From the NCBI GenBank assembly GCA_023379265.1, contig JAMCUI010000009.1, positions 167,802 through 231,801 of the forward strand: a stretch of DNA of 64,000 nt, given 5' to 3'. Each line of letters starts with the position of its first letter. The first letter of the stretch is position 1. Position numbers and translations under genes: made by a program. Below the pieces are notes generated by a model, which had not been told where the DNA came from, did no database searches, and saw nothing but the letters and a program-made list of their open reading frames with translations. Positions 1-64,000 of this stretch are shown in pieces. The DNA is from Patescibacteria group bacterium (GTDB lineage: Bacteria; Patescibacteriota; Microgenomatia; 2-02-FULL-39-11).

Positions 1-166
1 ATTTTTTCAAAATTTGCAGCCAAAATATCCTGAACTGCATCGCCTACTGCCCGGGGACTATTTGCTGTAGATGCAGAAAGAAAACCAGGTTGATTATTTA
101 AGAAATTTTGAATTTTGAGTTCCAGGTTTTTGTAACTGTTGCTGTAAAAAATGTTGCTTTTCTTTG

Positions 167-1195
167 TCATAAAGTTTGATTGGTAAATAGATTTCCTTGA
201 TTTAATCCAGTATTGTTGTGAATTTCTGTTTTACTTCCATTTAACTGCTCGTTTAGAGTATTTCGTTCCCAAAAAATTCCGTCTTTGTAACCTTGGATGG
301 TTTTGTCGTATTCTACAATATCTAGCCTTTTTTCAGCTAAGCAACAATAATACTTATCAATTTCCACTCCCACGTAGTGCCGTCTCAACTTTTTTGCCAC
401 TACAGAAGTTGTTCCCGATCCCAGAAACGGATCAAAAACAATATCCCCTGGTTTGGAGCTGGCAAGAATAATTTTGGCGATAAGCTTTTCAGGTTTTTGA
501 GTGGGGTGCTCAGTATTTTCAGGCATAGACCAGAAGGGGATAGTGATATCGGTCCATAAATTGGATGGATGGGTAATTCTGTATTTTCCATCATTTTCCA
601 TCCTCCAGTCTTTTGCTTTTCCGGTCGAATCTCGGTAGGGTGCTATTACCTTGCGCTTCATTTTTACCGCCTCCACGTCAAAATAATAATCATTTGACAT
701 AGTACAGAACCAAATATCTTCGGAACAATTTTTCCAATTATGTTTAGCTCCTCTACCTTTTTCTCTTTCCCAAGTAATTCTGTTTTGTACCCGAAAATGT
801 TTCCTAACCACGTTATTGATCGCACCTGAAGATTTCCAGTCACCGCAGATATAGATTGATGCTTTTGGTTTTAAGACCTTCTTTATCTTGGTAAGCCATG
901 ATGCAAGCCATTTTTCATAGTTTTCTGAATCCATTTCTTTGAAAGAAGTCTCATTAAACGATTTATTTAAGTTGTACGGAGGATCGATAAAGGCTAAATC
1001 TACAAACTTATCCGGCAAGTAATTGATGATTTCAAATAAATCTTGATTTATTGTCCTATCAAGAATTGTTTTTAGTTTAACCTTTGCAGTGAGCTTGACA
1101 AATCTATTTTGAAACTTTCCGATTTCTTCCGCGTTTAAGTGGATAGTTCTGTTACGTAGTGCACGAATTTTGGGAAGGGATTTTTTGTCCGGCAT
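167..1195 (-). CDS. DNA methyltransferase, N6-adenine/N4-cytosine family (beta-class, pfam01555-like)
   Basis: FIDPPYNL (motif IV DPPY) lies N-terminal to PTQKPEKL...DPFLGSGTT (motif I FxGxG), which is the beta-class order. The 342-aa ORF has a ~90-aa C-terminal extension. Confidence 0.8.
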   Translation of the reverse strand: MPDKKSLPKIRALRNRTIHLNAEEIGKFQNRFVKLTAKVKLKTILDRTINQDLFEIINYLPDKFVDLAFIDPPYNLNKSFNETSFKEMDSENYEKWLASWLTKIKKVLKPKASIYICGDWKSSGAINNVVRKHFRVQNRITWEREKGRGAKHNWKNCSEDIWFCTMSNDYYFDVEAVKMKRKVIAPYRDSTGKAKDWRMENDGKYRITHPSNLWTDITIPFWSMPENTEHPTQKPEKLIAKIILASSKPGDIVFDPFLGSGTTSVVAKKLRRHYVGVEIDKYYCCLAEKRLDIVEYDKTIQGYKDGIFWERNTLNEQLNGSKTEIHNNTGLNQGNLFTNQTL

Positions 1196-1379
1196 AGCTT
1201 TTTCATTATAGAATATTATTTACTTTATACAATCTTTCCTCAGGGGATAATTAGTATTACGCTTTGTTAACCGTTTAGATGAGATATGAATAATCACAAT
1301 TATAATTACTCATAACTACATCTAAACGGCCATTTTGCTGAAAACTTTTTCCTTTCGGAAAAACAATGGCCGCTAGGCC

Positions 1380-1410
1380 AAGAGTCTCCCCAGAAATCAG
1401 GGAGACTCTT
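1380..1410 (-). terminator. Perfect 11-bp inverted repeat (aagagtctccc / gggagactctt), likely a terminator for the membrane-protein gene
   Basis: Seen in sequence. It lies just downstream (minus strand) of the stop at 1421. Read on the minus strand the hairpin is followed by ...ccattgttttt. Confidence 0.35.
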
Positions 1411-1420
1411 ATCGGATTCC

Positions 1421-1966
1421 TTACGCTTGGTGGGGATGATACATCAAGTTGTAAACTTTCATTGCGACAGTCAGAAAAACCATCCCCAAAAGCATAATGA
1501 GAAATCCTTGCCCGTCGGCAGACTGGATTGTGACGATTGGATCGTTGTTGTTCATCGAAAACAACCCAATCCCCATGAGTGTCCAGAGCGCAATTGAGAA
1601 AACGCTCGTGATAGTTTTGAACCGGTCAGGTTTGAAAAAGCCGAGGTTGGCAATCATCTTGTCGACGCCCAAAGTCAACACTAGGATTGCCAGACCTTGA
1701 TCAGTCTTGGAAATCACGTCAATGTTGACCAACCATAGCATTCCAAAGACCGAAACGATCACTCCTGCCCCAAACTTCGTACCTGCGGACACAATCTTGT
1801 ACTCGGTTAAACCGAGCGCAAAAATTGCGATCGTGTCCATTGTCAGCGGAAACGCAAGGTTCGCTGCAACCTTTTGATCAACCATGGTAGATGGGTATAG
1901 TACAGCACCCACCCCAACAATAGCGAGAATCCATGGGATCAACGAGATCACTCTTCGAACAAACAT
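1421..1966 (-). CDS. hypothetical polytopic membrane protein
   Basis: A 181-aa ORF with 5-6 hydrophobic helices. No recognisable motif. Confidence 0.45.
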   Translation of the reverse strand: MFVRRVISLIPWILAIVGVGAVLYPSTMVDQKVAANLAFPLTMDTIAIFALGLTEYKIVSAGTKFGAGVIVSVFGMLWLVNIDVISKTDQGLAILVLTLGVDKMIANLGFFKPDRFKTITSVFSIALWTLMGIGLFSMNNNDPIVTIQSADGQGFLIMLLGMVFLTVAMKVYNLMYHPHQA

Positions 1967-2248
1967 TGTGTCCTCCTTCAGGATTTTGAGTCTACAAACT
2001 TTTTTGCCATCTCATGATAGCCCGAAAACTAAAGTCAATTAAATTAACTTTAAGTTACGAGCTATCAGATCATACCGGGTCTTTCAGCAAAATGTTAAAG
2101 AGCAATAAAACCGCCAAAATCGAGCAGCTATAAGCTCTATTTTGTGGAAAGGATTATAAAGGAAATAAAGAAAGATGTCAAATACTATAGGGTATATAAT
2201 ATTAAGAAAAAATCAGGATCACATATTTTTAGATGATATAATTTATTA

Positions 2249-2710
2249 ATGAGAATACCGTATATATTGTTTACATCAAGTGGACTGGAAAAGATAAAAA
2301 AGGAAAAGGAAGAACTTCTTCTTAGGCGACCGACGGCTGTGGAAAACCTTCGTATTGCCCGGGAAATGGGAGATCTGTCGGAAAACGGGGCTTACAAGGC
2401 TGCACGCGCAGAATTATCTTCTCTAGACTCAAGATTGAGGCATCTAAATTATTTGCTATGTGTTGGTAGAGTTCAGACTGCACCTATAGTGAAAGGAAGG
2501 ATAGGCATTGGTTCAAAGGTCAAACTATCTGATGGAAAAAAGGAAATGGAATATGAGATTGTCGGCAGTTTTGAATCAGATCCATCCCAAGGTAGAATTT
2601 CCCATATTTCACCTTTGGGGAAAAGTCTGATGGGAAAAGGACAGGGGGAAAATGTAACCATGCAAACTCCGGATAGTGTTGTTAACTATAAAGTATTACA
2701 GATCTTGTAG
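2249..2710 (+). CDS. greA: transcription elongation factor GreA (paralog 1)
   Basis: N-terminal coiled-coil LTxxGLEKIKKEKEEL..RRP plus GDLSENGAYKAAR (acidic tip residues D/E conserved), and a C-terminal FKBP-like domain ending ISxxSPLGKSLMGK. The stop codon overlaps the 3' end of the tRNA. Confidence 0.8.
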   Translation: MRIPYILFTSSGLEKIKKEKEELLLRRPTAVENLRIAREMGDLSENGAYKAARAELSSLDSRLRHLNYLLCVGRVQTAPIVKGRIGIGSKVKLSDGKKEMEYEIVGSFESDPSQGRISHISPLGKSLMGKGQGENVTMQTPDSVVNYKVLQIL

Positions 2711-2781
2711 CGCGTACCGGATTCGAACCGGTGATTTGCTGGTTGAGAACCAGCCGTCCTAGGCCTCTAGACGAACGCGCC
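2708..2781 (-). tRNA. tRNA-Glu (anticodon CUC)
   Basis: The reverse complement reads GGCGCGT-TC-GTCTAGAGGCCTAGGAC-G-GCTGG-TTCTCAA-CCAGC-AAAT-CACCGG-TTCGAAT-CCGGT-ACGCGCT-A. It has a 7-bp acceptor stem (G1-U72 wobble), a GTCTAGAGGCC D-arm typical of tRNA-Glu, a T-loop TTCGAAT, and anticodon loop TT-CTC-AA. Confidence 0.75.
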
Positions 2782-3011
2782 AAAAATATGCTTCGCCATT
2801 AACTTAATTATTCTTTTAGCCGTCTTTTAAGATTATTTGTATAGGGCCAGAATATATTTTATTACTGATTTTGCTTCTTAATAAATAGACATAATACAGG
2901 ATAAATCTCTACCCTAAACCAAAGCTTAGTACGGTTTAGAGGACGATGGCGGCGATTTGTTTATAGATTATATCACAAGATTTGAGTTCACCCCTTTTTA
3001 CCTATAGGATA

Positions 3012-3040
3012 TTGACAATAGTCGTGAAAAAAGGTATATT
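3012..3040 (+). promoter_or_regulatory. sigma70-like promoter (TTGACA, 17-nt spacer, TATATT) upstream of the second greA
   Basis: -35 TTGACA at 3012-3017 and -10 TATATT at 3035-3040 with exactly 17 nt between them. The leader to the ATG at 3213 would be ~165 nt. Confidence 0.4.
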
Positions 3041-3212
3041 ATGATCTGTTAATTTGACCTCTTGAGCTTCATTTCGACTATTTCTAGCCCAGACTTGAGG
3101 AAGAGATAATCTAGAGAAGAAATGAATTGCTAGCCACAAATTCTCCTTCAGCTATTGCTTCAGGGGTATTATTGGTAAAAGAGGAGAAAAGTTTAGTAGA
3201 AGGAAAATAAAT

Positions 3213-3677
3213 ATGGATAAAAATCAAAAAGTAGTTCTGACGAGAGAAGGTCTTTCTGAGCTGAAAAAAGAATACGACGAACTCGTAAACGTCAAAAGGC
3301 CTGATCTTGTAGCAAGGCTTGCCACAGCCCGCGGTCAGGGAGATCTATCCGAAAACAGTGAATATGCCGCTGCACGTCAGGATTTGGCCTTTATTGATGG
3401 CCGCATTTCCGAACTTGAAGCGGTTATTGCTGAGGCAAAAGTAGTTGCCAGCCATCCTAAGAGCAAGATAGATGTTGGTTGTAAAGTGACTTTACATGTT
3501 AATGGCAAGAAGGAAGCATTTTTGATAGTCGGAGAATGGGAAGCAGATCCGGCACAGAAAAAAATCTCACATTCTTCACCTTTGGGCAAAGCCCTTTTGG
3601 GCAAAAAGGTAGGAGAAATGGTGGAAGTGGAAGCGCCTGTGGGTAAGTTGAAATACAAAATATTAAACATTGAATAA
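3213..3677 (+). CDS. greA: transcription elongation factor GreA (paralog 2)
   Basis: VVLTREGLSELKKEYDELVNVKRPDLVARLATARGQGDLSENSEYAAARQ. Full-length 154 aa with a GreA C-terminal domain. Confidence 0.85.
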   Translation: MDKNQKVVLTREGLSELKKEYDELVNVKRPDLVARLATARGQGDLSENSEYAAARQDLAFIDGRISELEAVIAEAKVVASHPKSKIDVGCKVTLHVNGKKEAFLIVGEWEADPAQKKISHSSPLGKALLGKKVGEMVEVEAPVGKLKYKILNIE

Positions 3678-3698
3678 AATCATATTTGATCACAAAAG

Positions 3699-3722
3699 AG
3701 CCGGCGCAAGCCGGTTTTTTTG
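3699..3722 (+). terminator. rho-independent terminator
   Basis: aGCCGGC-GCAA-GCCGGtt hairpin (7 bp, GNRA tetraloop) followed by an 8-nt T-run, 20 nt after the greA stop. Confidence 0.7.
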
Positions 3723-3776
3723 TATATATTACCTTGCAACATTAACTTTATTATTAGATAATAGGTATCAATTCAT

Positions 3777-5993
3777 ATGCCGACAATTGACGATTTACGA
3801 CAAATCAGGATAGACAAACTGGAAAAGCTCAGGAAAATGGGGATAGATCCGTATCCGGCCAAAGTAGAAAGAGGGGAAAGTTTGGCTATTGCACGCGATA
3901 GGCTTGAAAAGCCGGTAAAAGTCATAGGTAGAATTGTGGCCATGCGTGGACATGGCGGGCTGATTTTTGCAGATATCGTTGACGAAAGCGGGAAAATTCA
4001 AGTAGCCTGTAAGGAAGATCAATTGGAGGAAAAAGCCTTTGAGCTGCTGCCCCTTCTAGATATAGGCGATTTTATTGCTGTCCAGGGGAACGTGGGAAAA
4101 ACTGTAGCAGGAGAGGTTACTGTTTTTGCTGATAGATTGCAGATTATTACTAAATCTCTAAACCCGTTGCCTGATAGGTGGTACGGTCTTAAAGACATTG
4201 AAGAGCGTTACCGCAAGCGTTATGTGGACATGCTTTTGAACCGGGAGGTAAAAGATCGGCTGACAAAGCGAAGCCAGGTAATTGGAGCGATGAGGGAATT
4301 TCTTATAAAAAGAGGTTTTATTGAGGTTGAAACTCCCACATTGCAGCCTATTTATGGTGGAGGGTTTGCCAGGCCTTTTGTCACACATCACAACGTTTTG
4401 GATACTGATTTTTATCTTCGTATTTCTGATGAGATGTACTTAAAAAGGCTTATCGTAGGAGGTTTTGAGAAGGTTTTTGAAATTACAAAGGTTTTCCGCA
4501 ACGAAGGAATCGATCACGACCATAATCCGGAATTTACCATGTTTGAGGCACAGATTGCTTATGAAGATTACAGTTTTGGGATGGATATTACAGAGGAAAT
4601 TATTGAATACACTGCCAAAAAAATCCTAGGTAAAACCGCTTTTTCCTATCAGGGTACGGCAATGGAGGTGGCGCGTCCCTGGCAAAGATACAAACTTACT
4701 GAAGCAATTAGTCGTTTTACCGGTTTTGATCCGATGAAATGGCAGACATTGAGTGAAGCCCGTGAGGCTGTAAGACAAATGGATATTCCGGAAGATAAGC
4801 TTTCTCTTATGAAACAGGTGAGAACTTTGGGAGAAATGATAGCCTTTGCTTTTGAACACGCAGTGGAGAAAAAACTTATGCAGCCCACAATTATTTATGA
4901 TTTTCCAATTGAGGTTTCTCCACTTGCAAAAAAATGCGACGATCCCCGGTTTACCCAACGGTTTGAAGTGTTTGCATTTGGTTCTGAATTGGGAAATAAC
5001 TATACAGAACTCAATGACCCTTTGGATCTCTTAAAAAGATTTATAGAAGAGAAAAAAAGGGAAGCGGCAGGTTTTGCTGAAGCCCAACAGACAGATTACG
5101 ATTATATTGAGGCTATAGAGCACGGGTTTCCTCCAACGTGCGGTTTAGGTATTGGTATTGATCGATTAGTGATGCTTTTGACTGACGCCAAAAACATAAA
5201 AGAAGTAATACCTTTTCCGACACTGCGTCCACAGCAGCCAAGCGGACACGAAAAAAAGGTTGAAGCGCAGGATAGTCAGGTTAAGATAGATAATGTCAAT
5301 ATTATTTCCAAACCTGATTATTTCAGCATTTCAGCTGATTTGGGGAAAGCATTTCCTTCATTGTCTGTTGGTATTGCTCTTATTAAAGGTGTAAATATAA
5401 AAAAAAGCGATCCGGCACTTGAACTTGAGAAAGAAAATTTCCTGGAACTCTTAACGGGATTGACTAATGACGTGATTAGCGGTTATAAGGAAGTATTAAG
5501 CTATAGGAAGCTCTATAAGGCTATGGGTGTCGATTGGCATTCCCGCCGTCCTTCTCCTGAAGCGCTTTTGCGCCGTGTATCCCAGGGGAAAGGACTTTAT
5601 ACAGTAAATACTTGTGTTGACGCTTATAACTTGGTTGTAATGAAGAACAGGGTCTCGGTTGGCGCTTTTGACGCAAAAAACGTACACTTTCCTACCGTAT
5701 TGCGTTTTGCTGCAGGGGGAGATGAGATACTTCTTTTAGGAGATAAGGAGCCAACAAAATATACTGTTTGGGAGTTAGCCTATTATGACAAGTTGGGCGG
5801 GTTTAATATAGATTTCAATTATCGTGATGCACAAAGGACTATGGTGACAGAGGAAACAAAAGACATATGGATAAATGTTGATGGTATATTTGATATAATA
5901 CCTTCTCAAGTTGAAGAAAGCCTTAAGTTATCTGTAAATTTAATAAGGAAATACTGCGGCGGCGATGTCGAATTTATGGGTGTCGTAGTATAG
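3777..5993 (+). CDS. lysS: lysyl-tRNA synthetase (class II) fused to a C-terminal PheT-type B3/4 domain
   Basis: The N-terminal ~500 aa carry the anticodon-binding OB fold and class II motifs (FRNEGIDHDHNPEFTMFEA; GFPPTCGLGIGIDRLVMLL). Residues ~520-738 (VNTCVDAYNLVVMKNRVSVGAFDAKNV...VLRFAAGGDEILLLGDKEP...) match the B3/4 domain of Phe-tRNA synthetase beta. Confidence 0.85.
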   Translation: MPTIDDLRQIRIDKLEKLRKMGIDPYPAKVERGESLAIARDRLEKPVKVIGRIVAMRGHGGLIFADIVDESGKIQVACKEDQLEEKAFELLPLLDIGDFIAVQGNVGKTVAGEVTVFADRLQIITKSLNPLPDRWYGLKDIEERYRKRYVDMLLNREVKDRLTKRSQVIGAMREFLIKRGFIEVETPTLQPIYGGGFARPFVTHHNVLDTDFYLRISDEMYLKRLIVGGFEKVFEITKVFRNEGIDHDHNPEFTMFEAQIAYEDYSFGMDITEEIIEYTAKKILGKTAFSYQGTAMEVARPWQRYKLTEAISRFTGFDPMKWQTLSEAREAVRQMDIPEDKLSLMKQVRTLGEMIAFAFEHAVEKKLMQPTIIYDFPIEVSPLAKKCDDPRFTQRFEVFAFGSELGNNYTELNDPLDLLKRFIEEKKREAAGFAEAQQTDYDYIEAIEHGFPPTCGLGIGIDRLVMLLTDAKNIKEVIPFPTLRPQQPSGHEKKVEAQDSQVKIDNVNIISKPDYFSISADLGKAFPSLSVGIALIKGVNIKKSDPALELEKENFLELLTGLTNDVISGYKEVLSYRKLYKAMGVDWHSRRPSPEALLRRVSQGKGLYTVNTCVDAYNLVVMKNRVSVGAFDAKNVHFPTVLRFAAGGDEILLLGDKEPTKYTVWELAYYDKLGGFNIDFNYRDAQRTMVTEETKDIWINVDGIFDIIPSQVEESLKLSVNLIRKYCGGDVEFMGVVV

Positions 5994-6002
5994 TGACAAA
6001 TT

Positions 6003-6566
6003 ATGAATATTGAAGAAGCCAGAAAACTATTACATCTTCATATGCAAAATACCAATCTTCGTAGGCACTGTTATTCGGTGGCTGCTGTCATGAGAGCATT
6101 GGCTTGCCATTTTAATGAAGATGAGGACGTGTGGGAAGTGGTAGGTCTTTTACATGATGGGGATTATGAAGAGGTAAAAAAAGACCCTTCGCAACATACA
6201 CTTCTGATGCATAAATGGCTTGTTGAGGCAGGAGAGAAGGATGAAAGGATATTTTCTGCTATCCTTTCCCATAATTTTGTCCATACCGGAAAAAATCCGC
6301 CCAAAAATAAATTAGAATGGTCCCTTTACTGTTGTGATGAGTTGACAGGACTTATTGTAGCTGTTGCATTGGTCCGTCCTGACAAAAAACTATCCTCAGT
6401 GACGGTTGAATCAGTTCAGAAAAAGTGGGGGAAAAGCGAGTTTGCCGCTGGTGTTGATCGTAACCAGATAGCAAAATGTGAGGAAATATTGGGTATAAAG
6501 TTGCCTGAATTTATCGGAATTGCCCTTTCTTCCATGCAGTCAATTTCCTCAGAGCTGGGGTTGTAG
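6003..6566 (+). CDS. HD-domain phosphohydrolase
   Basis: H...(RRHCYSVAAVM) and LLHDGDY HD motif. 187 aa. Confidence 0.6.
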   Translation: MNIEEARKLLHLHMQNTNLRRHCYSVAAVMRALACHFNEDEDVWEVVGLLHDGDYEEVKKDPSQHTLLMHKWLVEAGEKDERIFSAILSHNFVHTGKNPPKNKLEWSLYCCDELTGLIVAVALVRPDKKLSSVTVESVQKKWGKSEFAAGVDRNQIAKCEEILGIKLPEFIGIALSSMQSISSELGL

Positions 6567-6612
6567 CCAGAAGTTATTTTAATTTAAGGTTTCTGCTGTT
6601 AGAAAGCTGCTC

Positions 6613-6705
6613 GTAATGTAAATTTACTTGATCGCAAGGGTGGTAGATCTTAATATGAAAGTTGGAGTAAGAGTTCCGTATGCGATCTTCGAAAATTTAC
6701 AATTA
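6613..6705 (+). repeat. copy A of a recurrent intergenic element (core GGAgTAAGaGTtCcTATgTGCGATCTT), bounded by inverted arms gtaatgtaaatt / aatttaca
   Basis: Seen in sequence. It shares the gtaatgtaaatt 5' block and a ~30-nt core with copy B (58241..58385); the same core recurs at 20867..20896. Confidence 0.4.
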
Positions 6706-6777
6706 CTTCGCATCTTCTTGATCGTTTAGGGTTGCTCATTCGATCAAAGATTTTCAGATTATATACTCATGTGACAT

Positions 6778-6806
6778 TTGAGCTTTGAGCTTTGAAATTT
6801 TATAAT
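6778..6806 (+). promoter_or_regulatory. candidate sigma70 promoter for secA (TTGAGC, 17-nt spacer, TATAAT)
   Basis: -35 at 6778-6783 and a perfect -10 TATAAT at 6801-6806, which would give a near-leaderless secA (ATG at 6816). Direct repeat gagctttga x2. Confidence 0.35.
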
Positions 6807-6815
6807 TAGATACCT

Positions 6816-9497
6816 ATGTTGAAATTTCTATCCAAATTTCTGGATGCCAATGAGAGGGAACTCACCAAAATACGTACTGTAGTTGATAAAATCAACTCCC
6901 AAGAGGAAACGATTAGGAGATTACCCGACAATAAATTCTCAGCCAAGACGGCGGAGTTTAAGGAGAGGCTTAGCCGCGGAGAAAATCTTGACGATCTTTT
7001 GCCAGAAGCATTTGCCTTGGTGCGTGAGGCTGCCAAAAGAAGGATAAGTGAAAGGCACTTTGATGTGCAGCTGATTGCTGCTATAGTGCTGCACCGCGGG
7101 GCTGTTGCCGAGCAAAAAACTGGAGAAGGAAAAACACTTTCCGCCATTCAGGCGTTATACTTGAATGCTTTAAGTGGAAGAGGAGTACACCTTGTGACAG
7201 TCAACGACTATTTAGCCAGAAGGGACGCTGGCTGGATGGGACCAATATTTGCCATGTTGGGGATGTCGGTGTCGGCAATCATTGGTGAACAGTCTTTTAT
7301 TTTTGACCCGCAATATACAGACAAATCAGCCGTTGACTGGAGGCTAGGAAACCTTCGTCCCATATCGCGCAAAGAAGCATATCTAGCAGACGTCACCTAT
7401 GGTATAAACAGCGAGTTCGGTTTTGACTATCTACGCGATAATATGATTTCTGAGGCCTCCCAGATGGTGCAGCGTGGCTTCCACTATGCCATTGTGGATG
7501 AAGTTGACTCAGTCTTAATTGATGAGGCTAGGACTCCTCATATTATTTCCGCTCCCGATACTGAACCCACCCAGAAATACTACGAGTATGCCAAGATGAT
7601 AGACAAACTCAATAAGGAAACTGACTTTGAAATAGATGAAAAATTAAGGACTGCCCATCTGACCGAACATGGAGTGTTGAAGGTAGAAAAAATGATGGGA
7701 GTGGATAATCTTTATGAGAAAGATTTTGCTTCAGTCCATCATATTGAGGCGGCTTTGAAAGCAAGGACTCTATTTTTGCGGGATAAGGATTATGTGGTAA
7801 AGGATAATCAGGTAATTATAGTTGATGAGTTTACAGGCAGGCTTCTTGTTGGAAGGCGTTTCTCCGAAGGGTTGCATCAGGCCATAGAGGCAAAAGAAGG
7901 GGTACCTATACAGCAGGAGTCGAGGACTCTGGCAACAGTATCTTTACAGAATTATTTTAGAATGTATGAGAAATTGGCGGGAATGACTGGGACCGCAGCT
8001 ACAGAAGCAGAGGAATTTCACAAGATATACAAACTGGATGTCGTTATTATCCCTACCAACAGACCTATGGTAAGGATAGACCATCCAGATGCTGTTTATA
8101 AAACAACGAGGGCCAAGCTAGCGGCAGTTGTAGCAGATATCGAAGATTGTCACAAAAGAGGACAACCGGTCCTTGTAGGTACCACATCGATTGAGAAAAA
8201 CGAGATACTTTCAGAATTCCTTCGTCGCAAAGGCATACCTCATGAAGTGCTTAACGCAAAAAACCATGTGAGTGAGGCGACTATCATTTCAAATGCTGGT
8301 CGAGTTGAAGCTGTAACCGTTGCAACGAATATGGCTGGACGCGGAGTAGATATTATACTTGGCGGTCAGCCTCCTAGTGATAAGGAACTGTCAGAATTGG
8401 GTAAAAAGGGATATGACAAGCTGAAAGAGGAATGGAAGAAAAATCATGATAAGGTCTTAAAACTGGGTGGACTTCATGTTATAGGGACTGAAAGACATGA
8501 ATCAAGAAGAATTGATAATCAACTTCGGGGTCGATCCGGCCGCCAGGGAGATCCGGGATCCAGCCGCTTTTTTGTCGCTTTGGATGATGAGATTATGCGT
8601 CTTTTTGGTGGAGACCAGGTAGCAAAGCTAATGACAGTCTTTAAGCTTCCAGAAGATGTACCTCTTGAGCATGCAATGGTGAGTCGGGCTATAGAGCAGG
8701 CCCAAGTGAAGGTGGAAGGATTTCATTTTGACAGCAGGAAACATCTTGTCGAGTATGATGACGTTTTAAATAAGCAAAGAGAAATTATATATAAACTCAG
8801 ACGCCAGATTGTCGTAGGGCAAAATCTGAAAGAGATGATGCAGAAAAAACTTTCCGAACAAATAAGGACTTTAGTAAATTTGTACTCTGCGGATAATGCA
8901 GTAAATCAGGGCGATAAGGAAAAAATATTAAAAGAATTTGTTTCCATTGTACCTTTTGATCCCAACTCTGAGAAACAGATTCTAGTACAACTGGGAGAGC
9001 GTAAAACTCCGCAGGAGATTGAGGAATTTCTGGTAAAAGTGGTGGGCGATGTCTATGAGCAGAGAGAAAAGACATTGGGAAGCGAGATTATGCGCCAAAT
9101 TGAGAAGTGGGCAGGGTTGTCGGTAGTGGACAACATGTGGATGGATCATCTTGACGCAATTGATGATTTGCGAGAAGGGATAGGGCTTCGCGGCTATGGA
9201 CAGCTTGATCCGCTTGTCGAATATAAAAATGAGGCTTATTCCATGTTTGAACGGCTTGTTTTTTCAGTCGATTATGAGATTACTCATAGGATTTTTAAGA
9301 TTCAGGTTCAACTTGCCCCAGACCAGATGGTGGCTCTCCAAAAGCAGCAACAAACCTCAATCCAAAAAGAGGCCCAAAAACGCTCTCAATCCATTACCCA
9401 TAGCACACAATCCAAAAATAGACTGGGAAGAAATGATCCGTGCTGGTGTGGCAGCGGAAAAAAATGGAAGAAATGTCATTATCCTCAGGCAGGATAA
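6816..9497 (+). CDS. secA: preprotein translocase ATPase SecA
   Basis: Walker A AEQKTGEGKTL, DEAD-like DEVDSVLIDEARTP, and a C-terminal zinc-binding CWCGSGKKWKKCH. 893 aa. Confidence 0.95.
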   Translation: MLKFLSKFLDANERELTKIRTVVDKINSQEETIRRLPDNKFSAKTAEFKERLSRGENLDDLLPEAFALVREAAKRRISERHFDVQLIAAIVLHRGAVAEQKTGEGKTLSAIQALYLNALSGRGVHLVTVNDYLARRDAGWMGPIFAMLGMSVSAIIGEQSFIFDPQYTDKSAVDWRLGNLRPISRKEAYLADVTYGINSEFGFDYLRDNMISEASQMVQRGFHYAIVDEVDSVLIDEARTPHIISAPDTEPTQKYYEYAKMIDKLNKETDFEIDEKLRTAHLTEHGVLKVEKMMGVDNLYEKDFASVHHIEAALKARTLFLRDKDYVVKDNQVIIVDEFTGRLLVGRRFSEGLHQAIEAKEGVPIQQESRTLATVSLQNYFRMYEKLAGMTGTAATEAEEFHKIYKLDVVIIPTNRPMVRIDHPDAVYKTTRAKLAAVVADIEDCHKRGQPVLVGTTSIEKNEILSEFLRRKGIPHEVLNAKNHVSEATIISNAGRVEAVTVATNMAGRGVDIILGGQPPSDKELSELGKKGYDKLKEEWKKNHDKVLKLGGLHVIGTERHESRRIDNQLRGRSGRQGDPGSSRFFVALDDEIMRLFGGDQVAKLMTVFKLPEDVPLEHAMVSRAIEQAQVKVEGFHFDSRKHLVEYDDVLNKQREIIYKLRRQIVVGQNLKEMMQKKLSEQIRTLVNLYSADNAVNQGDKEKILKEFVSIVPFDPNSEKQILVQLGERKTPQEIEEFLVKVVGDVYEQREKTLGSEIMRQIEKWAGLSVVDNMWMDHLDAIDDLREGIGLRGYGQLDPLVEYKNEAYSMFERLVFSVDYEITHRIFKIQVQLAPDQMVALQKQQQTSIQKEAQKRSQSITHSTQSKNRLGRNDPCWCGSGKKWKKCHYPQAG

Positions 9498-9525
9498 ATA
9501 AAAGATTTTCCCCAAATCGTCATTC

Positions 9526-9554
9526 TTGCGGACTTTTGGCAATTCATTTACACT
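9526..9554 (+). promoter_or_regulatory. candidate promoter of the atp operon (TTGCGG, 17-nt spacer, TACACT)
   Basis: Hexamers with a 17-nt spacer, ~20 nt upstream of the ATG at 9574. Confidence 0.3.
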
Positions 9555-9573
9555 AAATTCAGGCAATATTTAT

Positions 9574-9801
9574 ATGCGCTATGAATTTAGGTTGTGGTAT
9601 GCTATTTCTTTTGCCTTACAACTGGGTTTTTTGATTGTTGTTCCTTTAGTAGGTTTCCTTTTTTTAGGTAAATGGCTGGATGATATTTTCCATACGGCAC
9701 CATTATTACTTATTGCTGGGATTGTCGCTGGAATAACAACGAGTATTTTTGATGTATATCATCAGCTTGAGATTTTGACAAAAAACCATGATAAATATTA
9801 G
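9574..9801 (+). CDS. small membrane protein, AtpZ/AtpI-like (ATP synthase operon leader gene)
   Basis: Two TM helices (AISFALQLGFLIVVPLVGFLFLG; LLLIAGIVAGITTSIF) immediately upstream of atpB. Internal ATG chosen as start (MRYEF) rather than the longer track ORF. Confidence 0.45.
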   Translation: MRYEFRLWYAISFALQLGFLIVVPLVGFLFLGKWLDDIFHTAPLLLIAGIVAGITTSIFDVYHQLEILTKNHDKY

Positions 9802-10519
9802 TCTGCAACCGGAATATATATTGGGGATTGGAGGTATTTATTTCTCCAATACTTTTTTGACTTCATTTGTGGTTAGTCTGATATTGATTGTTTTCTCATT
9901 TATTTTCTACCGCAACAGAAATAGAAAAATTCTACCTCTTTCTATACTGAAAATTACCATCTATGAGCTTATGAGATTGACTGATAGGGTGACTGGAGAT
10001 AGAAAAATGACAAAGACTATACTTCCAGTAATTTGTACGTTCTTTATATATATTGTTACAGCGAACCTGATTGCGCTCCTGCCGGGTTTTTTGGGGTCAT
10101 TTTATATCTATTCTGGAGGACAGAAGATTGCACTTTTACGCTCTCCCAACAGCGACGTAAATACAACATTTGCACTGGCAATATTTTCCGTTTTGGCCAC
10201 TCAATATTTTTCCTTTCAAAGACTTGGTACAAAAAAATATATAAGCCGGTTCTTAAATATCGCTTCTCCTCTATCATTATTATTGGGTTTTTTTGAGATA
10301 TTGAGTGAAGCGGCTAAAGTACTCTCTTTTTCCTTCAGGCTTTTCGGCAATATATTTGCGGGAGAAATCCTGCTTCTTGTTATAGCATTTCTAGTGCCTT
10401 ATATCATTCCCATACCATTTATGTTTATGGAGATATTTGTCGGCATAATCCAGGCGTTTATTTTTGCCGTTTTGACACTGACATTTATTAAAACTTCCAC
10501 GATTACAACAGAAATATAG
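9788..10519 (+). CDS. atpB: F0 ATP synthase subunit a
   Basis: RLFGNIFAGEILL essential-Arg motif and 5 TM helices. Confidence 0.9.
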   Translation: MINISLQPEYILGIGGIYFSNTFLTSFVVSLILIVFSFIFYRNRNRKILPLSILKITIYELMRLTDRVTGDRKMTKTILPVICTFFIYIVTANLIALLPGFLGSFYIYSGGQKIALLRSPNSDVNTTFALAIFSVLATQYFSFQRLGTKKYISRFLNIASPLSLLLGFFEILSEAAKVLSFSFRLFGNIFAGEILLLVIAFLVPYIIPIPFMFMEIFVGIIQAFIFAVLTLTFIKTSTITTEI

Positions 10520-10558
10520 CGGAGGTTATTAAAAACGTTTTAAGAGGAAGGAGATCAT

Positions 10559-10771
10559 ATGCAAAATCCATCAGCATTTACCATGGCGATAGGCACGATC
10601 GGTCCGGCACTGGCTATAGGGATTGTAGGGGCAGCGGGGTTAATAGGAATGGCCAGAAACCCGCAGAACTCCGATAATATTCGTATTACCATGATAATAG
10701 CCATTGCTTTTGCGGAAGCTATTGCGATTTATGCGTTGGTCGTGGCATTAATTCTCAAATTTGTGGCATAA
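10559..10771 (+). CDS. atpE: F0 ATP synthase subunit c
   Basis: 70-aa hairpin with GMARNPQ loop and a conserved carboxylate in helix 2 (AFAEAIAIYALV). Confidence 0.9.
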   Translation: MQNPSAFTMAIGTIGPALAIGIVGAAGLIGMARNPQNSDNIRITMIIAIAFAEAIAIYALVVALILKFVA

Positions 10772-10776
10772 AAACA

Positions 10777-11592
10777 ATGACCGGATTTTTGGGTAACATT
10801 GGTATAGATCTGAAACTTTTGGTAGCGCAAATAATAAATTTTACGCTACTTCTTTTGATACTTGGTAAATTTCTTTACAAACCGATGATAGAAAAAGTTG
10901 AGAAGGAGGAGAGAGAATTAAGTGAAGCCAGAAAAGAAAAAGATGACCTGGAAAAAGAAAAGAGGAGTTTTGATAAAGAGAAAGAAAGAGAACTTTCCAA
11001 GTTGAGAGAAGAATCACAGACGATATTGGCTGAAGCCCAAACAATAGCTCAGAAAATAAGAAAAGATGCGCAAAAAATGGGAGAAGAAGATGTATCAAAA
11101 CTGACAGAGCAGGCTAAAGAACATTTGACTGGAGCAGAGAAACATCTACGGGAGGAGATAAAAGGTGATTTAATGGCAAAATTCATTGATGGTGTGATAT
11201 CGGAAATGGTTGTTTCTTTGGATGAGGAGAGGAAAAAATCTCTACAGACGATGTATTTTATCAAATTACAGGAGTCAATAGGAAAATTATCACCTACGCT
11301 TCTGGCAGGAGATTATACCGGATTGACAGATCAAAAAAGTGACGAGGAGATCAAAGTGGGTAACCAGGAGATGGCAAATGGTCAAGCTTCAACTCTTGAA
11401 TATGCAATACCTTTGGTAGAGGATGACGTTGGGAATTTGAGAAAGATGATAGAAGAGAAATTCAGGTTAAGAGGGATTCAGTTTACGGTCAGAGAAAAAA
11501 AAGATCTCGTTGCCGGTTTCAGATTGACGTTGGGAGGAATACTTATTGAAGAAAATTTTTTCCATGATATCAAAACTGCAGTAAAAAAATAA
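10777..11592 (+). CDS. atpF: F0 ATP synthase subunit b with delta(OSCP)-like C-terminal region (b-delta fusion)
   Basis: N-terminal TM plus a long charged coiled-coil (b-like). The C-terminus KKDLVAGFRLTLGGILIEENFFHD resembles the delta C-terminus (SVMAGVIIRAGDMVIDGS). No separate atpH lies between atpF and atpA. Confidence 0.7.
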   Translation: MTGFLGNIGIDLKLLVAQIINFTLLLLILGKFLYKPMIEKVEKEERELSEARKEKDDLEKEKRSFDKEKERELSKLREESQTILAEAQTIAQKIRKDAQKMGEEDVSKLTEQAKEHLTGAEKHLREEIKGDLMAKFIDGVISEMVVSLDEERKKSLQTMYFIKLQESIGKLSPTLLAGDYTGLTDQKSDEEIKVGNQEMANGQASTLEYAIPLVEDDVGNLRKMIEEKFRLRGIQFTVREKKDLVAGFRLTLGGILIEENFFHDIKTAVKK

Positions 11593-11594
11593 CC

Positions 11595-13055
11595 ATGCCG
11601 CCCGAAGAAAGTAATTTCACTGAAATAGGTTATATTGTATCCTGCTTTTCAGGAGTTGCCAAAGTCCATGGCATACCCCATGTTTTTTTGCATGAAGTTC
11701 TTCTTGACGATGCCGGAAAAGAAATCGGGATTGTAATTGGCTTTGACGAGAAAAGCGTCGAGGTTCTTTTGTTTGATGATGATATTTTGCTGGAGAATCC
11801 CCTATACCGCAGCCACCGTAGATTTTCCATACCTATCTCAGATGGAATAGTGGGTAGGGTAATTGATGGTTTGGGTCAACCGCTTGACGGAGAAACGGTT
11901 TTATCAGGTGATAAAATTCCGGTTTTCACAAGTGCTCCCGGGATAATCGACCGTCAGGAAGTGCACGAGCCTATTACTACAGGTATAAAGATAATAGATG
12001 CTACTTTGCCATTAGGAAAGGGACAACGGGAACTTATTATCGGTGACAGAAATTTGGGTAAAAGTACAATAGCTCTTGATACTGTGTTAAACCAGAAAAA
12101 TGCTGATCCCACCGTATATTGCATTTATGTTCTATGCGGTAAAAAGACTAGATATATGAATCATTTAGTTTCTACGTTAAAAGAATATGGAGCCTTTTTA
12201 TATACAACTGTTGTAGCGGCCACCAGTAACAGTACTTTTGCAGAAAAATATCTGTCGCCATTCGTCGGCGTGACCATTGGTGAGTATTTTAGAGACAGGG
12301 GTAAACATGCCCTTGTTGTCTATGATGATCTTTCAGAACATGCGAAGTGTTATCGTGATGTCTCTCTTCTTCTTGAGAGGGCTCCAGGCCGTGAGGCATA
12401 TCCGGGAGATGTATTTTCCCTTCACGCTTCGCTTCTGGAACGAGCTGCCAAACTTTCAGACGATAAAGGGGGAGGTTCGCTTACAGCTCTTCCTATTGTT
12501 GAAACACAGGAAGGTGACGTCACATCTTTTATCCCGACCAATATTATTTCCATCACAGACGGTCAGATCTATCTGGAAAGGGGATTATACCAGAAAGGGT
12601 TCATACCGGCCATAAACGTCGGACTATCCGTTTCCCGTGTCGGCGGTAAGGCGCAACCTCCGCTTTTAAGACAGGTGACGGCGGGTTTAAGATTGGTTCT
12701 TTCCCAGCAAAACGAACTGCAAAAACTGACTCAACTTGAGACTGTTGTAAGCCAGGAATCAAAAAAGAAAATATACAGAGGAGAGTTGACTCTTGAGCTT
12801 TTGAAACAGGAGAAACATCAGAATGTATCTTGGAAGGAGCAAGTGGTGCTTTTCTATGCCGTAGAAGAAGGAATGTTGGATGATTTGAAGGAAGAGCAGT
12901 GGGTTAGGTTTAAGGGGGAACTATTGGAAATACTTAGGAATAAGTATCCCCATATTTTGGAAAAGATAGGGGATGGAGTGTTTGATGATGGTGTCAAGGG
13001 TAAGATAAAAGACATAATTGAAGATTTCAAAAAAGAGATTCTTTTGAAGGGATAA
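11595..13055 (+). CDS. atpA: F1 ATP synthase alpha subunit
   Basis: P-loop GDRNLGKST, plus TALPIVETQEGDVTSFIPTNIISITDGQIYL. 486 aa. Confidence 0.9.
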   Translation: MPPEESNFTEIGYIVSCFSGVAKVHGIPHVFLHEVLLDDAGKEIGIVIGFDEKSVEVLLFDDDILLENPLYRSHRRFSIPISDGIVGRVIDGLGQPLDGETVLSGDKIPVFTSAPGIIDRQEVHEPITTGIKIIDATLPLGKGQRELIIGDRNLGKSTIALDTVLNQKNADPTVYCIYVLCGKKTRYMNHLVSTLKEYGAFLYTTVVAATSNSTFAEKYLSPFVGVTIGEYFRDRGKHALVVYDDLSEHAKCYRDVSLLLERAPGREAYPGDVFSLHASLLERAAKLSDDKGGGSLTALPIVETQEGDVTSFIPTNIISITDGQIYLERGLYQKGFIPAINVGLSVSRVGGKAQPPLLRQVTAGLRLVLSQQNELQKLTQLETVVSQESKKKIYRGELTLELLKQEKHQNVSWKEQVVLFYAVEEGMLDDLKEEQWVRFKGELLEILRNKYPHILEKIGDGVFDDGVKGKIKDIIEDFKKEILLKG

Positions 13056-13057
13056 AT

Positions 13058-15518
<2,461 letters not shown>

Positions 15519-15576
15519 GTTTACGCCACAATAACTTTTCTTCAGCAATTTTTCAGCTAAACGATATATATTTGTT

Positions 15577-15873
15577 TTGTTTCTGTCCAGATATAAAAGA
15601 AAGGCGGTGAGAAATATGTGGATGCATTATGGATATGGAGGGGGAATAGGCTGGGGTTTTCCTTCACTTTTTTGGATACTTTTTATAGTATTTCTAGCAG
15701 GATTTATACTCGTTCTTCTTGGTTCCCATGATGAAAGGGATAAATCAAGAAGTGAAGAAAATGATAGTAGAGAGCCGGAAGAGGATACAGCTATTGAGAT
15801 TTTGCGTGAACGCTATGCAAAAGGAGAAATCACTAAAAGGCAATTTCAGGACATGAAACGGGATCTGTTATAA
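15577..15873 (+). CDS. SHOCT-domain membrane protein
   Basis: One TM helix followed by a C-terminal LRERYAKGEITKRQFQDMKRDL (SHOCT motif). Confidence 0.55.
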   Translation: MFLSRYKRKAVRNMWMHYGYGGGIGWGFPSLFWILFIVFLAGFILVLLGSHDERDKSRSEENDSREPEEDTAIEILRERYAKGEITKRQFQDMKRDLL

Positions 15874-16752
15874 GGTGGAATTTCCGCTGAGATTTATGGC
15901 AGAATTGACGAATTTCTCTTCTGAATTACCCTTTTTCTCAAAAAAAAGGTAAGGCTCAGTAAGTTCAAGTTCCATTAATTGGAATTGACCACGTATATTC
16001 AGACCGTCAACACGGGCATATAAAAGTGGGGAATAGATGTTTTCCAGCACTTTTTGTGATTGGGAGATAAGAGATTGGGACGGATTGACCGCAATTTCCT
16101 TTCCGCCAAATTCCCTCTGGGAGCGGAATTCATTTTTTTGGGGAACCTTTAAGATGGCATGGCTATATTCTTTGTTGATGAAGATAAAAGAATATTCGCC
16201 CTCAGTTATAATTTCTTCCATGAATGGTTGTATCAATATGTTTTCGTTTGAAAAAAGATTAGAAAGAGTGGGATTACTTGTAGTAAATTCAGCAGTATTT
16301 ATCCTAAATGTTTTATAGCTTGAAGCCCCATGAATTGGTTTGATGATAATATTCTTCCATCCGGCTAAAATTGCATTATTTCTGGTTTCATCAATAGAAT
16401 CTTTTGTACATAAAAGCGTAGGCATGATAGGAATGCCGATTTTCTGCAGATTAAAGAGGTAACTTTTATCAGTGTTCCACCTAATTATTTCTGGAGGATT
16501 CCAAAGGTTTACCTTTTTCTCAATACACTGATCGATCCAACTGTAGAATTCCTTCAGCCTTGTGTGGTAGTCCCAGCACGAACGTAAAATCACGATATCA
16601 AAATCGGTCCAATCAATATCTTTCTTGTCCCACGGAATAGCTATAGGAACAAATCCTCTTTTCCGGAACGGTTCAATGAGTAGTTTGTCACCGTCAAACA
16701 GTTTTGGATAACCCTTCCAGGTGACAAGAGCAACGGATTTCATTTTAAACAA
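15868..16752 (-). CDS. ATP-grasp family ligase (RimK/GshB-like)
   Basis: IIIKPIHGASSYKTF (K-P-x-x-G-S loop) and a C-terminal ...GQFQLMELELTEPYLF (E-x-N region). 294 aa. Confidence 0.55.
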   Translation of the reverse strand: MFKMKSVALVTWKGYPKLFDGDKLLIEPFRKRGFVPIAIPWDKKDIDWTDFDIVILRSCWDYHTRLKEFYSWIDQCIEKKVNLWNPPEIIRWNTDKSYLFNLQKIGIPIMPTLLCTKDSIDETRNNAILAGWKNIIIKPIHGASSYKTFRINTAEFTTSNPTLSNLFSNENILIQPFMEEIITEGEYSFIFINKEYSHAILKVPQKNEFRSQREFGGKEIAVNPSQSLISQSQKVLENIYSPLLYARVDGLNIRGQFQLMELELTEPYLFFEKKGNSEEKFVNSAINLSGNSTL

Positions 16753-16893
16753 TTCCAGTTATTGCTGGTAATTTCTCGTTACAAATTGCACTGATGTCAT
16801 CTCCGCGAAGGCGGAGATCCAGAGAAATAGTATATGATTCCCGGTCAGATCGGGAATGACAATTTAATAAAAATAAGAGAACAGAAGTTGGTA

Positions 16894-18441
16894 TTATCCA
16901 TTTATTATTCTTACAGTTTTTTCTAATACAGTTAATATTTTCTCTATTTCCAACCGGTTTTCTGTACCAACTGAAATACGGATAAAAGGATCTCCATATT
17001 TAGTCCATAAAGAGGTAAGGTAAATTCTTGTGTGATTCAGGCCGAAACTTGTGCCATGGTGAAATTCCACTTTTGCCCTTTTGGCTTCTTCCATGACACT
17101 TTTAATAAATTGCTTATACAATTTGACATCAGGTTTAGTGAAGCCGATATTAAAAAAACTGCCTGTAAATGTAGGTTTTTGGACAGGGTATATTATCGAA
17201 TTTACATATTTACCGCTTGTAGTGTCTATAAATTGTTGAAGCTTTTGGGTCAATATGCTAGTGTTTCTGGAAAATCTTTTGAGGCGTCTGTCCAACATTT
17301 TCCGGTTCGGAATAGGGAATTGATAAACTCCCATATCAGTGATGTTGGTACCGGAGTTTTTCCTCCAGTCATAAAGTTTACCAATGTCTTTTCCCCTGGC
17401 AACAATTATTCCTCCTGTGGTTCTATCCATGCCGAAATGGTGGTACTTCATAAGGCTTTCAAAGACAATGAGGCCGATATTTCTTTTTAGGGGTGAAAGC
17501 GTTCTAAAAGGTTGAAAGGATGTGGATAGGCAAGTGTTATCTATAACTAAAAAAATGTTCCAGTCGCACTCTTTTTCCATATATTTGATGAGACTTTTAA
17601 GATCTGGAAACGGCAAATCCGCAGTGTTGCAAAGAGAGTCGATAAATATAGCAGACGGTCTGACTTTTTTAACCAAATCCTTTAATTTCTCAAGGTCAAT
17701 TTCATCAAATTCAATAATCCTGTCGTCCAGAGGATTAGACAATAAATTCTTGTATTGGAAATAGGATGACTTACCCAACAGCACTTTTCCCTCCAGTTTA
17801 CCCTCTCCCATAAGGAAATTGAAAATAGTGGTAAAAGCAGCCATGCCGCTGGCAGTCATATAAGTTTTTATACCTACTTTTACCAGTGCATCAATATTTT
17901 GATTAAGAAACTTCTTTTCATATCCGGTTTCGTCCAGGTGCGCATCACGTTTGTAATCAATCAGGGTAGCCAAAATTTTGCCGGTTTGGCTTCCCGCTTG
18001 GGAGAAAAGCGTGTGGGAAGCGGTGGGAGATTGCCAGTCAAGACTCGTAACCGCTGCAGCGGTTTGGTTATAAAGGGCCCTTAATTTTTCAAAGTTGACT
18101 CTTTTATGAAAAGAAGCCTCAAGTATAGCTTTCTGACTTTTATTTGTTTCATTTAGGTCCTTTTTGGCGGTAGATAAACGTTGAAGGAGATTATTATATT
18201 GAGAAATAAGAAGATTAATATTATTCTTTATGTCAATTAGTATCTCGGGGATAATGGATTTTCTAACCCGTTCCAGGTTTAGTTCAAATCTATTTAGTTG
18301 AGTTATCCCAGACCGGGCGATATACTCCAATTCTTCAAAATCTTTCTGGAGGTCATAGACAGTTTCTTCCAGAATTAATTTTTCTTTTTCAGGATCAGGC
18401 ATATATCTATTTTTAGTACACAACCCACCACGCACCACCAA
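16894..18441 (-). CDS. PLP-dependent enzyme of the Cys/Met-metabolism family (cystathionine gamma-synthase/beta-lyase-like) with a ~170-aa N-terminal coiled-coil extension
   Basis: LVIDNTCLSTSF...ESLMKYHHFGMDRTTGGII matches the xVDNTF...HSATKYLxGHSD PLP-lysine block. The N-terminus is heptad-rich. Confidence 0.55.
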   Translation of the reverse strand: MVVRGGLCTKNRYMPDPEKEKLILEETVYDLQKDFEELEYIARSGITQLNRFELNLERVRKSIIPEILIDIKNNINLLISQYNNLLQRLSTAKKDLNETNKSQKAILEASFHKRVNFEKLRALYNQTAAAVTSLDWQSPTASHTLFSQAGSQTGKILATLIDYKRDAHLDETGYEKKFLNQNIDALVKVGIKTYMTASGMAAFTTIFNFLMGEGKLEGKVLLGKSSYFQYKNLLSNPLDDRIIEFDEIDLEKLKDLVKKVRPSAIFIDSLCNTADLPFPDLKSLIKYMEKECDWNIFLVIDNTCLSTSFQPFRTLSPLKRNIGLIVFESLMKYHHFGMDRTTGGIIVARGKDIGKLYDWRKNSGTNITDMGVYQFPIPNRKMLDRRLKRFSRNTSILTQKLQQFIDTTSGKYVNSIIYPVQKPTFTGSFFNIGFTKPDVKLYKQFIKSVMEEAKRAKVEFHHGTSFGLNHTRIYLTSLWTKYGDPFIRISVGTENRLEIEKILTVLEKTVRIING

Positions 18442-18451
18442 TCATTTTTTA

Positions 18452-19687
18452 CTATTTTGTAATCAACTCATCTCCCTGATAATTTCTCAGTTTTGGAATA
18501 AGCAAGGCTAAAAGTCCGACTGCGGCCAGAGTTCCCACTCCTCCCAGGACAACAGAGAAAGGAGCGCCTAACATGGCAGCGGTTATCCCTGCTTCGGTTT
18601 CACCCAGCTGAGGCCCGCCCATAAAAAATATCATATTTATTGAGACCATTCTGCCTCGTATATGATCGGGTGTCGCCAGTTGTCTTATTGTATTTCTTAT
18701 TATTGTACTGATGACGTCGCCTGCTCCGGTCAGAAAGAGGAATAGTATTGAGAGATAAAATGATTTCGATAAACCAAAGAAAATTGTGGCAAGGCCATAG
18801 ATTGAAACTGCCGTAAGGAGTATTTTCCCCTGGTGTTTTATGTGGCCCAAAGAGGAAACAAAGAGGCCTGCGCTAACTGCTCCTATTGAAGCTGCAGCAT
18901 AAAGTATACCCATCCCTTGGGGTCCGACTTTGAGTATATCTTTGGCAAATATGGGCAAAAGGACCGTGGCTGAGGCAAAAAATGTGGCAAAAAAGTCTAA
19001 AAGCATAGTGGAATAGATAATGGGAGTGTTTATGACGAATCTTATTCCGTCTCTCACAGTATCAAGATTAAAATCTACCTTAATTGGTCGAGGCGATTTC
19101 GGAGGCCGTATGGCAAACAGGGAAAAAATTACCGCCAGAAAAGAAAGGGCATTGAGAGTGTAAACCGCACCAACTCCATGCAAAGCGATAATAAATCCTG
19201 CAATGGTAGGGCCAATCACCATAGCAGATTGCCACATGATGGTATTGAGGCTGACAGCGTTGATGAAGTATTTTTCAGGCACGAGTGCAGGAACAAGTGA
19301 CTGACGTGCGGGGGTTTCAAAAGATGTAGCAATAGAGTTTATCGCCAGAAGAATATAGATGAGGAGGGGACTGATATTATGGGTAAACGTGGTGATCGCG
19401 AAAATAAAAGCGGTGGCCATAGATATGGTTTGTGCAGCAATCATCAGTTTTTTTCGGTCAGCGATATCTGCTATCATTCCTCCCGCCAGTGAAAAAAAGA
19501 TAATCGGTAAAAACCTTGATAATCCTATAAGTCCAAGGGAAAGAGCAGAACCAGTGATAAGATAAATTTGCCAGTTTAGAGCGACTACCTGCATTTCCGA
19601 TCCAATTCTAGAGATAAGCATCCCCAACCATAAAAGTCGGAAATCTCTAAATTGTAAGGCTAAAAATGGATGATAACGAGGTTTCAT
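18452..19687 (-). CDS. MFS transporter (efflux type)
   Basis: 12 TM helices with an N-terminal LALQFRDFRLLWLGMLISRIGSEMQ signature. Confidence 0.8.
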   Translation of the reverse strand: MKPRYHPFLALQFRDFRLLWLGMLISRIGSEMQVVALNWQIYLITGSALSLGLIGLSRFLPIIFFSLAGGMIADIADRKKLMIAAQTISMATAFIFAITTFTHNISPLLIYILLAINSIATSFETPARQSLVPALVPEKYFINAVSLNTIMWQSAMVIGPTIAGFIIALHGVGAVYTLNALSFLAVIFSLFAIRPPKSPRPIKVDFNLDTVRDGIRFVINTPIIYSTMLLDFFATFFASATVLLPIFAKDILKVGPQGMGILYAAASIGAVSAGLFVSSLGHIKHQGKILLTAVSIYGLATIFFGLSKSFYLSILFLFLTGAGDVISTIIRNTIRQLATPDHIRGRMVSINMIFFMGGPQLGETEAGITAAMLGAPFSVVLGGVGTLAAVGLLALLIPKLRNYQGDELITK

Positions 19688-19787
19688 ATATCCGATAGTT
19701 TTGTAATCTTTACTATAATGATGAATATTATATTATTCTAAACTAATAACCAACAACTCACAATAAACAGTAAACATCCCATAGTAC

Positions 19788-19816
19788 TTGACAACTACTT
19801 TTTTGCGTGATATAAT
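19788..19816 (+). promoter_or_regulatory. consensus sigma70 promoter (TTGACA, 17-nt spacer, TATAAT)
   Basis: Perfect hexamers at 19788-19793 and 19811-19816 with a 17-nt spacer, 42 nt upstream of the surface-protein ATG. Confidence 0.55.
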
Positions 19817-19857
19817 CCCCCGCAACTTATTAATCTGCCCAAAAATAAAGGAGTTTT

Positions 19858-20526
19858 ATGAAAAGTCTGAAACAGGCAGTATTTTTTTTGACCTTATTTT
19901 CTGTAACTTTATTTTTACCCCAGTCAGTTTTTGCTGACGGCGCATACGGTGGAGGATGTACTCCAGTTTACGGTGGAGGAGTACAGTGTCCACGAGTCGG
20001 ACAAGTTCTAGTAAATAAGACTGTACAAAATCCAGCAACAGGAGTTTTTGTCGACAATCTTGGTCCGGCAGACCCCAAATATCGTCCCGAACAGGTAGTC
20101 ACTTTCCATATCGATGTGCAAAATTCCGGTGACCAGACTTTGGATGCTGTCACTGTGAAGGATACGTTACCGGCATATGTGGATTTTATGTCTGGCCCTG
20201 GCAACTATGATGCTAATTCTCGTGTCTTGACCTTTACCGTCAATAATCTGGCGGGAGGAACTGACCAGCAATATGAGGTGAAGGCAAGAACAGTCCATCC
20301 GGCTGTTTTGCCGTCAAATAAAAATGTGGTCTGTCTGGTAAACATGGTGGATGCTACCAGTGGAGATCAGTCTGATCACGACGAAAGCCAATTTTGTATA
20401 GAAAAACAGATAACCGTGACCTCAGCGCCTTCTGCAGGTCCCCAGCATTGGATGTTGACACTAGCAGGCCTGGGATCAGCACTTGTATCTGGTTTGTATC
20501 TGAGAAAAAAAGCGATTATTGGTTAA
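19858..20526 (+). CDS. secreted DUF11 (conserved-repeat-domain) cell-surface protein with C-terminal membrane anchor
   Basis: Signal peptide MKSLKQAVFFLTLFSVTLFLPQSVFA. DUF11-like FHIDVQNSGDQTLDAVTVKDTLPAYVDF. C-terminal hydrophobic helix plus LRKKAIIG. Confidence 0.6.
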   Translation: MKSLKQAVFFLTLFSVTLFLPQSVFADGAYGGGCTPVYGGGVQCPRVGQVLVNKTVQNPATGVFVDNLGPADPKYRPEQVVTFHIDVQNSGDQTLDAVTVKDTLPAYVDFMSGPGNYDANSRVLTFTVNNLAGGTDQQYEVKARTVHPAVLPSNKNVVCLVNMVDATSGDQSDHDESQFCIEKQITVTSAPSAGPQHWMLTLAGLGSALVSGLYLRKKAIIG

Positions 20527-20866
20527 AAAATTGGTAGTTAGCGGTTGATGGTCAATTATCCTCTTTTCTTGTTCTGCCCGGAACGGGATGGAGTAAAAGG
20601 TTTCCTCCCCTCCGACAGGCAAGAGGATATTTTTGTAAGAGTTTCCCGGCGCAGAAGGGATTATTCTTACAAATAGAGAGAAATTGTAAAGATTTCGAAC
20701 TGTCTGTAAGAGCAGTATTAACAATTAAATAGAGATTAAATCCAGAATGGAGGGAAATTGATCGTGTGTAATGTGTGATGAGCATAGCCCACCACAATAA
20801 TTTCTTTTCATCTTGGGTTTAATTTATCTCGCCGAAGCTTTAGCGTAGGCGGAACCTAAGTCAATC

Positions 20867-20896
20867 TGGAAGATAAGCAGTCTATTGCGATTGCAG
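20867..20896 (+). repeat. copy C of the recurrent intergenic core motif (GGAaGATAAGcAGTCTATtGCGATtGCAG)
   Basis: Aligns to cores at 6664-6692 and 58344-58372. Confidence 0.35.
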
Positions 20897-21464
20897 ACTC
20901 AGACAGATTGAAGAGTTGGAAGTTTTAGTTTTTGGCTTAGTTCAAACAGCAACTAATCACCAACAGCTAATAACCGATAACTATTCCGATATTTTATCGG
21001 AATTGCACTTTAAAAACCAGAAACGCAATAGGGAGTTTCTGTCCCGAGTTTTACGAAGGATAGAATTACTCTCAATTGTCCCGAGAGAAATCGAGGGACA
21101 ATAAAAAATTGGTTGTTTTCAATTGACAGGCTCAGTTCTCAGGGGGCGACCCTTTGATGCCGGAAATTTGCGAATAATTGTTATGAGTAATGGGTTCAGT
21201 TTTCAAACACACAACACACCACGCGTAACACAAAACATATTATCCGCAGTTTTCCGGTATCTTGGGGTAGAAATATAGTCAATTCGATTGGGCTAGGAGG
21301 CTAAAAAAGAAGCCTGATCACAGAAAACAGCATCGCAGTCATTACCCTGAGATTGTCGAATCTGAACCTCTACGCCGGATAACGAGGTAGACGAGTTGAA
21401 GTTTAGCATGTTTCCAAAGACCTAAGGGAATTTGGGATAATCAGAACACCTTTGGAGGTGAACC

Positions 21465-22205
21465 ATGGGTACCATCGGTACCATTCTCGTTACGTCCGTT
21501 TTGTGCTTGGTCGGTCTCGCCGTGCTGGGCGTCGCGTTCTTGGTGGGCGCATTCACGGCGAAGAAGCAAGGTGAAGAAGAAAGTGTGCCGACCTCGCGGC
21601 GTCTCGGACGCGGCTTTTCGTTTGCGTTGTGGACCGGTATGGCGATGCTCATCATTGGCGGACTGTGCATGTTCTCTATCGCGGCTGTGTCGGTGGCGTC
21701 TCAGTTTGCGTCGAACCCGCCTGCACTAGTCGCGCCCGCGAACCCGCCCGTCAATCCTGCGCCCGTCAACCCGGCGCCCGCGAACCCGCCCGTCAATCCT
21801 GCGCCCGTCAACCCGGCGCCCGTCGCGCCCGTCAATCCGCCCGCGAACACTGGGGCGTCTGATCCTTGGGGACTCTCCACCATGTCGGTGGCTGATGCCC
21901 AGCAATGGCTCTCGAAGAACATCGGCGGCTCCGCCGACAAGTGGACGCCGCGCAACGACGAACACACGATGTGGGGCTACTGGGACCAAGATCACAAGGT
22001 GACGTTTCGTCACCCGGGAAACAACTCGATGCTCACGTATTGGAACGGGTTTCCCGAACCGCAAAATGCGCGCGGCTGTTGGGTGCAAGTGCCCAAGAAA
22101 AGCGACCGCTGGGACGGTACGACGCGCACGGTGCAATGTCCGACCGCTGGGGCTACGTTTGAAGCAGATGGTGTGGGTTTCCACCCCGTCGCGCCGAACA
22201 ACTAG
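21465..22205 (+). CDS. hypothetical membrane protein encoded in a GC-rich island (2 TM, Pro/Asn-rich NPAPVNPxP repeats, C-terminal Trp-rich domain)
   Basis: This ORF runs through the GC-rich island; the minus-strand ORFs there are Arg-rich antisense artefacts. Codon usage is GC3-rich, unlike the neighbouring genes. Confidence 0.5.
   Translation: MGTIGTILVTSVLCLVGLAVLGVAFLVGAFTAKKQGEEESVPTSRRLGRGFSFALWTGMAMLIIGGLCMFSIAAVSVASQFASNPPALVAPANPPVNPAPVNPAPANPPVNPAPVNPAPVAPVNPPANTGASDPWGLSTMSVADAQQWLSKNIGGSADKWTPRNDEHTMWGYWDQDHKVTFRHPGNNSMLTYWNGFPEPQNARGCWVQVPKKSDRWDGTTRTVQCPTAGATFEADGVGFHPVAPNN
21738..21821 (+). repeat. perfect 42-bp tandem duplication inside the CDS (encodes ANPPVNPAPVNPAP x2)
   Basis: gcgaacccgcccgtcaatcctgcgcccgtcaacccggcgccc occurs twice back to back, and a partial third unit follows. 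Confidence 0.9.
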
Positions 22206-22230
22206 TTCCGGCAATCGTGCGACGCGCACC

Positions 22231-22270
22231 AAAGGCGGCCCCCGATGGGGAATCAAGCGGGGCCGCCTTT
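22231..22270 (+). terminator. GC-rich hairpin (aaaggcggcccc / ggggccgccttt) downstream of the island CDS
   Basis: 12-bp perfect inverted repeat with a 16-nt loop and A/T flanks (bidirectional-terminator-like). No long T-run. Confidence 0.4.
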
Positions 22271-22302
22271 ACCGGCGACTCCGCTTCTCCCTGGGGGAGA
22301 AA

Positions 22303-22325
22303 AAAGGTTGAATAGTTCAACCTTT
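22303..22325. terminator. 10-bp hairpin (aaaggttgaa / ttcaaccttt) flanked by an A-run, acting as a terminator for minus-strand transcription
   Basis: On the minus strand the stem is followed by TTTTTTCTC. It marks the right edge of the island. Confidence 0.35.
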
Positions 22326-22529
22326 CTGGGACAATACCACCCGGATAAAGTGCCAAGGGCACAAAACTATATGGACAACCAAAAAGGAAGGGATGGATGG
22401 CGAAAGCTGTCTCAAGTCGTGACTTTTTGTCACACTTTTTCTCTTTCTTGCGTTTCTGGTTGTTCTTTTGATCTTAAGGATACTTGAGGTCAGAAGAATA
22501 AGTATTTTTATGTTGAGAATATAGCAGGT

Positions 22530-23855
22530 ATGATGAAAAGATTAATACAGACTTATAACCATCAGGACACACTCCTCATGGTTTCGCTATACCCCAAAAA
22601 AGGGGAGCTTTACTCATCCGGCACATCCGGGCTGGCTTCTTATGCCAAAAACATAGTAACTCATATGAATCACAGGATAGTAGTGCTTGCGGATAGACAC
22701 GGCAAGAAAGATGAAATATATGAAGAAAAAGGAGTACTGGTGTTGCGCTGCTTTGAGAGGAACAACCCTTTGCTTTGGTTTCAAATATTAAAAAAATTAT
22801 TCTTATTTCCAGCAGCCAGAAGTATACTGATTCAATTTGATTTTGCCGTTTACGGAGGGAATTTACCCACTTTTTCCATAGTTTTTTTCCTGGGAATATT
22901 GAGATTTATGGGAAAACAAGTTTCAATTGTCATGCATCACGTGGTACTGGATGCTTTCAAACTTAAAGGTCATATCGGGCTTAAGGATAACTTTGCCGGC
23001 CTTATAAAAGGAAGTTTATACAACGCTATATTTCAACTATTTTACCGTCTATCATGCCACTTGTCAGATAAAACAGTAGTCCTTGAAGAAGCATTGAGAC
23101 AGAATTTAGGAAAAATTGTTGATAAAGATAAGATAGTGACAATTCCCCATGGAGTTGATACGGAAATCCAAAATTTGGAAAAGGAAGAATCACGCAAAAA
23201 ACTCAAGATTGGTAAAGACGAGTATGTAGTTATGTTTTTTGGTTATATCAATTGGTTTAAGGGAGCGGATTTCTTTGTGGAAGCATTTGGAAATGTGGAA
23301 AAGGTGTTAAATAAAAATACAAGATTTATTCTAGCCGGTGGAGAAAGTCCAACAATGATTGATAGGCCACACTACCGCGATTACTATGGAAAAATCATAG
23401 ATAGCGCAGGGAAATCTCATAAAGTTGAGATTACCGGCTATATACCCCAGAAAGATTTAGCTGCCTATTTTTCGGCGGCTGATATTATAGTCTTGCCTTA
23501 CCGCCATTTTATGACCGCTTCAGGCGTACTCTCGCTGGTCTTTTCCTACAGAAAACCATTTATAATTTCCGAAGAATTAAAGAGTATGTTTGATTCTGAG
23601 GATTTTCGGGATGCACTGTCATCTTCAGGTCTGAAGATATCTGATATGGTCTTTGAACTAGATCATAAATCATGCCTGTCAACAGCAGAAAATGTGTTGG
23701 TAAACGGTTTGAAAGCTAAGATGACCAGGATGGCAGGAATAATCAGAGAGAAAAGATCATATAGAAATACTGCAATGATATACGACAATATAATATCACC
23801 ACATAATCATTACTCTCTTCATAAACTGCAGACTCTAGGTTATACTCAAAATTGA
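22530..23855 (+). CDS. glycosyltransferase family 4 (GT-B, group 1)
   Basis: C-terminal GT1 signature FGYINWFKGADFFVEAF...ADIIVLPYRHFMTASGVLSLVFSYRKPFIISE. Confidence 0.7.
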   Translation: MMKRLIQTYNHQDTLLMVSLYPKKGELYSSGTSGLASYAKNIVTHMNHRIVVLADRHGKKDEIYEEKGVLVLRCFERNNPLLWFQILKKLFLFPAARSILIQFDFAVYGGNLPTFSIVFFLGILRFMGKQVSIVMHHVVLDAFKLKGHIGLKDNFAGLIKGSLYNAIFQLFYRLSCHLSDKTVVLEEALRQNLGKIVDKDKIVTIPHGVDTEIQNLEKEESRKKLKIGKDEYVVMFFGYINWFKGADFFVEAFGNVEKVLNKNTRFILAGGESPTMIDRPHYRDYYGKIIDSAGKSHKVEITGYIPQKDLAAYFSAADIIVLPYRHFMTASGVLSLVFSYRKPFIISEELKSMFDSEDFRDALSSSGLKISDMVFELDHKSCLSTAENVLVNGLKAKMTRMAGIIREKRSYRNTAMIYDNIISPHNHYSLHKLQTLGYTQN

Positions 23856-23859
23856 GACT

Positions 23860-25347
23860 ATGTCTGCGAAAATTCCCTGGTTGATTCTTGGCGCATCGAT
23901 TTTGATTTTAGGATTCTATTTTCTTTTTTTTGGGAAAATACAGATAGCTGGTGACATAGTGGAATACTACGGAATGACAGTGTCGATTTTGAATCACGGG
24001 GACGTTTCATTGCGAAATAGCGATAAGACGGATATTGAAAAATATTTGCCTGCAGCTTACTTTTCCGACCCCCAATATTATATGGTCGGGGCCAATCAAG
24101 TAAGATATCCGGTCCATTTCCCTTTTTATGCGTATCTTCTCATTCCATCAAGAATAATCCTTTCATTAATGGGAGCAAATCCGATGTTATCATTTCCATT
24201 GACAAATATTTTAATATTGGCATCAGTACTAATTTACGCCTTTAGAAAGTATATCAAAGAACCGGATAAAAGACTTTTTTTGTTGTTTCTTGTGTATTTC
24301 TCCCCATTAATTTTTTTCCTTGGTTGGCCGGGCCCGGAAATTTATTACACAGGATTGATTTTTATTAGTATATTGGCTTTCATTTCAGGTGAATATTTTC
24401 TTTCCGCGTTTTTCTCCGCTCTCGCTTCATGGCAGAGCCAGCCGCTAATCGTGGTTTCCTTTATAACGGTCATTTATATGGTGATCGATACTCTTGTTAA
24501 ATTTAAGAAGAATAGAGTAGCAGAGAAAAACTCCAACAATTATTTATTGGTTATTAAATCATTATCAATATTGTTGCTGATGTTTATTCCCTACGTATTT
24601 AGTTATTTCCAATTTGGACTTTTGACTCCGTGGACAAATATTCGCAATGGCTGGACGGAAATAAACGGATTTGGTTTACAGAATATCAGCCTGAAAAAAC
24701 TTTTTGAACAGTTTTTCGATTTGAATATGGGACTTTTTTGGTATGCGCCGTTTACTCTTGTGATCGGATTTTATTATTTGATTAAAAGGATTATTGTTGA
24801 CAATAAAGCCGTATTTCTAAGCGCGATCTATCTGGTAACCGCCTTTTTTTATCAGACTAATCCTGCGTGGAATTATGGTACTGCAGGTTACGGCCCTACA
24901 AGACATATTGTTTACATTCTTCCCTTATTTATAGTTCTTGCTATTGATTTTCTTCATGAGAAAAAACTGAGTATTATTACTTCTATCATATTTTTTATCC
25001 TGTTGTGTCTGCAAACTATATCCATGAATATGAACGGGTGGGTAAATCCGGATTTCAGAAATTCGCTCAGGAATAATTACTACGCAATCTATATTTTGGA
25101 CAATTTTCCTTCCTTATATAATCCAACCCCAGAGATATTTGTTGATAGGACTAATCAGACTGATCTGGATCACCCGACATCCGGGTTTTATAAATACAAA
25201 GGGTATTGTACAAAAGCATATGTTTTATCGGACGAACTTAATAATCTGGAAAATCAGTGCGGTTATATTCCAACTGAACAAAAAAAATCGATTATCGCTG
25301 GGTTGAAAACGTTAAATCCTTATCAAGGAATCTATGTCAATTATTAA
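23860..25347 (+). CDS. polytopic integral membrane protein (possible GT-C-like / polymerase-like)
   Basis: More than 10 TM helices, no soluble domain. Assignment from context only. Confidence 0.5.
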   Translation: MSAKIPWLILGASILILGFYFLFFGKIQIAGDIVEYYGMTVSILNHGDVSLRNSDKTDIEKYLPAAYFSDPQYYMVGANQVRYPVHFPFYAYLLIPSRIILSLMGANPMLSFPLTNILILASVLIYAFRKYIKEPDKRLFLLFLVYFSPLIFFLGWPGPEIYYTGLIFISILAFISGEYFLSAFFSALASWQSQPLIVVSFITVIYMVIDTLVKFKKNRVAEKNSNNYLLVIKSLSILLLMFIPYVFSYFQFGLLTPWTNIRNGWTEINGFGLQNISLKKLFEQFFDLNMGLFWYAPFTLVIGFYYLIKRIIVDNKAVFLSAIYLVTAFFYQTNPAWNYGTAGYGPTRHIVYILPLFIVLAIDFLHEKKLSIITSIIFFILLCLQTISMNMNGWVNPDFRNSLRNNYYAIYILDNFPSLYNPTPEIFVDRTNQTDLDHPTSGFYKYKGYCTKAYVLSDELNNLENQCGYIPTEQKKSIIAGLKTLNPYQGIYVNY

Positions 25348-28300
25348 GAATAAACATTTTTATTATTTATTCTTCCTCATATTAGCTGTTGTTGTCATTT
25401 GTTTTACCAACTATAAGCCGGGAACATGGTTGACTGGTTGGGATAATCTGCATCCTGAGTTTGATTTCCCCATGAATATAAACAGATCGATTTTTGCCGT
25501 CTGGCAGGAATATCAGGGATTGGGCCTTCTTGGCGGGATGGGTCATGCTGCCGACCTGCCAAGACAATTATTATTGTCAATTTTTTCAATAATTATTCCG
25601 GTAAGCTTGTTAAGATATTTTTATCAATATCTGATGCTTATTGTCGGCGTATTGGGAATCTATAAACTTGTAATATTCTTTCTTAGCGATAGATTAAAAG
25701 ATTCGTCAGTAAGAAAGATAGCATTACTCTGCAGTTTATTCTATCTGTTAAATCTGGGAACCATACAGAATTTTTTCTTTCCTTTTGAACCTTTCAGTAC
25801 TTTTTGGGGATTCTTTCCATGGGAGTTATGGGGATTATTTAATTATTTGAATAAACCAAACAAAAAAGCTTTTATATGGTTTGTCTTTATAAATATACTA
25901 GCGATTCCTCAAGCGTACGTGGAAACAATATTTCTAGTATATTTACTTTTTATTTCTATAATATTTCTGATTTATTTCTTCACAAATAAAAGCTTTTTGA
26001 CTTTTAAGAAAATTTTTGTGATCTCCGGAACTATTTTCCTTATTAATTCCTTCTGGATTCTTCCCAATGCTTACTTTATTTTTACCAGTGTTTCAGTAAC
26101 TCAGAATGCCATGAATAATAAAATGAACAATGACAGATTTGTTGAAATGAATCTTAAGAGAGGGCATCCAGGAGATTTGATATATCTGGAAGGATTCAAT
26201 CTGGATACTCTGGATGATACTCAAACTCCCGGAAAGCCTGTTTATATGATGCAGGTATGGAGGGATTATTATTCACTTTTACCGATTAGAATAGAAGGAA
26301 TAATATTTTTCATTCTTACTCTTTTGGGGATTTTGAAGGGGAGGAGGAAAAGTAAATATATTGCCGGAATGTCGATTTTGAGTGTAGTAGTGTTATTAAG
26401 CGATACTCCAATAATTTCAACAATAAATTTTCTATTACGGCAAATTCCACTCATTAACCAGGTAATCCGTAACCCCTTTACTAAATTTATCGTTCCCACA
26501 GCTGTAATCTATGCTGTTCTTTTTGGATTTGGTTTGTCGTTTATTTTTGAACACTTTGAAAAAAAAAGAGAAAGAGCAATAAAAGTAATATTCCTTTTAC
26601 TTACATTAATGGTATTGATATACGGATTACCGGCGTTTACCGGACATCTGTTTTCTGACAGATTGAGGATTAAAATTCCTGATTATTATTTTCAAGTATT
26701 TAATTACTTTAAGACTAAAGATCCCAACGCGAGAATAATGAATCTTCCACAAGATACTTATTGGGGATGGGGTTCCTATAAATGGGGTCTTACTGGTTCA
26801 GGATTTTTATGGTACGGTATTGGACAACCTGTTATGGATAGAGCTTTTGATGTTTGGAGTAATTACCTTGAGCAGTATTATTGGGAGTTAATTTATGATT
26901 TGAGGATGAGAGATCAGAATCTTTTCAATAAAACGGTAAAAAAATACGACATCACTTATGTATTATATGATGAGAGTTATATTCCTTCCGATTACAATAG
27001 CTTAAAATGGATAATTCAGCAGAAAGAGTTGTTGGATAATAATCCGTTATTTACTAAAGTAGCAGATTTCGGCACTGTAAGCATATACAAAATTAACGAT
27101 AATTCTGGCTCCGGTTCGATGAGTCTATTAAATAGTGTTCCACAAACTATAAAATACGAAAATTTCAGTAATACTGATGATTTGTTTAACTCTGTCGGAA
27201 ATTATTATGAAGAGAATAATAAACCGGAACCTGATTATGTTTATCCTTTTGAATCATTATTTACAAATCGATTCCAGAATGAAGTAAAATTTTCGGTTTC
27301 AGACACAGCCAATGATATCAGCTTTACGAAAGAAATACCAAAAGGTAATTATAATTTGAATATTCCCTCTTTAATAAATGATGAAAAAATTTTACCTTTT
27401 GCTATTTACGCGAAGATCGAAGGTGGTAGCTTAATTTTAAGCTTTCAACTGAAAAGTCCGGAAGTGCACGTAGATAATGTGGTAGTTAATAATAATCCGA
27501 TCTCCAAGCAATTTGCAATTCCTATTCCGGTACAATTTAGTGGGAACTATTATTTACTTAGTATAAATAATAGGGACTTTTTAAGCATAGTAAACCCTTC
27601 CGATAATTACGAGTATATTGGTGATGCATATTTAATTAACAGTCTAATTGGTAATTCCGTATCTCTATATTCGGGAAGCAATCCTGCGATTCAGGATTTG
27701 GAACCGAAAAAATTTAACGCCGCAGTTGACTGTAATTCGGGAAAGTCAACCAAGTCCAGCTTGACTGAGGTATCGGGAAACATACTGAAAATATTTGCAC
27801 AAGGTAGTTCTACATGTGTACCATACAGTTCTCCATTGATCAACTTGCCAACCAGAGGATTGGACAGGATAAGTTTTGTTTATAAATCCAAATATGATGA
27901 ATTTCCAAAATTCTGTTTTAGGAATTTATCTTCAGGTAATTGTATAAACCAATCAAATAATAACAAAATAAGCTTTTCCACAAATTATCTCAGGTATAAT
28001 GAGTATTTTGAGGATAAAGGCGGGATAAATAATATAAATACTTTTTCGTTTATTCTTGAGCCGGGGTATGACAAATCTTTGTCTGGAGAAAAAAACATAT
28101 CTTATCAGAATATTGAAGTATTCTCCTACCCTTTTATCGATTCATTTGACTTTGACACAACCTCTTTAAGTCATAATTCTGTAACAGAGTTTAAATTTAA
28201 CATTAATAAAAGTTCCTTAATCGAAGTTAATGTACCTAAAATATCTGGAAGTTATGAGTGGAGTAACCTTATAAACGATAACCAGTATAAAAGGAACCCT

Positions 28301-29203
28301 CAAGAATATAATCCTGTTGAAGGGGATTTCTATATGTCAGAACATATTTATCCGGACAATGATAAAAGTCTACTATTATATTCTAAAAATTATTTGTTAA
28401 ATTATTTGTTTGAACAAAATAATTTACCTTCTGACGTAGGATATTTATTATCAATGAGTACTAAGTTAGTTAACGGGTTTCCGCTAACTCTGAAGACTAC
28501 TACTGTAAAAAACGATACCACTTATGTGTATACTCTTATGTCGAAAAGTACAAGTTTCGACACCTCAAGATATATTTTGCCACCTATTTATCAGTTTGAT
28601 GATGGAATTAGAGTACAATTTACAGATAGCTCTTTCAACCAGATACCATCGGTAAATGAGATAAAAGATATTTCATTAGATCCAATACCTTATAAATACC
28701 TGACGAAAATTAGTTTGACCTCTTCTACCTCAGAAAAGAATAATGAAAATAAAATAGTTCTACCATTCACTAAGGATAATATTTCAGATTATTCTGTTAA
28801 AATTAATTCAAATACAGTAGAAAGAAACACGATCTTAGCTTTTTCACAGAGTTATGATAGCGGTTGGAAAGCATATTCAATAAACGAAGAACAAATATCA
28901 AACAGCAATTTGTTGACAGAATTATTTCCTTTCTGGTTTGGTACAGAACTAAAAGACCATGTGATGGTGAATAACTGGGAAAACGGTTGGAAGCTTGAAC
29001 AACCAACTAACAACAAACAACTAATAAACATAATTGTCGTTTATCTGCCGCAATATCTGGAGTACGTTGGATTTATTCTGTTGGTGATAGGAATATTATC
29101 CGTAATATTTTATCCAGGAGATAAGCAACTGGACGGTAAAAGAGCAGAAAGCCAAGAACAAAGTAGGAATAACCCGGAAATGTCTGACACAAAACTATTG
29201 TAA
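25334..29203 (+). CDS. giant YfhO-like GT-C family membrane protein (1289 aa) with a ~750-aa extracytoplasmic insertion
   Basis: N-terminal GWDNLHPEF...VWQEYQGLGLLGGMGHAADLP parallels the YfhO block GGDLLTQFYFW...FWSPYNFSGMPFLAHP of the neighbouring gene. The C-terminus YDSGWKAY...VNNWENGWK plus a final TM resembles the YfhO C-terminus. Confidence 0.65.
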   Translation: MSIIKNKHFYYLFFLILAVVVICFTNYKPGTWLTGWDNLHPEFDFPMNINRSIFAVWQEYQGLGLLGGMGHAADLPRQLLLSIFSIIIPVSLLRYFYQYLMLIVGVLGIYKLVIFFLSDRLKDSSVRKIALLCSLFYLLNLGTIQNFFFPFEPFSTFWGFFPWELWGLFNYLNKPNKKAFIWFVFINILAIPQAYVETIFLVYLLFISIIFLIYFFTNKSFLTFKKIFVISGTIFLINSFWILPNAYFIFTSVSVTQNAMNNKMNNDRFVEMNLKRGHPGDLIYLEGFNLDTLDDTQTPGKPVYMMQVWRDYYSLLPIRIEGIIFFILTLLGILKGRRKSKYIAGMSILSVVVLLSDTPIISTINFLLRQIPLINQVIRNPFTKFIVPTAVIYAVLFGFGLSFIFEHFEKKRERAIKVIFLLLTLMVLIYGLPAFTGHLFSDRLRIKIPDYYFQVFNYFKTKDPNARIMNLPQDTYWGWGSYKWGLTGSGFLWYGIGQPVMDRAFDVWSNYLEQYYWELIYDLRMRDQNLFNKTVKKYDITYVLYDESYIPSDYNSLKWIIQQKELLDNNPLFTKVADFGTVSIYKINDNSGSGSMSLLNSVPQTIKYENFSNTDDLFNSVGNYYEENNKPEPDYVYPFESLFTNRFQNEVKFSVSDTANDISFTKEIPKGNYNLNIPSLINDEKILPFAIYAKIEGGSLILSFQLKSPEVHVDNVVVNNNPISKQFAIPIPVQFSGNYYLLSINNRDFLSIVNPSDNYEYIGDAYLINSLIGNSVSLYSGSNPAIQDLEPKKFNAAVDCNSGKSTKSSLTEVSGNILKIFAQGSSTCVPYSSPLINLPTRGLDRISFVYKSKYDEFPKFCFRNLSSGNCINQSNNNKISFSTNYLRYNEYFEDKGGINNINTFSFILEPGYDKSLSGEKNISYQNIEVFSYPFIDSFDFDTTSLSHNSVTEFKFNINKSSLIEVNVPKISGSYEWSNLINDNQYKRNPQEYNPVEGDFYMSEHIYPDNDKSLLLYSKNYLLNYLFEQNNLPSDVGYLLSMSTKLVNGFPLTLKTTTVKNDTTYVYTLMSKSTSFDTSRYILPPIYQFDDGIRVQFTDSSFNQIPSVNEIKDISLDPIPYKYLTKISLTSSTSEKNNENKIVLPFTKDNISDYSVKINSNTVERNTILAFSQSYDSGWKAYSINEEQISNSNLLTELFPFWFGTELKDHVMVNNWENGWKLEQPTNNKQLINIIVVYLPQYLEYVGFILLVIGILSVIFYPGDKQLDGKRAESQEQSRNNPEMSDTKLL

Positions 29204-29303
29204 TTTTTACTTTCTAGTAATTAAGCTATTTTATTTGTCCTCTGGCGACTATTATAATATTCACTTTTTTCTATCTTTCTCCTATACTTAGACCATAGAA
29301 AAT

Positions 29304-30677
29304 ATGCTGCGTAAGGCTGTAACCACAATACTTTTTATAATTATCGTTGCGGCGATTTCAGTAAATGTTACTCCTTACGTCCGGCAACTGCTTTTACAGT
29401 CCGGGGCAATACAAGAAGAAGTGCTTATTGCCGGAACTGGATCAATGTATCCGACTTTCCCCAAAGGAAACGGCAAGACGGACGTAGTACGCGCTCAAGA
29501 AACGGTTGCCTGGCCAAAGATGAGAATTTATCCCTCAGGGATAAATATCTTCGGTTTTCACTTTTTTTCCTACAAACTCCAACATGGGGATATCGTGGAA
29601 TTCGAGAATAAAAAGACAGACCAGATTTCAAAGGAGAAATACGGGGATACCGCCGGATTTGTAAAAAGGATTATCGCTTTACCCGGTGATACCATTGATT
29701 TGCGTGACGGTTTTGTTTACTTAAACGGTGAGAGGATTGACGAGCCTTATACAGCCAAACCCAGATCCACTTATGGCGGCAATTTTTTAGCCGACTGTAC
29801 CAACCTGAAAATTCCGGTTGGCAGCGTGTTTGTCATGGGTGACAATAGAAAAGCGAGCTTGGATTCAAGGTATGAATTGGGATTGGTGGATATTTCCGAT
29901 ATCCATTTTGTCTTGCCATGGGATGATCAGGAGACTTACCATAAACTTTGGCGGGATACTGAAAATGATGCGCTTTTAGCAAATACTCCGACACTGGATG
30001 CTTCAGAGTTTATAAAACTTCTTGATGAAAAAAGACAAACAGCAAACGGTACATCACCTTTGAGATACAATGTCCTTTTGACAAATTCCAGCAAGATTAG
30101 GGGGGATGCCATGATAAATACTGATGATTTTTCGACAGAAGCGACAAGAAGTGGCATGACTTTGGCAAAATCTATAAAAGAATCCGGTTATGAGAATATC
30201 ATTTTTGCCGAAGTTTATACCCGTGGTTATTATGATGCGCAAGAATTGGTAGACAATTTTCTTGAGTTTCCGGATACGAAGAAGATTCTATTTTCTGCAG
30301 AATATCAGGATATTGGTATCTCGCCCGTTTTAGGAGAAATAAATAGTTGTCCCTCACAGGTGATTGTGGTTCATCTTGGAGGATATGTTCCTCCCAGCTA
30401 TACACAGAAGGAAATTGGCAGTTGGCAATCGCTTATCGAGAATATTGAAAAAGTATTGCCGTCGTGGGAAAGCGCAAAGGGTGCAGAAGGAATAAGCCAG
30501 TCAAAACTGGATCAGTTATTAAATATATTAAATACCAGACTCAGTAATGCTAAAATAATATATGCAAGGATGCAGGCTGATCAATGGTTGACAGACGCCC
30601 AGAAAAAAATGGTATCCGATGATCCGCAACTGGCAGCGCAGGCAAATGATTTAATAGATCAGTTAAATAAGAGATGA
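29304..30677 (+). CDS. lepB: signal peptidase I (S26A, LepB) with a ~250-aa C-terminal extension
   Basis: GTGSMYPTF (Ser box), VKRIIALPGDTI (Lys box), and GDNRKASLDSRY (box E). Residues ~210-457 are an additional domain of unknown function. Confidence 0.8.
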   Translation: MLRKAVTTILFIIIVAAISVNVTPYVRQLLLQSGAIQEEVLIAGTGSMYPTFPKGNGKTDVVRAQETVAWPKMRIYPSGINIFGFHFFSYKLQHGDIVEFENKKTDQISKEKYGDTAGFVKRIIALPGDTIDLRDGFVYLNGERIDEPYTAKPRSTYGGNFLADCTNLKIPVGSVFVMGDNRKASLDSRYELGLVDISDIHFVLPWDDQETYHKLWRDTENDALLANTPTLDASEFIKLLDEKRQTANGTSPLRYNVLLTNSSKIRGDAMINTDDFSTEATRSGMTLAKSIKESGYENIIFAEVYTRGYYDAQELVDNFLEFPDTKKILFSAEYQDIGISPVLGEINSCPSQVIVVHLGGYVPPSYTQKEIGSWQSLIENIEKVLPSWESAKGAEGISQSKLDQLLNILNTRLSNAKIIYARMQADQWLTDAQKKMVSDDPQLAAQANDLIDQLNKR

Positions 30678-32881
30678 AGAAGAACACTTTTATTTTCAGA
30701 CTTTTGCCACTTCTATTCCTCTTGCTGCTAATTCTTTTACAATTCGGACAAACTTTAATCCCATCTGAAGGAAAAATGATATACGGTGGAGATCTTCTTA
30801 CCCAGTTTTATTTCTGGAAAGGGTATTTAGCTTCAAACGTTAGGAGCGGCGTTATTCCTTTTTGGAGTCCTTACAATTTTTCAGGCATGCCATTCTTAGC
30901 CCATCCGTCTACAGCTGCATTTTATCCCCTGACTTTGCTATTTGTTCTCTTGCCTCTAAATATAGCCTTTTCAATTAATTATGCCATTCATATTTTAATC
31001 GCCGGTTTGGGAATGTATTTACTATTGCGTTCGTATAAAACAGACGAATTATCCGCGCTTGCAGCTTCTGCCGCGTTTATGCTATCCGGGTTTATTGGAG
31101 CAAGGGTTTACGCTGGGCATGTGGATATTATCTCTACAGCTGTTTGGATTCCATGGGTGTTATGGTCGACTCGTCAACTACTCTCAGAACCGTCAAAGAA
31201 GAATTTCCTTCTTTTGGTTGCTAGTACCTCTTTGGAGATATTAGCATCGTATACTGCCATAGTGCTTTTTACTGTTGAGGTGGTAACAGCATATTTGGCT
31301 TTTACTTTTGTTATTGATTTATGGTTATATCGCCGGATTAAGATAAGTAAATTTTTACTCGTTTTCCTGTCGTTTACTATTGCAGCCGCCTTGACGGCAA
31401 TCCAATGGTATCCTACGTTGCAGTTTATCAATCTATCAATAAGAGGTGGAGGATTGCCTTATTCTATGGTTTCATGGGGATCATTTCCTCCATCAGCTTT
31501 GAAGTTATTTGTAGACCCTTACAATGTATCGGAGTTGGCCAAATTTCCTTACACTTTTGCCGGATTTACTCTACCGGACTTTTTTGATTATTATCCCGGC
31601 CGGATAATGCTCCTAATCGCAGTTGTATTTATTATCTTAAAATTGTTGAAATTATTTACAGGAAATATATTTGGGAAAAAGATTCTCAGCGTTAACCATG
31701 ATTTCTGGTTTTACCTTTTTATGATATGTATCTTTATATGGTTGGCTACTGGTGGGGAGTTGAAATATAGCCTGCATCATTTATTTTATACTCTAATTCC
31801 CTTTTACAGAAATATACGTATTCCTACACAGCATCTTATCATGGTTTCATTTCTCTTACCGCTCATATTTGGTATGGCAGTTTCTTCAGTGAGAAGTAAA
31901 CTTTTTAGCTGGTTGATTATGATAATGATTGTTATGGAGCTTCTACCATTCAGCCGGCAATTTTTCATAAATACTAATATTCCCGAGATTAAATATGATC
32001 AGAATCTGGTAAAAACACTTAAATCCACTACTCAAATAACACGTTTCCTGCCAGATTTCGGAGTGATAAGTCCGACAGAAAAATTATTAAATTTCAATTC
32101 GGCCGAAGAATACGCAATCCAATCAACTACAGGTTATGACCCGATGATTTTGAGAAATTATTTCGATTTTATAGATATTGCCAATGGTAACAGAAGTTCG
32201 TCCCAAGAGTATTATAATGTGGAAGTTCCTCCTCTATCTCCATATTCTCCCGCTCTTGATTTTCTCAATATAGGATTTATTATGACTGAAGCGGACCGTA
32301 ACTGGCAGGAAAGAGGCCGCCCGATAAAATTTTCCACCCTTCTATCCTCAGACAAATATATACTATACAAGAATAATAATGTTTTACCTCGTTTTTTTCT
32401 TGTATCACGATTTGTGGCTTTATCAAATACAGCGGCAGTCAAAGAAAAACTTCTTACTGCCCAACCGGATGATTTCCGCAGAAATGTATATATAACAAAA
32501 GATGAACAAAGCAAATTGCCGCAAAAGGCAGTGTATGACTGCGGTAATTATCCGAATGCTGGAATCTATGATGATGTGTATACTCCAGGCAAAATAGTTT
32601 TAACTATGGAAACAAATTGTAGCGGAATTCTAGCTACCAGTGAAATCTACTATCCCGGTTGGAAGGCAACCATTGACGGTAGAAAAGTGCCGATTTTGTT
32701 AATCAATACTGCTTTCAGAGCAATTTATTTGCCAGCAGGTAAACATACGGTCATATTTTATTACCAGCCTGATATTTACCTTTTCGGGGGGAAACTATCA
32801 CTTTTAGGATGTGCGGCGATTGTTCTAATCCTGGCTGGTTGGAGTCTCATACCAATTAGTCTTAGAAAAACAAGAAAATAG
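30674..32881 (+). CDS. YfhO family GT-C glycosyltransferase
   Basis: N-terminus GGDLLTQFYFWKGYL...FWSPYNFSGMPFLAHPSTAAFYP, and a C-terminal YYPGWKATIDGRKVPILLINTAFRAIYLPAGKHTVIFYYQP characteristic of YfhO. Confidence 0.8.
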   Translation: MKKNTFIFRLLPLLFLLLLILLQFGQTLIPSEGKMIYGGDLLTQFYFWKGYLASNVRSGVIPFWSPYNFSGMPFLAHPSTAAFYPLTLLFVLLPLNIAFSINYAIHILIAGLGMYLLLRSYKTDELSALAASAAFMLSGFIGARVYAGHVDIISTAVWIPWVLWSTRQLLSEPSKKNFLLLVASTSLEILASYTAIVLFTVEVVTAYLAFTFVIDLWLYRRIKISKFLLVFLSFTIAAALTAIQWYPTLQFINLSIRGGGLPYSMVSWGSFPPSALKLFVDPYNVSELAKFPYTFAGFTLPDFFDYYPGRIMLLIAVVFIILKLLKLFTGNIFGKKILSVNHDFWFYLFMICIFIWLATGGELKYSLHHLFYTLIPFYRNIRIPTQHLIMVSFLLPLIFGMAVSSVRSKLFSWLIMIMIVMELLPFSRQFFINTNIPEIKYDQNLVKTLKSTTQITRFLPDFGVISPTEKLLNFNSAEEYAIQSTTGYDPMILRNYFDFIDIANGNRSSSQEYYNVEVPPLSPYSPALDFLNIGFIMTEADRNWQERGRPIKFSTLLSSDKYILYKNNNVLPRFFLVSRFVALSNTAAVKEKLLTAQPDDFRRNVYITKDEQSKLPQKAVYDCGNYPNAGIYDDVYTPGKIVLTMETNCSGILATSEIYYPGWKATIDGRKVPILLINTAFRAIYLPAGKHTVIFYYQPDIYLFGGKLSLLGCAAIVLILAGWSLIPISLRKTRK

Positions 32882-33561
32882 GAAGGACCTACTCGAAAAA
32901 TTTTGAATTTGGATAGCCCCATAAGTCTTGTCCTTTCTTTCCAACTTACAGGAATCTGTCCGATAGAAGCACCTGCAATAACAGGATAATATCCCAACTC
33001 AGCATTTATAGCAAAGTTTGGGCTGCGTAAAATTGGATAAAGCTTGTCAACAAGGTTTTTTCTATAAAGTTTGAAATTATTAGTCAAATCAGAGTGGGGA
33101 ATACCGATAATCAGTTGAGATAGGAAGTGGAAGGACCGATTGGCAATCAGTTTTATGAATGGATAGTTTTTGAGAGAACCGCGGGTCATAAACCTGGAGC
33201 CCGTAACTCCATCAAATCCATCGATCTTTTTGATGAAATTGGCAATATCAGGAACGTTTGCCAAAAAATCACAATCCATAAAAAGGACATATTCCGATTT
33301 CGGAGAAAGGTTTTTTATTCCCTCTTTTATTGCTAGACCAACTCCTGGATTTCGTATTCTTCTGACTATTTTTATCTTTTTATATTGCTTCTTTAGCTCC
33401 CACGCACTTAAATATGTACCGTCTGTTGAGTTATCGTCCACTACGATAATTTCGAGTATGTGCTGATGGTATTTTTTGACTATAAGAGGAATAATTCTGG
33501 CTAAGTTATTTTCTTCATTCCTGGCAGGGATTATTATGGATAGGTTTTTGAGCATTTTCAA
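32776..33561 (-). CDS. GT2 polyprenyl-phosphate sugar synthase (DPM1/GtrB/CsbB-like)
   Basis: LSIIIPARNEENNL...IIVVDDNSTDGT GT-A motifs. Its 3' end overlaps the YfhO 3' end by ~106 bp, tail to tail. Confidence 0.8.
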   Translation of the reverse strand: MKMLKNLSIIIPARNEENNLARIIPLIVKKYHQHILEIIVVDDNSTDGTYLSAWELKKQYKKIKIVRRIRNPGVGLAIKEGIKNLSPKSEYVLFMDCDFLANVPDIANFIKKIDGFDGVTGSRFMTRGSLKNYPFIKLIANRSFHFLSQLIIGIPHSDLTNNFKLYRKNLVDKLYPILRSPNFAINAELGYYPVIAGASIGQIPVSWKERTRLMGLSKFKIFRVGPSYFLVFLRLIGMRLQPARIRTIAAHPKSDSFPPKR

Positions 33562-33583
33562 ATATCAATATTTTATCGGTAAA

Positions 33584-35158
33584 TCAGTTTTTGTAAATAG
33601 AGACAAGGGGGACATCTTGAACAGACAGGGTGTAAATTGGTTTATGAGTTTGGATATACGGATAAATCCCATACCATGAGAAGAATGATTCACGGTTTAA
33701 TACGACGGTATAGTCGCTTTGGGAATACAAATAACTCGGGGCATCGGCCATATTGGCGGTGTTAAGTTTTGAGATGAGGTCGTCTCGGAGATAAAGCTTG
33801 GCTATATCAGGAGCCATCGGAATTATGATTCGAGCGTTTTTAGGCGCGTTTTTATTGATGTAGCCGAGTGCATGTTTGTATGCCGAGGCCCAAAATTCGA
33901 TATCAAATTTATGTGAGGCTTTTTGTATTCCACCTATTAATTCTCCGAAATAACTCGTTTCATATGGGTGATATGTGATTATCTGATAGGAAAGATAAGC
34001 AGAGTAGATCAGGGATAGGCATATAAATATAGACATCTTATTTTTTATTGCGATTTTGTTTTTAAGCTTATTGGTAACAAAATAAAAAAAAGAGTAAACA
34101 CCCAAACCAGTGATGGCTGCAAAAGGGAAAATGACTTCCATAAAATGTCTTATATCATCAATGACAATCATATGAGGTTTGAAATATCGGGAGACAGGTA
34201 TGGCAAACCACAGAAGTATAAAAATTTTTTCTTCAAACAGGATTTTATTCCAAGAAAGTATAGCGAGAAGACCAATCAGAAAAAAAATAAGCATCACTGT
34301 CGGAGTGGTGACAGCTATAATACCGAATGGGTAATGCCAGGGGACATTCTGTCCCGAGAAAACGATATCACTAAAGTATAGAATGGGCATATTCATGGTG
34401 GAAGTGGTATAGGAGTGGCTTGCTTCAATCAATCGGGTAACGGGGTGAGTCCAGAAAGGAGCCCAGATTATGAAGGAAAAAACAGGCGAAAGAATAAAGT
34501 AAAGAATTACCATTTTTATTTTGGGTTTAAGGCTGAATTTACCATAGTATCTATCTCTGACAAAGACGCAAAAAAGAAAGGAAAAAGCGATTATGGGTAT
34601 AAAAATTGCATTGACTTTGCTGTTAAACGAAAGCGCTACGGTAAAAGTTGAGAAAAACAATGTTTTCCAGTTTGTTTTTTTATAGAAAAGCCAAAAGCTA
34701 AATATGGCAAGGGTGAAAAATACCGCTTGAGGAATGTCTTTCATATTATTATGAAGATGGCCAAAATAACGAGGAAGAAGAGCCAAACTGATTACAGAGA
34801 AAAAAGCTGTTTGCCAGTTTAGAAGCTTTTTAACCATGAAATATAACAATCCGATACCAAGGGATCCTAATATAACTGAATACAAGTTGTAGGCACTGTC
34901 CCAAGGCAGTAAATGAAAAAGCCGTGAGAAAATTTCATACGAAACAACAGGGAAAGTATCAGACAAGGGAGGGGAGGGACCCATAACAAAGCCGGGATCA
35001 GTCTGTGGAAGATGTAAATGCCACAAACCGGCGTTAAAATGGTAAGTATAATCCCAAGTGACACCGTAGTGATTTATCACCATGAGGTTAACTGCAAGAT
35101 ATAAGAGAGTAACGGTTATCCCTAAGTAAAAAGGAAATTGATTTTTTATTTTGGTCAT
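33584..35158 (-). CDS. GT-C family glycosyltransferase (ArnT/PMT-like, GT39/GT83)
   Basis: Polytopic. First-loop motif NHYGVTWDYTYHFNAG resembles the DE/DxY block of ArnT/PMT. 524 aa. Confidence 0.6.
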   Translation of the reverse strand: MTKIKNQFPFYLGITVTLLYLAVNLMVINHYGVTWDYTYHFNAGLWHLHLPQTDPGFVMGPSPPLSDTFPVVSYEIFSRLFHLLPWDSAYNLYSVILGSLGIGLLYFMVKKLLNWQTAFFSVISLALLPRYFGHLHNNMKDIPQAVFFTLAIFSFWLFYKKTNWKTLFFSTFTVALSFNSKVNAIFIPIIAFSFLFCVFVRDRYYGKFSLKPKIKMVILYFILSPVFSFIIWAPFWTHPVTRLIEASHSYTTSTMNMPILYFSDIVFSGQNVPWHYPFGIIAVTTPTVMLIFFLIGLLAILSWNKILFEEKIFILLWFAIPVSRYFKPHMIVIDDIRHFMEVIFPFAAITGLGVYSFFYFVTNKLKNKIAIKNKMSIFICLSLIYSAYLSYQIITYHPYETSYFGELIGGIQKASHKFDIEFWASAYKHALGYINKNAPKNARIIIPMAPDIAKLYLRDDLISKLNTANMADAPSYLYSQSDYTVVLNRESFFSWYGIYPYIQTHKPIYTLSVQDVPLVSIYKN

Positions 35159-35859
35159 TTTCCGGAAGCAATTTTCAAGACTGATTTGGAATAATCGATA
35201 AACATGGGAAGGAATTGTGATTTGCTTAATCCTCTTGGACGATTCTTATAATATGAAGGAATTTCCTTAATATTAAATTTGAATTGATGCGCATTGTAAA
35301 GAAGTCTTATGAAATAATCTCCGTATCCGAAAAATATTTTATCATAATTCAAAAGAGACAGTTTTTGCTTATTTATAAGAAAAAAACCACTGAGGTTATC
35401 TGTAGTATTCAATTTTAGAATAATTCTCACTACCCGGTTATAAAGATAACTGAGAAAATATCTCAACCGATCATCCATTCCACCTCCATAGATATATCTT
35501 GAGCCGACTATTAGATCATATTTATCTTTATTTTCAAGAAATAATGGCAAATCTTTCGGATTGTGATTAAAATCAGTATCCATTACGATAATAAACTTGC
35601 CGGATGCTATTTCTAATCCGCTTCTTATTGCGCGGGCTAACCCTCTTTCATTTTTTTTGACCAGAATATGTACTCTTTTATCCCTTTTATATTTTTCCTT
35701 TACATTTTCTGCAGTACCATCAGGACTGTTGTCGTCTACAACCCATATTTCAAAAGGATTTGATTTAATTTGTGTTATGATTTGTGAAATCAGGGGAACG
35801 ATATTTCCTGATTCATTGTATGTAGGTAAAATAATACTTAACAATGAGGCTTTTTTCAT
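35155..35859 (-). CDS. GT2 polyprenyl-phosphate sugar synthase (ArnC/DPM1-like)
   Basis: LSIILPTYNESGNI...EIWVVDDNSPDGT...VMDTDFNHNP (DxD). 234 aa. Confidence 0.8.
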   Translation of the reverse strand: MKKASLLSIILPTYNESGNIVPLISQIITQIKSNPFEIWVVDDNSPDGTAENVKEKYKRDKRVHILVKKNERGLARAIRSGLEIASGKFIIVMDTDFNHNPKDLPLFLENKDKYDLIVGSRYIYGGGMDDRLRYFLSYLYNRVVRIILKLNTTDNLSGFFLINKQKLSLLNYDKIFFGYGDYFIRLLYNAHQFKFNIKEIPSYYKNRPRGLSKSQFLPMFIDYSKSVLKIASGK

Positions 35860-36075
35860 GATTGATATAAATTTTAGCGCTTTTCTGATATTATATGGTT
35901 TATATTTTTGACTTCAACTAGTAGTCAGTTACAAAATTTTATCCTCCGGATCAACATTGAGGAAAAGTCAAAATTCAAGGAAATAAAATACTGGTAAGTT
36001 ATGAATATATGCATAATACCATATTGCTCTTGTCCAGAAGCATCGTCTTTCCGGGATAATTAATTTATAAATATC

Positions 36076-37275
36076 ATGAATATCTGTATGATTTCCTACT
36101 GGTCTTGTCCTCTTACTCCCACAGGTGTTTTGACCGCAGGTGGAATGAATATATACGTGATAAATCTGGTAAATAACTTAGGTAAATTGGGTCACAACGT
36201 TGATGTCTATACCAGAGTACATTCTCAAAAAGATGAAAAAATACTTACAGGAAATAAAAATGTCAGAATTATTCATCTTGATTCGGGAAAGTTGGGAAAT
36301 TATAAGCAGTTTGCCTTAAAAGTCGAAAAATTTATTAAAAAGGAAGACATAAATTACGACATTATACATGCGCATTATTATTTTTCGGGTTTGGTAGCGA
36401 TTCAAATCAAGAACAAGTTGAAAATTCCTCTTATAACTACCTTTCACAGTCTGGAAATTGCAAAAGAGGTGTATGTTGGCAAAAAGAATAAGTCCAGGAA
36501 AAAAAACGAACGGAAAGTAGTAGAAAAAAGTGACGGAATTATTGCATCGACAGAGTTGGAAAAAGTAGATCTGATAAAAACTTATGGTGCATATAATCAT
36601 AAAATATTTATTGTGTCACCAGGTGTAAATCATCACCTTTTTTTTCCCAGAAATAAAATATTTTCTCGGCTGAAATTAAAATTACCCCTTAAAAAGGAAA
36701 TTATATTGTTTGTGGGAAGAATCGACCCCATCAAAGGTTTAAGTGTTCTAATTGAGGCGATTGGAAAATTGACTAGATTATACCCATCGTTTTCGAAAAA
36801 ATTTCGAGTGCTTCTGATAGGAGGAGATATAGAAAATCGTAAATTTTGGGAAAATAGCGAAGTAAAAAAAATAAGACGATTGATTAAAGAGAAAGAATTG
36901 GAATGCTGCATTCATTTCATTGGTAGCAAACCGCATTCTAAACTACCCTATTATTATTCGGCTGCTGATATAACTGTTTTACCTTCTTTATACGAGTCAT
37001 TTGGTCTTGTGATACTTGAAGCCATGGCATGTGGATGTGCAGTTATTGCTTCAAAAACAGGAGGTATGAAGTATATCATCAGAGATGGTGAAAGCGGAAG
37101 ATTTTTCAGAAATAATGATATGGAAGAACTTTCATTAGTGCTTTGGGAGTTACTGCATGACAAAAAATACCTTTTAGAGTTGGGGAAAAATGCAATAGGG
37201 GAAAGCTTGAATTATTGCTGGGATAAGCAGTCGCAAAAAGTGGTTAAAGTCTATAAAAAATTTGGATCAAATTGA
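36076..37275 (+). CDS. GT4 retaining glycosyltransferase (MshA/sucrose-phosphate-synthase-like)
   Basis: N-terminal GGMNIYVINL (GGMNVY motif) and C-terminal ...SLYESFGLVILEAMACGCAVIAS (E-x7-E). Confidence 0.8.
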   Translation: MNICMISYWSCPLTPTGVLTAGGMNIYVINLVNNLGKLGHNVDVYTRVHSQKDEKILTGNKNVRIIHLDSGKLGNYKQFALKVEKFIKKEDINYDIIHAHYYFSGLVAIQIKNKLKIPLITTFHSLEIAKEVYVGKKNKSRKKNERKVVEKSDGIIASTELEKVDLIKTYGAYNHKIFIVSPGVNHHLFFPRNKIFSRLKLKLPLKKEIILFVGRIDPIKGLSVLIEAIGKLTRLYPSFSKKFRVLLIGGDIENRKFWENSEVKKIRRLIKEKELECCIHFIGSKPHSKLPYYYSAADITVLPSLYESFGLVILEAMACGCAVIASKTGGMKYIIRDGESGRFFRNNDMEELSLVLWELLHDKKYLLELGKNAIGESLNYCWDKQSQKVVKVYKKFGSN

Positions 37276-37852
37276 ACTCTATATGAAAACTATAATTTAT
37301 TTTATGAGACATGGTGAAGTTTACAACCCAAAAAGAATTTTATATGGGAGGATGTCTGGTTTTAGATTGTCAGAGTATGGTAGAGAAAGCGTTAAGCTTC
37401 AGGCTGAAAATCTGAAAAAGAGAAAGATTAATTTTATTTATGCCAGTCCAATGCTAAGGACAAGACAATCCGCAAAAATACTTTCAGAAGAATTGGGAAT
37501 TAAAGTCAAGATTTCAAGTTTCTTAAACGAAGTAAAACTTATTTTTGAAGGGATGCCTCTTATGGAATATAAGTCAAAAATCCAGCCTAGTCTATATGAA
37601 AACAAATATTATCTTAAAGGTCAGGAAAGCGTGGAGTCAATCGCAGAGAGAATGACAAAATTCTTGAAAATGATTGAAAAAAGACACAATGGTCAGGAAA
37701 CTCTTGTAGTTTCTCATGGTGATCCGATTGTAATATTAAAGGCAGAAATCAACAATATTCCTTTCACCTGGAAGTATAAAAAAGATAATTATCTAAAAAC
37801 CGCTACTTTTACCACGCTGGAAATTAAAGATGGTCGCTATAATTGGAAATAA
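37262..37852 (+). CDS. histidine phosphatase superfamily (phosphoglycerate-mutase-like) phosphatase
   Basis: N-terminal IYFMRHGEV RHG motif and a C-terminal VVSHGD. 196 aa. Confidence 0.7.
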   Translation: MDQIELYMKTIIYFMRHGEVYNPKRILYGRMSGFRLSEYGRESVKLQAENLKKRKINFIYASPMLRTRQSAKILSEELGIKVKISSFLNEVKLIFEGMPLMEYKSKIQPSLYENKYYLKGQESVESIAERMTKFLKMIEKRHNGQETLVVSHGDPIVILKAEINNIPFTWKYKKDNYLKTATFTTLEIKDGRYNWK

Positions 37853-37914
37853 ACTCCCCCATAACATAAAATAGAATAACGTTGTGAACTAAATATTGTA
37901 ATTTTGATTAAATT

Positions 37915-38553
37915 ATGACTGACAAGTTGAGATGGGTTTTTATCAGATTAGCATTAATCCTTATACTGTGCTTTTTCTTCCTAAGCATACTGGTAAACAG
38001 AGATATTTTCCGCACTTTTGATTACAATTTTCTTCTTGTTCTCCAAAATCACTTGAGTAGATTATTTGATATACCCTTTTCTTTGTTTTCACTAGCAGGC
38101 TCAACGGAAGCGACAATTTTAATTTTAATATTGTTGTATTTTTATTTCCTATTCAAAAGGCATCATATTTTTATAGGAATGGCTCTTTATTTTCTTATTT
38201 TTGTCGTTGAAGTTTTCGGCAAAATGTATATAAACCATCCTGTCACGCCTGAAGTGTTCCATAGATACGCCTTGAGTTTCAGCTTGCCGAGCGGTTCGAT
38301 AATTGATACAAATTTTTCCTATCCTTCAGGGCATATGGCTAGAACTTCCTATATAGCTATTATTGCTTTTTTTATAGTTTTTACGTCCGGGTGGAGTAAA
38401 AGAATGAAGAAAATAATAGTTTTATTAATATTTTCTTTTATGATTATGATGTTTATCAGTAGGATTTATCTTGCTGAACACTGGATATCGGATGTATTGG
38501 GAGGGATGCTTTTAGGGGCAGGAATAGCTTTTGCTTCCCTCAGTTTCTGGTAA
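37915..38553 (+). CDS. PAP2 family lipid phosphatase (undecaprenyl-pyrophosphate phosphatase-like)
   Basis: SYPSGHMARTS (PSGH) and SRIYLAEHWISDVLGG (SRxxxxxHxxxD) PAP2 motifs, 5-6 TM helices. Confidence 0.7.
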   Translation: MTDKLRWVFIRLALILILCFFFLSILVNRDIFRTFDYNFLLVLQNHLSRLFDIPFSLFSLAGSTEATILILILLYFYFLFKRHHIFIGMALYFLIFVVEVFGKMYINHPVTPEVFHRYALSFSLPSGSIIDTNFSYPSGHMARTSYIAIIAFFIVFTSGWSKRMKKIIVLLIFSFMIMMFISRIYLAEHWISDVLGGMLLGAGIAFASLSFW

Positions 38554-39256
38554 AAATATGAATGACTATTCTAGTTTAATCAGGCCTTTTTTGGACGAAT
38601 ATCTGAGGATGGAAATTAATGGAATAGAGATTGCATGTCCTTACTGGATGAATAAGATAAGAAAAGGAAAGGTGGTACTGAGGGGATTTGCCAACGGAAA
38701 GGGAACTGCAGGCGAAATAAAAAAAGAGATTCTAAGGAATATAAATTTGCAGGCATGTATGAACGATAAAAGCAGTTTATACAAGCTGGCTAAAAGGGAA
38801 AGGATCGGTATTGACTGTTCAGGATTGTCATACAGAATATTGGATAAGCTTTTGGATATGGGTTATGCAAAAGAAATAAAGCAGGGATTTTCCTTAAATG
38901 AAGTATTTTCCGGAGGAATTGATAGAACCAATGTAATAAGATTTACAAGTAGTGAATACGCCGTTCAAGTAGAGAAGATTTCAGAAGTTAAATTGGGTGA
39001 TGTCATACGCATGATGAGAGGTAAGCATATGCTTGTCATACTTACAAAAAATAGCACGGAAATAAAATATATACATTCATCTAAATCAACCGAAATTTAT
39101 GGTGTTCATGAAGGGATAATAAAAATAAAAGATTGGACAGAACCTCTTGAAAAGCAAGAATGGCAAGAAATTACTCGAAAAGGTGAAAACTTTGGAAGAA
39201 GATATTTCCATCCTGAGTCAAAAGATGGAATCTATCGTTTAAGAATTTTCTCCTGA
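38531..39256 (+). CDS. NlpC/P60-like papain-fold hydrolase (tentative)
   Basis: GIDCSGLSYRI (Cys motif) followed by GDVIRMMRGKHMLVIL...IHSS (His and third catalytic residue) in the NlpC/P60 order. Confidence 0.4.
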   Translation: MLPSVSGKNMNDYSSLIRPFLDEYLRMEINGIEIACPYWMNKIRKGKVVLRGFANGKGTAGEIKKEILRNINLQACMNDKSSLYKLAKRERIGIDCSGLSYRILDKLLDMGYAKEIKQGFSLNEVFSGGIDRTNVIRFTSSEYAVQVEKISEVKLGDVIRMMRGKHMLVILTKNSTEIKYIHSSKSTEIYGVHEGIIKIKDWTEPLEKQEWQEITRKGENFGRRYFHPESKDGIYRLRIFS

Positions 39257-39258
39257 AT

Positions 39259-40695
39259 ATGGCCGTAAAGGAATTTATTGATTCTCTACATAGTAAAAAA
39301 ATACATATTGTTGGTGTTACCGGTTCTGAGGGTAGTGGAATACTTCGTTTTCTTCAGAAGAATGAGGTGCGAAACATTACGGCTCACGATTTTTCAACTT
39401 TTGAAACACTGGAAAAAAGTTACAAGCTTTGGCATAAGGGTGTCCCGAAGGATGAAAGAAAGAGAATGTTTAGTCAGTTCATGTCTGATCTTAATCTTGT
39501 TACAGGCAGATTCGGAAAAGATTATTTATCAGATATTTTGGAAGCCGATGTCATTTTTGTTCCTCAGTCCTGGAGACTTTATTCTCAAGAAAACGCTCCT
39601 TTATGGCAAGCAATAAAAAAAGGAATTCCTTTCTTTTCTCTCACCAGACTATATCTTGAATTGTCTCAGGCAACCGTTATAGGCGTGACGGGAACAGTTG
39701 GGAAAGGTAGTGTTGTAAATTTAATAGTTAACTTATTACAATCTGTGGGTAAAAGTGTCTATTTTGCGGGGAACGATACCTGGATGACTCAGATAGCCGA
39801 AAAGCTTGACGGTATGACAAATAAGGATTATCTTGTACTTGAAATTTCTCATCGTCAGCTTCAGGATGGGATAAGCCGTTGTCCTCATGTTGCGGTAATT
39901 ACTAATCTATTTCCCAACCATCAAGATGAAGTGGGTTGGGGAAAATACAAACAGTTAAAACTATCTCTTTTATCGCGTCAAACAGAAAATGATTATGTCG
40001 TGTTGAACTATGACAATTTAGAATTGAGGAATATTACTGATCAAATTAAATCGCAAATCCTATATTACAGCGTTAAATCTATAGATAAGAACAATTTAAG
40101 TATTCAAAATATGTTTCATATACTAAAGAATATAAATAGTGATCAATATTTTGAGAATATATTGGCCGCATCAACTGTAGCAAATTTATTGAATATTCCA
40201 AATGAAGAGATATTAGAATCATTAGAAGGGATTCAATCGTTACCAGCCAGACTTCAATTGATTGATACAGTGTCTGGTATAAAAATCTATGATGATATCA
40301 AAAGCACTACTCCTTGGGCGACTATGGCTGCGTTGGAAAGAATTACAAACGGCATATTTCTAATTATTGGAGGTAATACAAAAGGTATAGATTATCTGAC
40401 ATTTTTTGAAAAGATTAAAAATATGAAAGGAAATATTAAAAAAATATACGCTCTGCCAAGCCAATTATCGGATTTTTTGAAAAATAAAGGATTAGAAGAT
40501 GATTATTTGATAATTGACAATAATTTGGAATCCGCACTCAAAGATTGCTTCCTACAATCGCAAAATGGCGATTCAATTCTTGTCTCTCCGGCAGCAGCAT
40601 TTTTCTATACAAAATTTATAAAAGGGAAAAAGTCACTAAGAGATATAGTTATTTCTCTTCCTCCAAAGGGGAGAGTTGCAGAGGCTCGAGGCTAA
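39259..40695 (+). CDS. murD: Mur ligase, MurD-like (UDP-MurNAc-L-Ala:D-Glu ligase family)
   Basis: N-terminal Rossmann HIVGVTGSEGSG, ATP-site VIGVTGTVGKGSV, and a C-terminal IYDDIKSTTPWATMAAL similar to MurD NDSKATNVGATEAAL. Confidence 0.55.
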   Translation: MAVKEFIDSLHSKKIHIVGVTGSEGSGILRFLQKNEVRNITAHDFSTFETLEKSYKLWHKGVPKDERKRMFSQFMSDLNLVTGRFGKDYLSDILEADVIFVPQSWRLYSQENAPLWQAIKKGIPFFSLTRLYLELSQATVIGVTGTVGKGSVVNLIVNLLQSVGKSVYFAGNDTWMTQIAEKLDGMTNKDYLVLEISHRQLQDGISRCPHVAVITNLFPNHQDEVGWGKYKQLKLSLLSRQTENDYVVLNYDNLELRNITDQIKSQILYYSVKSIDKNNLSIQNMFHILKNINSDQYFENILAASTVANLLNIPNEEILESLEGIQSLPARLQLIDTVSGIKIYDDIKSTTPWATMAALERITNGIFLIIGGNTKGIDYLTFFEKIKNMKGNIKKIYALPSQLSDFLKNKGLEDDYLIIDNNLESALKDCFLQSQNGDSILVSPAAAFFYTKFIKGKKSLRDIVISLPPKGRVAEARG

Positions 40696-40825
40696 CAATT
40701 TCGCTTTCCGTGCCGCAAGCAGGACATTCCACTACATGTCCGGCTTTTGTATCTTGAATAATTATGAGAGGCGTGTCACATTCAGGGCATTTTGCACTGA
40801 TGCCTTTGTCCGAAGAGTCATCCAT
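40649..40825 (-). CDS. LysW/ArgW-like amino-group carrier protein (zinc ribbon, 58 aa)
   Basis: Hand translation of the minus strand gives MDDSSDKGISAKCPECDTPLIIIQDTKAGHVVECPACGTESEIVSLEPLQLSPLEEEK. It has two CPxCG knuckles and an acidic EIVSLEPLQL...EEE tail as in the LysW family. It is below the 60-aa cutoff of the ORF track and overlaps the murD-like 3' end by 47 bp. Confidence 0.5.
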   Translation of the reverse strand: MDDSSDKGISAKCPECDTPLIIIQDTKAGHVVECPACGTESEIVSLEPLQLSPLEEEK

Positions 40826-40848
40826 AATATAATTAAATCATATTTTCT

Positions 40849-41769
40849 ATGGACAGACAAGTGAAAAAAGGGATTTGGGAATACCAAAAGTTACTTCCAA
40901 AAGTAGAGAGGAATTTCCAAAAAACGTTGGATGAGGGAAGTACATCTCTAAAAAGGGAAGAAAGCATTTATTTTAAGTGCGAGTACGAAAATCCTACAGG
41001 TTCAGTAAAGGATAGAAGTCTTGCCTACCAGACTGCAGTGTTGGAAGAAAAAGGCATAAATTCCGCAGTTATCTCATCATCTGGAAATGCAGCCATATCT
41101 GCAGCCTGTTATTGCAATCTTCATGGGATCAAGTTAACGGTTTTCGTTTCTCCTAATATAAACAAAAACAAATTGGAGGTATTGAAAAAATCAGGATGTA
41201 GGTTGGAGATAAGTGATAAACCAGTAAGTAATGCTTTTAAGTATGCAAAAGAGAATAATGTATATAATCTCAGACAATCCAAAGACGAAAATGCGCTTTT
41301 CGGATATGAAACTTTAGCGTATGAACTGTTTACAGAGGGTAGTTTTGGGGAAAAGCCGGACGCAGTATTTCTGCCTGTCAGCAGTGGTACGACTCTTGTG
41401 GGCTTTTCGTTGGGATGCGAGAAGTTGGGTTACCATCCTGCTATTCATTTTGTCCAGTCGCAATCTATTCATCCTTTGGCCAGATTATATGACAGAGATT
41501 TTATTGAGAGTAAAAAAAGTGTTGCGGATGCGATTGTCGCCCGTTTTACTCCACGACAACTTCAGATATCAGATATTGTAGAGAGAAGCAAAGGTTTTGG
41601 TTGGGTTATATCTGATGAAGAGGCGGAAAGAGAACATAGATACCTTTTAGGCAAAGGTTATGACTGTTCCGTAGAAGGCGGTCTTACTTTGGGGGCGGTG
41701 AAGAAAGCGGCAAAGAATGGTTATAAATACGAGCATCCTTTGTGCGTCCTGACGGGGAAAAATTACTAA
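40849..41769 (+). CDS. threonine-synthase-like fold-type II PLP enzyme
   Basis: GIWEYQKLLP N-terminus and YENPTGSVKDRS PLP-lysine motif, with glycine-rich SSGNAAIS. 306 aa. Confidence 0.7.
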   Translation: MDRQVKKGIWEYQKLLPKVERNFQKTLDEGSTSLKREESIYFKCEYENPTGSVKDRSLAYQTAVLEEKGINSAVISSSGNAAISAACYCNLHGIKLTVFVSPNINKNKLEVLKKSGCRLEISDKPVSNAFKYAKENNVYNLRQSKDENALFGYETLAYELFTEGSFGEKPDAVFLPVSSGTTLVGFSLGCEKLGYHPAIHFVQSQSIHPLARLYDRDFIESKKSVADAIVARFTPRQLQISDIVERSKGFGWVISDEEAEREHRYLLGKGYDCSVEGGLTLGAVKKAAKNGYKYEHPLCVLTGKNY

Positions 41770-41782
41770 TATTCTGTTTATT

Positions 41783-43102
41783 ATGAATAAATGGCAGGAT
41801 AGTTTCTCAGATGAACAAATTTTTTACATCACTCCTGATGTAAAAAGGGGTATAGGATTAGACACTGTGTTGCCAGGTTATCACATAGTATGTTTGTATC
41901 CTGATCCTATAATTTCACCATTGAGAAAAAAAGGAGCCAATATATTTTGTCTTTCTGAAAAGGAAAGATTGGATAAGCTGGAATCTTATGCCACATCCGG
42001 AAGTCTTCTGACACATCCTTTAGTCTCCGAATATATTGAAATGCGAAGCAAACATCCAAATATTTTGGTTTTTAAGCCGTCAAAGAAAGTGGAATTTTTA
42101 TGCAGCGAAAGGGGTTATAGACTTTTGGTGAATACAAGAGAACTAAACGATCGGTTTGAAGATAAGGTGCTTTTTTATGAATTGATTAGAGACAAGATAG
42201 TGGAAAATAGTGTTCCGGGATTAACGGGTAGGTTAAAGGATATGAAGTTTGAAATGATAGTCAAGGAATTGGATCTTCCTTTTGTCGTGCAGTTTGCCCA
42301 CGGATGGGCCGGTAAGACGACGTTCTTTATCGACTCTGAAGATGGCCTTGAAAAGATAACAGACAAATTTCCTCATACGAAAGTTAAAGTAAATAAATAC
42401 ATCGAAGGCTTTACATTGTTGAATAATGTTTGTGTTTTGAGTGATGGAAATATTCTAATGAGTCCTGTTGCGTTGCAGATTGGCGGTATTCCCGAGCTGC
42501 GGGAAAAGAAAGGGGTGACCTGCGGCAGACAATGGCCGGTTGATTTTATTGAAGCTGATCAGAATAAGCTGATAACGGAAATAACTGAAAAAGTAGGAAA
42601 ATTGATGTTTATAGATGGTTTCAAAGGTTTCTTTGGATTGGATTTTATAGTGGAAAAAAATAGCGGTAAAACATATATTTCGGAATGTAACGCCAGGTTT
42701 ACCGCATCATCTGCTTTTTTTACCAGGCTTGAAGCTGATGCTGGTTTAGTGCCAATGGCCTCTTTTCATCTGGCGGCTTTTTTAGACAGAGATTATCCAT
42801 TTCACTATTCACAAGATGAGAATTTATCCGCTTCACAGCTTATCCTTCGTAATTCCGCGGTTCAACCAAAATATATTTCAGGAAGAAATTTTGGAGTTTT
42901 TGGGATGGAAGGTAAGACGGCAGTGTATTTGCGGGATGAATATGAACCTTATTTACTTGAAAAAGGAGAATTCATCTATTCCCGCCGGAGCGAACATTTT
43001 GTCAGAAGTGAAGACGCAGAAATATCTCGAATAGAAACTAAAGATAGAGTAGTTGGAAAGCCGGGTCAGTTGGGAGAGTGGATAAAGAATCTGATTATTT
43101 GA
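41783..43102 (+). CDS. ATP-grasp domain ligase
   Basis: LPFVVQFAHGWAGKTTFFI (central-domain loop) and FFGLDFIVEKNSGKTYISECNARF (E-x-N C-terminal). 439 aa. Confidence 0.6.
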   Translation: MNKWQDSFSDEQIFYITPDVKRGIGLDTVLPGYHIVCLYPDPIISPLRKKGANIFCLSEKERLDKLESYATSGSLLTHPLVSEYIEMRSKHPNILVFKPSKKVEFLCSERGYRLLVNTRELNDRFEDKVLFYELIRDKIVENSVPGLTGRLKDMKFEMIVKELDLPFVVQFAHGWAGKTTFFIDSEDGLEKITDKFPHTKVKVNKYIEGFTLLNNVCVLSDGNILMSPVALQIGGIPELREKKGVTCGRQWPVDFIEADQNKLITEITEKVGKLMFIDGFKGFFGLDFIVEKNSGKTYISECNARFTASSAFFTRLEADAGLVPMASFHLAAFLDRDYPFHYSQDENLSASQLILRNSAVQPKYISGRNFGVFGMEGKTAVYLRDEYEPYLLEKGEFIYSRRSEHFVRSEDAEISRIETKDRVVGKPGQLGEWIKNLII

Positions 43103-43104
43103 TA

Positions 43105-44379
43105 TTAAGCCCTGATAAGGAAATAGATCATGAGTGCTGAAGCGATTGCCATAAAGGCAAAAGTAATCCAGGCAATAATTCTAGACCATTTTCTGCTTTT
43201 ATATCTGCCTACAATTCTTTCGTCATCAGCTAATCTAATGATTATGGCAATAAGCGGTACGGCAATAATGCCATTTAATATTGCAGTATAGTAAAGTGCT
43301 TTAATGGCGTTTATACCAATAATATTCATAAGCGCTCCGATGACGGTTGCGAGACCGATAGTACCGTAAAATACTTTAGCTTCTGCTAGTTTTTTGGCCA
43401 GGCCTTCCTTGAAACCAAAAGCCTCAGAAAATGCATAAGCAACGCTGCCGGCTAATATAGGGACAGTTTGTAGCCCAATGCCGATGATTCCAAAAGCAAA
43501 AAGTATATAGGCGAAGTTTCCGGCAAGAGGTCTGAGCGCCAAAGCTGCCTGTTGGGGTGTTTGGATATCATGCATGCCGTGGTTATAAAGGGTGGCGGTT
43601 GTAGTGAGTATAATTGAAACTGTGATGAGGTTTGAAAAGATCATGCCGGCTATGGTATCTTTTCTCATTCGGTTTACCTCTGTTTCAATTACAGCTGGGG
43701 TTTCTTCAAATTCCTGTATCTTGCCTTCTTTTATTTCTTCTTCCACCTCTTCTGCCGCCTGCCAGAAAAAGAGATAAGGTGAGATGGTAGTGCCCAAAAA
43801 TCCGACCATAGTCATAAGATAAGTCATGTTTAATTCTATGTGAGGTATAAGTGTAAATTTGATTACATCTAGCCAATTTTGTTTTACCAGGATTGCCGTA
43901 ATACCGTATACAAGAAGAGTCAGTCCCATCCACTTGAGATATCGCGAGTATTTATCATAAGGGACAAAAACTTCCATTAGTATGGTGAAAATTGTTACCG
44001 TAAAAAGCCAGAATACAAAAGGAACTCCTAGAAGCATTTCAAGGGAAGCAGCCATAATACCAAGGTCTGCTCCGATATTTACAGTATTGGCTATAAAAAG
44101 AAGTATGATTGAAAAAAAAAGAAGTTTCTTGGAATAGTATTTTCTTATAGTTCCTGCCAGTCCCATACCAGAGACCATGCCGATCCTTCCGCACATTTCC
44201 TGAACTGCGATCATCATCGGAGTGAGGAAAAGGGAAAGAAAATTCAGGCGGTATCCAAATTGTGCTCCGGCGATAGAGTAGGTGGCAATTCCTGACGGAT
44301 CGTCATCGGCAGCACCAGTGATAAAGCCAGGTCCCAGTTTGGTAAGTTTATTCTTGATTAAAAAAAGAAATTTTCTCAT
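43105..44379 (-). CDS. mntH: NRAMP family divalent metal (Mn2+/Fe2+) transporter MntH
   Basis: GPGFITGAADDDPSGIATYS and MIAVQEMCGRIGMVSG Nramp signatures, 11 TM helices. Confidence 0.85.
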   Translation of the reverse strand: MRKFLFLIKNKLTKLGPGFITGAADDDPSGIATYSIAGAQFGYRLNFLSLFLTPMMIAVQEMCGRIGMVSGMGLAGTIRKYYSKKLLFFSIILLFIANTVNIGADLGIMAASLEMLLGVPFVFWLFTVTIFTILMEVFVPYDKYSRYLKWMGLTLLVYGITAILVKQNWLDVIKFTLIPHIELNMTYLMTMVGFLGTTISPYLFFWQAAEEVEEEIKEGKIQEFEETPAVIETEVNRMRKDTIAGMIFSNLITVSIILTTTATLYNHGMHDIQTPQQAALALRPLAGNFAYILFAFGIIGIGLQTVPILAGSVAYAFSEAFGFKEGLAKKLAEAKVFYGTIGLATVIGALMNIIGINAIKALYYTAILNGIIAVPLIAIIIRLADDERIVGRYKSRKWSRIIAWITFAFMAIASALMIYFLIRA

Positions 44380-44585
44380 ATCAATAATTATTTGAATCTT
44401 GTTATTCTAATAATTACTGATTGTTAATATATTTTCAGTCTACTCTCAGCTTTTTGCCTAATGCAATAGGAAGGTGTAATTATAACAGTTATTTTTTATA
44501 CAAAACGTGTATATTTAACTCTTTTTCAGCCAGATTTCAAGATATGAGTTTACTATTTGAATTTTTTATGAGAAAATTGTGAGCT

Positions 44586-45602
44586 ATGGAAGAGTTGGAA
44601 AAAAGACTTCAGGATGTCATTCTGAAAATGAATCTTGAAGAGAAAAAGAAGCAGATTGTAGAGATTGAAACGGCATCAGGAAACCCTGATTTTTGGAAGG
44701 ATAGGGAAAACTCTACCAAGGAGATGAAGAGACTGGCCCATCTTACTAAGCAAGTAAAGGAGATTGACGAAGTACGCAAGTTGTTAAGTGGTGGCAAGCT
44801 AGATGAAGCTAATGAAAAATTGTCATCACTGGAGATGGAACTTTATTTCTCAGGGCTTCATGACGGAGAAGGAGCAATAGTGTCCATACATGCCGGGCAG
44901 GGAGGGACGGAGGCAATGGATTGGACTGAGATGCTTATGAGAATGTATATGCGCTTTATCGAATCCAAAGGCTGGAGTTACGAGGTTATTGATTCCGTAG
45001 CGGGAGATGAAGCTGGTATAAAAAGCGTGACTTTTTCGGTCGGTGAATATTTGGCGTACGGATTTCTAAAAGGAGAGGCGGGAGTACATAGACTTGTTAG
45101 ACAATCTCCTTTTAACGCAGACAAATTGCGGCAGACTTCATTTGCACTCGTTGAGGTTATTCCCATACTCGAAAATACAGGAGAGGTGGAAATAAAGGAT
45201 GATGAATTGGAATGGGAGTTTTTCCGAAGCGGTGGTAAAGGAGGGCAAAATGTAAATAAAGTTTCAACTGCTGTAAGATTGAAACATAAACCTACCGGTA
45301 TTATTGTTGAATGCCAGGAGCAGCGTTATCAGGGACAAAATCGGGAAACTGCCCTTCGTATACTAAGGGGAAAACTATGGCAAATGATGGAGGAACAGAA
45401 AGTAAGACATCTATCTGAACTTAGGGGGAAATTCAAAATGGCTTCGTGGGGTAACCAGATTCGCTCATACGTGCTTCATCCCTACCACCTGGTGAAAGAT
45501 CTGCGAACAGGGTATGAGACTTCTGATAGTAAAAGAGTGCTCGACGGACAAATCGAGGATTTTATAATAAACTACTTGAAAAAATTCGCCACTGTCGTAT
45601 AG
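44586..45602 (+). CDS. prfB: peptide chain release factor 2
   Basis: SPF tripeptide ([14 protein letters not shown]) and [14 protein letters not shown] (GGQ). The reading frame is continuous, with no programmed +1 frameshift site. Confidence 0.85.
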
Positions 45603-45612
45603 TATAGATTAT

Positions 45613-46095
45613 ATGAAAAGATTATTCGGTTCCAAAAGGATAAGTGTGAATGATATTCCCAGTAAGCCTTTGGTACATGAATTATCCAGTTCTGCAAACA
45701 AACCTTTTACCAAAAAATCTCTTGTAGTACTTTTAACTATTGTGGTTGCGGGTGGATTGACGGGTTATCTCTTGTCACGAGCGGTATCAAGGAGTGCTAT
45801 GGTTGGGGGTTTGCAAGGAGGATCTGTCAGTGGGGGTAAAGTGGTAGTGGGAGCAAGTAATGCCAAAAACTTCAAGGATTCTGCAGAGGGTACGCTTGAA
45901 GCCGGTGGTGTAGATGGAGAAGGGACGCATCACCTGGTCAGGCCGGGCGGTCCCAGTCAGAACGTCTACCTGACTTCTTCTGTTCTTGATCTAAATCAGT
46001 TTGTAGGGAAGAAAGTGAAGGTGTGGGGTGAGACTTTTGCAGCGCAACAAGCCGGATGGTTTATGGATGTTGGTAAGGTAGAGGTAGAGAATTAA
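45613..46095 (+). CDS. hypothetical membrane-anchored Gly-rich protein
   Basis: A single N-terminal TM helix followed by a Gly/Val-rich soluble part. No motif. Confidence 0.4.
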   Translation: MKRLFGSKRISVNDIPSKPLVHELSSSANKPFTKKSLVVLLTIVVAGGLTGYLLSRAVSRSAMVGGLQGGSVSGGKVVVGASNAKNFKDSAEGTLEAGGVDGEGTHHLVRPGGPSQNVYLTSSVLDLNQFVGKKVKVWGETFAAQQAGWFMDVGKVEVEN

Positions 46096-46217
46096 AATAG
46101 CGAACTCAGATTGTAAAAGCCGAATGATCTACGGCTACAGGAAAAGTAGTAGATTGATCAGAAAGTTTTGGTTGTAGAAAACTCGTTTTTTGGACTATAT
46201 ATATATTTTCCTCTTTT

Positions 46218-46895
46218 ATGATTCTTTTTGACTCTGTCAGCAAAAAATATTCCAGGAGTACCACTGCTCTGGATGATATCAATTTGAAAGTTGAAGATGG
46301 TGAATATGTTTTTCTGGTCGGTCCATCCGGAGCTGGTAAGACTACCATATTGCGTCTATTGATACGGGATTTATTACCAAATCATGGGACTATTCTTTTG
46401 GATGATTGGGAGATAAATAAGTTGCCAGTGAGGAAATTACCATACCTGCGCCGAAAAGTTGGATTTGTCTTTCAGGATTTTAAGCTTTTGTCGGACAGGA
46501 CTGTAGCGGAAAATATCGCCGTATCTTTGGAGATATTGGGCAAATCGCGAAGCGATATAGACAGAAGAATTGATGAGGTGCTTAAAATTGTCCATCTTGA
46601 TAGTAAGGAAAACCATTTTATAGGGCAGTTATCATATGGAGAACAGCAAAGGGTAGCAATCGGCCGTGCAATAGCCGGGGAGGCAAAGATACTTCTGGCT
46701 GACGAGCCTACAGGTAACCTGGACCCAAAAACATCATGGGAAATTCTTAAAATCATAAGCGATATAAATAAAAGCGGCACGACTGTAGTGATGGCTACCC
46801 ATAACGTGGATATAGTAAACAGTCTAAAAAAAAGAGTTGTCGTATTATCGTCTGGAAAGATAGTCCGTGATGAACACAAGGGAAAATATTCTTAA
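46218..46895 (+). CDS. ftsE: cell division ABC ATPase FtsE
   Basis: GPSGAGKTT Walker A, LSYGEQQRVAIGRA signature, ILLADEPTGNLD Walker B. Confidence 0.85.
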   Translation: MILFDSVSKKYSRSTTALDDINLKVEDGEYVFLVGPSGAGKTTILRLLIRDLLPNHGTILLDDWEINKLPVRKLPYLRRKVGFVFQDFKLLSDRTVAENIAVSLEILGKSRSDIDRRIDEVLKIVHLDSKENHFIGQLSYGEQQRVAIGRAIAGEAKILLADEPTGNLDPKTSWEILKIISDINKSGTTVVMATHNVDIVNSLKKRVVVLSSGKIVRDEHKGKYS

Positions 46896-47820
46896 TATGA
46901 CCAAAAACCGTTCAGTATCATCTATTTCTTTCTTTCAAAGGTTGCGTCGCACGCCATATCAGTCTATTGCCGCAATATTTATGATTTTTATCACCCTTTT
47001 TGTGATGGGAGTGTTTCTATTTATTGCCGGAGGGCTTTCGGGTATATTGACTTATTTTGAATCAAAGCCGCAACTGACCGTATTTTTCAAAGATGAGAAA
47101 GATAAAGCTTCTATAGATACTTTGATCGATAAATTAAAAGCAACCGGTAGGGTTGCTACTTACAAATATATATCAAAAGACCAGGCGCTTGCCATATATC
47201 GTGAACAGAACAAAAACGATCCGCTTCTATTGGAGATGGTGACGGCGGACATACTTCCTGCATCACTTGAAATATCAGCTACCTCCCCTGAGTATTTATC
47301 AGGCCTTGCAGATATAGTAAAAAAAGAACCCGGTATTGATGAGGTAGTTTTCCAGAAGGATGTTGTTGATACATTAGTATCTTGGACTTCAACGGTTAGA
47401 AAGATTGGTATAGTCTTTATATTTTTTCTTTTTATATCCACATTCTTTATACTCTTTACCAGTATAGGTATGAAGATAGCACTGAAAAAAGAAGAGATAG
47501 AGATACTGAAACTTGTTGGGGCAACTCCTTGGTATATCAGAAAACCTTTCATCTATGAAGGTGTAACTTACGGACTTATGGGCGCTACAGGAGCATGGGT
47601 GATAGTTTCTGTCATAATGCTTTATTTATCTCCTTTTATTACTTCATTTTTGAAGGGTATCCCAGCATTGCCGCTTTTGGAAATGTCGGGATTTACCCTG
47701 CAAATCTGGCCGTTTTCTCCGGCAATTTTTTTACTTCTTTGGGTGGTACTGCTTTTGTCAGGTCTTATTATCGGACTTTTTAGCAGTTTGGTAGCAGTGT
47801 CCAGATATTTGAGATATTAA
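46867..47820 (+). CDS. ftsX: cell division permease FtsX
   Basis: Four TM helices with a large first periplasmic loop. It overlaps ftsE by 29 bp. Confidence 0.8.
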   Translation: MMNTRENILNMTKNRSVSSISFFQRLRRTPYQSIAAIFMIFITLFVMGVFLFIAGGLSGILTYFESKPQLTVFFKDEKDKASIDTLIDKLKATGRVATYKYISKDQALAIYREQNKNDPLLLEMVTADILPASLEISATSPEYLSGLADIVKKEPGIDEVVFQKDVVDTLVSWTSTVRKIGIVFIFFLFISTFFILFTSIGMKIALKKEEIEILKLVGATPWYIRKPFIYEGVTYGLMGATGAWVIVSVIMLYLSPFITSFLKGIPALPLLEMSGFTLQIWPFSPAIFLLLWVVLLLSGLIIGLFSSLVAVSRYLRY

Positions 47821-47867
47821 TCAAGATTGGATATCGCGCAGTAATAATGTGATACATCTCCTTATGT

Positions 47868-49085
47868 ATGAGGAAATTCTGGTTACCAATACTTCTTTGT
47901 CTTCCCCTTTTTCTTTTCCTGAATGTTAAAAGCTTAAAAGCTTCATCTTGTCCTCGAACAGATCCTTGTTCAATCAAGACTGATCCAAATGAAAGAGTAT
48001 CCTGTTATACGGACGTGGTTAATGCCTGTGCCAGCCAAAGGGAGAGTATGGCATCGCAAATAGTTTACCTGACAACAAGAATTGAATTAACCAACGCCAA
48101 AATTGCCGCAACACAAGATAATATCAATCAGTTGGAACAGCAGATAGCTGATTTAGATAGTAAAATCAGCCAATTAGAGAATTCGTTGACTACTATATCA
48201 TCCATGTTTATTGACCGGGTGGTGGCAACGTATAAATACGGTGGCTTTTCTTTCTTCAATCTACTTTTGGAAAGTAACCAATTTTCAGATTTCTTCAATA
48301 GGTATAAATATGTCCAGATAGTTCAAGCTCACGACAGAAGGCTTCTTTTTCAGTTGCAAAACAGCAAGATAAACTATCAGGATCAAAAACAGTTGCGGGA
48401 GGAAAAAAAGGTGGAATTGAACAGGGCTCAGGCCACATTACAGGCAGAACAGGCGACATTAGCGGTACAGAAAAAAGAAAAGGAACTTTTCCTTGAGACA
48501 ACCCAAAACAACGAAAATATCTATAGAAGTGAACTTGAAGCTGCACAGAAGGAGGCTGAAAGCATCCAACAGGCAGCCTCAATACTGTCCCAAGCAGGCG
48601 TACCCAGGCATGTTTCCAAGGGAGATGTGATAGGTATAATGGGTAATACCGGTTTTTCTACGGGTCCGCATCTTCATTTTGCTGTGTATAATCTGAACGA
48701 GGCAGATTTGAATAAATTCAATTTTGAGAGCGGGTACGAAAACCCCTTTAACGATCTTGTTTCCAGACCGCTTATATTTGAGCCAAATTCCTGTGATGAC
48801 GTGTCGGCAACTGGCAGAATTGTAAAGACCATAGGCAGCGGGTTATGGGATTGGCCTCTAAGCGACCCAATCATATCACAATGTTTTGGACATACACCTT
48901 ATTCGTGGAGATACCAATCGGGCATTCATAGCGGAGTGGATATGTATGATGACTCAGATACGCTCATAAGGGCAGTGGATTCGGGAGACGCATATTATTA
49001 TCACGGGGGCCAGACTGCCGGAAACGGAGTATTTATATTCCATCCAAATGGAAAAATGACATTATACTGGCATTTAGCCAATTGA
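47868..49085 (+). CDS. EnvC-like coiled-coil M23 (LytM) peptidase with a circularly permuted catalytic motif order
   Basis: Signal peptide and ~200-aa coiled-coil. GNTGFSTGPHLHFAVY (HxH block) lies ~100 aa before GIHSGVDM (HxxxD block) and the terminal FHPNGKMTLYWHLAN. This order is reversed relative to canonical M23. Confidence 0.8.
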   Translation: MRKFWLPILLCLPLFLFLNVKSLKASSCPRTDPCSIKTDPNERVSCYTDVVNACASQRESMASQIVYLTTRIELTNAKIAATQDNINQLEQQIADLDSKISQLENSLTTISSMFIDRVVATYKYGGFSFFNLLLESNQFSDFFNRYKYVQIVQAHDRRLLFQLQNSKINYQDQKQLREEKKVELNRAQATLQAEQATLAVQKKEKELFLETTQNNENIYRSELEAAQKEAESIQQAASILSQAGVPRHVSKGDVIGIMGNTGFSTGPHLHFAVYNLNEADLNKFNFESGYENPFNDLVSRPLIFEPNSCDDVSATGRIVKTIGSGLWDWPLSDPIISQCFGHTPYSWRYQSGIHSGVDMYDDSDTLIRAVDSGDAYYYHGGQTAGNGVFIFHPNGKMTLYWHLAN

Positions 49086-49975
49086 TAGATGGTGGCGGCA
49101 TGTTTATTTTCAGGGTAATAATTTCTTTACTGTTTGTTTTTTCTGCCTGCCTTTTTTTGACGGGATGCAAAGTAATTTCTGCTAATATCATTATAGATAA
49201 CTACGGCGATTCGGAAATTGAAGGGTATGAAGATGAATATGAAGTAGGAGTCAGAATAGATGTCAATTCGGCAGATGGTACTAAGTACTACTTAAGAGGT
49301 GTATTTTTCGAGCCGGATACTAGCCGGTACTGCGGTTACACCTGGAATGGTTCAGGTTGGTACAACGGTCCGTATACATCAGAGGAGGGTTGGACAAAAC
49401 TGATGACAGTTACTATATCGTCTTCATCAGCCGCGGTCAATCTGAAAGCCAAACTTGACCGGGATGACTCCCGCTGCCAAAGGAATGGGGTCTATAATTT
49501 TAAGATCCAGCGGTATACCCAATCTGGTTCATCCAGTTTTGACAACCAGAACATGCTTTCCATAAATGTTAAAATTCCTCCTTCAGCCGTGCCGCCAAGT
49601 ATTACCCCAACCAATGTCAAACCTTCAGTTACAAAGTCTATCCTCCGGCCGACAAATACTCCTTTGCCAAAGGCTACCGAAAGATCTATTCTTCCCACTT
49701 CGGAAATATTCAATAAAGATAGGGAGGTCTTATCCTTGGAAAATGAGGTCGTGGTTGAGACAGGTGATTTTACAAGCGCCTTATCGACATTGTCTTCAGG
49801 TTTTGTTTCTACCCAAAGCGGAAAAGAGGTCTCTGTAAGCGGTAAGATCGAGAAAATAAATGGTCTAAAGTCGGATGTAAATTTCCCCGCAATCTTTCTG
49901 GCCATTGGCGGACTTTTTATGGGAAGTGCGGCATTTGTAAGTCTGAAGAAAATTAAAAAACCGCAAGGGGAATAA
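49082..49975 (+). CDS. lipoprotein with C-terminal membrane anchor
   Basis: Lipobox LFLTGC, an Ser/Thr/Pro-rich middle region, and a C-terminal hydrophobic helix plus KKIKKPQGE. Confidence 0.5.
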   Translation: MIDGGGMFIFRVIISLLFVFSACLFLTGCKVISANIIIDNYGDSEIEGYEDEYEVGVRIDVNSADGTKYYLRGVFFEPDTSRYCGYTWNGSGWYNGPYTSEEGWTKLMTVTISSSSAAVNLKAKLDRDDSRCQRNGVYNFKIQRYTQSGSSSFDNQNMLSINVKIPPSAVPPSITPTNVKPSVTKSILRPTNTPLPKATERSILPTSEIFNKDREVLSLENEVVVETGDFTSALSTLSSGFVSTQSGKEVSVSGKIEKINGLKSDVNFPAIFLAIGGLFMGSAAFVSLKKIKKPQGE

Positions 49976-50455
49976 TCAAATCATTTTCCTCAGGAATTTC
50001 TTAAAAGGCATATAGCCATAAGACTCCCAGGCCCTTTTACCGATCGGATTTTTTTCCTCGACATAGAGTTCAACATACCGGACATTTTTTTCCTTAAACC
50101 ATGCGTTTGCCATATTTTCTAAGGATTTGCCTACACCTTTTTTCCTGTATGCTGGGTTGATGATAAGGTATGAGATGTGTCCGACATTCTTTGTCTTAAA
50201 CCATGGATAAAGAGCTTTCATAAAGCCAGAGATGAAACCGGAAATGACCGGTTGTCCTCCATTTTCTTCTTCCGATACAAATATGAATTGGTAAGGGGTA
50301 CTAAGTTGCTGGTGTACCCACTGGGCAAACTGGACATCAAAGTCAGGCTCCAGTTGGTAATAGTCAAAGTCAAATACAGTGTGTAGTTCCAGAAGCTGGC
50401 GGCCCAGTTTGACTATGTGGGGAGTATCCTCGGCAGTTGCGGGGCGTATACGCAT
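49976..50455 (-). CDS. GNAT family N-acetyltransferase
   Basis: YLIINPAYRKKGVGKSL acetyl-CoA binding motif. 159 aa. Confidence 0.75.
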   Translation of the reverse strand: MRIRPATAEDTPHIVKLGRQLLELHTVFDFDYYQLEPDFDVQFAQWVHQQLSTPYQFIFVSEEENGGQPVISGFISGFMKALYPWFKTKNVGHISYLIINPAYRKKGVGKSLENMANAWFKEKNVRYVELYVEEKNPIGKRAWESYGYMPFKKFLRKMI

Positions 50456-50563
50456 GATTTATGATTATACACTAATAATATATAAAAGAGTGGGATGTGA
50501 AAAAAGTGAAGTAATCAAAAATTTTGCGAAATATTCATATACAATAATGTTAATGATTAAATT

Positions 50564-50995
50564 ATGACTATACAGACAAATAGTGAAGAGGAGACAAGAA
50601 AACTGGCGGCAGAATTTACCACGACACTTTCCGGTGGAGAAGTGGTGTGTCTTTATGGAGATTTGGGCGCGGGTAAGACGGTCTTTGCTTCAAGTGTAAT
50701 CGATTATTTTCTTCCCAAACAACGAGTTCTCTCCCCTACTTTTATCATTGTGCGACATTATTATCCACAAAAAAGTCAAATAAAAGAGATCTTGCATATA
50801 GACCTATACCGGACAAACCATGAATCTGAGATAAAAGGATTGGGTTTGCCGGATATGTTAAAAAATAAAGATAAAGTCTATATTATCGAATGGGCCGACA
50901 GGCTGGGAGGACTTTTGCCCAAAAAAAGGATAGATATCCATATAGAGACAAAAGATGATAAAAGATTTTTTGAAATAAACGGATGGAAGAGATAA
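50564..50995 (+). CDS. tsaE: tRNA t6A37 biosynthesis ATPase TsaE (YjeE)
   Basis: P-loop LYGDLGAGKTVF, 143 aa, next to tsaC and tsaB. Confidence 0.75.
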   Translation: MTIQTNSEEETRKLAAEFTTTLSGGEVVCLYGDLGAGKTVFASSVIDYFLPKQRVLSPTFIIVRHYYPQKSQIKEILHIDLYRTNHESEIKGLGLPDMLKNKDKVYIIEWADRLGGLLPKKRIDIHIETKDDKRFFEINGWKR

Positions 50996-51588
50996 AAGAA
51001 GCAATAAAAATACTCCGGCAGGGCGGGATAGTAATCTATCCGACAGATACAGCTTATGGTATAGGTTGTAGGATAGATCTTCCTGATTCTGTTCAAAAAC
51101 TGTTTAAGCTGCGGAAGCGTCCGCTGACACAAGCAACACCGGTCCTTGTTGATAGCATCAGGATGGCTCAAGACTACCTTTTCTACCCTATCTCAGATAT
51201 TGTGCGACATATAATAAAAGATTATTGGCCGGGAGCGCTCACTATAGTCTTGCCTGGAAAAACTGATCTCATTCCCCCGCCGGTGCGGGGCAACGGGAAA
51301 AATATAGGCTTTAGAATACCGGATCACGAAATAGCGCTGAGACTCATTTCCGGAGTCGGGGTGCCTATACTGGGTCCTTCTGCCAATTTACACGGACAGG
51401 CTACTCCCTACCGCTTTGAAGATATTGATAAGTTATTGGTGAAAAAGGTTGATTATGTATTATTTGGGAAGTGCAAAGCGGGAAATGTTTCTACAGTCAT
51501 AGATTGTTCAGGCGAAAAATGGAAAATACTCAGGCAAGGTGCGGTTCGTATTAGCGAAAAATATGCAAAACGATATACTATATATTGA
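50983..51588 (+). CDS. tsaC: L-threonylcarbamoyladenylate synthase TsaC/YrdC
   Basis: GGIVIYPTDTAYGIGC YrdC fold signature. 201 aa. Confidence 0.8.
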   Translation: MEEIKEAIKILRQGGIVIYPTDTAYGIGCRIDLPDSVQKLFKLRKRPLTQATPVLVDSIRMAQDYLFYPISDIVRHIIKDYWPGALTIVLPGKTDLIPPPVRGNGKNIGFRIPDHEIALRLISGVGVPILGPSANLHGQATPYRFEDIDKLLVKKVDYVLFGKCKAGNVSTVIDCSGEKWKILRQGAVRISEKYAKRYTIY

Positions 51589-51883
51589 TACAAGCGATAA
51601 CAAAGAAACGGTTGTTGGCCTTCTGACAAAAGGCAAGAAATACCAAATTTCGAAAAAGACTGAGAATACATGGATTTCCCAATCTCTTTTGCCTCTCATA
51701 CGAAAGATTCTTACGTCACATCAAATGGCGTTTTCGGATATAAATGGGATTGAAGTTGTCCGTGGTCCGGGTTCATTTACCGGACTTAGAGTGGGTGTTG
51801 CTGTAGCCAATGCTCTGGGCAAATTGTTGGATATACCGGTCAATGGGAGTAAAGATTTTCAAGCAGAGCCGGTTTACGAGTGA
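51539..51883 (+). CDS. tsaB: TsaB (YeaZ)-like N-terminal domain protein, short form
   Basis: ILYIDTSDNKETVVGL...VVRGPGSFTGLRVGVAVANALG. Only 114 aa against ~230 usual. It overlaps tsaC in another frame. Confidence 0.6.
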   Translation: MRFVLAKNMQNDILYIDTSDNKETVVGLLTKGKKYQISKKTENTWISQSLLPLIRKILTSHQMAFSDINGIEVVRGPGSFTGLRVGVAVANALGKLLDIPVNGSKDFQAEPVYE

Positions 51884-51947
51884 CAATCAGGTTATAACTT
51901 CAAATCAGTTTGACAAGAGTTTTGTGAGGTAGTACGCTTTAGAAAGC

Positions 51948-53387
51948 ATGAGGAAACTGCCCCTATTCCTTTTTGCCTTTTTGTACTGTTTATTGGTTTT
52001 TCTTTTTTTTCCGGCAAAACTGACAGCTTTGGAATTGCCATCTCCTCCCAATCTGCACGGACAGACTGATTCTGTAATCATCAAATATAAAAGGAATTTA
52101 TCTTTAGACGAGAGGCTTTCTGTCCACCGACTTATTAGAGTCCAAAGTATAAAAGGGAATATAGCCAGGCTTGGCGCCGAAGCGGTCAGGTTATCATCCG
52201 GTCAGACGCCGGAAAAAGCAATTGGATTATTGGACAAAGATCCCAGAGTCGCTTATGCAGAGCCAGATTATAAGGTTTATACAGCTGAGGATACCAATGA
52301 TCCGGGGATTTTGCAGGGACTGCAGTGGGGGATGTATAAAATAAATGCCGCTGGAACGGGTATAAGCGCCTGGAATCTGGCAAAAAGTAGCCCTTCAGTG
52401 GAAATTGCCATAGTGGATACGGGTATCGATCAAAGCAATGAAGACCTGAAGGGAAAGATTGTCGCCAATCACAATTGCACTGACAGTCCTACAGCGGATG
52501 ACCTTTTCGGACACGGAACGCATGTGGCAGGAATCGCTGCTTCCGAAACAAACAATGGCGTGGGCGTTGCGGGAGTTGGTTACAAGGCCTCTCTTATAAA
52601 CGCCAAAGCTCTAGGAGATGATGGTTCAGGCTATTATTCGTGGTTGGCAAATTGCATCATCTGGTCTGCCGACAACGGAGCCAATGTGATAAATATGAGC
52701 CTGGGTGGGCCCTATTCTTCCCAGACTCTTGAGGATGCGGTAAATTATGCCTGGAATAAAGGGGTAGTAATTGTAGCTGCAGCGGGGAACAGTAATTCTC
52801 CTTATCCTTTCTATCCGGCATATTATTCCCATGTGATTGCTGTAGCTGCTACAGATATAAACGATTACCGTGCCTCTTTTTCCAATTATGGCCGTTGGAT
52901 AGCAGTAGCTGCGCCAGGAGTATCCATATATTCGACTCTTCCGGACCATCCCAATGCCATAGGTGTGGAAAATTATGGATATCTATCGGGCACTTCCATG
53001 GCTTCTCCCCATGTAGCCGGACTGGCAGGGCTTCTTTTCGGCATAAACGGTATGACTAATACACAGGCTGTAAACGATATTGAAAACGGTGCAGACTATA
53101 TACCCGGTACGGGATTTTATTGGCAATATGGCCGTATTGACGCCTTGGCCAGTGTACAAGAAGCATTAAACAATCAGATTTCTGTGCCAACTGTTACGCC
53201 TATTCCTACAGCTACTCCTACTCTTAAACCTTCTCCTACTCCGACACTGACTCCGACTCCAAAGCCGACTTCTACGCCTGTGCCTACTCCGACCTCTCCA
53301 TCCGGTGTTACACCGACGCCTACACCCTATAATCCTTTTGCGCGTTGGTGCGCCAGATTTCCCATCTTTTGCAACGGAAAATTCTGA
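51948..53387 (+). CDS. secreted subtilisin-like serine protease (S8) with Pro/Thr-rich C-terminal linker
   Basis: Signal peptide, catalytic triad in IVDTGID (Asp) / HGTHVAGIAA (His) / GTSMASPHVAG (Ser), and PTxTPxP repeats near the C-terminus. Confidence 0.85.
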   Translation: MRKLPLFLFAFLYCLLVFLFFPAKLTALELPSPPNLHGQTDSVIIKYKRNLSLDERLSVHRLIRVQSIKGNIARLGAEAVRLSSGQTPEKAIGLLDKDPRVAYAEPDYKVYTAEDTNDPGILQGLQWGMYKINAAGTGISAWNLAKSSPSVEIAIVDTGIDQSNEDLKGKIVANHNCTDSPTADDLFGHGTHVAGIAASETNNGVGVAGVGYKASLINAKALGDDGSGYYSWLANCIIWSADNGANVINMSLGGPYSSQTLEDAVNYAWNKGVVIVAAAGNSNSPYPFYPAYYSHVIAVAATDINDYRASFSNYGRWIAVAAPGVSIYSTLPDHPNAIGVENYGYLSGTSMASPHVAGLAGLLFGINGMTNTQAVNDIENGADYIPGTGFYWQYGRIDALASVQEALNNQISVPTVTPIPTATPTLKPSPTPTLTPTPKPTSTPVPTPTSPSGVTPTPTPYNPFARWCARFPIFCNGKF

Positions 53388-53446
53388 ACTTATATTTTAT
53401 TTGAAAAATAGTATATCAGGCTCCTTATTACGCAGAGCACAAGATT

Positions 53447-54946
53447 TTAACGGATTGGGCCAAATGTCTGTTTTATATCATTTCGAACAAATATTCCGGC
53501 GTACATATCCTGGAAAACTATTTTCCAGCGGCCCTCATTCACAAGTTTGAGCATCTGCTTATATATAGGTTTGGTTGGTGGCATATAGACTTCGTCATAT
53601 TCGGAAGCGTCCACGCTTGCCATATTCTGCTCCAGCGGGTAATAGTGTGCAAAGGCGCTGTAGCCGTGGTCATCTTTCCAGAAAGGCATGCGTCCGTCCA
53701 TTGACGGTTTTATATTGGGGTAATTCCAGATGAGCCATCCTCCCCAGTTGTAAAAAGTCAGCAGTTTTCCGGCGGGTTTGTGTTCCACAAGATATTGGGC
53801 CGACTTGGGTGAGCAGAATATATATACATTGCAGTAAAAATCCCAAGACATGGATCTTAAGAGCACCGACTGGTTGTGAATAAATATGGAATAAAAGTAA
53901 TAAGCAGCCAAAAGGAATGTAGCAAAGATTGCCGATATTTTTTTGTTTGGCGGTTCTATGGCTTTGACAAAAACAGCGACTACAGGGATGGAGATAAGAA
54001 ACATCGGCCAGGAGTATCTCCTCATCCAGAATGAAAATACAAAAAGTAGAATCATGAGGCAGATATAAGGTAAGAGTTTTTTCACCTGTCTCTTTTTGGC
54101 AATTACAATAAGGCTTATAGCAATCAGTATTCCCCAATAGACAAGGCGCCACCAGAGGGTCGAACCAGGATCAAAAGGAGTCCACTCGACAATATATTTT
54201 TGCAGAGGATTGTCAAAATGGTGTGTCGCTTCCAGGTAGACGCGCCAGGTGAAGGGATTGACGAAAGTTGCGGCAAAGGATAGGAAAAAAGCGGAAACAA
54301 GTATTCTCCACTCATGGAAATCAGTCTTTATCCTTAACCGGTATTTATCATAAAGAAGACGCAAAGTATATATCCCTATCCAGCCGGCAAAAACTCCCAG
54401 CCCTAGTATGAATTCCCCATGGAGGTTGCTCCAGACAAGAAACATGGGGATTATGCCAAAAAGCCATTTGTACTTTTTTTCTTGAAATTTGGAGATGAAA
54501 AAGTATACCAGTCCTATAAAGCCCAGAGTCATCAGCTGTGAGCGGAAAGAGATGATAGTAAGCGGTTCCTCTAGGAATAAAAGGATGGGAAAAAGTACTG
54601 CCTGTTGCCAAAAATTCAGCTTTGCCGCCTTTGCAAAAAAATACATAGTTGCGACTACTACCAGAGCCCCCAGGACGCTCAATCCGAAAAAGCCGAAATG
54701 GTGGTATGTAAAATAGGTGATGGCGTCAGTCCCCCATGAGTGGTTGACCCAGTCGTAATTTACCATCTCCGATGAGAAAAGATTTTTGGTCAATATGGCA
54801 TGGTGCTGGAAAAAGTACTGTCCGTACCGCAGGTGCCATCCCAGGTCCGAGTCGGCCGGGTTGTAAAGTGACGCCACAAAGACGACAACCAGTGGGAACA
54901 GTCCGACGAAATATAAGGTAAAAAGTTGTTTTACCCAGTTTTTCAT
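53447..54946 (-). CDS. polytopic membrane protein, GT-C-like (tentative)
   Basis: About 12 TM helices. First loop NPADSDLGWHLRYG. No soluble domain. Confidence 0.5.
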   Translation of the reverse strand: MKNWVKQLFTLYFVGLFPLVVVFVASLYNPADSDLGWHLRYGQYFFQHHAILTKNLFSSEMVNYDWVNHSWGTDAITYFTYHHFGFFGLSVLGALVVVATMYFFAKAAKLNFWQQAVLFPILLFLEEPLTIISFRSQLMTLGFIGLVYFFISKFQEKKYKWLFGIIPMFLVWSNLHGEFILGLGVFAGWIGIYTLRLLYDKYRLRIKTDFHEWRILVSAFFLSFAATFVNPFTWRVYLEATHHFDNPLQKYIVEWTPFDPGSTLWWRLVYWGILIAISLIVIAKKRQVKKLLPYICLMILLFVFSFWMRRYSWPMFLISIPVVAVFVKAIEPPNKKISAIFATFLLAAYYFYSIFIHNQSVLLRSMSWDFYCNVYIFCSPKSAQYLVEHKPAGKLLTFYNWGGWLIWNYPNIKPSMDGRMPFWKDDHGYSAFAHYYPLEQNMASVDASEYDEVYMPPTKPIYKQMLKLVNEGRWKIVFQDMYAGIFVRNDIKQTFGPIR

Positions 54947-55368
54947 ATCAATATGAGTAATAGAGTATATACCCTTCTTACTGTATTTTGAAACTTTTTC
55001 GCAAGAAAAATGTTACTAAATCAGTCTAGAAGGGTATATGCTGATTGCAATTTCAAGTGCAAGAAGTATAACACAACTTTTCAATAAAATCGGATGCAGC
55101 TCTCCGTTTTATACCTTTGGGAAGGTCCGCAGAAGATTATACGGAACAAAATATAAATAAAAAGAACACGCTGTATACCACCGGAAAATTGATATACTTT
55201 TTCATATTTTTCTCTATTATTTCACAGTTGACATTCATTTTTTTTACATTATGATTGGGGACGGTTTATTTCTTACCGACCGCCAGCGGAGGTAAACTTT
55301 CCCAAAATAAAGATGCGCTTGCCCGCCTCCAATCAAAACGTAAGTATTGTACAAAAAGCATATTTTAG

Positions 55369-55395
55369 CCACTCCTTTTGGAGTGGTATTTTTTT
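55369..55395 (+). terminator. terminator-like hairpin in the 5' leader of the TasA-like gene (CCACTCC-TTTT-GGAGTGG + TATTTTTTT)
   Basis: 7-bp stem, 4-nt loop, 9-nt T-rich tract. It lies 24 nt upstream of the start codon with no upstream plus-strand gene to terminate, so it is a possible attenuator. Confidence 0.45.
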
Positions 55396-55418
55396 GCGGG
55401 AAGGGGGTGAAAAAAATA

Positions 55419-55955
55419 ATGAGCAGGAAAATCGTAATTAGCGGACTTTCCATACTAGCTTCTCTGGCGCTTTTAGGAGTTGGAGTTTATGCTGCGTTAG
55501 TATCTACAGCAACAGCAACAAGTAATACATTTTCATCGACAAATCCAAGCCTATTAATCTCAACTAATAATACTACCTTTAATACCACAGTCGGAGGTGT
55601 TACCGAATCAGGTATTATTCCAGGTGGAACACCTGTTGTACACGATTTTTGGCTACAAAATACAGATACAGATCCTGGTGCAACGATGAATCTAACAGCA
55701 ACAATAAATGTGACAGGTGGAAGTGGCGGATCTTATAATGATAATTTATCACTAACTTACACTTGTGGTTCAACTACAGCTGGACCATTCTCAATTACTG
55801 CATGGAATGGGCATGTCCCCCAAAGTTTGGGAACTTTAGCACCAGGTGGTGTTGTCCATTGTACCTTGTCAACTAGTTTACCAAGCGGAGATTCTGTAGA
55901 TGCAGGGAAATCAGTAATATTTGATACGTCATTTGACGGATCAGTCGGTTCTTAA
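55419..55955 (+). CDS. TasA/camelysin-like secreted protein with SipW-cognate signal peptide
   Basis: MSRKIVISGLSILASLALLGVGVYAALVSTATATSNTFSS matches the SipW-cognate class signal (TIGR04088-like ...GTxAxFSD). The mature part is Thr/Ser/Gly-rich and beta-type. Internal ATG preferred over the longer track ORF. Confidence 0.55.
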   Translation: MSRKIVISGLSILASLALLGVGVYAALVSTATATSNTFSSTNPSLLISTNNTTFNTTVGGVTESGIIPGGTPVVHDFWLQNTDTDPGATMNLTATINVTGGSGGSYNDNLSLTYTCGSTTAGPFSITAWNGHVPQSLGTLAPGGVVHCTLSTSLPSGDSVDAGKSVIFDTSFDGSVGS

Positions 55956-56013
55956 AAAATCTTAATTCCTAATAGTGTAGGGCTGCACGGGCAACTTACA
56001 CTGTTAGGAATAG

Positions 56014-56559
56014 GTGTTGATTATGAAATATTTGAAAAAGATAGTCAAAGTTATATTGTCCATATTTACATTTATTGCAATTCCAGTAATCCTTTTTGTA
56101 TTAATCACCTCTCACTTTTCCGTATTTGGCGGAATTCGGTCATTTGACGTACTCACCGGCAGCATGGAACCTACTATACACGTAGGTAGCATGATTTTTA
56201 CAAGACCTGTATCAACGTATAAAGTCGGAGATATCATCACTTTCAAACGGGGAGACATCTCTGTGACACATAGAATTCATGCGTTGAAGAACGGGCAGTA
56301 TCAGACTAAAGGTGATGCCAATATTTCACCTGATCCGCAGTTAGTCTCCTCATTCCAGATTATAGGAAAGGATATTTATATCTTTCCCAATGTTGGTAAA
56401 TTAACCAACTTTATAAAGTCTTTTCCCGGGTTTATAAGTTTAATTGTAGTTCCTATCCTTTTATTTGTCGGATTTGAATTAAATACTATCAAGGAGGAAT
56501 ATAAGAAAGTTATAAGAAAAGATATTCTGGAAGAGATGAATGCGTATAGAAAAGTATGA
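56014..56559 (+). CDS. sipW: signal peptidase I, archaeal/ER type (SipW)
   Basis: N-terminal TM, VLTGSMEPTI (SMEP catalytic Ser box), VTHRIHAL (His), GDAN, and a C-terminal TM. 181 aa. Confidence 0.75.
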   Translation: MLIMKYLKKIVKVILSIFTFIAIPVILFVLITSHFSVFGGIRSFDVLTGSMEPTIHVGSMIFTRPVSTYKVGDIITFKRGDISVTHRIHALKNGQYQTKGDANISPDPQLVSSFQIIGKDIYIFPNVGKLTNFIKSFPGFISLIVVPILLFVGFELNTIKEEYKKVIRKDILEEMNAYRKV

Positions 56560-57137
56560 AAAAGAATATATTTCTATTTACCGTATTGATGATCGAGTGT
56601 ACTTTTTATTTTGTACCCGGTACATTTTCTCAATTTACCGCACAAGCCAAAATGATAGGTAATACCTTTTCTACGGCAGTCAGTTTTGTGACACCAACCC
56701 CTACTCCTTCCGTCACTCCTACCCAAACCCAGACACCAACTCCTATTCCAACACCATCTTCGTTGCCAAATCTTCCTCCCGGTTGCAGATATGTATGGAC
56801 GACAATCACACCATCTCCTACTGTTTCACCGAGTGAAACACAATCTATACGGGATCTGCACTCTCTTCAAACTCTGCAGCAATTACCTACATTACCACCT
56901 TTACCAACGCTTAAGCCATTGCCCACATTACAACCGCTGCCTATAATTGTATGTGATTTTGCACCTTTACCAACTTTACCACCTTTATCACCCCTTCCAA
57001 CCTTACAATCATTACCTACGTTACCACCTATTGAGTCGCCGACTCTAACTCCCACAAAAATACCTACACCATCCATAAGTCCAACGAATACTCCAACACC
57101 CACGATTTCGACTCCAACACCTACACCTTCCGTGTGA
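56556..57137 (+). CDS. SipW-cognate-signal secreted protein with Pro/Thr/Leu-rich repeats
   Basis: N-terminus FVPGTFSQFTAQAKMIGNTFSTA (SipW-cognate motif) followed by TPTPT and LPTLPPLPTLKPLPTLQP repeats. Confidence 0.5.
   Translation: MKKNIFLFTVLMIECTFYFVPGTFSQFTAQAKMIGNTFSTAVSFVTPTPTPSVTPTQTQTPTPIPTPSSLPNLPPGCRYVWTTITPSPTVSPSETQSIRDLHSLQTLQQLPTLPPLPTLKPLPTLQPLPIIVCDFAPLPTLPPLSPLPTLQSLPTLPPIESPTLTPTKIPTPSISPTNTPTPTISTPTPTPSV
56874..57040 (+). repeat. degenerate tandem repeats encoding LPTLxP units
   Basis: ttaccNacNttaccNcct-type ~18-bp units repeated about 8 times. Confidence 0.5.
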
Positions 57138-57207
57138 TATTTATCACGTTTGTGTTTGCGTATGATAAGTTACTGACATTTATTTTTATTTTGTGTAAAT
57201 TGGTGAA

Positions 57208-58203
57208 ATGCTGCCCAAAATTAAAATAGGTTATTTTCTACTCGGTGCCTTTCTCGGTTTACTTACGCTTTTTAACCAGGTAAAAACCGCAAGCGCGCAA
57301 TATTTCTGGCCCAGTTCCGTCTCTTCTTTTGCGCCACAAGATTATTATTTTAGTTATCTCAGGTCCTATCCTTTTCCCACTTTTTCGCCATTACCGACTC
57401 TTCGGGCGCTGCCTACACTTCTTCCTCTTCCTACTCTAGGAGCTCTTCCGCCGTTGCGCAGTACTACACCGACGCTTACTCCAACCAATACTCCCGAGCC
57501 GACAATTACTCCATCGACAACGCCATCCGAAACTCCGGAACCGACTTTAACTCCATTGCCAACTGAGACTTCCCAACCGACAATAACCCCATCTGTCACT
57601 CCGACTCCGACAGTGACGCCATCTACTACACCGACAGCTACAGCGACACCTTCACTGACTCCATCTCCGACTCCCACGCCGACGGTGACAAAAGAAGCAC
57701 AACCGGGAGACGTGGTCATAAATGAGATAATGTGGGCCGGCAGCAGTAGTAGCAGTGCTGATGAGTGGGTGGAGCTGAAAAATACCACCACACATGGCAT
57801 AGAGTTGAGCGGTTGGACAGTGGAAAATCTGGGGAATTCCACTATTCTTGATGCAATTTTGCCGGAGAGCACCATATCGGCTCAGGGTTATTTTCTCATC
57901 TCACATTGGAGGAAAGATAATTCGGTACTAAATATCGATCCAGATTTTACTTTTCCGTCTATGAATCTTTCCAATGGCGGGGAACAATTAGTGCTGAAAG
58001 ATACAAAAGATACGGTAATTGACGCTGCCAACGATACAAATAGTTGGTTTGAAGGAGACTCGGTAAACCCGAAAAAATCCATGTCACGGACAGATCCACC
58101 GGGAGACGGGACACTCTTTGAAAACTGGTTTACATCAACCGGTTCGGCAAATCTTGACTCTGAAGCAATTGAACAGGCTACTCCCAAATCCGCGAATTAT
58201 TAA
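57208..58203 (+). CDS. secreted lamin-tail-domain (LTD) protein with PT-rich linker
   Basis: Sec signal. The C-terminal VVINEIMWAGSSSSSADEWVELKNTTTHGIELSGWTV matches the LTD pattern VINEvm...EWIELyN...LsGW. Confidence 0.6.
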   Translation: MLPKIKIGYFLLGAFLGLLTLFNQVKTASAQYFWPSSVSSFAPQDYYFSYLRSYPFPTFSPLPTLRALPTLLPLPTLGALPPLRSTTPTLTPTNTPEPTITPSTTPSETPEPTLTPLPTETSQPTITPSVTPTPTVTPSTTPTATATPSLTPSPTPTPTVTKEAQPGDVVINEIMWAGSSSSSADEWVELKNTTTHGIELSGWTVENLGNSTILDAILPESTISAQGYFLISHWRKDNSVLNIDPDFTFPSMNLSNGGEQLVLKDTKDTVIDAANDTNSWFEGDSVNPKKSMSRTDPPGDGTLFENWFTSTGSANLDSEAIEQATPKSANY

Positions 58204-58240
58204 ATCGCATTCTTTGCTTGTCCTGCCAGTAAAACCGCCA

Positions 58241-58385
58241 GTAATGTAAATTCCATAACCAGCAAGGTTGGAAAATTTTGTTGGTGTGTTGACCAAAAAG
58301 TAATATTTGTATTTCACTTATCGCATTTCAGCCAAAAAGCTGGAATAAGCGTCCTATATGCGATCTTAGGGAATTTACACATACT
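58241..58385 (+). repeat. copy B of the recurrent intergenic element (gtaatgtaaattcc ... GGAaTAAGcGTcCTATATGCGATCTT ... ggaatttaca)
   Basis: The 10-bp terminal inverted arms tgtaaattcc/ggaatttaca compensate for the arms of copy A tgtaaattt/aaatttaca. Confidence 0.4.
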
Positions 58386-58491
58386 TTGCAGTTTTATATG
58401 TAAGTTTTTAGTGATTACAAACCACCGACTACCCATGACAAACTAATCTTTGTCTTGAACTGAAGGTAAAATTCTGCAAAAATGGTAATTA

Positions 58492-59397
58492 ATGCTGAAA
58501 AAATTCAGACAAATTGTCCATCATTATTTTATCCCTCATGAGAGCAACAATTTCCGGGCACGGCTCCTCCATCATAGGGTGATTGTCTACTACATCATGC
58601 TCCTTATCGTATTTCAGATGTTTATCGGTATGGCGGGAGGAAGCGGTGGTAATGTCCTGGGGTATGCAACAGATATAAATATTGACCGGGTACTCTACTA
58701 TGTCAACCAGGAGCGTACCAGCCGGGGACTTTCATCCCTGAAACTGAGTTCTGAATTGAATGCAGCTGCGACACAAAAAGCAACAGACATGTTTGACAAA
58801 AATTATTGGGCCCATATTTCTCCTACGGGGACAACTCCTTGGACTTTTATTACAGCCTCAGGTTACCATTATGTCTATGCAGGTGAAAACTTGGCTAAGG
58901 ATTTTAATACCTCCAAGGAAGTGGTGGATGCATGGATGAATTCTCCCTCACACAGAGAAAATATTCTAAAGCCCGAATATACTGATATCGGTATTGCCGT
59001 CATGAATGGCAGGCTTACAGGTGAGGATACTACTCTTGTGGTTGAGGAGTTTGGTTCCCAATCCCAGCCACAGACAGATAATGTTGCCTCAAATAATCCT
59101 TTGCCTGAACCGACAGCTACTCCAACAATCCAACCGGTAGCCTCAGCACAAACCAAACCGGAGAATCCACCGCCAGCAAGTGTTGCCAGCAACAAACCTT
59201 TGATCCTTTCTGCCTCTGTCTCCAAATCAGTGTCACTTGTTTTGGCAGAGATTCTTCTGATCGTACTTTTCCTGGATAGCCTTTATATGTGGAAATTTAA
59301 GCCAGCCAGGATTTCAGGTCATAGTCTAGCTCACATAATATTTCTGGCAGCTCTTATTGGAGCAATGGGTGCCACAGGTATCGGAGTTATTTTATAA
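58492..59397 (+). CDS. CAP/SCP (YkwD-like) domain protein with N- and C-terminal TM segments
   Basis: GENLAKDF...VVDAWMNSPSHRENILKPEYTDIGIAV CAP signature. Confidence 0.7.
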   Translation: MLKKFRQIVHHYFIPHESNNFRARLLHHRVIVYYIMLLIVFQMFIGMAGGSGGNVLGYATDINIDRVLYYVNQERTSRGLSSLKLSSELNAAATQKATDMFDKNYWAHISPTGTTPWTFITASGYHYVYAGENLAKDFNTSKEVVDAWMNSPSHRENILKPEYTDIGIAVMNGRLTGEDTTLVVEEFGSQSQPQTDNVASNNPLPEPTATPTIQPVASAQTKPENPPPASVASNKPLILSASVSKSVSLVLAEILLIVLFLDSLYMWKFKPARISGHSLAHIIFLAALIGAMGATGIGVIL

Positions 59398-59414
59398 TTA
59401 ACGGGAGTATTTTT

Positions 59415-59678
59415 ATGAAAAACGCAAACGCACGTGTACATGTGATGCACTATATGATTTTGATTTTTATTCTGGTCATAGGCCTTTTGACTTTTTCCTT
59501 TTTTGCCGGGTATCCAGACCGCCAGTTTTTGGTTGCCATAGGCACAAGTATTTCTTACTTTATATGGGGGATCATACATCACCAGGCTGAAGGTGACCTG
59601 CATCCCAAAATTATGGTAGAATATCTACTCATCTCGCTATTGGCAATAATATTACTGAGAGGCGCGATTTATCATTAG
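59415..59678 (+). CDS. small hypothetical membrane protein (3 TM)
   Basis: Hydrophobic 87-aa ORF. No motif. Confidence 0.3.
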   Translation: MKNANARVHVMHYMILIFILVIGLLTFSFFAGYPDRQFLVAIGTSISYFIWGIIHHQAEGDLHPKIMVEYLLISLLAIILLRGAIYH

Positions 59679-59753
59679 CTCCCTGTTCTACGAATTTGAT
59701 AACAGAATCAGTTTTGAGAAATGGATAAAAATTAAAGAAATAATGTACTAATT

Positions 59754-60497
59754 ATGAAAGGTGTAGTATTAGCGGGTGGTTTAGGAACAAGGCTTTATCC
59801 TCTGACGTTTGCAACCAACAAACATCTTTTGCCGGTCTATGACCAGCCGATGGTTTTTTATCCCATAAGGACTTTGGTTGAAGCGGGTATCTCCGAAATA
59901 ATCCTTGTCACGAGCGGTCCTCACTCAGGTGATTTTATAAGCGTCCTGAAAAACGGGAAAGAGTTGGGAGTAAGACATCTGGAATACGCTTATCAGGAAA
60001 GGCCGGATGGGGGAATAGCCGACGCTCTGCTTCTTGCAGAAGATTTTGCCGCCAACGGCAATATTACTGTAATTCTTGGGGATAATACGACTGATGCCAA
60101 CATAAAGAAAGATGTGGACTCATTTAAGGAAGGTGCGCTCATCTTTCTTAAGAAAGTCGGGGATAAGAAGGAACTGGGACGTTTTGGAGTTCCCGTCTTT
60201 GATACCAAAGACGCCGGTAAAATTGCCGCAATTGAAGAAAAGCCCAAAGAACCCAAAAGCAATTATGTCATCCCCGGAGTCTATATATATGATAATAATG
60301 TATTTGATTATATTAGGGACTGTAAACCATCATGGAGAAATGAACTGGAGATTTCCGACGTAAATAACCAGTATATAAAACGGTCGACTTTAAGATGGGC
60401 AGAACTAGACGGTTTTTGGTCGGATGCAGGGACTTTTGATACTTTATACCAGGCAAATAAATATTGGGCTGAGAAAGGGAGAGCAAATGAAAAATAA
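59754..60497 (+). CDS. rfbA: glucose-1-phosphate thymidylyltransferase-like sugar nucleotidyltransferase
   Basis: MKGVVLAGGLGTRLYPLT...KHLLPVYDQPM N-terminus typical of RmlA. Short form, 247 aa. Confidence 0.75.
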   Translation: MKGVVLAGGLGTRLYPLTFATNKHLLPVYDQPMVFYPIRTLVEAGISEIILVTSGPHSGDFISVLKNGKELGVRHLEYAYQERPDGGIADALLLAEDFAANGNITVILGDNTTDANIKKDVDSFKEGALIFLKKVGDKKELGRFGVPVFDTKDAGKIAAIEEKPKEPKSNYVIPGVYIYDNNVFDYIRDCKPSWRNELEISDVNNQYIKRSTLRWAELDGFWSDAGTFDTLYQANKYWAEKGRANEK

Positions 60498-60948
60498 AAA
60501 AATGATTGAAGGGGTAGTAATAAAGAAACTGGTAAGACACCGTGATGAAAGAGGTTATTTTGAGGAATTGATACGGGTGACCGACGATATGTTTGCCGAA
60601 GGATTCGGTCAGTTGTCCCATTCCTACATGCACAAAGGGGTAGTGAAAGCCTGGCATATACATAAAACCCAGGTTGACTGGTGGTACGTGGCCAAAGGCA
60701 CTTTACATGTCGGCCTTTATGATAAGAGGGAAGGATCTCCGACATTTGGAGTACTAAATGAATTCATTCTTGGCGAAAAAGGGGAAAATGTTGTCTTAAA
60801 GATACCGCCAGGAGTAGCACATGGATGCAAGGTAATTTCTCCAGACTCAGAACTTTTTTATGCCACATCGGGTACGTACAGTCTTGATGAGGAGGGAAGG
60901 ATACCGGAGGATGACAGAATAATCGGCTTTGACTGGAAAAAGATTTAA
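60487..60948 (+). CDS. rfbC: dTDP-4-dehydrorhamnose 3,5-epimerase-like cupin
   Basis: VRHRDERGYFEEL (RmlC DERGFF block). Start set at the internal ATG after GGGAGAG, overlapping rfbA by 11 bp. Confidence 0.65.
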   Translation: MKNKKMIEGVVIKKLVRHRDERGYFEELIRVTDDMFAEGFGQLSHSYMHKGVVKAWHIHKTQVDWWYVAKGTLHVGLYDKREGSPTFGVLNEFILGEKGENVVLKIPPGVAHGCKVISPDSELFYATSGTYSLDEEGRIPEDDRIIGFDWKKI

Positions 60949-60982
60949 GCTCTCACTTTTATAAAATCAGCATAAATGATTT

Positions 60983-61996
60983 ATGACTATTTTGGTTACA
61001 GGTGGATCCGGTTTTATAGGTAGCAACTTTATACTTTATTGGATGAAAAAATACCCGGCTGATGAAGTCATAAACCTTGATAAGCTGACTTATGCCGGAA
61101 ACCCGGAAAACCTCAAAAGTGTCGAAAATGAGAAAAATTACAAATTCGTCAGGGGGGATATTTGCAATAGGGAATTGGTTGATAAACTGATGAAGGATGC
61201 GGATATTGTCTGTCATTTTGCCGCAGAAAGCCATGTGGACCGGTCGATAAAAAAACCTTCGGCTTTTATGGAGACAAATATTATCGGTACCCATGTACTT
61301 TTGGAGTCGGCCCTGAAAAATAAAGTCAAAAAATTCCACCATATCTCTACTGATGAAGTTTTCGGTTCGCTGGAGTTGGATGATAAAAGTAAATTTAGCG
61401 AAGAGACTGCATACAATCCCAGAAGTCCCTATGCAGCCAGCAAAGCAGCTTCAGACCATCTAGTACGGACATATTTTCATACATACGGTTTGCCTATCAC
61501 TATCACTAATTGTTCCAATAATTTCGGCCCTTTCCAGTATCCCGAGAAACTTATTCCTCTTGTAGTGACAAACCTTCTTGAAGGAAAGAAGGTTCCGGTA
61601 TACGGGGATGGGCAAAATATTCGCGATTGGTTGTATGTGGAAGACCATTGCAAAGCTATTGATTTGGTGCTGCATGAAGGCCAAATCGGAGAGACTTATT
61701 GCGTGGGAGGTCTGACTTGCGATATGTCAAATTTGGGAATTGTCAAGAAAATTCTTAGGATATTGGGTAAAGACGAAAGTTTTATCACTTTTGTGAAAGA
61801 CCGTCCTGGACACGACAGGAAATATGCAGTGGATTGGTCTAAAATTAAAAACGAACTGGGTTGGGAGCCTGTGGCTGATTTTGATATCCTTTTGGAGAAA
61901 ACTGTCAACTGGTACCAAAAAAATGAAGATTGGTGGAAAAGATTGAAGTCTGAGACATTTCAGAAATATTATAAAGAGCAGTATAGCGATATATAA
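60983..61996 (+). CDS. rfbB: dTDP-glucose 4,6-dehydratase
   Basis: ILVTGGSGFIGSNF Rossmann, YAASKAASDHL (YxxxK), and C-terminal DRPGHDRKYAVD. 337 aa. Confidence 0.9.
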   Translation: MTILVTGGSGFIGSNFILYWMKKYPADEVINLDKLTYAGNPENLKSVENEKNYKFVRGDICNRELVDKLMKDADIVCHFAAESHVDRSIKKPSAFMETNIIGTHVLLESALKNKVKKFHHISTDEVFGSLELDDKSKFSEETAYNPRSPYAASKAASDHLVRTYFHTYGLPITITNCSNNFGPFQYPEKLIPLVVTNLLEGKKVPVYGDGQNIRDWLYVEDHCKAIDLVLHEGQIGETYCVGGLTCDMSNLGIVKKILRILGKDESFITFVKDRPGHDRKYAVDWSKIKNELGWEPVADFDILLEKTVNWYQKNEDWWKRLKSETFQKYYKEQYSDI

Positions 61997-62001
61997 AAAT
62001 T

Positions 62002-62877
62002 ATGAAAATTCCTATTTTGGGTACGGGACTGTCAGGATTGGTAGGGACTCGAGTTATGGAGCTTTTGGAATATAAATACGATTTTACCGATTTGAGCTTC
62101 AAGACTGGTGTCGATATTACCGATTACGACCAAGTTTTTAATGTCTGTGACGGCTCAGCAGCAAAAACTATACTTCACATGGCTGCAAAAACAGATGTAG
62201 ACGGGTGTGAGGATGATAAAATGCTTGGAGAAGACGGTCCGGCGTACATGGTAAATGTGGAGGGGACAAAAAACATTGTCAATACCGCCAAAAAATTAAA
62301 CCTCAGGGTAATTTATATATCGACTGATTTTGTTTTTGACGGAACAAAAGATTTTTACACGGAAGAAGATGAACCCAATCCCGTCAACTGGTATGGATAT
62401 ACCAAACGTGAAGGGGAAATGACTGTGGTTGGCGCAGATATATCCCATGCGGTAGTCAGGCTGTCTTATCCATATAGGTCTTCTTTTGACGAAAGGACTG
62501 ATTTTGTCCGCCGGATTATGGAAAAGATGGCAAAAGGCGAAAAACTTCTTTCTCTTACTGATCATATTTTCACACCCACTTTTATCGATGATATTGCAGG
62601 GGCGTTGGATATGCTCATTGAAAGGGAATTTCAAAGTATTTTTCATGTAGTGGGCAGTCAAAACCTTACTCCTTATGAAGCCACCGGTATGATTGCGAAA
62701 ACTTTCAATTTGAAAGGAAAATACGAAAAAGTAACGCGACAGGCATATTTTGCTGGTAGGGCATTTCGTCCTTGTCGGCTGGCTTTGAAAAATGATAAAA
62801 TAACCAAATTAGGTGCTAAAATGCGCAGGTTTGACGAAGGTTTGATGGAAATGAAAAAGCAATTAGCATTGCTGTAA
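62002..62877 (+). CDS. rfbD: dTDP-4-dehydrorhamnose reductase-like SDR
   Basis: ILGTGLSGLVG Rossmann, YGYTKREGE (YxxxK), 291 aa, last gene of the rml cluster. Confidence 0.7.
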   Translation: MKIPILGTGLSGLVGTRVMELLEYKYDFTDLSFKTGVDITDYDQVFNVCDGSAAKTILHMAAKTDVDGCEDDKMLGEDGPAYMVNVEGTKNIVNTAKKLNLRVIYISTDFVFDGTKDFYTEEDEPNPVNWYGYTKREGEMTVVGADISHAVVRLSYPYRSSFDERTDFVRRIMEKMAKGEKLLSLTDHIFTPTFIDDIAGALDMLIEREFQSIFHVVGSQNLTPYEATGMIAKTFNLKGKYEKVTRQAYFAGRAFRPCRLALKNDKITKLGAKMRRFDEGLMEMKKQLALL

Positions 62878-62994
62878 ACAAAACAGTTCTCTTCTTTTTA
62901 CAGAAATGACAACTTTCGCTCATAGTTGACCTTATGTCAGAGAAACCTCTGAAAAATCAAAAGATGGTATCTCTTTAGATAAACCTAGAAAAAT

Positions 62995-64000
62995 ATGAGA
63001 ATTGCAGTTATAGGACATGGTTATGTGGGATTAGTTTCAGCGGCGGTCTTTGCCGATCTGGGCAATAATGTATGGGTAGTAGGTCGGACAAAAGAAAAAA
63101 TTGAGAAGCTGAAAAAGGGTATTATGCCTTTTTTTGAGCCGGGGCTTGCTGAGATGGTCAAGCGCAATATTGCCGCGGGTAGACTACATTTTACCCTAGA
63201 ATATAAGGAAGCAGTTCCCTCCTCAAAGATAGTTTTTATCTGTGTTGGTACGCCACCCAAGACAAATGGCGAAGCGGATCTCTCAAGCGTCTTTGCAGCT
63301 TCTCGTGAAATTGCCAAAAGCCTAGGCGGTTATACCGTGGTTGTCACTAAAAGCACTGTACCTGTGGGAACCAACAGAGAAGTAGCCAAAATTCTGGAAA
63401 AGTTTGCCCCCCAAAAATCCAATTATGACATTGCATCGTGTCCTGAATTTTTGCGTGAAGGGACAGCCTTGCAGGATACGCTTAACCCGGATAGGATAGT
63501 GATTGGTGCAGACAGCAGAAAAGCCAAAGATTTACTTCTGGATCTCCATAAACCAATAGATGGAGAAAGAATCGTGAATTCTATTGAATCTGCCGAGATG
63601 ATCAAATACGCTTCAAATTCGCTCCTTTCAACTAAAATTTCATTTGCCAATGCAATGGCCTTTATCTGTGATCATGTAGGGGCGGATGTGGAAGTAGTCC
63701 TGACGGGTGTGGGATTAGATAAAAGACTGGGAAGGAGTTTTCTTTACCCAGGAGTGGGTTTCGGTGGAAGCTGTTTTCCAAAAGATGTGAAGGCGCTTAT
63801 TGCCATTTCCCAGAATAAAGGTTATGATTTTGAGCTTCTGAGGGCAGTGTATAAAGTAAACCAAGAAGCAAAAAAAAGGTTTATTGAAAAAGTGATAAAG
63901 ACCCTGAAGGGAGTAAAAGGTAAGACTATTGCGGTATTGGGTTTAGCTTTCAAGCCAAATACTGATGATATGAGGGAAGCTCCCTCAATTGACGTCATAA
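62995..64000 (+). CDS. ugd: UDP-glucose/GDP-mannose 6-dehydrogenase (3' partial, runs off the window)
   Basis: MRIAVIGHGYVGLVSAAVFADLG Rossmann, catalytic GFGGSCFPKD, and the typical KEAPSID near the window end. Not in the ORF track because it has no stop. Confidence 0.8.
   Translation, partial: MRIAVIGHGYVGLVSAAVFADLGNNVWVVGRTKEKIEKLKKGIMPFFEPGLAEMVKRNIAAGRLHFTLEYKEAVPSSKIVFICVGTPPKTNGEADLSSVFAASREIAKSLGGYTVVVTKSTVPVGTNREVAKILEKFAPQKSNYDIASCPEFLREGTALQDTLNPDRIVIGADSRKAKDLLLDLHKPIDGERIVNSIESAEMIKYASNSLLSTKISFANAMAFICDHVGADVEVVLTGVGLDKRLGRSFLYPGVGFGGSCFPKDVKALIAISQNKGYDFELLRAVYKVNQEAKKRFIEKVIKTLKGVKGKTIAVLGLAFKPNTDDMREAPSIDVI

Follow-up and report, generated by a model that had tools for sequence, protein, structure and literature searches.

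Background

The M23/LytM peptidases, with lysostaphin, LytM, EnvC, NlpD and ShyA as examples, belong to the best-studied enzymes of the cell wall. The degenerate LytM factors (EnvC and NlpD) have lost the metal ligands; in EnvC, the LytM domain keeps the canonical motif order, is catalytically degenerate and activates amidases, and its autoinhibition is described as being of a separate 'restraining arm' type. In single-membrane bacteria the FtsEX partners PcsB, CwlO and RipC (from Streptococcus pneumoniae, Bacillus subtilis and Mycobacterium tuberculosis, PDB 8idc, respectively) are themselves hydrolases, and all three rely for catalysis on a cysteine peptidase domain of the CHAP or NlpC/P60 type. 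The solved FtsEX-EnvC complexes (E. coli, V. cholerae; PDB 6tpi, 8hd0 and 8tzl) and the solved FtsEX-RipC complex are thought to act by a switching that runs from FtsE to the coiled coil.

A swapped order of catalytic residues has a precedent in the peptidoglycan-peptidase superfamily, namely the circularly permuted NlpC/P60 proteins (YaeF/YiiX, LRAT-like) (PMC6403190; Xu et al. 2011, as cited in PMC13552848), although these have another fold, cysteine-type catalysis and no link to FtsEX. In the literature on permuted M23, LytM, EnvC and lysostaphin we found no description of such a protein, permutation being reported for NlpC/P60 only; the M23 review (PMC9662197) does not mention permutation and, as far as its main text goes, the CIRPIN paper has no M23. 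Likewise, nothing was found in the literature on FtsEX in Patescibacteria that describes a permuted M23 protein, and the Patescibacteria genetics paper has no text on FtsEX or M23. Here we report a gene whose product is probably an FtsEX-coupled secreted peptidoglycan hydrolase with a permuted M23 domain, from Candidatus Gottesmanbacteria (candidate phyla radiation / Patescibacteria).

The ftsE-ftsX-M23 locus

The window, that is, the whole stretch of 64,000 nucleotides analysed, carries the three genes side by side on its forward strand. The ATPase of the FtsEX complex is encoded by ftsE (46218..46895), which is identified by NCBIfam TIGR02673 (FtsE) with 266.2 bits (cut-off 264.85, E 2e-79) and by Pfam ABC_tran (E 1.7e-34). 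Its end is overlapped by the start of ftsX (46867..47820), encoding the membrane subunit with its extracellular domain, whose product matches Pfam FtsX_ECD (E 2.7e-17), the FtsX permease domain (E 1.5e-9) and NCBIfam FtsX models with E-values of 1.9e-57 and 2.6e-54, under their equivalog cut-offs. Directly downstream, after a gap of 47 nt, lies the permuted coiled-coil M23 gene, an uninterrupted ORF for 405 aa (47868..49085, stop codon 49083-49085). The initial annotation had placed this gene directly after ftsE-ftsX, which the short gap bears out, and had equated the place with that of EnvC, which is imprecise, since E. coli envC is not beside ftsEX: in E. coli K-12, rpoH comes after ftsYEX and envC is located elsewhere. 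A scan for promoters and terminators over 44000-50700 gives counts not above those of shuffled sequence, so that co-transcription is argued from gene spacing and synteny only. A second M23 domain was also sought in the 64-kb window, and none is found. The ORF downstream of the permuted gene carries LFLTGC.

In the protein, a signal peptide, a long coiled-coil hairpin and an M23/LytM domain follow one another. Residues 1-26 (MRKFWLPILLCLPLFLFLNVKSLKAS, 47868..47945) are predicted to be a Sec signal peptide, as suggested by the basic N-terminus, the hydrophobic core and the small-residue site 'LKA-S'. An identity as lipoprotein was considered too and is rejected, with C11 coming too early and no lipobox present. 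Next comes a Cys-rich N-terminal segment (aa 28-55, 47949..48032), in which C28, C34, C46 and C54 are each at least 90% conserved among 121 close homologues and are not kept in distant members; in the AlphaFold2 model, aa 33-36 and 40-55 form short helices, and pLDDT is ~91-93 over aa 31-50. The antiparallel coiled-coil hairpin (aa 61-243, 48048..48596; helices 61-125, 129-135 and 139-243), which also stands at aa 61-243 in the full-length AlphaFold2 model (pLDDT 86.8), is presumed to be the FtsX-binding module.

The remainder consists of the M23 'C-terminal' segment, which now comes first (aa 244-297, 48597..48758, from Pfam and PDB alignment), a permutation linker that bridges the former C- and N-termini (aa 298-325, including C309, 48759..48842), and the M23 'N-terminal' segment, which now comes last and aligns with the upstream portion of M23 chains in PDB (aa 326-405, 48843..49082). 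The former contains the V..GD.IG hairpin, GNTGFSTGPHLHF with H268 and H270, and an NP..L tail, while the latter contains WP..ISQCFG, H354-x3-D358 (nt 48927-48941) and the terminal strand MTLYWH402LAN. By motif, H268 (nt 48669-48671) would be catalytic and H270 (nt 48675-48677) a zinc ligand; H402 is encoded by nt 49071-49073, and the chain ends at aa 405 with ...GKMTLYWHLAN. Along the 405-aa protein, GNTGFSTGPHLHFAVY occupies aa 259-274 and FGHTPYSWRYQSGIHSGVDM aa 340-359. As to the cysteines of this region, C309 and C339 occur together in 8 of 100 family members, are both missing in 91, and occur singly in 1.

Permutation of the M23 domain

Three motifs define the family, and all of them are present here. 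The HSGVD stretch with H354 and D358 aligns to the HxxxD of PDB M23 chains, H268 and H270 form the H-x-H within G-x-T-G-x-S-T-G-P-H-L-H, and H402 in LYWHL aligns to the 'lyaHL' of 6muk and 3slu, giving the Y-x-H-L feature; by motif, we take H402 to be the equivalent of LytM H260. Their order along the chain is HxH (H268, H270), then HxxxD (H354, D358), then Y-x-H-L (aa 400-403), and the collinear M23 order of HxxxD, YxHL and HxH is absent from the protein. The reversed order had been noticed in the initial annotation, which put about 100 aa between the blocks; the actual gap is 65 aa, or 84 aa when measured from H270 to H354.

Profile and chain searches give the same picture. Two separate stretches of the native protein match Pfam PF01551 (E 5.6e-15, 55.8 bits, cut-off 28.7), and the best of them, aa 247-276, covers profile positions 61-90 of 96, i.e. 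the C-terminal third of the model. With phmmer against PDB chains, canonical M23 domains are matched in their upstream part by aa 316-404 and in their downstream part by aa 247-273; in 6muk_A, the matched residues are 229-316 and 323-349, respectively. We then rejoined the halves in a construct of aa 316-405 followed by aa 244-300. This construct gives a single contiguous match to Pfam M23 over profile positions 2-90 of 96 with 65.8 bits, and its single-stretch alignments to PDB chains reach E-values down to 1.9e-12, compared with 1e-7 to 3e-8 in the native order. Since the native matches are split and reversed and become contiguous only upon rejoining, the protein is seen as a topologically permuted M23 homologue; on these alignments a true circular permutation is confirmed, the domain being read as a topological variant homologous to M23, just as the reversed motif order had first suggested.

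The break is within the loop just after the Y-x-H-L strand that bears catalytic H402. On the one side, ~3 residues connect the last coiled-coil helix directly with the V..GD.IG hairpin, to which the HxH strand is attached; on the other, the chain stops 2-3 residues behind H402, and in 71 of 100 diverse members exactly 2 residues follow it. Over the 100 members, the linker, measured as the P293-to-P330 distance, can be as short as 10 and as long as 37 aa, in contrast to the constrained catalytic spacings. A free C-terminus by H402, a variable linker and constrained catalytic spacings together make up the anatomy typical of a permutation.

Structure prediction, which the initial annotation had named as a check, returns one domain rather than two separate half-domains. 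The AlphaFold2 model of the M23 domain alone has pLDDT 95.7 and pTM 0.91, which indicates that the domain is predicted as one rigid, compact unit, and from homology together with this confident model we infer that both halves would reconstitute one zinc site. Foldseek with the domain model finds no significant match in PDB, every match being noise with E >0.5; this outcome tells little, probably since Foldseek follows residue order.

Conservation and synteny of the permuted family

The permuted order is shared by more than 120 full-length homologues listed, of ~405 aa and 44-98% identity. Farther out, among the best 150 matches, 148 are new cluster representatives at 50% identity, with 93 of them permuted and none canonical; the other 55 are fragments, proteins whose motifs are missed by the search patterns, or matches to the coiled coil only. 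In the diverse set of 100 family members, with 24-51% identity to the query, H268, H354, D358 and H402 are present in all and H270 in 99, so the earlier statement that all zinc ligands are present extends over the family.

In the genome assemblies, each of the 12 permuted loci found has the gene immediately downstream of ftsE-ftsX. Their deposited labels are Gottesmanbacteria, Microgenomates, Levyibacteriota, Collierbacteria, Berkelbacteria, Saccharibacteria and a generic 'Patescibacteria group' MAG, with three labelled Gammaproteobacteria or Pseudomonadales. The synteny argument is thus stronger than could be known from one locus, as it holds in 12 of 12 loci and in different CPR lineages. 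Among the canonical coiled-coil M23 loci from the related-loci search, which was seeded with an alignment of closer homologues, only 9 of 68 adjoin ftsEX (L018, L021, L028, L050, L059-L061, L063 and L079), and all nine are from Firmicutes or Thermoleophilia. When the M23 domains are de-permuted and placed in a neighbour-joining tree, the permuted proteins do not come out as one clade (1 of 50 bootstraps) and fall into two adjacent ones; as the M23 domain is too short and divergent, we claim neither a single nor a multiple origin.

Comparison with known systems

On the whole, the protein has the build of the FtsEX-coupled EnvC / PcsB / CwlO / RipC class, i.e. a signal peptide, an antiparallel coiled-coil hairpin and a C-terminal hydrolase-type domain, and it shares the conserved ftsE-ftsX association of that class. 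Unlike EnvC, it keeps the five catalytic residues. The NCBIfam model for EnvC (NF008644) matches only the coiled coil, aa 51-214, and its 23.1 bits are far under the cut-off of 270; with the ligands kept, the protein would not be an EnvC proper. From PcsB, CwlO and RipC it differs in having an M23 zinc peptidase domain instead of a cysteine peptidase, and NCBIfam PcsB gives it 21.2 bits, where the cut-off is 450. Enzymes of the LytM/lysostaphin type (PDB 2b44, 4qp5, 6muk, 3slu and 5j1l) are alike in motifs and spacing once the domain is de-permuted, H-x3-D, Y-x-H-L and G-x-T-G-x-S-T-G-P-H-L-H being common to both, and the chemistry is expected to be alike; in contrast to them, our protein has the permuted order, an added 28-aa linker and a fused coiled coil, and no targeting domain of the SH3b or LysM kind. 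The closest evolutionary relatives are probably the canonical ftsEX-linked M23 proteins of Firmicutes and Thermoleophilia, which show the same ftsE-ftsX-(coiled-coil M23) gene order, a homologous coiled coil, and both HxxxD and HxH. However, their motifs run in the canonical order HxxxD ... H ... HxH and their coiled coil enters the domain at its normal N-terminus, whereas in the permuted protein it enters at the loop beside the catalytic-histidine strand.

Alternative explanations

An apparent reversal could in principle arise from a sequencing, assembly or frameshift artefact, and the initial annotation had itself raised this. Metagenome assemblies are where the organism is known from, which gives the only prior reason for it, and nothing else was found in its favour. 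Close and distant homologues share the permuted order, which excludes an assembly error or frameshift: the more than 120 full-length homologues are independent, come from many assemblies and sources and agree in order and length, the 93 clusters agree as well, the 12 loci of different lineages add the same synteny, and the ORF is intact, so that we give an artefact practically no chance; one misassembly common to all those assemblies is implausible at 24-98% identity. It is also very improbable that the two halves are non-cooperating half-domains, left over from a tandem M23 duplication and sharing no single active site, as the domain-only model is one compact unit with high pLDDT and pTM, the would-be active-site residues are invariant in both halves, and the rejoined sequence fits the M23 profile end to end with no segment lost or duplicated.

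Two other readings accept the permuted domain and concern its role. One sees a secreted lytic weapon against host walls, whose place beside ftsEX would be due to chance or to export, and it can point to the frequent episymbiotic life of candidate phyla radiation bacteria, to the predicted signal peptide and to active M23 enzymes such as lysostaphin, which are bacteriolytic weapons. We consider it quite unlikely, because the adjacency to ftsE-ftsX recurs at every permuted locus over deeply divergent lineages, the coiled-coil module matches the FtsX-docking type of PcsB and EnvC, and Pfam detects no cell-wall-targeting domain of the kind typical of bacteriocins. Less remote, yet still improbable, is a catalytically silent regulator like EnvC, NlpD or DipM, whose M23 groove would activate another hydrolase, e.g. 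an amidase. The near-complete invariance of the five residues argues for selection on catalysis instead, the EnvC equivalog score is far below its cut-off, and the FtsEX partners of single-membrane bacteria are hydrolases.

Function, origin and significance

Judging from this conservation, the permuted M23 protein most likely works as an active peptidoglycan endopeptidase coupled to FtsEX, in line with the earlier suggestion that it is not degenerate. The two halves would fold into one M23 domain with a zinc site of H354, D358 and H270 and with H268 and H402 as catalytic histidines, and the enzyme would cut peptide cross-links of the peptidoglycan at the division site. By analogy with the solved complexes, ATP hydrolysis by FtsE may act through the extracellular domain of FtsX on the coiled-coil tip and in this way switch the activity. 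The permutation most likely goes back to a tandem duplication of M23, early in the radiation, after which the outer halves were lost; it would have been retained alongside ftsEX ever since.

A more speculative idea, which we hold to be rather unlikely, is that the permutation was a functional rewiring and not a neutral accident. The coiled coil is fused through a junction of conserved length to the hairpin before the HxH strand, with the H402 strand as free C-terminal end, and ATP-driven motion of the FtsEX-bound coiled coil could then displace the hairpin or the terminal strand and so gate the active site mechanically, in place of a 'restraining arm' of the EnvC type.

As a natural circular permutant, this domain represents a new topology for the M23 family, with no published description found. 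The permuted family comprises at least ~90 clusters at 50% identity, with labelled members from several candidate phyla radiation lineages. In addition, no NCBIfam model attains its curated cut-off on the protein, and the family members carry generic source names or none ('DD-metalloendopeptidase family', 'CwlO-like', hypothetical); together with the two partial Pfam matches and the Foldseek miss, this means that order-dependent pipelines under-describe the family. It offers a likely candidate for an FtsEX-controlled septal hydrolase, predicted to be active and not EnvC-like, in bacteria whose division is almost unstudied. It is also a natural experiment on how far the connection point between coiled coil and catalytic domain can shift, which bears on force transmission by FtsEX; and if the rewiring were true, it would amount to a distinct mechanism of FtsEX control, kept in several candidate phyla radiation lineages.

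Circular permutation of the M23 domain

The permuted M23 gene (47868..49085, + strand, 405 aa in the ORF listing) begins 47 nt past the end of ftsX (46867..47820, +; Pfam FtsX_ECD with E 2.7e-17, also an FtsX permease domain), preceded by ftsE (46218..46895, +; NCBIfam TIGR02673 with 266.2 bits, above cut-off), and thus lies directly after ftsE-ftsX as the initial annotation had placed it. The protein starts with a putative signal peptide, MRKFWLPILLCLPLFLFLNVKSLKAS, recognized by eye, and ends in ...MTLYWHLAN. Both motif blocks previously named are present, the HxH block GNTGFSTGPHLHFAVY at aa 259-274 and the HxxxD block FGHTPYSWRYQSGIHSGVDM at aa 340-359, with 65 aa between them instead of about 100.

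Pfam PF01551 matches the protein with E 5.6e-15 and 55.8 bits (cut-off 28.7), split in two stretches, the best of which aligns aa 247-276 with profile positions 61-90 of 96. Across all PDB chains, phmmer aligns aa 316-404 with the N-terminal two-thirds of canonical M23 domains and, in those same chains, aa 247-273 with the stretch that follows directly; 6muk_A, for instance, matches through residues 229-316 and 323-349, respectively. When the halves are put back in canonical order (aa 316-405, then aa 244-300), the Pfam match runs unbroken from profile position 2 to position 90 of 96 with 65.8 bits, and PDB chains give single alignments with E improved to 1.9e-12 (3slu) and 2.5e-12 (6muk). No M23 segment is absent or doubled, and the break point falls between '...LYWHL' and 'V..GD.IG', the site of a loop in canonical enzymes ('lYaHLs..~~v~~Ge~IG~vG~TG~STGPHLH'). 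Judged from these matches, the motif order is truly reversed relative to M23, as had been proposed.

In the full-length AlphaFold2 model (121-sequence alignment, mean pLDDT 86.8), an antiparallel hairpin is built from the helices aa 61-125, 129-135 and 139-243, and a beta-rich domain follows at aa 247-401, where pLDDT drops below 50 at aa 346-351 only. The domain-only prediction (aa 236-405, 108 sequences) reaches pLDDT 95.7 and pTM 0.91; therefore both halves are predicted with high confidence as one rigid unit, and not as the two separate half-domains that would have been the alternative. We infer that H354, D358 and H270 converge on one metal site. A Foldseek search of the PDB with the domain model gave no significant match, probably because it depends on residue order; of a permutant, an order-dependent aligner should see the longer collinear half alone.

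Conservation in the family

A homology search with the protein returned 1186 matches, the best 120 of which are about 405 aa long, 44-98% identical and all of reversed order in the close-homologue alignments (A1, A2), with source labels often Candidatus Gottesmanbacteria or Microgenomates. When 1.84 billion cluster representatives were searched exhaustively with HMMER, 107 clusters reached E <= 1e-30; among the 148 new representatives within the top 150 matches, 93 have HxH ahead of HxxxD and none has the canonical order, the other 55 being fragments, members with motifs missed by the search patterns, or coiled-coil-only matches. On these alignments, which the initial annotation had proposed as a check, the reversed order is a family trait and not an artefact; its observation is confirmed and its interpretation supported.

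Across 100 aligned, diverse members, which share 24-51% identity with the query, H268, H354, D358 and the Y-x-H-L histidine H402 are invariant (100/100), and H270 is present in 99. The C-terminus lies exactly two residues past H402 in 71 members and more than seven in none, the joint of old C-terminus and old N-terminus (P293 to P330) takes 10-37 aa, the H354-H402 spacing is typically 47-51 aa with a maximum of 73, and the junction from coiled coil to first hairpin is length-conserved (E216 to G252, interquartile range 34-36 aa). Such ends, linker and spacings, as read from the alignment, are those expected for a circular permutant.

C309 in the permutation linker (codon 48792-48794, +) and C339 in the SQCFG strand (48882-48884, +) co-vary, with both in 8 of the 100 members, neither in 91 and one only in 1. 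Their joint gain and loss suggests that in some lineages a disulfide staples the linker. The N-terminal C28, C34, C46 and C54 are conserved among close relatives only.

Genomic context

For the related loci, one genome per species was scanned, with all ORFs translated and searched with the FtsE, FtsX and M23 proteins of the window. On the whole, 80 loci are obtained: 12 of the permuted type, and 68 with a coiled coil and canonical-order M23. All 12 permuted genes are directly downstream of ftsE-ftsX, with prfB further upstream in 10, and this synteny is strong evidence of a functional link. The 'EnvC position' formerly assigned is inexact, since E. coli K-12 has ftsYEX followed by rpoH and envC elsewhere; what stands of it is the ftsEX adjacency. 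Only nine of the 68 canonical loci adjoin ftsEX, all Firmicutes or Thermoleophilia, and the canonical loci of the candidate phyla radiation (Uhr-, Magasanik-, Parcu- and Saccharibacteria) do not. The permuted, FtsEX-linked and canonical, unlinked forms may be functionally distinct paralogues.

Nine permuted loci are labelled Gottesmanbacteria, Microgenomates, Levyibacteriota, Collierbacteria, 'Patescibacteria group', Berkelbacteria and Saccharibacteria (three MAGs). The remaining three come from MAGs filed under Gammaproteobacteria or Pseudomonadales, and their synteny resembles that of the candidate phyla radiation. L003, L004 and L008 carry the prfB-160aa-ftsE-ftsX-permuted-M23 cluster of candidate-phyla-radiation type, L003 on a 615-kb chromosome; L017 is likewise a MAG deposited as 'uncultured Gammaproteobacteria' or 'Pseudomonadales' with such a gene type. 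The taxonomic labels of these four look wrong. Saccharibacteria MAGs include both types, canonical (L019, L029, L036, L047) and permuted (L010-L012).

In the window, prfB (44586-45602, +; TIGR00020, 405.5 bits) is a single uninterrupted 338-aa frame including the N-terminal region, and appears from its sequence to do without the programmed +1 frameshift of E. coli prfB. Between prfB and ftsE, the gene at 45613-46095 (+) encodes a 160-aa protein whose N-terminal segment resembles a membrane anchor and which matches neither a Pfam nor an NCBIfam family significantly. Seven of the 12 permuted loci (L001, L003-L008; E 1e-31 to 1e-49) conserve this protein in that place, and it may be a member of the prfB-ftsEX-M23 cluster not described before. 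Next after the M23 gene comes an ORF at 49100-49975 (+), whose listed start, TTG 49082, overlaps the M23 stop. Its product carries the lipoprotein-type signal LFLTGC, then a region rich in Pro, Ser and Thr, and a hydrophobic helix at the C-terminus; it matches no Pfam or NCBIfam family, and its conservation 3' of the M23 gene is only weak, in L006 and L002. Then come a GNAT acetyltransferase on the opposite strand (49976-50455, -), a compact t6A-synthesis cluster of overlapping genes (50564-51883, +) with TsaE (E 1.9e-33), Sua5/YrdC (E 5.3e-50) and a short 114-aa TsaB/TsaD-fold ORF (E 2.4e-14), and a secreted subtilase S8 (51948-53387, +) whose prodomain resembles that of fervidolysin and whose tail is rich in Pro and Thr.

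Possible mechanism, origin and significance

Both halves of the domain are homologous to M23, and all catalytic residues are conserved, as is the ftsEX adjacency. By analogy with FtsEX-EnvC, -PcsB, -CwlO and -RipC, the hairpin tip would bind the FtsX extracellular domain, and ATP hydrolysis by FtsE would turn the hydrolase on at the septum. Through the permutation, the coiled coil ends three residues from the first catalytic-domain strand, beside the active-site strands. EnvC has a dead LytM domain and activates amidases. The protein studied here we expect to be an active endopeptidase because its metal ligands are intact; this would fit the single-membrane pattern of PcsB, CwlO and RipC better than that of EnvC.

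The permutation likely arose through a tandem duplication from which the ends were later deleted. In line with this route, the linker joins the usual C-terminal tail of M23 (NP..L) to the usual N-terminal lead-in (G.G.W.WP); no tandem M23 intermediate was found. In a crude neighbour-joining tree of re-ordered M23 domains, the permuted proteins split into two clades next to each other, one of L001-L008 and one of the Berkel- and Saccharibacteria loci L009-L012, and their monophyly appears in 1 of 50 bootstraps, that is, without support. We favour one origin because break point and synteny are identical.

For the permuted protein, no NCBIfam model reaches its cut-off (best Pgp3, 33.6 bits versus 300; EnvC 23.1 versus 270; PcsB 21.2 versus 450), and the PDB holds nothing closer than canonical M23 domains. 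Public annotations of the family read 'peptidoglycan DD-metalloendopeptidase family protein', 'CwlO-like' or hypothetical. Circular permutation has been described for NlpC/P60 peptidases (PMC6403190; Xu et al. 2011, cited in PMC13552848), and in the open-access literature we found it for these alone and not for M23, LytM, EnvC or lysostaphin; permuted M23 is mentioned neither in a 2022 M23 review (PMC9662197) nor in the main text of the 2026 CIRPIN permutation survey. Enzyme family and regulatory system are both known; what appears new, and is conserved, is the permuted topology. Current models are not overturned by it, but a permuted M23 family linked to FtsEX and spread across the radiation is notable to peptidoglycan-hydrolase specialists, and easily testable.

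Follow-up and report, generated by a model that had tools for sequence, protein, structure and literature searches.

The four-gene operon described here, which encodes two secreted proteins (p1 and p3) on either side of a signal peptidase and a third secreted protein (p4) further downstream, probably equips an ultra-small (CPR) Patescibacterium with an extracellular fibre system of a divergent TasA type. Table 1 lists the features considered; positions refer to the window, that is, the whole 64-kb stretch of DNA that was analysed, which is part of a metagenome-assembled genome (MAG) of Patescibacteria. The four same-strand ORFs of the initial annotation, together with the motifs quoted from them, were all recovered where it had placed them. 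ATG 55419 is almost certainly the true start of p1, because it is preceded by an AAGGGGG ribosome-binding site, the homologues begin with MNRKI and NCBI calls a protein of 178 aa; the TTG at 55347 is only the start of the longest mechanical ORF. For the peptidase, the NCBI call is 178 aa from ATG 56023. The promoter-like site upstream of the operon is the top consensus match in the region, promoters of Patescibacteria being uncharacterised, and hairpins such as the one found 3' of p4 are no more numerous in the region than expected by chance. The whole 3.7-kb region is reproduced by an independent assembly (Logan SRR10267473) with one mismatch and no gaps, which rules out an assembly artefact as the origin of the repeat-rich ORFs.

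Table 1. Location of the operon and of associated features in the window.
Feature	Position (nt)	Strand	Remarks
Promoter-like site	55228..55255	+	TTGACA, 16-nt spacer, TATGAT; 11/12 consensus positions
p1 (ORF1)	55347-55955 (longest mechanical ORF); 55419..55955 (gene)	+	178 aa
p1 strand motif ALVSTATATSNTFSSTNPSLLIS	55494..55562	+	aa 26-48; predicted mature N-terminus, proposed donor strand
Signal peptidase (ORF2)	56014..56559	+	181 aa from GTG 56014
p3 (ORF3)	56556..57137	+	193 aa, secreted
p3 strand motif QFTAQAKMIGNTFSTAVSF	56631..56687	+	aa 26-44; profile and direct reading
Degenerate LPTL(P/K/Q)P repeats in p3	56883..57029	+	aa 110-158
p4 (ORF4)	57208..58203	+	331 aa, secreted
Lamin-tail domain (LTD) of p4	57697-58026	+	aa 164-273
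Terminator-like hairpin and T-run, 3' of p4	58259..58271	+	5-bp stem, weak
LepB-type (S26A) signal peptidase I with C-terminal YkwD/CAP-like region	29304..30677	+	outside the operon

p1 and p3 share an N-terminal motif, read as ALVSTATATSNTFSS in ORF1 (aa 26-40 if ATG 55419 is taken as the start) and as VPGTFSQFTAQAKMIGNTFSTA in ORF3 (aa 20-41). The residues N36-T37-F38-S39 are identical in both proteins, which places the motif in one register. When the 658 ORFs in the six frames of the window were all searched with an N-terminal profile built from about 100 family representatives, only ORF1 (E 7e-23) and ORF3 (E 5.8e-4) were retrieved, the next best match having an E-value of 1.3, and thus the pairing of p1 and p3 exceeds chance; with the full family profile p3 was found at E 3.1e-4. 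The initial view of a peptidase encoded between two proteins with a SipW-cognate-like N-terminus is in this respect borne out. Few parts of the p1 family are as well conserved as the motif, and in a search of the PDB with the family profile aa 26-48 aligned with residues KSKDATFASGTLDLS of TasA, a protein whose donor strand has been defined (PMC9674648).

Both substrates had been described as TasA-like, a description that holds distantly for p1, as a member of the TasA/camelysin superfamily, and fails for p3, which has no beta-sandwich body. p1 is 100% identical to the NCBI hypothetical protein M1271_03675 of Patescibacteria group bacterium, and comprises a signal peptide (aa 1-25) and a predicted beta-sandwich body with conserved Cys116 and Cys148 (AF2 model, pLDDT 82.7), for which the top Foldseek matches are the chaperone-usher pilins FimA and FimG (E 1e-4). 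The proposed comparison with the TasA/camelysin and TIGR04088 models gave no direct assignment: in Pfam and NCBIfam p1 matches neither PF12389 nor NF046066 at E-values up to 1, TIGR04088 reaches 12.9 bits (E 0.093; cutoff 19) only if the p1 N-terminus is scanned alone, and p3 has no match in Pfam or NCBIfam, TIGR04088 included. Nevertheless, the signal peptide and the conserved post-cleavage motif of the TIGR04088/TIGR04089 classes are the same as in these two sub-threshold proteins, and a profile search of 5.8 billion database sequences arrives, with E-values of 1e-18 to 1e-19, at proteins positive for PF12389, TasA and TIGR04088. Among 12 full-length relatives from this search, five match PF12389 (best E 2e-15), six the TasA model NF046066 and four TIGR04088 (best E 8.4e-8), while two touch TIGR04089; in the close clade of p1, PF12389 is matched by 4 of the 14 members. 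Likewise, hhalign pairs the p1 family with PF12389-positive Firmicutes proteins that adjoin SipW-like peptidases (96.7%, E 4e-10), an alignment covering the N-terminal 86 columns only, and the best match of the family profile in the PDB is TasA itself (5of1, E 0.044). Judged by this transitive link, through intermediate homologues and profile-profile comparison, p1 is a distant member of the TasA/camelysin superfamily, and we propose it as the major subunit of the fibre.

An alternative that we regard as unlikely, yet the most serious of those considered, is that p1 is a non-polymerising beta-sandwich of the cell surface or secreted, such as a monomeric adhesin or an envelope component, and that the peptidase matures a small regulon bearing a special signal peptide. 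Signals of the TIGR04088 type are also present on proteins of unknown, possibly non-fibre function, and the mature p1 would have about 150 aa compared with 234 in TasA. However, the most conserved part of the p1 family is precisely the strand that forms the inter-subunit interface in TasA, and the existence at many loci of a partner consisting of little else than this strand, as p3 and its equivalents do, is best explained by a docking element.

The start of p3 overlaps the stop of the peptidase gene (ATGA), and the protein is composed of a signal peptide followed by the strand motif and then by a stalk rich in Pro and Thr that contains the LPTL repeats; beyond aa 44, Pro, Thr and Ser make up 51% of the residues and no domain is predicted. 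The separate gene for an LPTLPP repeat protein that had been listed does not exist, the repeats being located within p3, with a shorter set in p4; in p3 they are degenerate (TRF: period 9 nt, 6.9 copies, 67% matches). No membrane or wall anchor is recognisable, in the form of either a C-terminal transmembrane (TM) segment or an LPXTG motif. Two assignments were rejected: p3 is not TasA-like, its resemblance to p1 being limited to signal peptide and N-terminal strand motif, and it is not a homologue of TapA, since it shows neither a family match nor an Ig-like domain. We propose instead that p3 is a functional analogue of TapA, acting as strand donor, nucleator or end-piece of the fibre; a role in anchoring would be speculative. 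That p3 and p4 have no part in the assembly of p1, either as unrelated envelope proteins rich in Pro and Thr or, in the case of p3, as the decayed remnant of a fusion between motif and LTD, is improbable. This possibility is suggested by the lack of a globular domain and of a curated family match in p3, by gene callers which in other assemblies skip p3 and predict ORFs on the opposite strand, and by relatives in which a single protein combines motif and LTD, so that p3 and p4 could be fission products. Against it, the region is identical in the independent assembly, at least 12 loci have, after the peptidase, a motif protein with no domain or a small one, and the p3 orthologue in a related locus (L082) has the same architecture: overall identity is 47%, the first 44 residues are nearly identical when the p1 orthologues are just 40% identical, and the repeats are kept as PLPT(Y/L).

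The lamin-tail domain ascribed to p4 was confirmed by a significant match to PF00932 (54.5 bits, cutoff 34.3; E 1.7e-14). It is preceded by a signal peptide (aa 1-30) of the ordinary kind that is not followed by the strand motif, an aromatic-rich segment, PLPTL repeats (aa 60-83) and a Pro/Thr linker (aa 84-161). p4 is tied to the system because relatives fuse the LTD to the same N-terminal motif: in locus L011 an ORF immediately 3' of the peptidase (6583-7302) encodes motif, Pro/Thr linker and LTD in a single chain, and its C-terminal part is 44% identical to p4 (E 7e-40). In L082, the closest relative, the p4 orthologue (50% identity) is encoded upstream of the TasA-like subunit, at the opposite side of the cluster. 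The functional link of p4 to the operon is thus one of association only.

The gene between p1 and p3 had been annotated as an archaeal/ER-type signal peptidase, and this identification stands. The protein scores 87.5 bits against TIGR02228 (archaeal/ER type, MEROPS S26B; cutoff 51.85) and 25.8 bits against TIGR02227 (LepB type; cutoff 47), which speaks against a grouping with the LepB-type S26A enzymes, and its closest matches in the PDB are human SEC11A/C. Ser50, His86, Asp101 and Asp107, contained in the boxes GSMEP (aa 49-53), THRI (aa 85-88) and KGDAN...D (aa 99-107), align with the Ser, His and Asp boxes of SEC11A and are invariant in 25 homologues; accordingly, the enzyme is predicted to act through a Ser-His(-Asp) catalytic set and not a Ser-Lys dyad. 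Hydrophobic stretches read from the sequence suggest TM segments at aa 13-33 and aa 137-156, the latter aligning with the C-terminal TM of SEC11A. Against the equivalog model of Bacillus SipW (NF046067) the score is 78.5 bits for a cutoff of 190, and by this measure the peptidase is a relative of SipW and not its orthologue. The boxes GSMEP, THR and KGD...D and the N- and C-terminal TM segments are shared with Sec11/SPC18 and archaeal signal peptidase I (S26B), which serve as general peptidases in the ER and in archaea, and Patescibacteria have reduced genomes; it might hence be argued that the enzyme is the general signal peptidase of the organism, incidentally placed between p1 and p3. We consider this very improbable, given that a bona fide LepB-type enzyme is encoded 26 kb away (TIGR02227, 94.2 bits, cutoff 47; PF10502, E 2.7e-25), that the gene is joined to p3 by the ATGA junction and that TasA-like or N-motif ORFs adjoin the peptidase in most related loci (see below). 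Since the window also holds the LepB-type enzyme, the Sec11/SipW-type peptidase is an additional, probably specialised one, and in contrast to Sec11 and the archaeal peptidases it is a second, operon-embedded enzyme and would not be the general peptidase of the cell. Finally, that p1 is a camelysin-type (MEROPS M73) metalloprotease and not a structural protein, as the name of the related Pfam family (Peptidase_M73, camelysin) might suggest, is hardly credible, because p1, p3 and p4 contain no HEXXH or other metal-binding motif, none of the three His residues of p1 is invariant and the TasA proteins that have been solved are jelly-roll fibre subunits (PMC9674648, PMC10151520).

The synteny suggested as a check was found, the cluster recurring across Patescibacteria. 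In 79 related peptidase loci, mostly from Patescibacteria, a TasA-like ORF lies directly upstream in 46 and a partner directly downstream in 38, with one or the other present in 55, which range over many classes of Patescibacteria and the Firmicutes; Saccharibacteria have versions of the cluster as well (L016, L028, L034 and L036). N-motif proteins are encoded directly 3' of the peptidase in L001, L004, L006, L008-L012 and others, and an LTD ORF occupies this position in 17 of the 79 loci. The protein following the peptidase always consists of signal peptide, motif and Pro/Thr linker followed by a variable C-terminus. Some proteins encoded downstream in these clusters combine a TasA-like domain with RTX-like repeats and do not carry the strand motif.

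The system resembles that of B. subtilis in several respects, namely a Sec11/archaeal-type peptidase, predicted to be dedicated in the p1 operon, that is encoded between or next to its substrates (putative for p1 and p3), a major subunit of jelly-roll/beta-sandwich fold (predicted for p1) with an A-x-F-x-D...N/T-F-x-S-G N-terminal strand, a minor second substrate (putatively p3) whose N-terminus would mimic the donor strand, and an accessory gene overlapping that of the peptidase. The gene order is not that of tapA-sipW-tasA, as had been claimed, but TasA-like subunit, peptidase and accessory N-motif protein; furthermore, relative to TasA, p1 is shorter by about 80 residues, and it remains under the thresholds of PF12389 and TIGR04088, p3 has only a Pro/Thr stalk in place of a TapA-like Ig domain, an LTD protein accompanies the cluster, and the host belongs to a monoderm lineage of episymbiont type and not to the Firmicutes. 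The label of amyloid fibre is also outdated, TasA fibres being donor-strand-exchange polymers of folded subunits in which the N-terminus of TapA provides the first donor strand (PMC9674648, PMC10151520). In the AbpA/AbpB bundling pili of Pyrobaculum calidifontis (PDB 7ueg), a larger neighbour is the suggested source of the first strand and would bear distal adhesin-like domains (PMC9245690); that archaeal operon differs in having no dedicated peptidase and other accessory proteins, and no sequence similarity between AbpA/AbpB and p1 could be detected. The type 1 pilins FimA and FimG likewise have an incomplete Ig-like fold that is completed by the N-terminal strand of a neighbour, but they are not homologous and belong to usher systems of the diderm outer membrane with periplasmic chaperones; no chaperone or usher is encoded at the p1 operon.

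By analogy with these systems we hypothesize that the fibre is assembled by donor-strand exchange. p1 and p3 would be exported by Sec, and the membrane peptidase encoded with them, a Ser-His-Asp enzyme of the Sec11/SipW type, would cleave both in place of the housekeeping LepB, approximately after VYA25 in p1 and TFS25 in p3, thereby baring the conserved N-terminal strand x-F/L-x-x-x-A-x-x-x-x-N-T-F-S-(S/T). We infer that mature p1, a beta-sandwich of about 150 aa, polymerizes head to tail by inserting this strand in the next subunit, in the way described for TasA of Bacillus and for AbpA, an archaeal pilin. p3, which has the strand and no acceptor domain, could occupy only the groove end of the fibre, where it would donate the first strand in the manner of TapA and so nucleate or cap the fibre, its Pro/Thr stalk of about 150 aa serving as a spacer through the cell envelope. 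p4 would add a lamin-tail (Ig-like) domain, probably for binding or anchoring. More tentatively, modular donor-strand fibres may be a broader trait of Patescibacteria, in which a short N-terminal strand tag, matured by the dedicated Sec11-type enzyme, would serve to dock exchangeable modules, cargo or adhesin, at the ends of mini-TasA fibres; such modules would include lamin-tail domains, N/T-rich repeat domains, folded domains of other kinds or, in the present operon, a bare Pro/Thr stalk. If so, the untagged TasA-like proteins with RTX-like repeats would be further components, and the episymbionts would gain a second organelle, other than the type IV pilus, for attachment to the host or to a matrix.

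Patescibacteria (CPR) account for a large share of the diversity of bacteria and spend their lives attached to other microbes. To our knowledge, type IV pili are the only surface appendages studied in them to date. The presence of TasA-related proteins in this lineage is not new, having been noted before, and the one sentence mentioning PF12389 homologues (PMC9245690) is all that we found in the literature on a SipW/TasA-type system in Patescibacteria. The operon is likely to be a real, divergent variant of the TasA fibre system, slimmed-down and rearranged, which would form a second surface fibre. Together with its more than 50 relatives, the locus offers a compact, testable candidate for a second class of fibre in Patescibacteria, made up of a small subunit, a peptidase of its own and an end-piece that differs between lineages in its C-terminal module. 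Saccharibacteria carry versions of the cluster, and since genetic tools now exist for them (PMC10633639), the prediction is open to test. The TasA/AbpA family of donor-strand fibres would gain a third major lineage, in which a minimal subunit may help to work out the essentials of assembly.

The peptidase encoded between p1, the proposed TasA/camelysin-like subunit, and p3, a protein carrying the same N-terminal strand motif on a Pro/Thr stalk, exceeded the 51.85-bit cutoff of TIGR02228, the model for archaeal-type signal peptidase I, with 87.5 bits and stayed below the cutoff of 47 for bacterial LepB with 25.8 bits, in accordance with the archaeal/ER type proposed in the initial annotation. 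Among proteins of solved structure it is closest to SEC11A and SEC11C, the human ER catalytic subunits; the alignment places its GSMEP, THRI and KGDAN-x3-D motifs on the Ser, His and Asp boxes of SEC11A and its C-terminal hydrophobic segment on the C-terminal TM of SEC11A. The Ser, the His and two Asp residues are invariant among 25 homologues. Based on the TIGR02228 score, these alignments and the invariant residues, the enzyme is assigned by sequence to the SipW/Sec11 class; it is not an orthologue of SipW, since it reached 78.5 of the 190 bits required by the equivalog model for Bacillus SipW, and the initial designation as SipW-type holds for the class only. A separate LepB-type signal peptidase I is encoded in the same window (TIGR02227, 94.2 bits; cutoff 47), which argues that the operon peptidase is an extra, specialized enzyme. 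The LepB-type protein displays an unusual C-terminal YkwD/CAP-like region (aa 234-342; TIGR02909, E 1.1e-5), and its gene, together with those of a DUF11-repeat protein, a 1289-aa ORF and a YfhO-like protein, points to a broader cell-envelope neighborhood.

Scanned directly with Pfam and NCBIfam, p1 did not match PF12389 (TasA) and reached 12.9 bits against 19 on TIGR04088, and only with the N-terminus scanned alone, while p3 gave no usable matches; recognition of the two proteins by these models was therefore not borne out. A single-sequence search with p1 recovered one relative only; a two-sequence profile added ten (E 1e-45 to 1e-6), and those further removed among them have precomputed PF12389 matches. 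Upon re-scan, 5 of 12 relatives matched PF12389 (best 2e-15), 6 the TasA model NF046066 and 4 TIGR04088 (best 8.4e-8). When 1.84 billion representatives were scanned exhaustively with HMMER, the family came to 97 members at E <=1e-3, all of about 180-200 aa and with the N-terminus A-x-F-x-x-x-A-x-x-x-x-N-T-F-S-(S/T)-G. In a profile-profile comparison the p1 clade aligned with PF12389-positive Firmicutes proteins, which adjoin SipW-like peptidases, at 96.7% probability (E 4e-10) over the first 86 columns only, and the best match of the family profile among solved structures was TasA (5of1, E 0.044), with the donor-strand region aligned. Homology of p1 to the TasA superfamily, established through intermediates and profiles, is well supported at the sequence level. 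When p1 was submitted to Foldseek, self-complemented FimA pilins came first (E 1e-4), and TasA was best by query TM-score (0.46) yet ranked 30th; the modeled fold is consistent with TasA without being decisive. A reading of p1 as a camelysin protease is unlikely, since the HEXXH motif is missing.

Of the two TasA-like substrates initially proposed, p3 does not stand, as it shares with p1 only the N-terminal motif. Its sequence after the signal peptide is QFTAQAKMIGNTFSTAVSF and the p1 counterpart is ALVSTATATSNTFSSTNPS, in exactly equal register from the start codon and with N36-T37-F38-S39 common to both; a profile of the family N-termini matched only p1 and p3 among the 658 window ORFs. The remaining 150 residues of p3 form a Pro/Thr-rich stalk with degenerate LPTL repeats and, judged from its sequence, p3 is not TasA-like. 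In L082, the closest related contig, whose peptidase is 71% identical, the p3 orthologue displays equal architecture and a near-identical N-terminus, although identity between the p1 orthologues reaches only 40%. Within the hydrophobic core of its signal peptide, p3 has a charged/Cys pair, 'IEC' (E14, C15), unusual for a Sec signal peptide and conserved in the L082 orthologue. That the repeat region was recently duplicated between p3 and p4, the lamin-tail domain (LTD) protein, is unsupported, because BLASTP gave only non-significant repeat matches, and a sortase pilus is rejected since neither an LPXTG motif nor a sortase was found in the window operon.

The four ORFs lie on the same strand, and the stop codon of the peptidase gene and the start codon of p3 overlap as ATGA. 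The true start of p1 is almost certainly the ATG at 55419, given the AAGGGGG ribosome-binding site and the MNRKI beginning of all homologues. Both p1 and the peptidase are 100% identical to proteins of a Patescibacteria group bacterium MAG, annotated there as 'hypothetical protein' and 'signal peptidase I', respectively. An independent assembly from a separate sequencing run agrees over the 3.7-kb region with 1 mismatch and 0 gaps, which rules out faulty assembly as the origin of the repeat-rich ORFs. A hairpin in the p1 leader could be an attenuator; the count for such a hairpin with a T-run is no higher than chance, and against Rfam the operon and leader gave only a chance mir-85 match (E 0.66).

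Coordinates of features in the window and in related loci
Feature	Locus	Position	Strand	Remarks
DUF11-repeat surface protein	window	19858-20526	+	near LepB gene
1289-aa ORF	window	25334-29203	+	no Pfam match; near LepB gene
LepB-type signal peptidase I	window	29304-30677	+	457 aa
YfhO-like membrane protein	window	30674-32881		near DUF11-repeat protein and 1289-aa ORF
Secreted S8 subtilase	window	51948-53387	+	fervidolysin-like N-terminal prodomain; Pro/Thr-rich tail ending in Cys-containing motif
499-aa polytopic membrane protein	window	53447-54946	-	divergent from operon; conserved in independent assemblies L084, L085
Promoter-like site	window	55228-55255	+	good sigma-70-like match
p1 ORF	window	55347-55955	+	longest ORF; 178 aa from ATG 55419
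p1-leader hairpin	window	55368-55387	+	8 bp, GC-rich, with T-run; between promoter-like site and start codon
Peptidase	window	56014-56559	+	181 aa from GTG; 178 aa from ATG 56023 in NCBI call
p3	window	56556-57137	+	193 aa
p3 signal peptide	window	56556-56630	+	
p4	window	57208-58203	+	331 aa
Mature p4 N-terminus	window	57298-57384	+	aromatic-rich
Terminator-like hairpin	window	58259-58271	+	3' of p4; weak
CAP/YkwD-domain protein	window	58492-59397	+	directly 3' of operon; Pro-rich linker, C-terminal TM segment
Sortase	L082	2911-3567		
p4 orthologue	L082	3742-5046		
p3 orthologue	L082	6504-7070		
CAP/YkwD protein	L082	7110-7835		
Sortase	L083	7907-8452		
Additional secreted proteins	L006	7222-8939		
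Additional secreted proteins	L010	7225-8935		
Additional secreted proteins	L011	7375-8511		
Additional secreted proteins	L009	6805-7404		
Additional secreted proteins	L001	2622-3236		

Relatives of the peptidase were sought in one genome per GTDB species, which gave 557, and the best 79 loci were analyzed; these are mostly from Patescibacteria (Levy-, Roizman-, Moran-, Davies-, Woese-, Nealson-, Saccharibacteria, WWE3, Paceibacterota), with some Clostridia and Bacilli. Of these best 79, 46 have a same-strand TasA-like ORF immediately upstream, 38 a partner ORF immediately downstream, and 55 a partner on one side or both; the synteny check proposed initially thus shows the arrangement recurring in related genomes. 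The post-peptidase proteins are consistently built from a signal peptide, the strand motif, a PT linker and a variable C-terminus, which is a lamin-tail domain in L010, L011, L017 and L050, an N/T-rich 'GNG' repeat domain in L001, L004, L008, L009, L012 and L083, and another domain in L006. Two additional conserved secreted proteins, neither found in the window, occur in related clusters: one of ~360 aa, in which RTX-like GGxGxD repeats come after a TasA-like beta-sandwich that has no N-motif, and one of ~200 aa, N/T-rich, with 'GNGVGSTNT...TGGNxANGNTG' repeats. In the two closest contigs, L082 and L083, the TasA-like cluster has sortase genes at a distance of a few kb at most. Many MAG records (L003, L005-L007, L012, L018, L026 and others) titled 'uncultured Gammaproteobacteria bacterium ... 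binchicken' hold Patescibacteria-type clusters in low-GC sequence, and these titles are probably taxonomic mislabels.

An ORF with an LTD comes immediately after the peptidase gene in 17 of the best 79 of 557 loci. In the window the strand motif and the LTD are split over two proteins, whereas several relatives carry both in one; the p4 LTD shares 44% identity (E 7e-40) with that of the fused motif-LTD protein in L011, and in L082 the p4 orthologue, 50% identical, is encoded 5' of the TasA-like gene. Mature p4 begins with a strikingly aromatic-rich stretch, QYFWPSSVSSFAPQDYYFSYLRSYPFPTF, which is mirrored before the PLPTL repeats of the L082 orthologue (ADFSFPDFPFFNRFFYHDFAFRLFP) and may serve in binding to the wall or membrane.

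On both sides the operon is bordered by ordinary chromosomal genes: RF2, FtsEX, a PcsB-like M23 peptidase, GNAT, Sua5, the S8 subtilase and the unclassifiable 499-aa membrane protein upstream, and the CAP/YkwD protein and dTDP-rhamnose genes downstream. The CAP/YkwD protein may be part of the operon neighborhood, since it is also found 3' of the p3 orthologue in L082. The subtilase is kept beside the cluster in L084. The 499-aa membrane protein has no Pfam, NCBIfam or PDB relative, and the idea that it glycosylates the Pro/Thr stalks was dropped as unsupported.

The operon is of the same type as Bacillus tapA-sipW-tasA and is related to archaeal AbpA pili. The Bacillus arrangement seen initially is thus retained in kind and not in order, as here the order is p1, peptidase, p3, the subunit is minimal and below curated models, the accessory p3 is domain-less and unrelated to TapA, and the operon is associated with an LTD. 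Homologues of PF12389 in Patescibacteria were already known from a passing mention (PMC9245690); literature searches on SipW in CPR and on LTD with TasA returned nothing relevant, and the operon, its peptidase and the modular end-pieces, of which we found no description for Patescibacteria, are apparently undescribed there. In Bacillus, TasA and TapA are cleaved by SipW, TasA polymerizes via N-terminal donor-strand exchange, and the first strand comes from the TapA N-terminus (PMC9674648, PMC10151520). By analogy in cleavage, specificity and assembly, we infer that the operon peptidase would mature p1 and p3, and that p1 would polymerize via its own N-terminal strand. Since p3 has the strand and no acceptor domain, it could fit only the groove end of the fibre, as a nucleator or end-piece on a long stalk, and p4 may be the source of a binding or anchoring Ig-like module.
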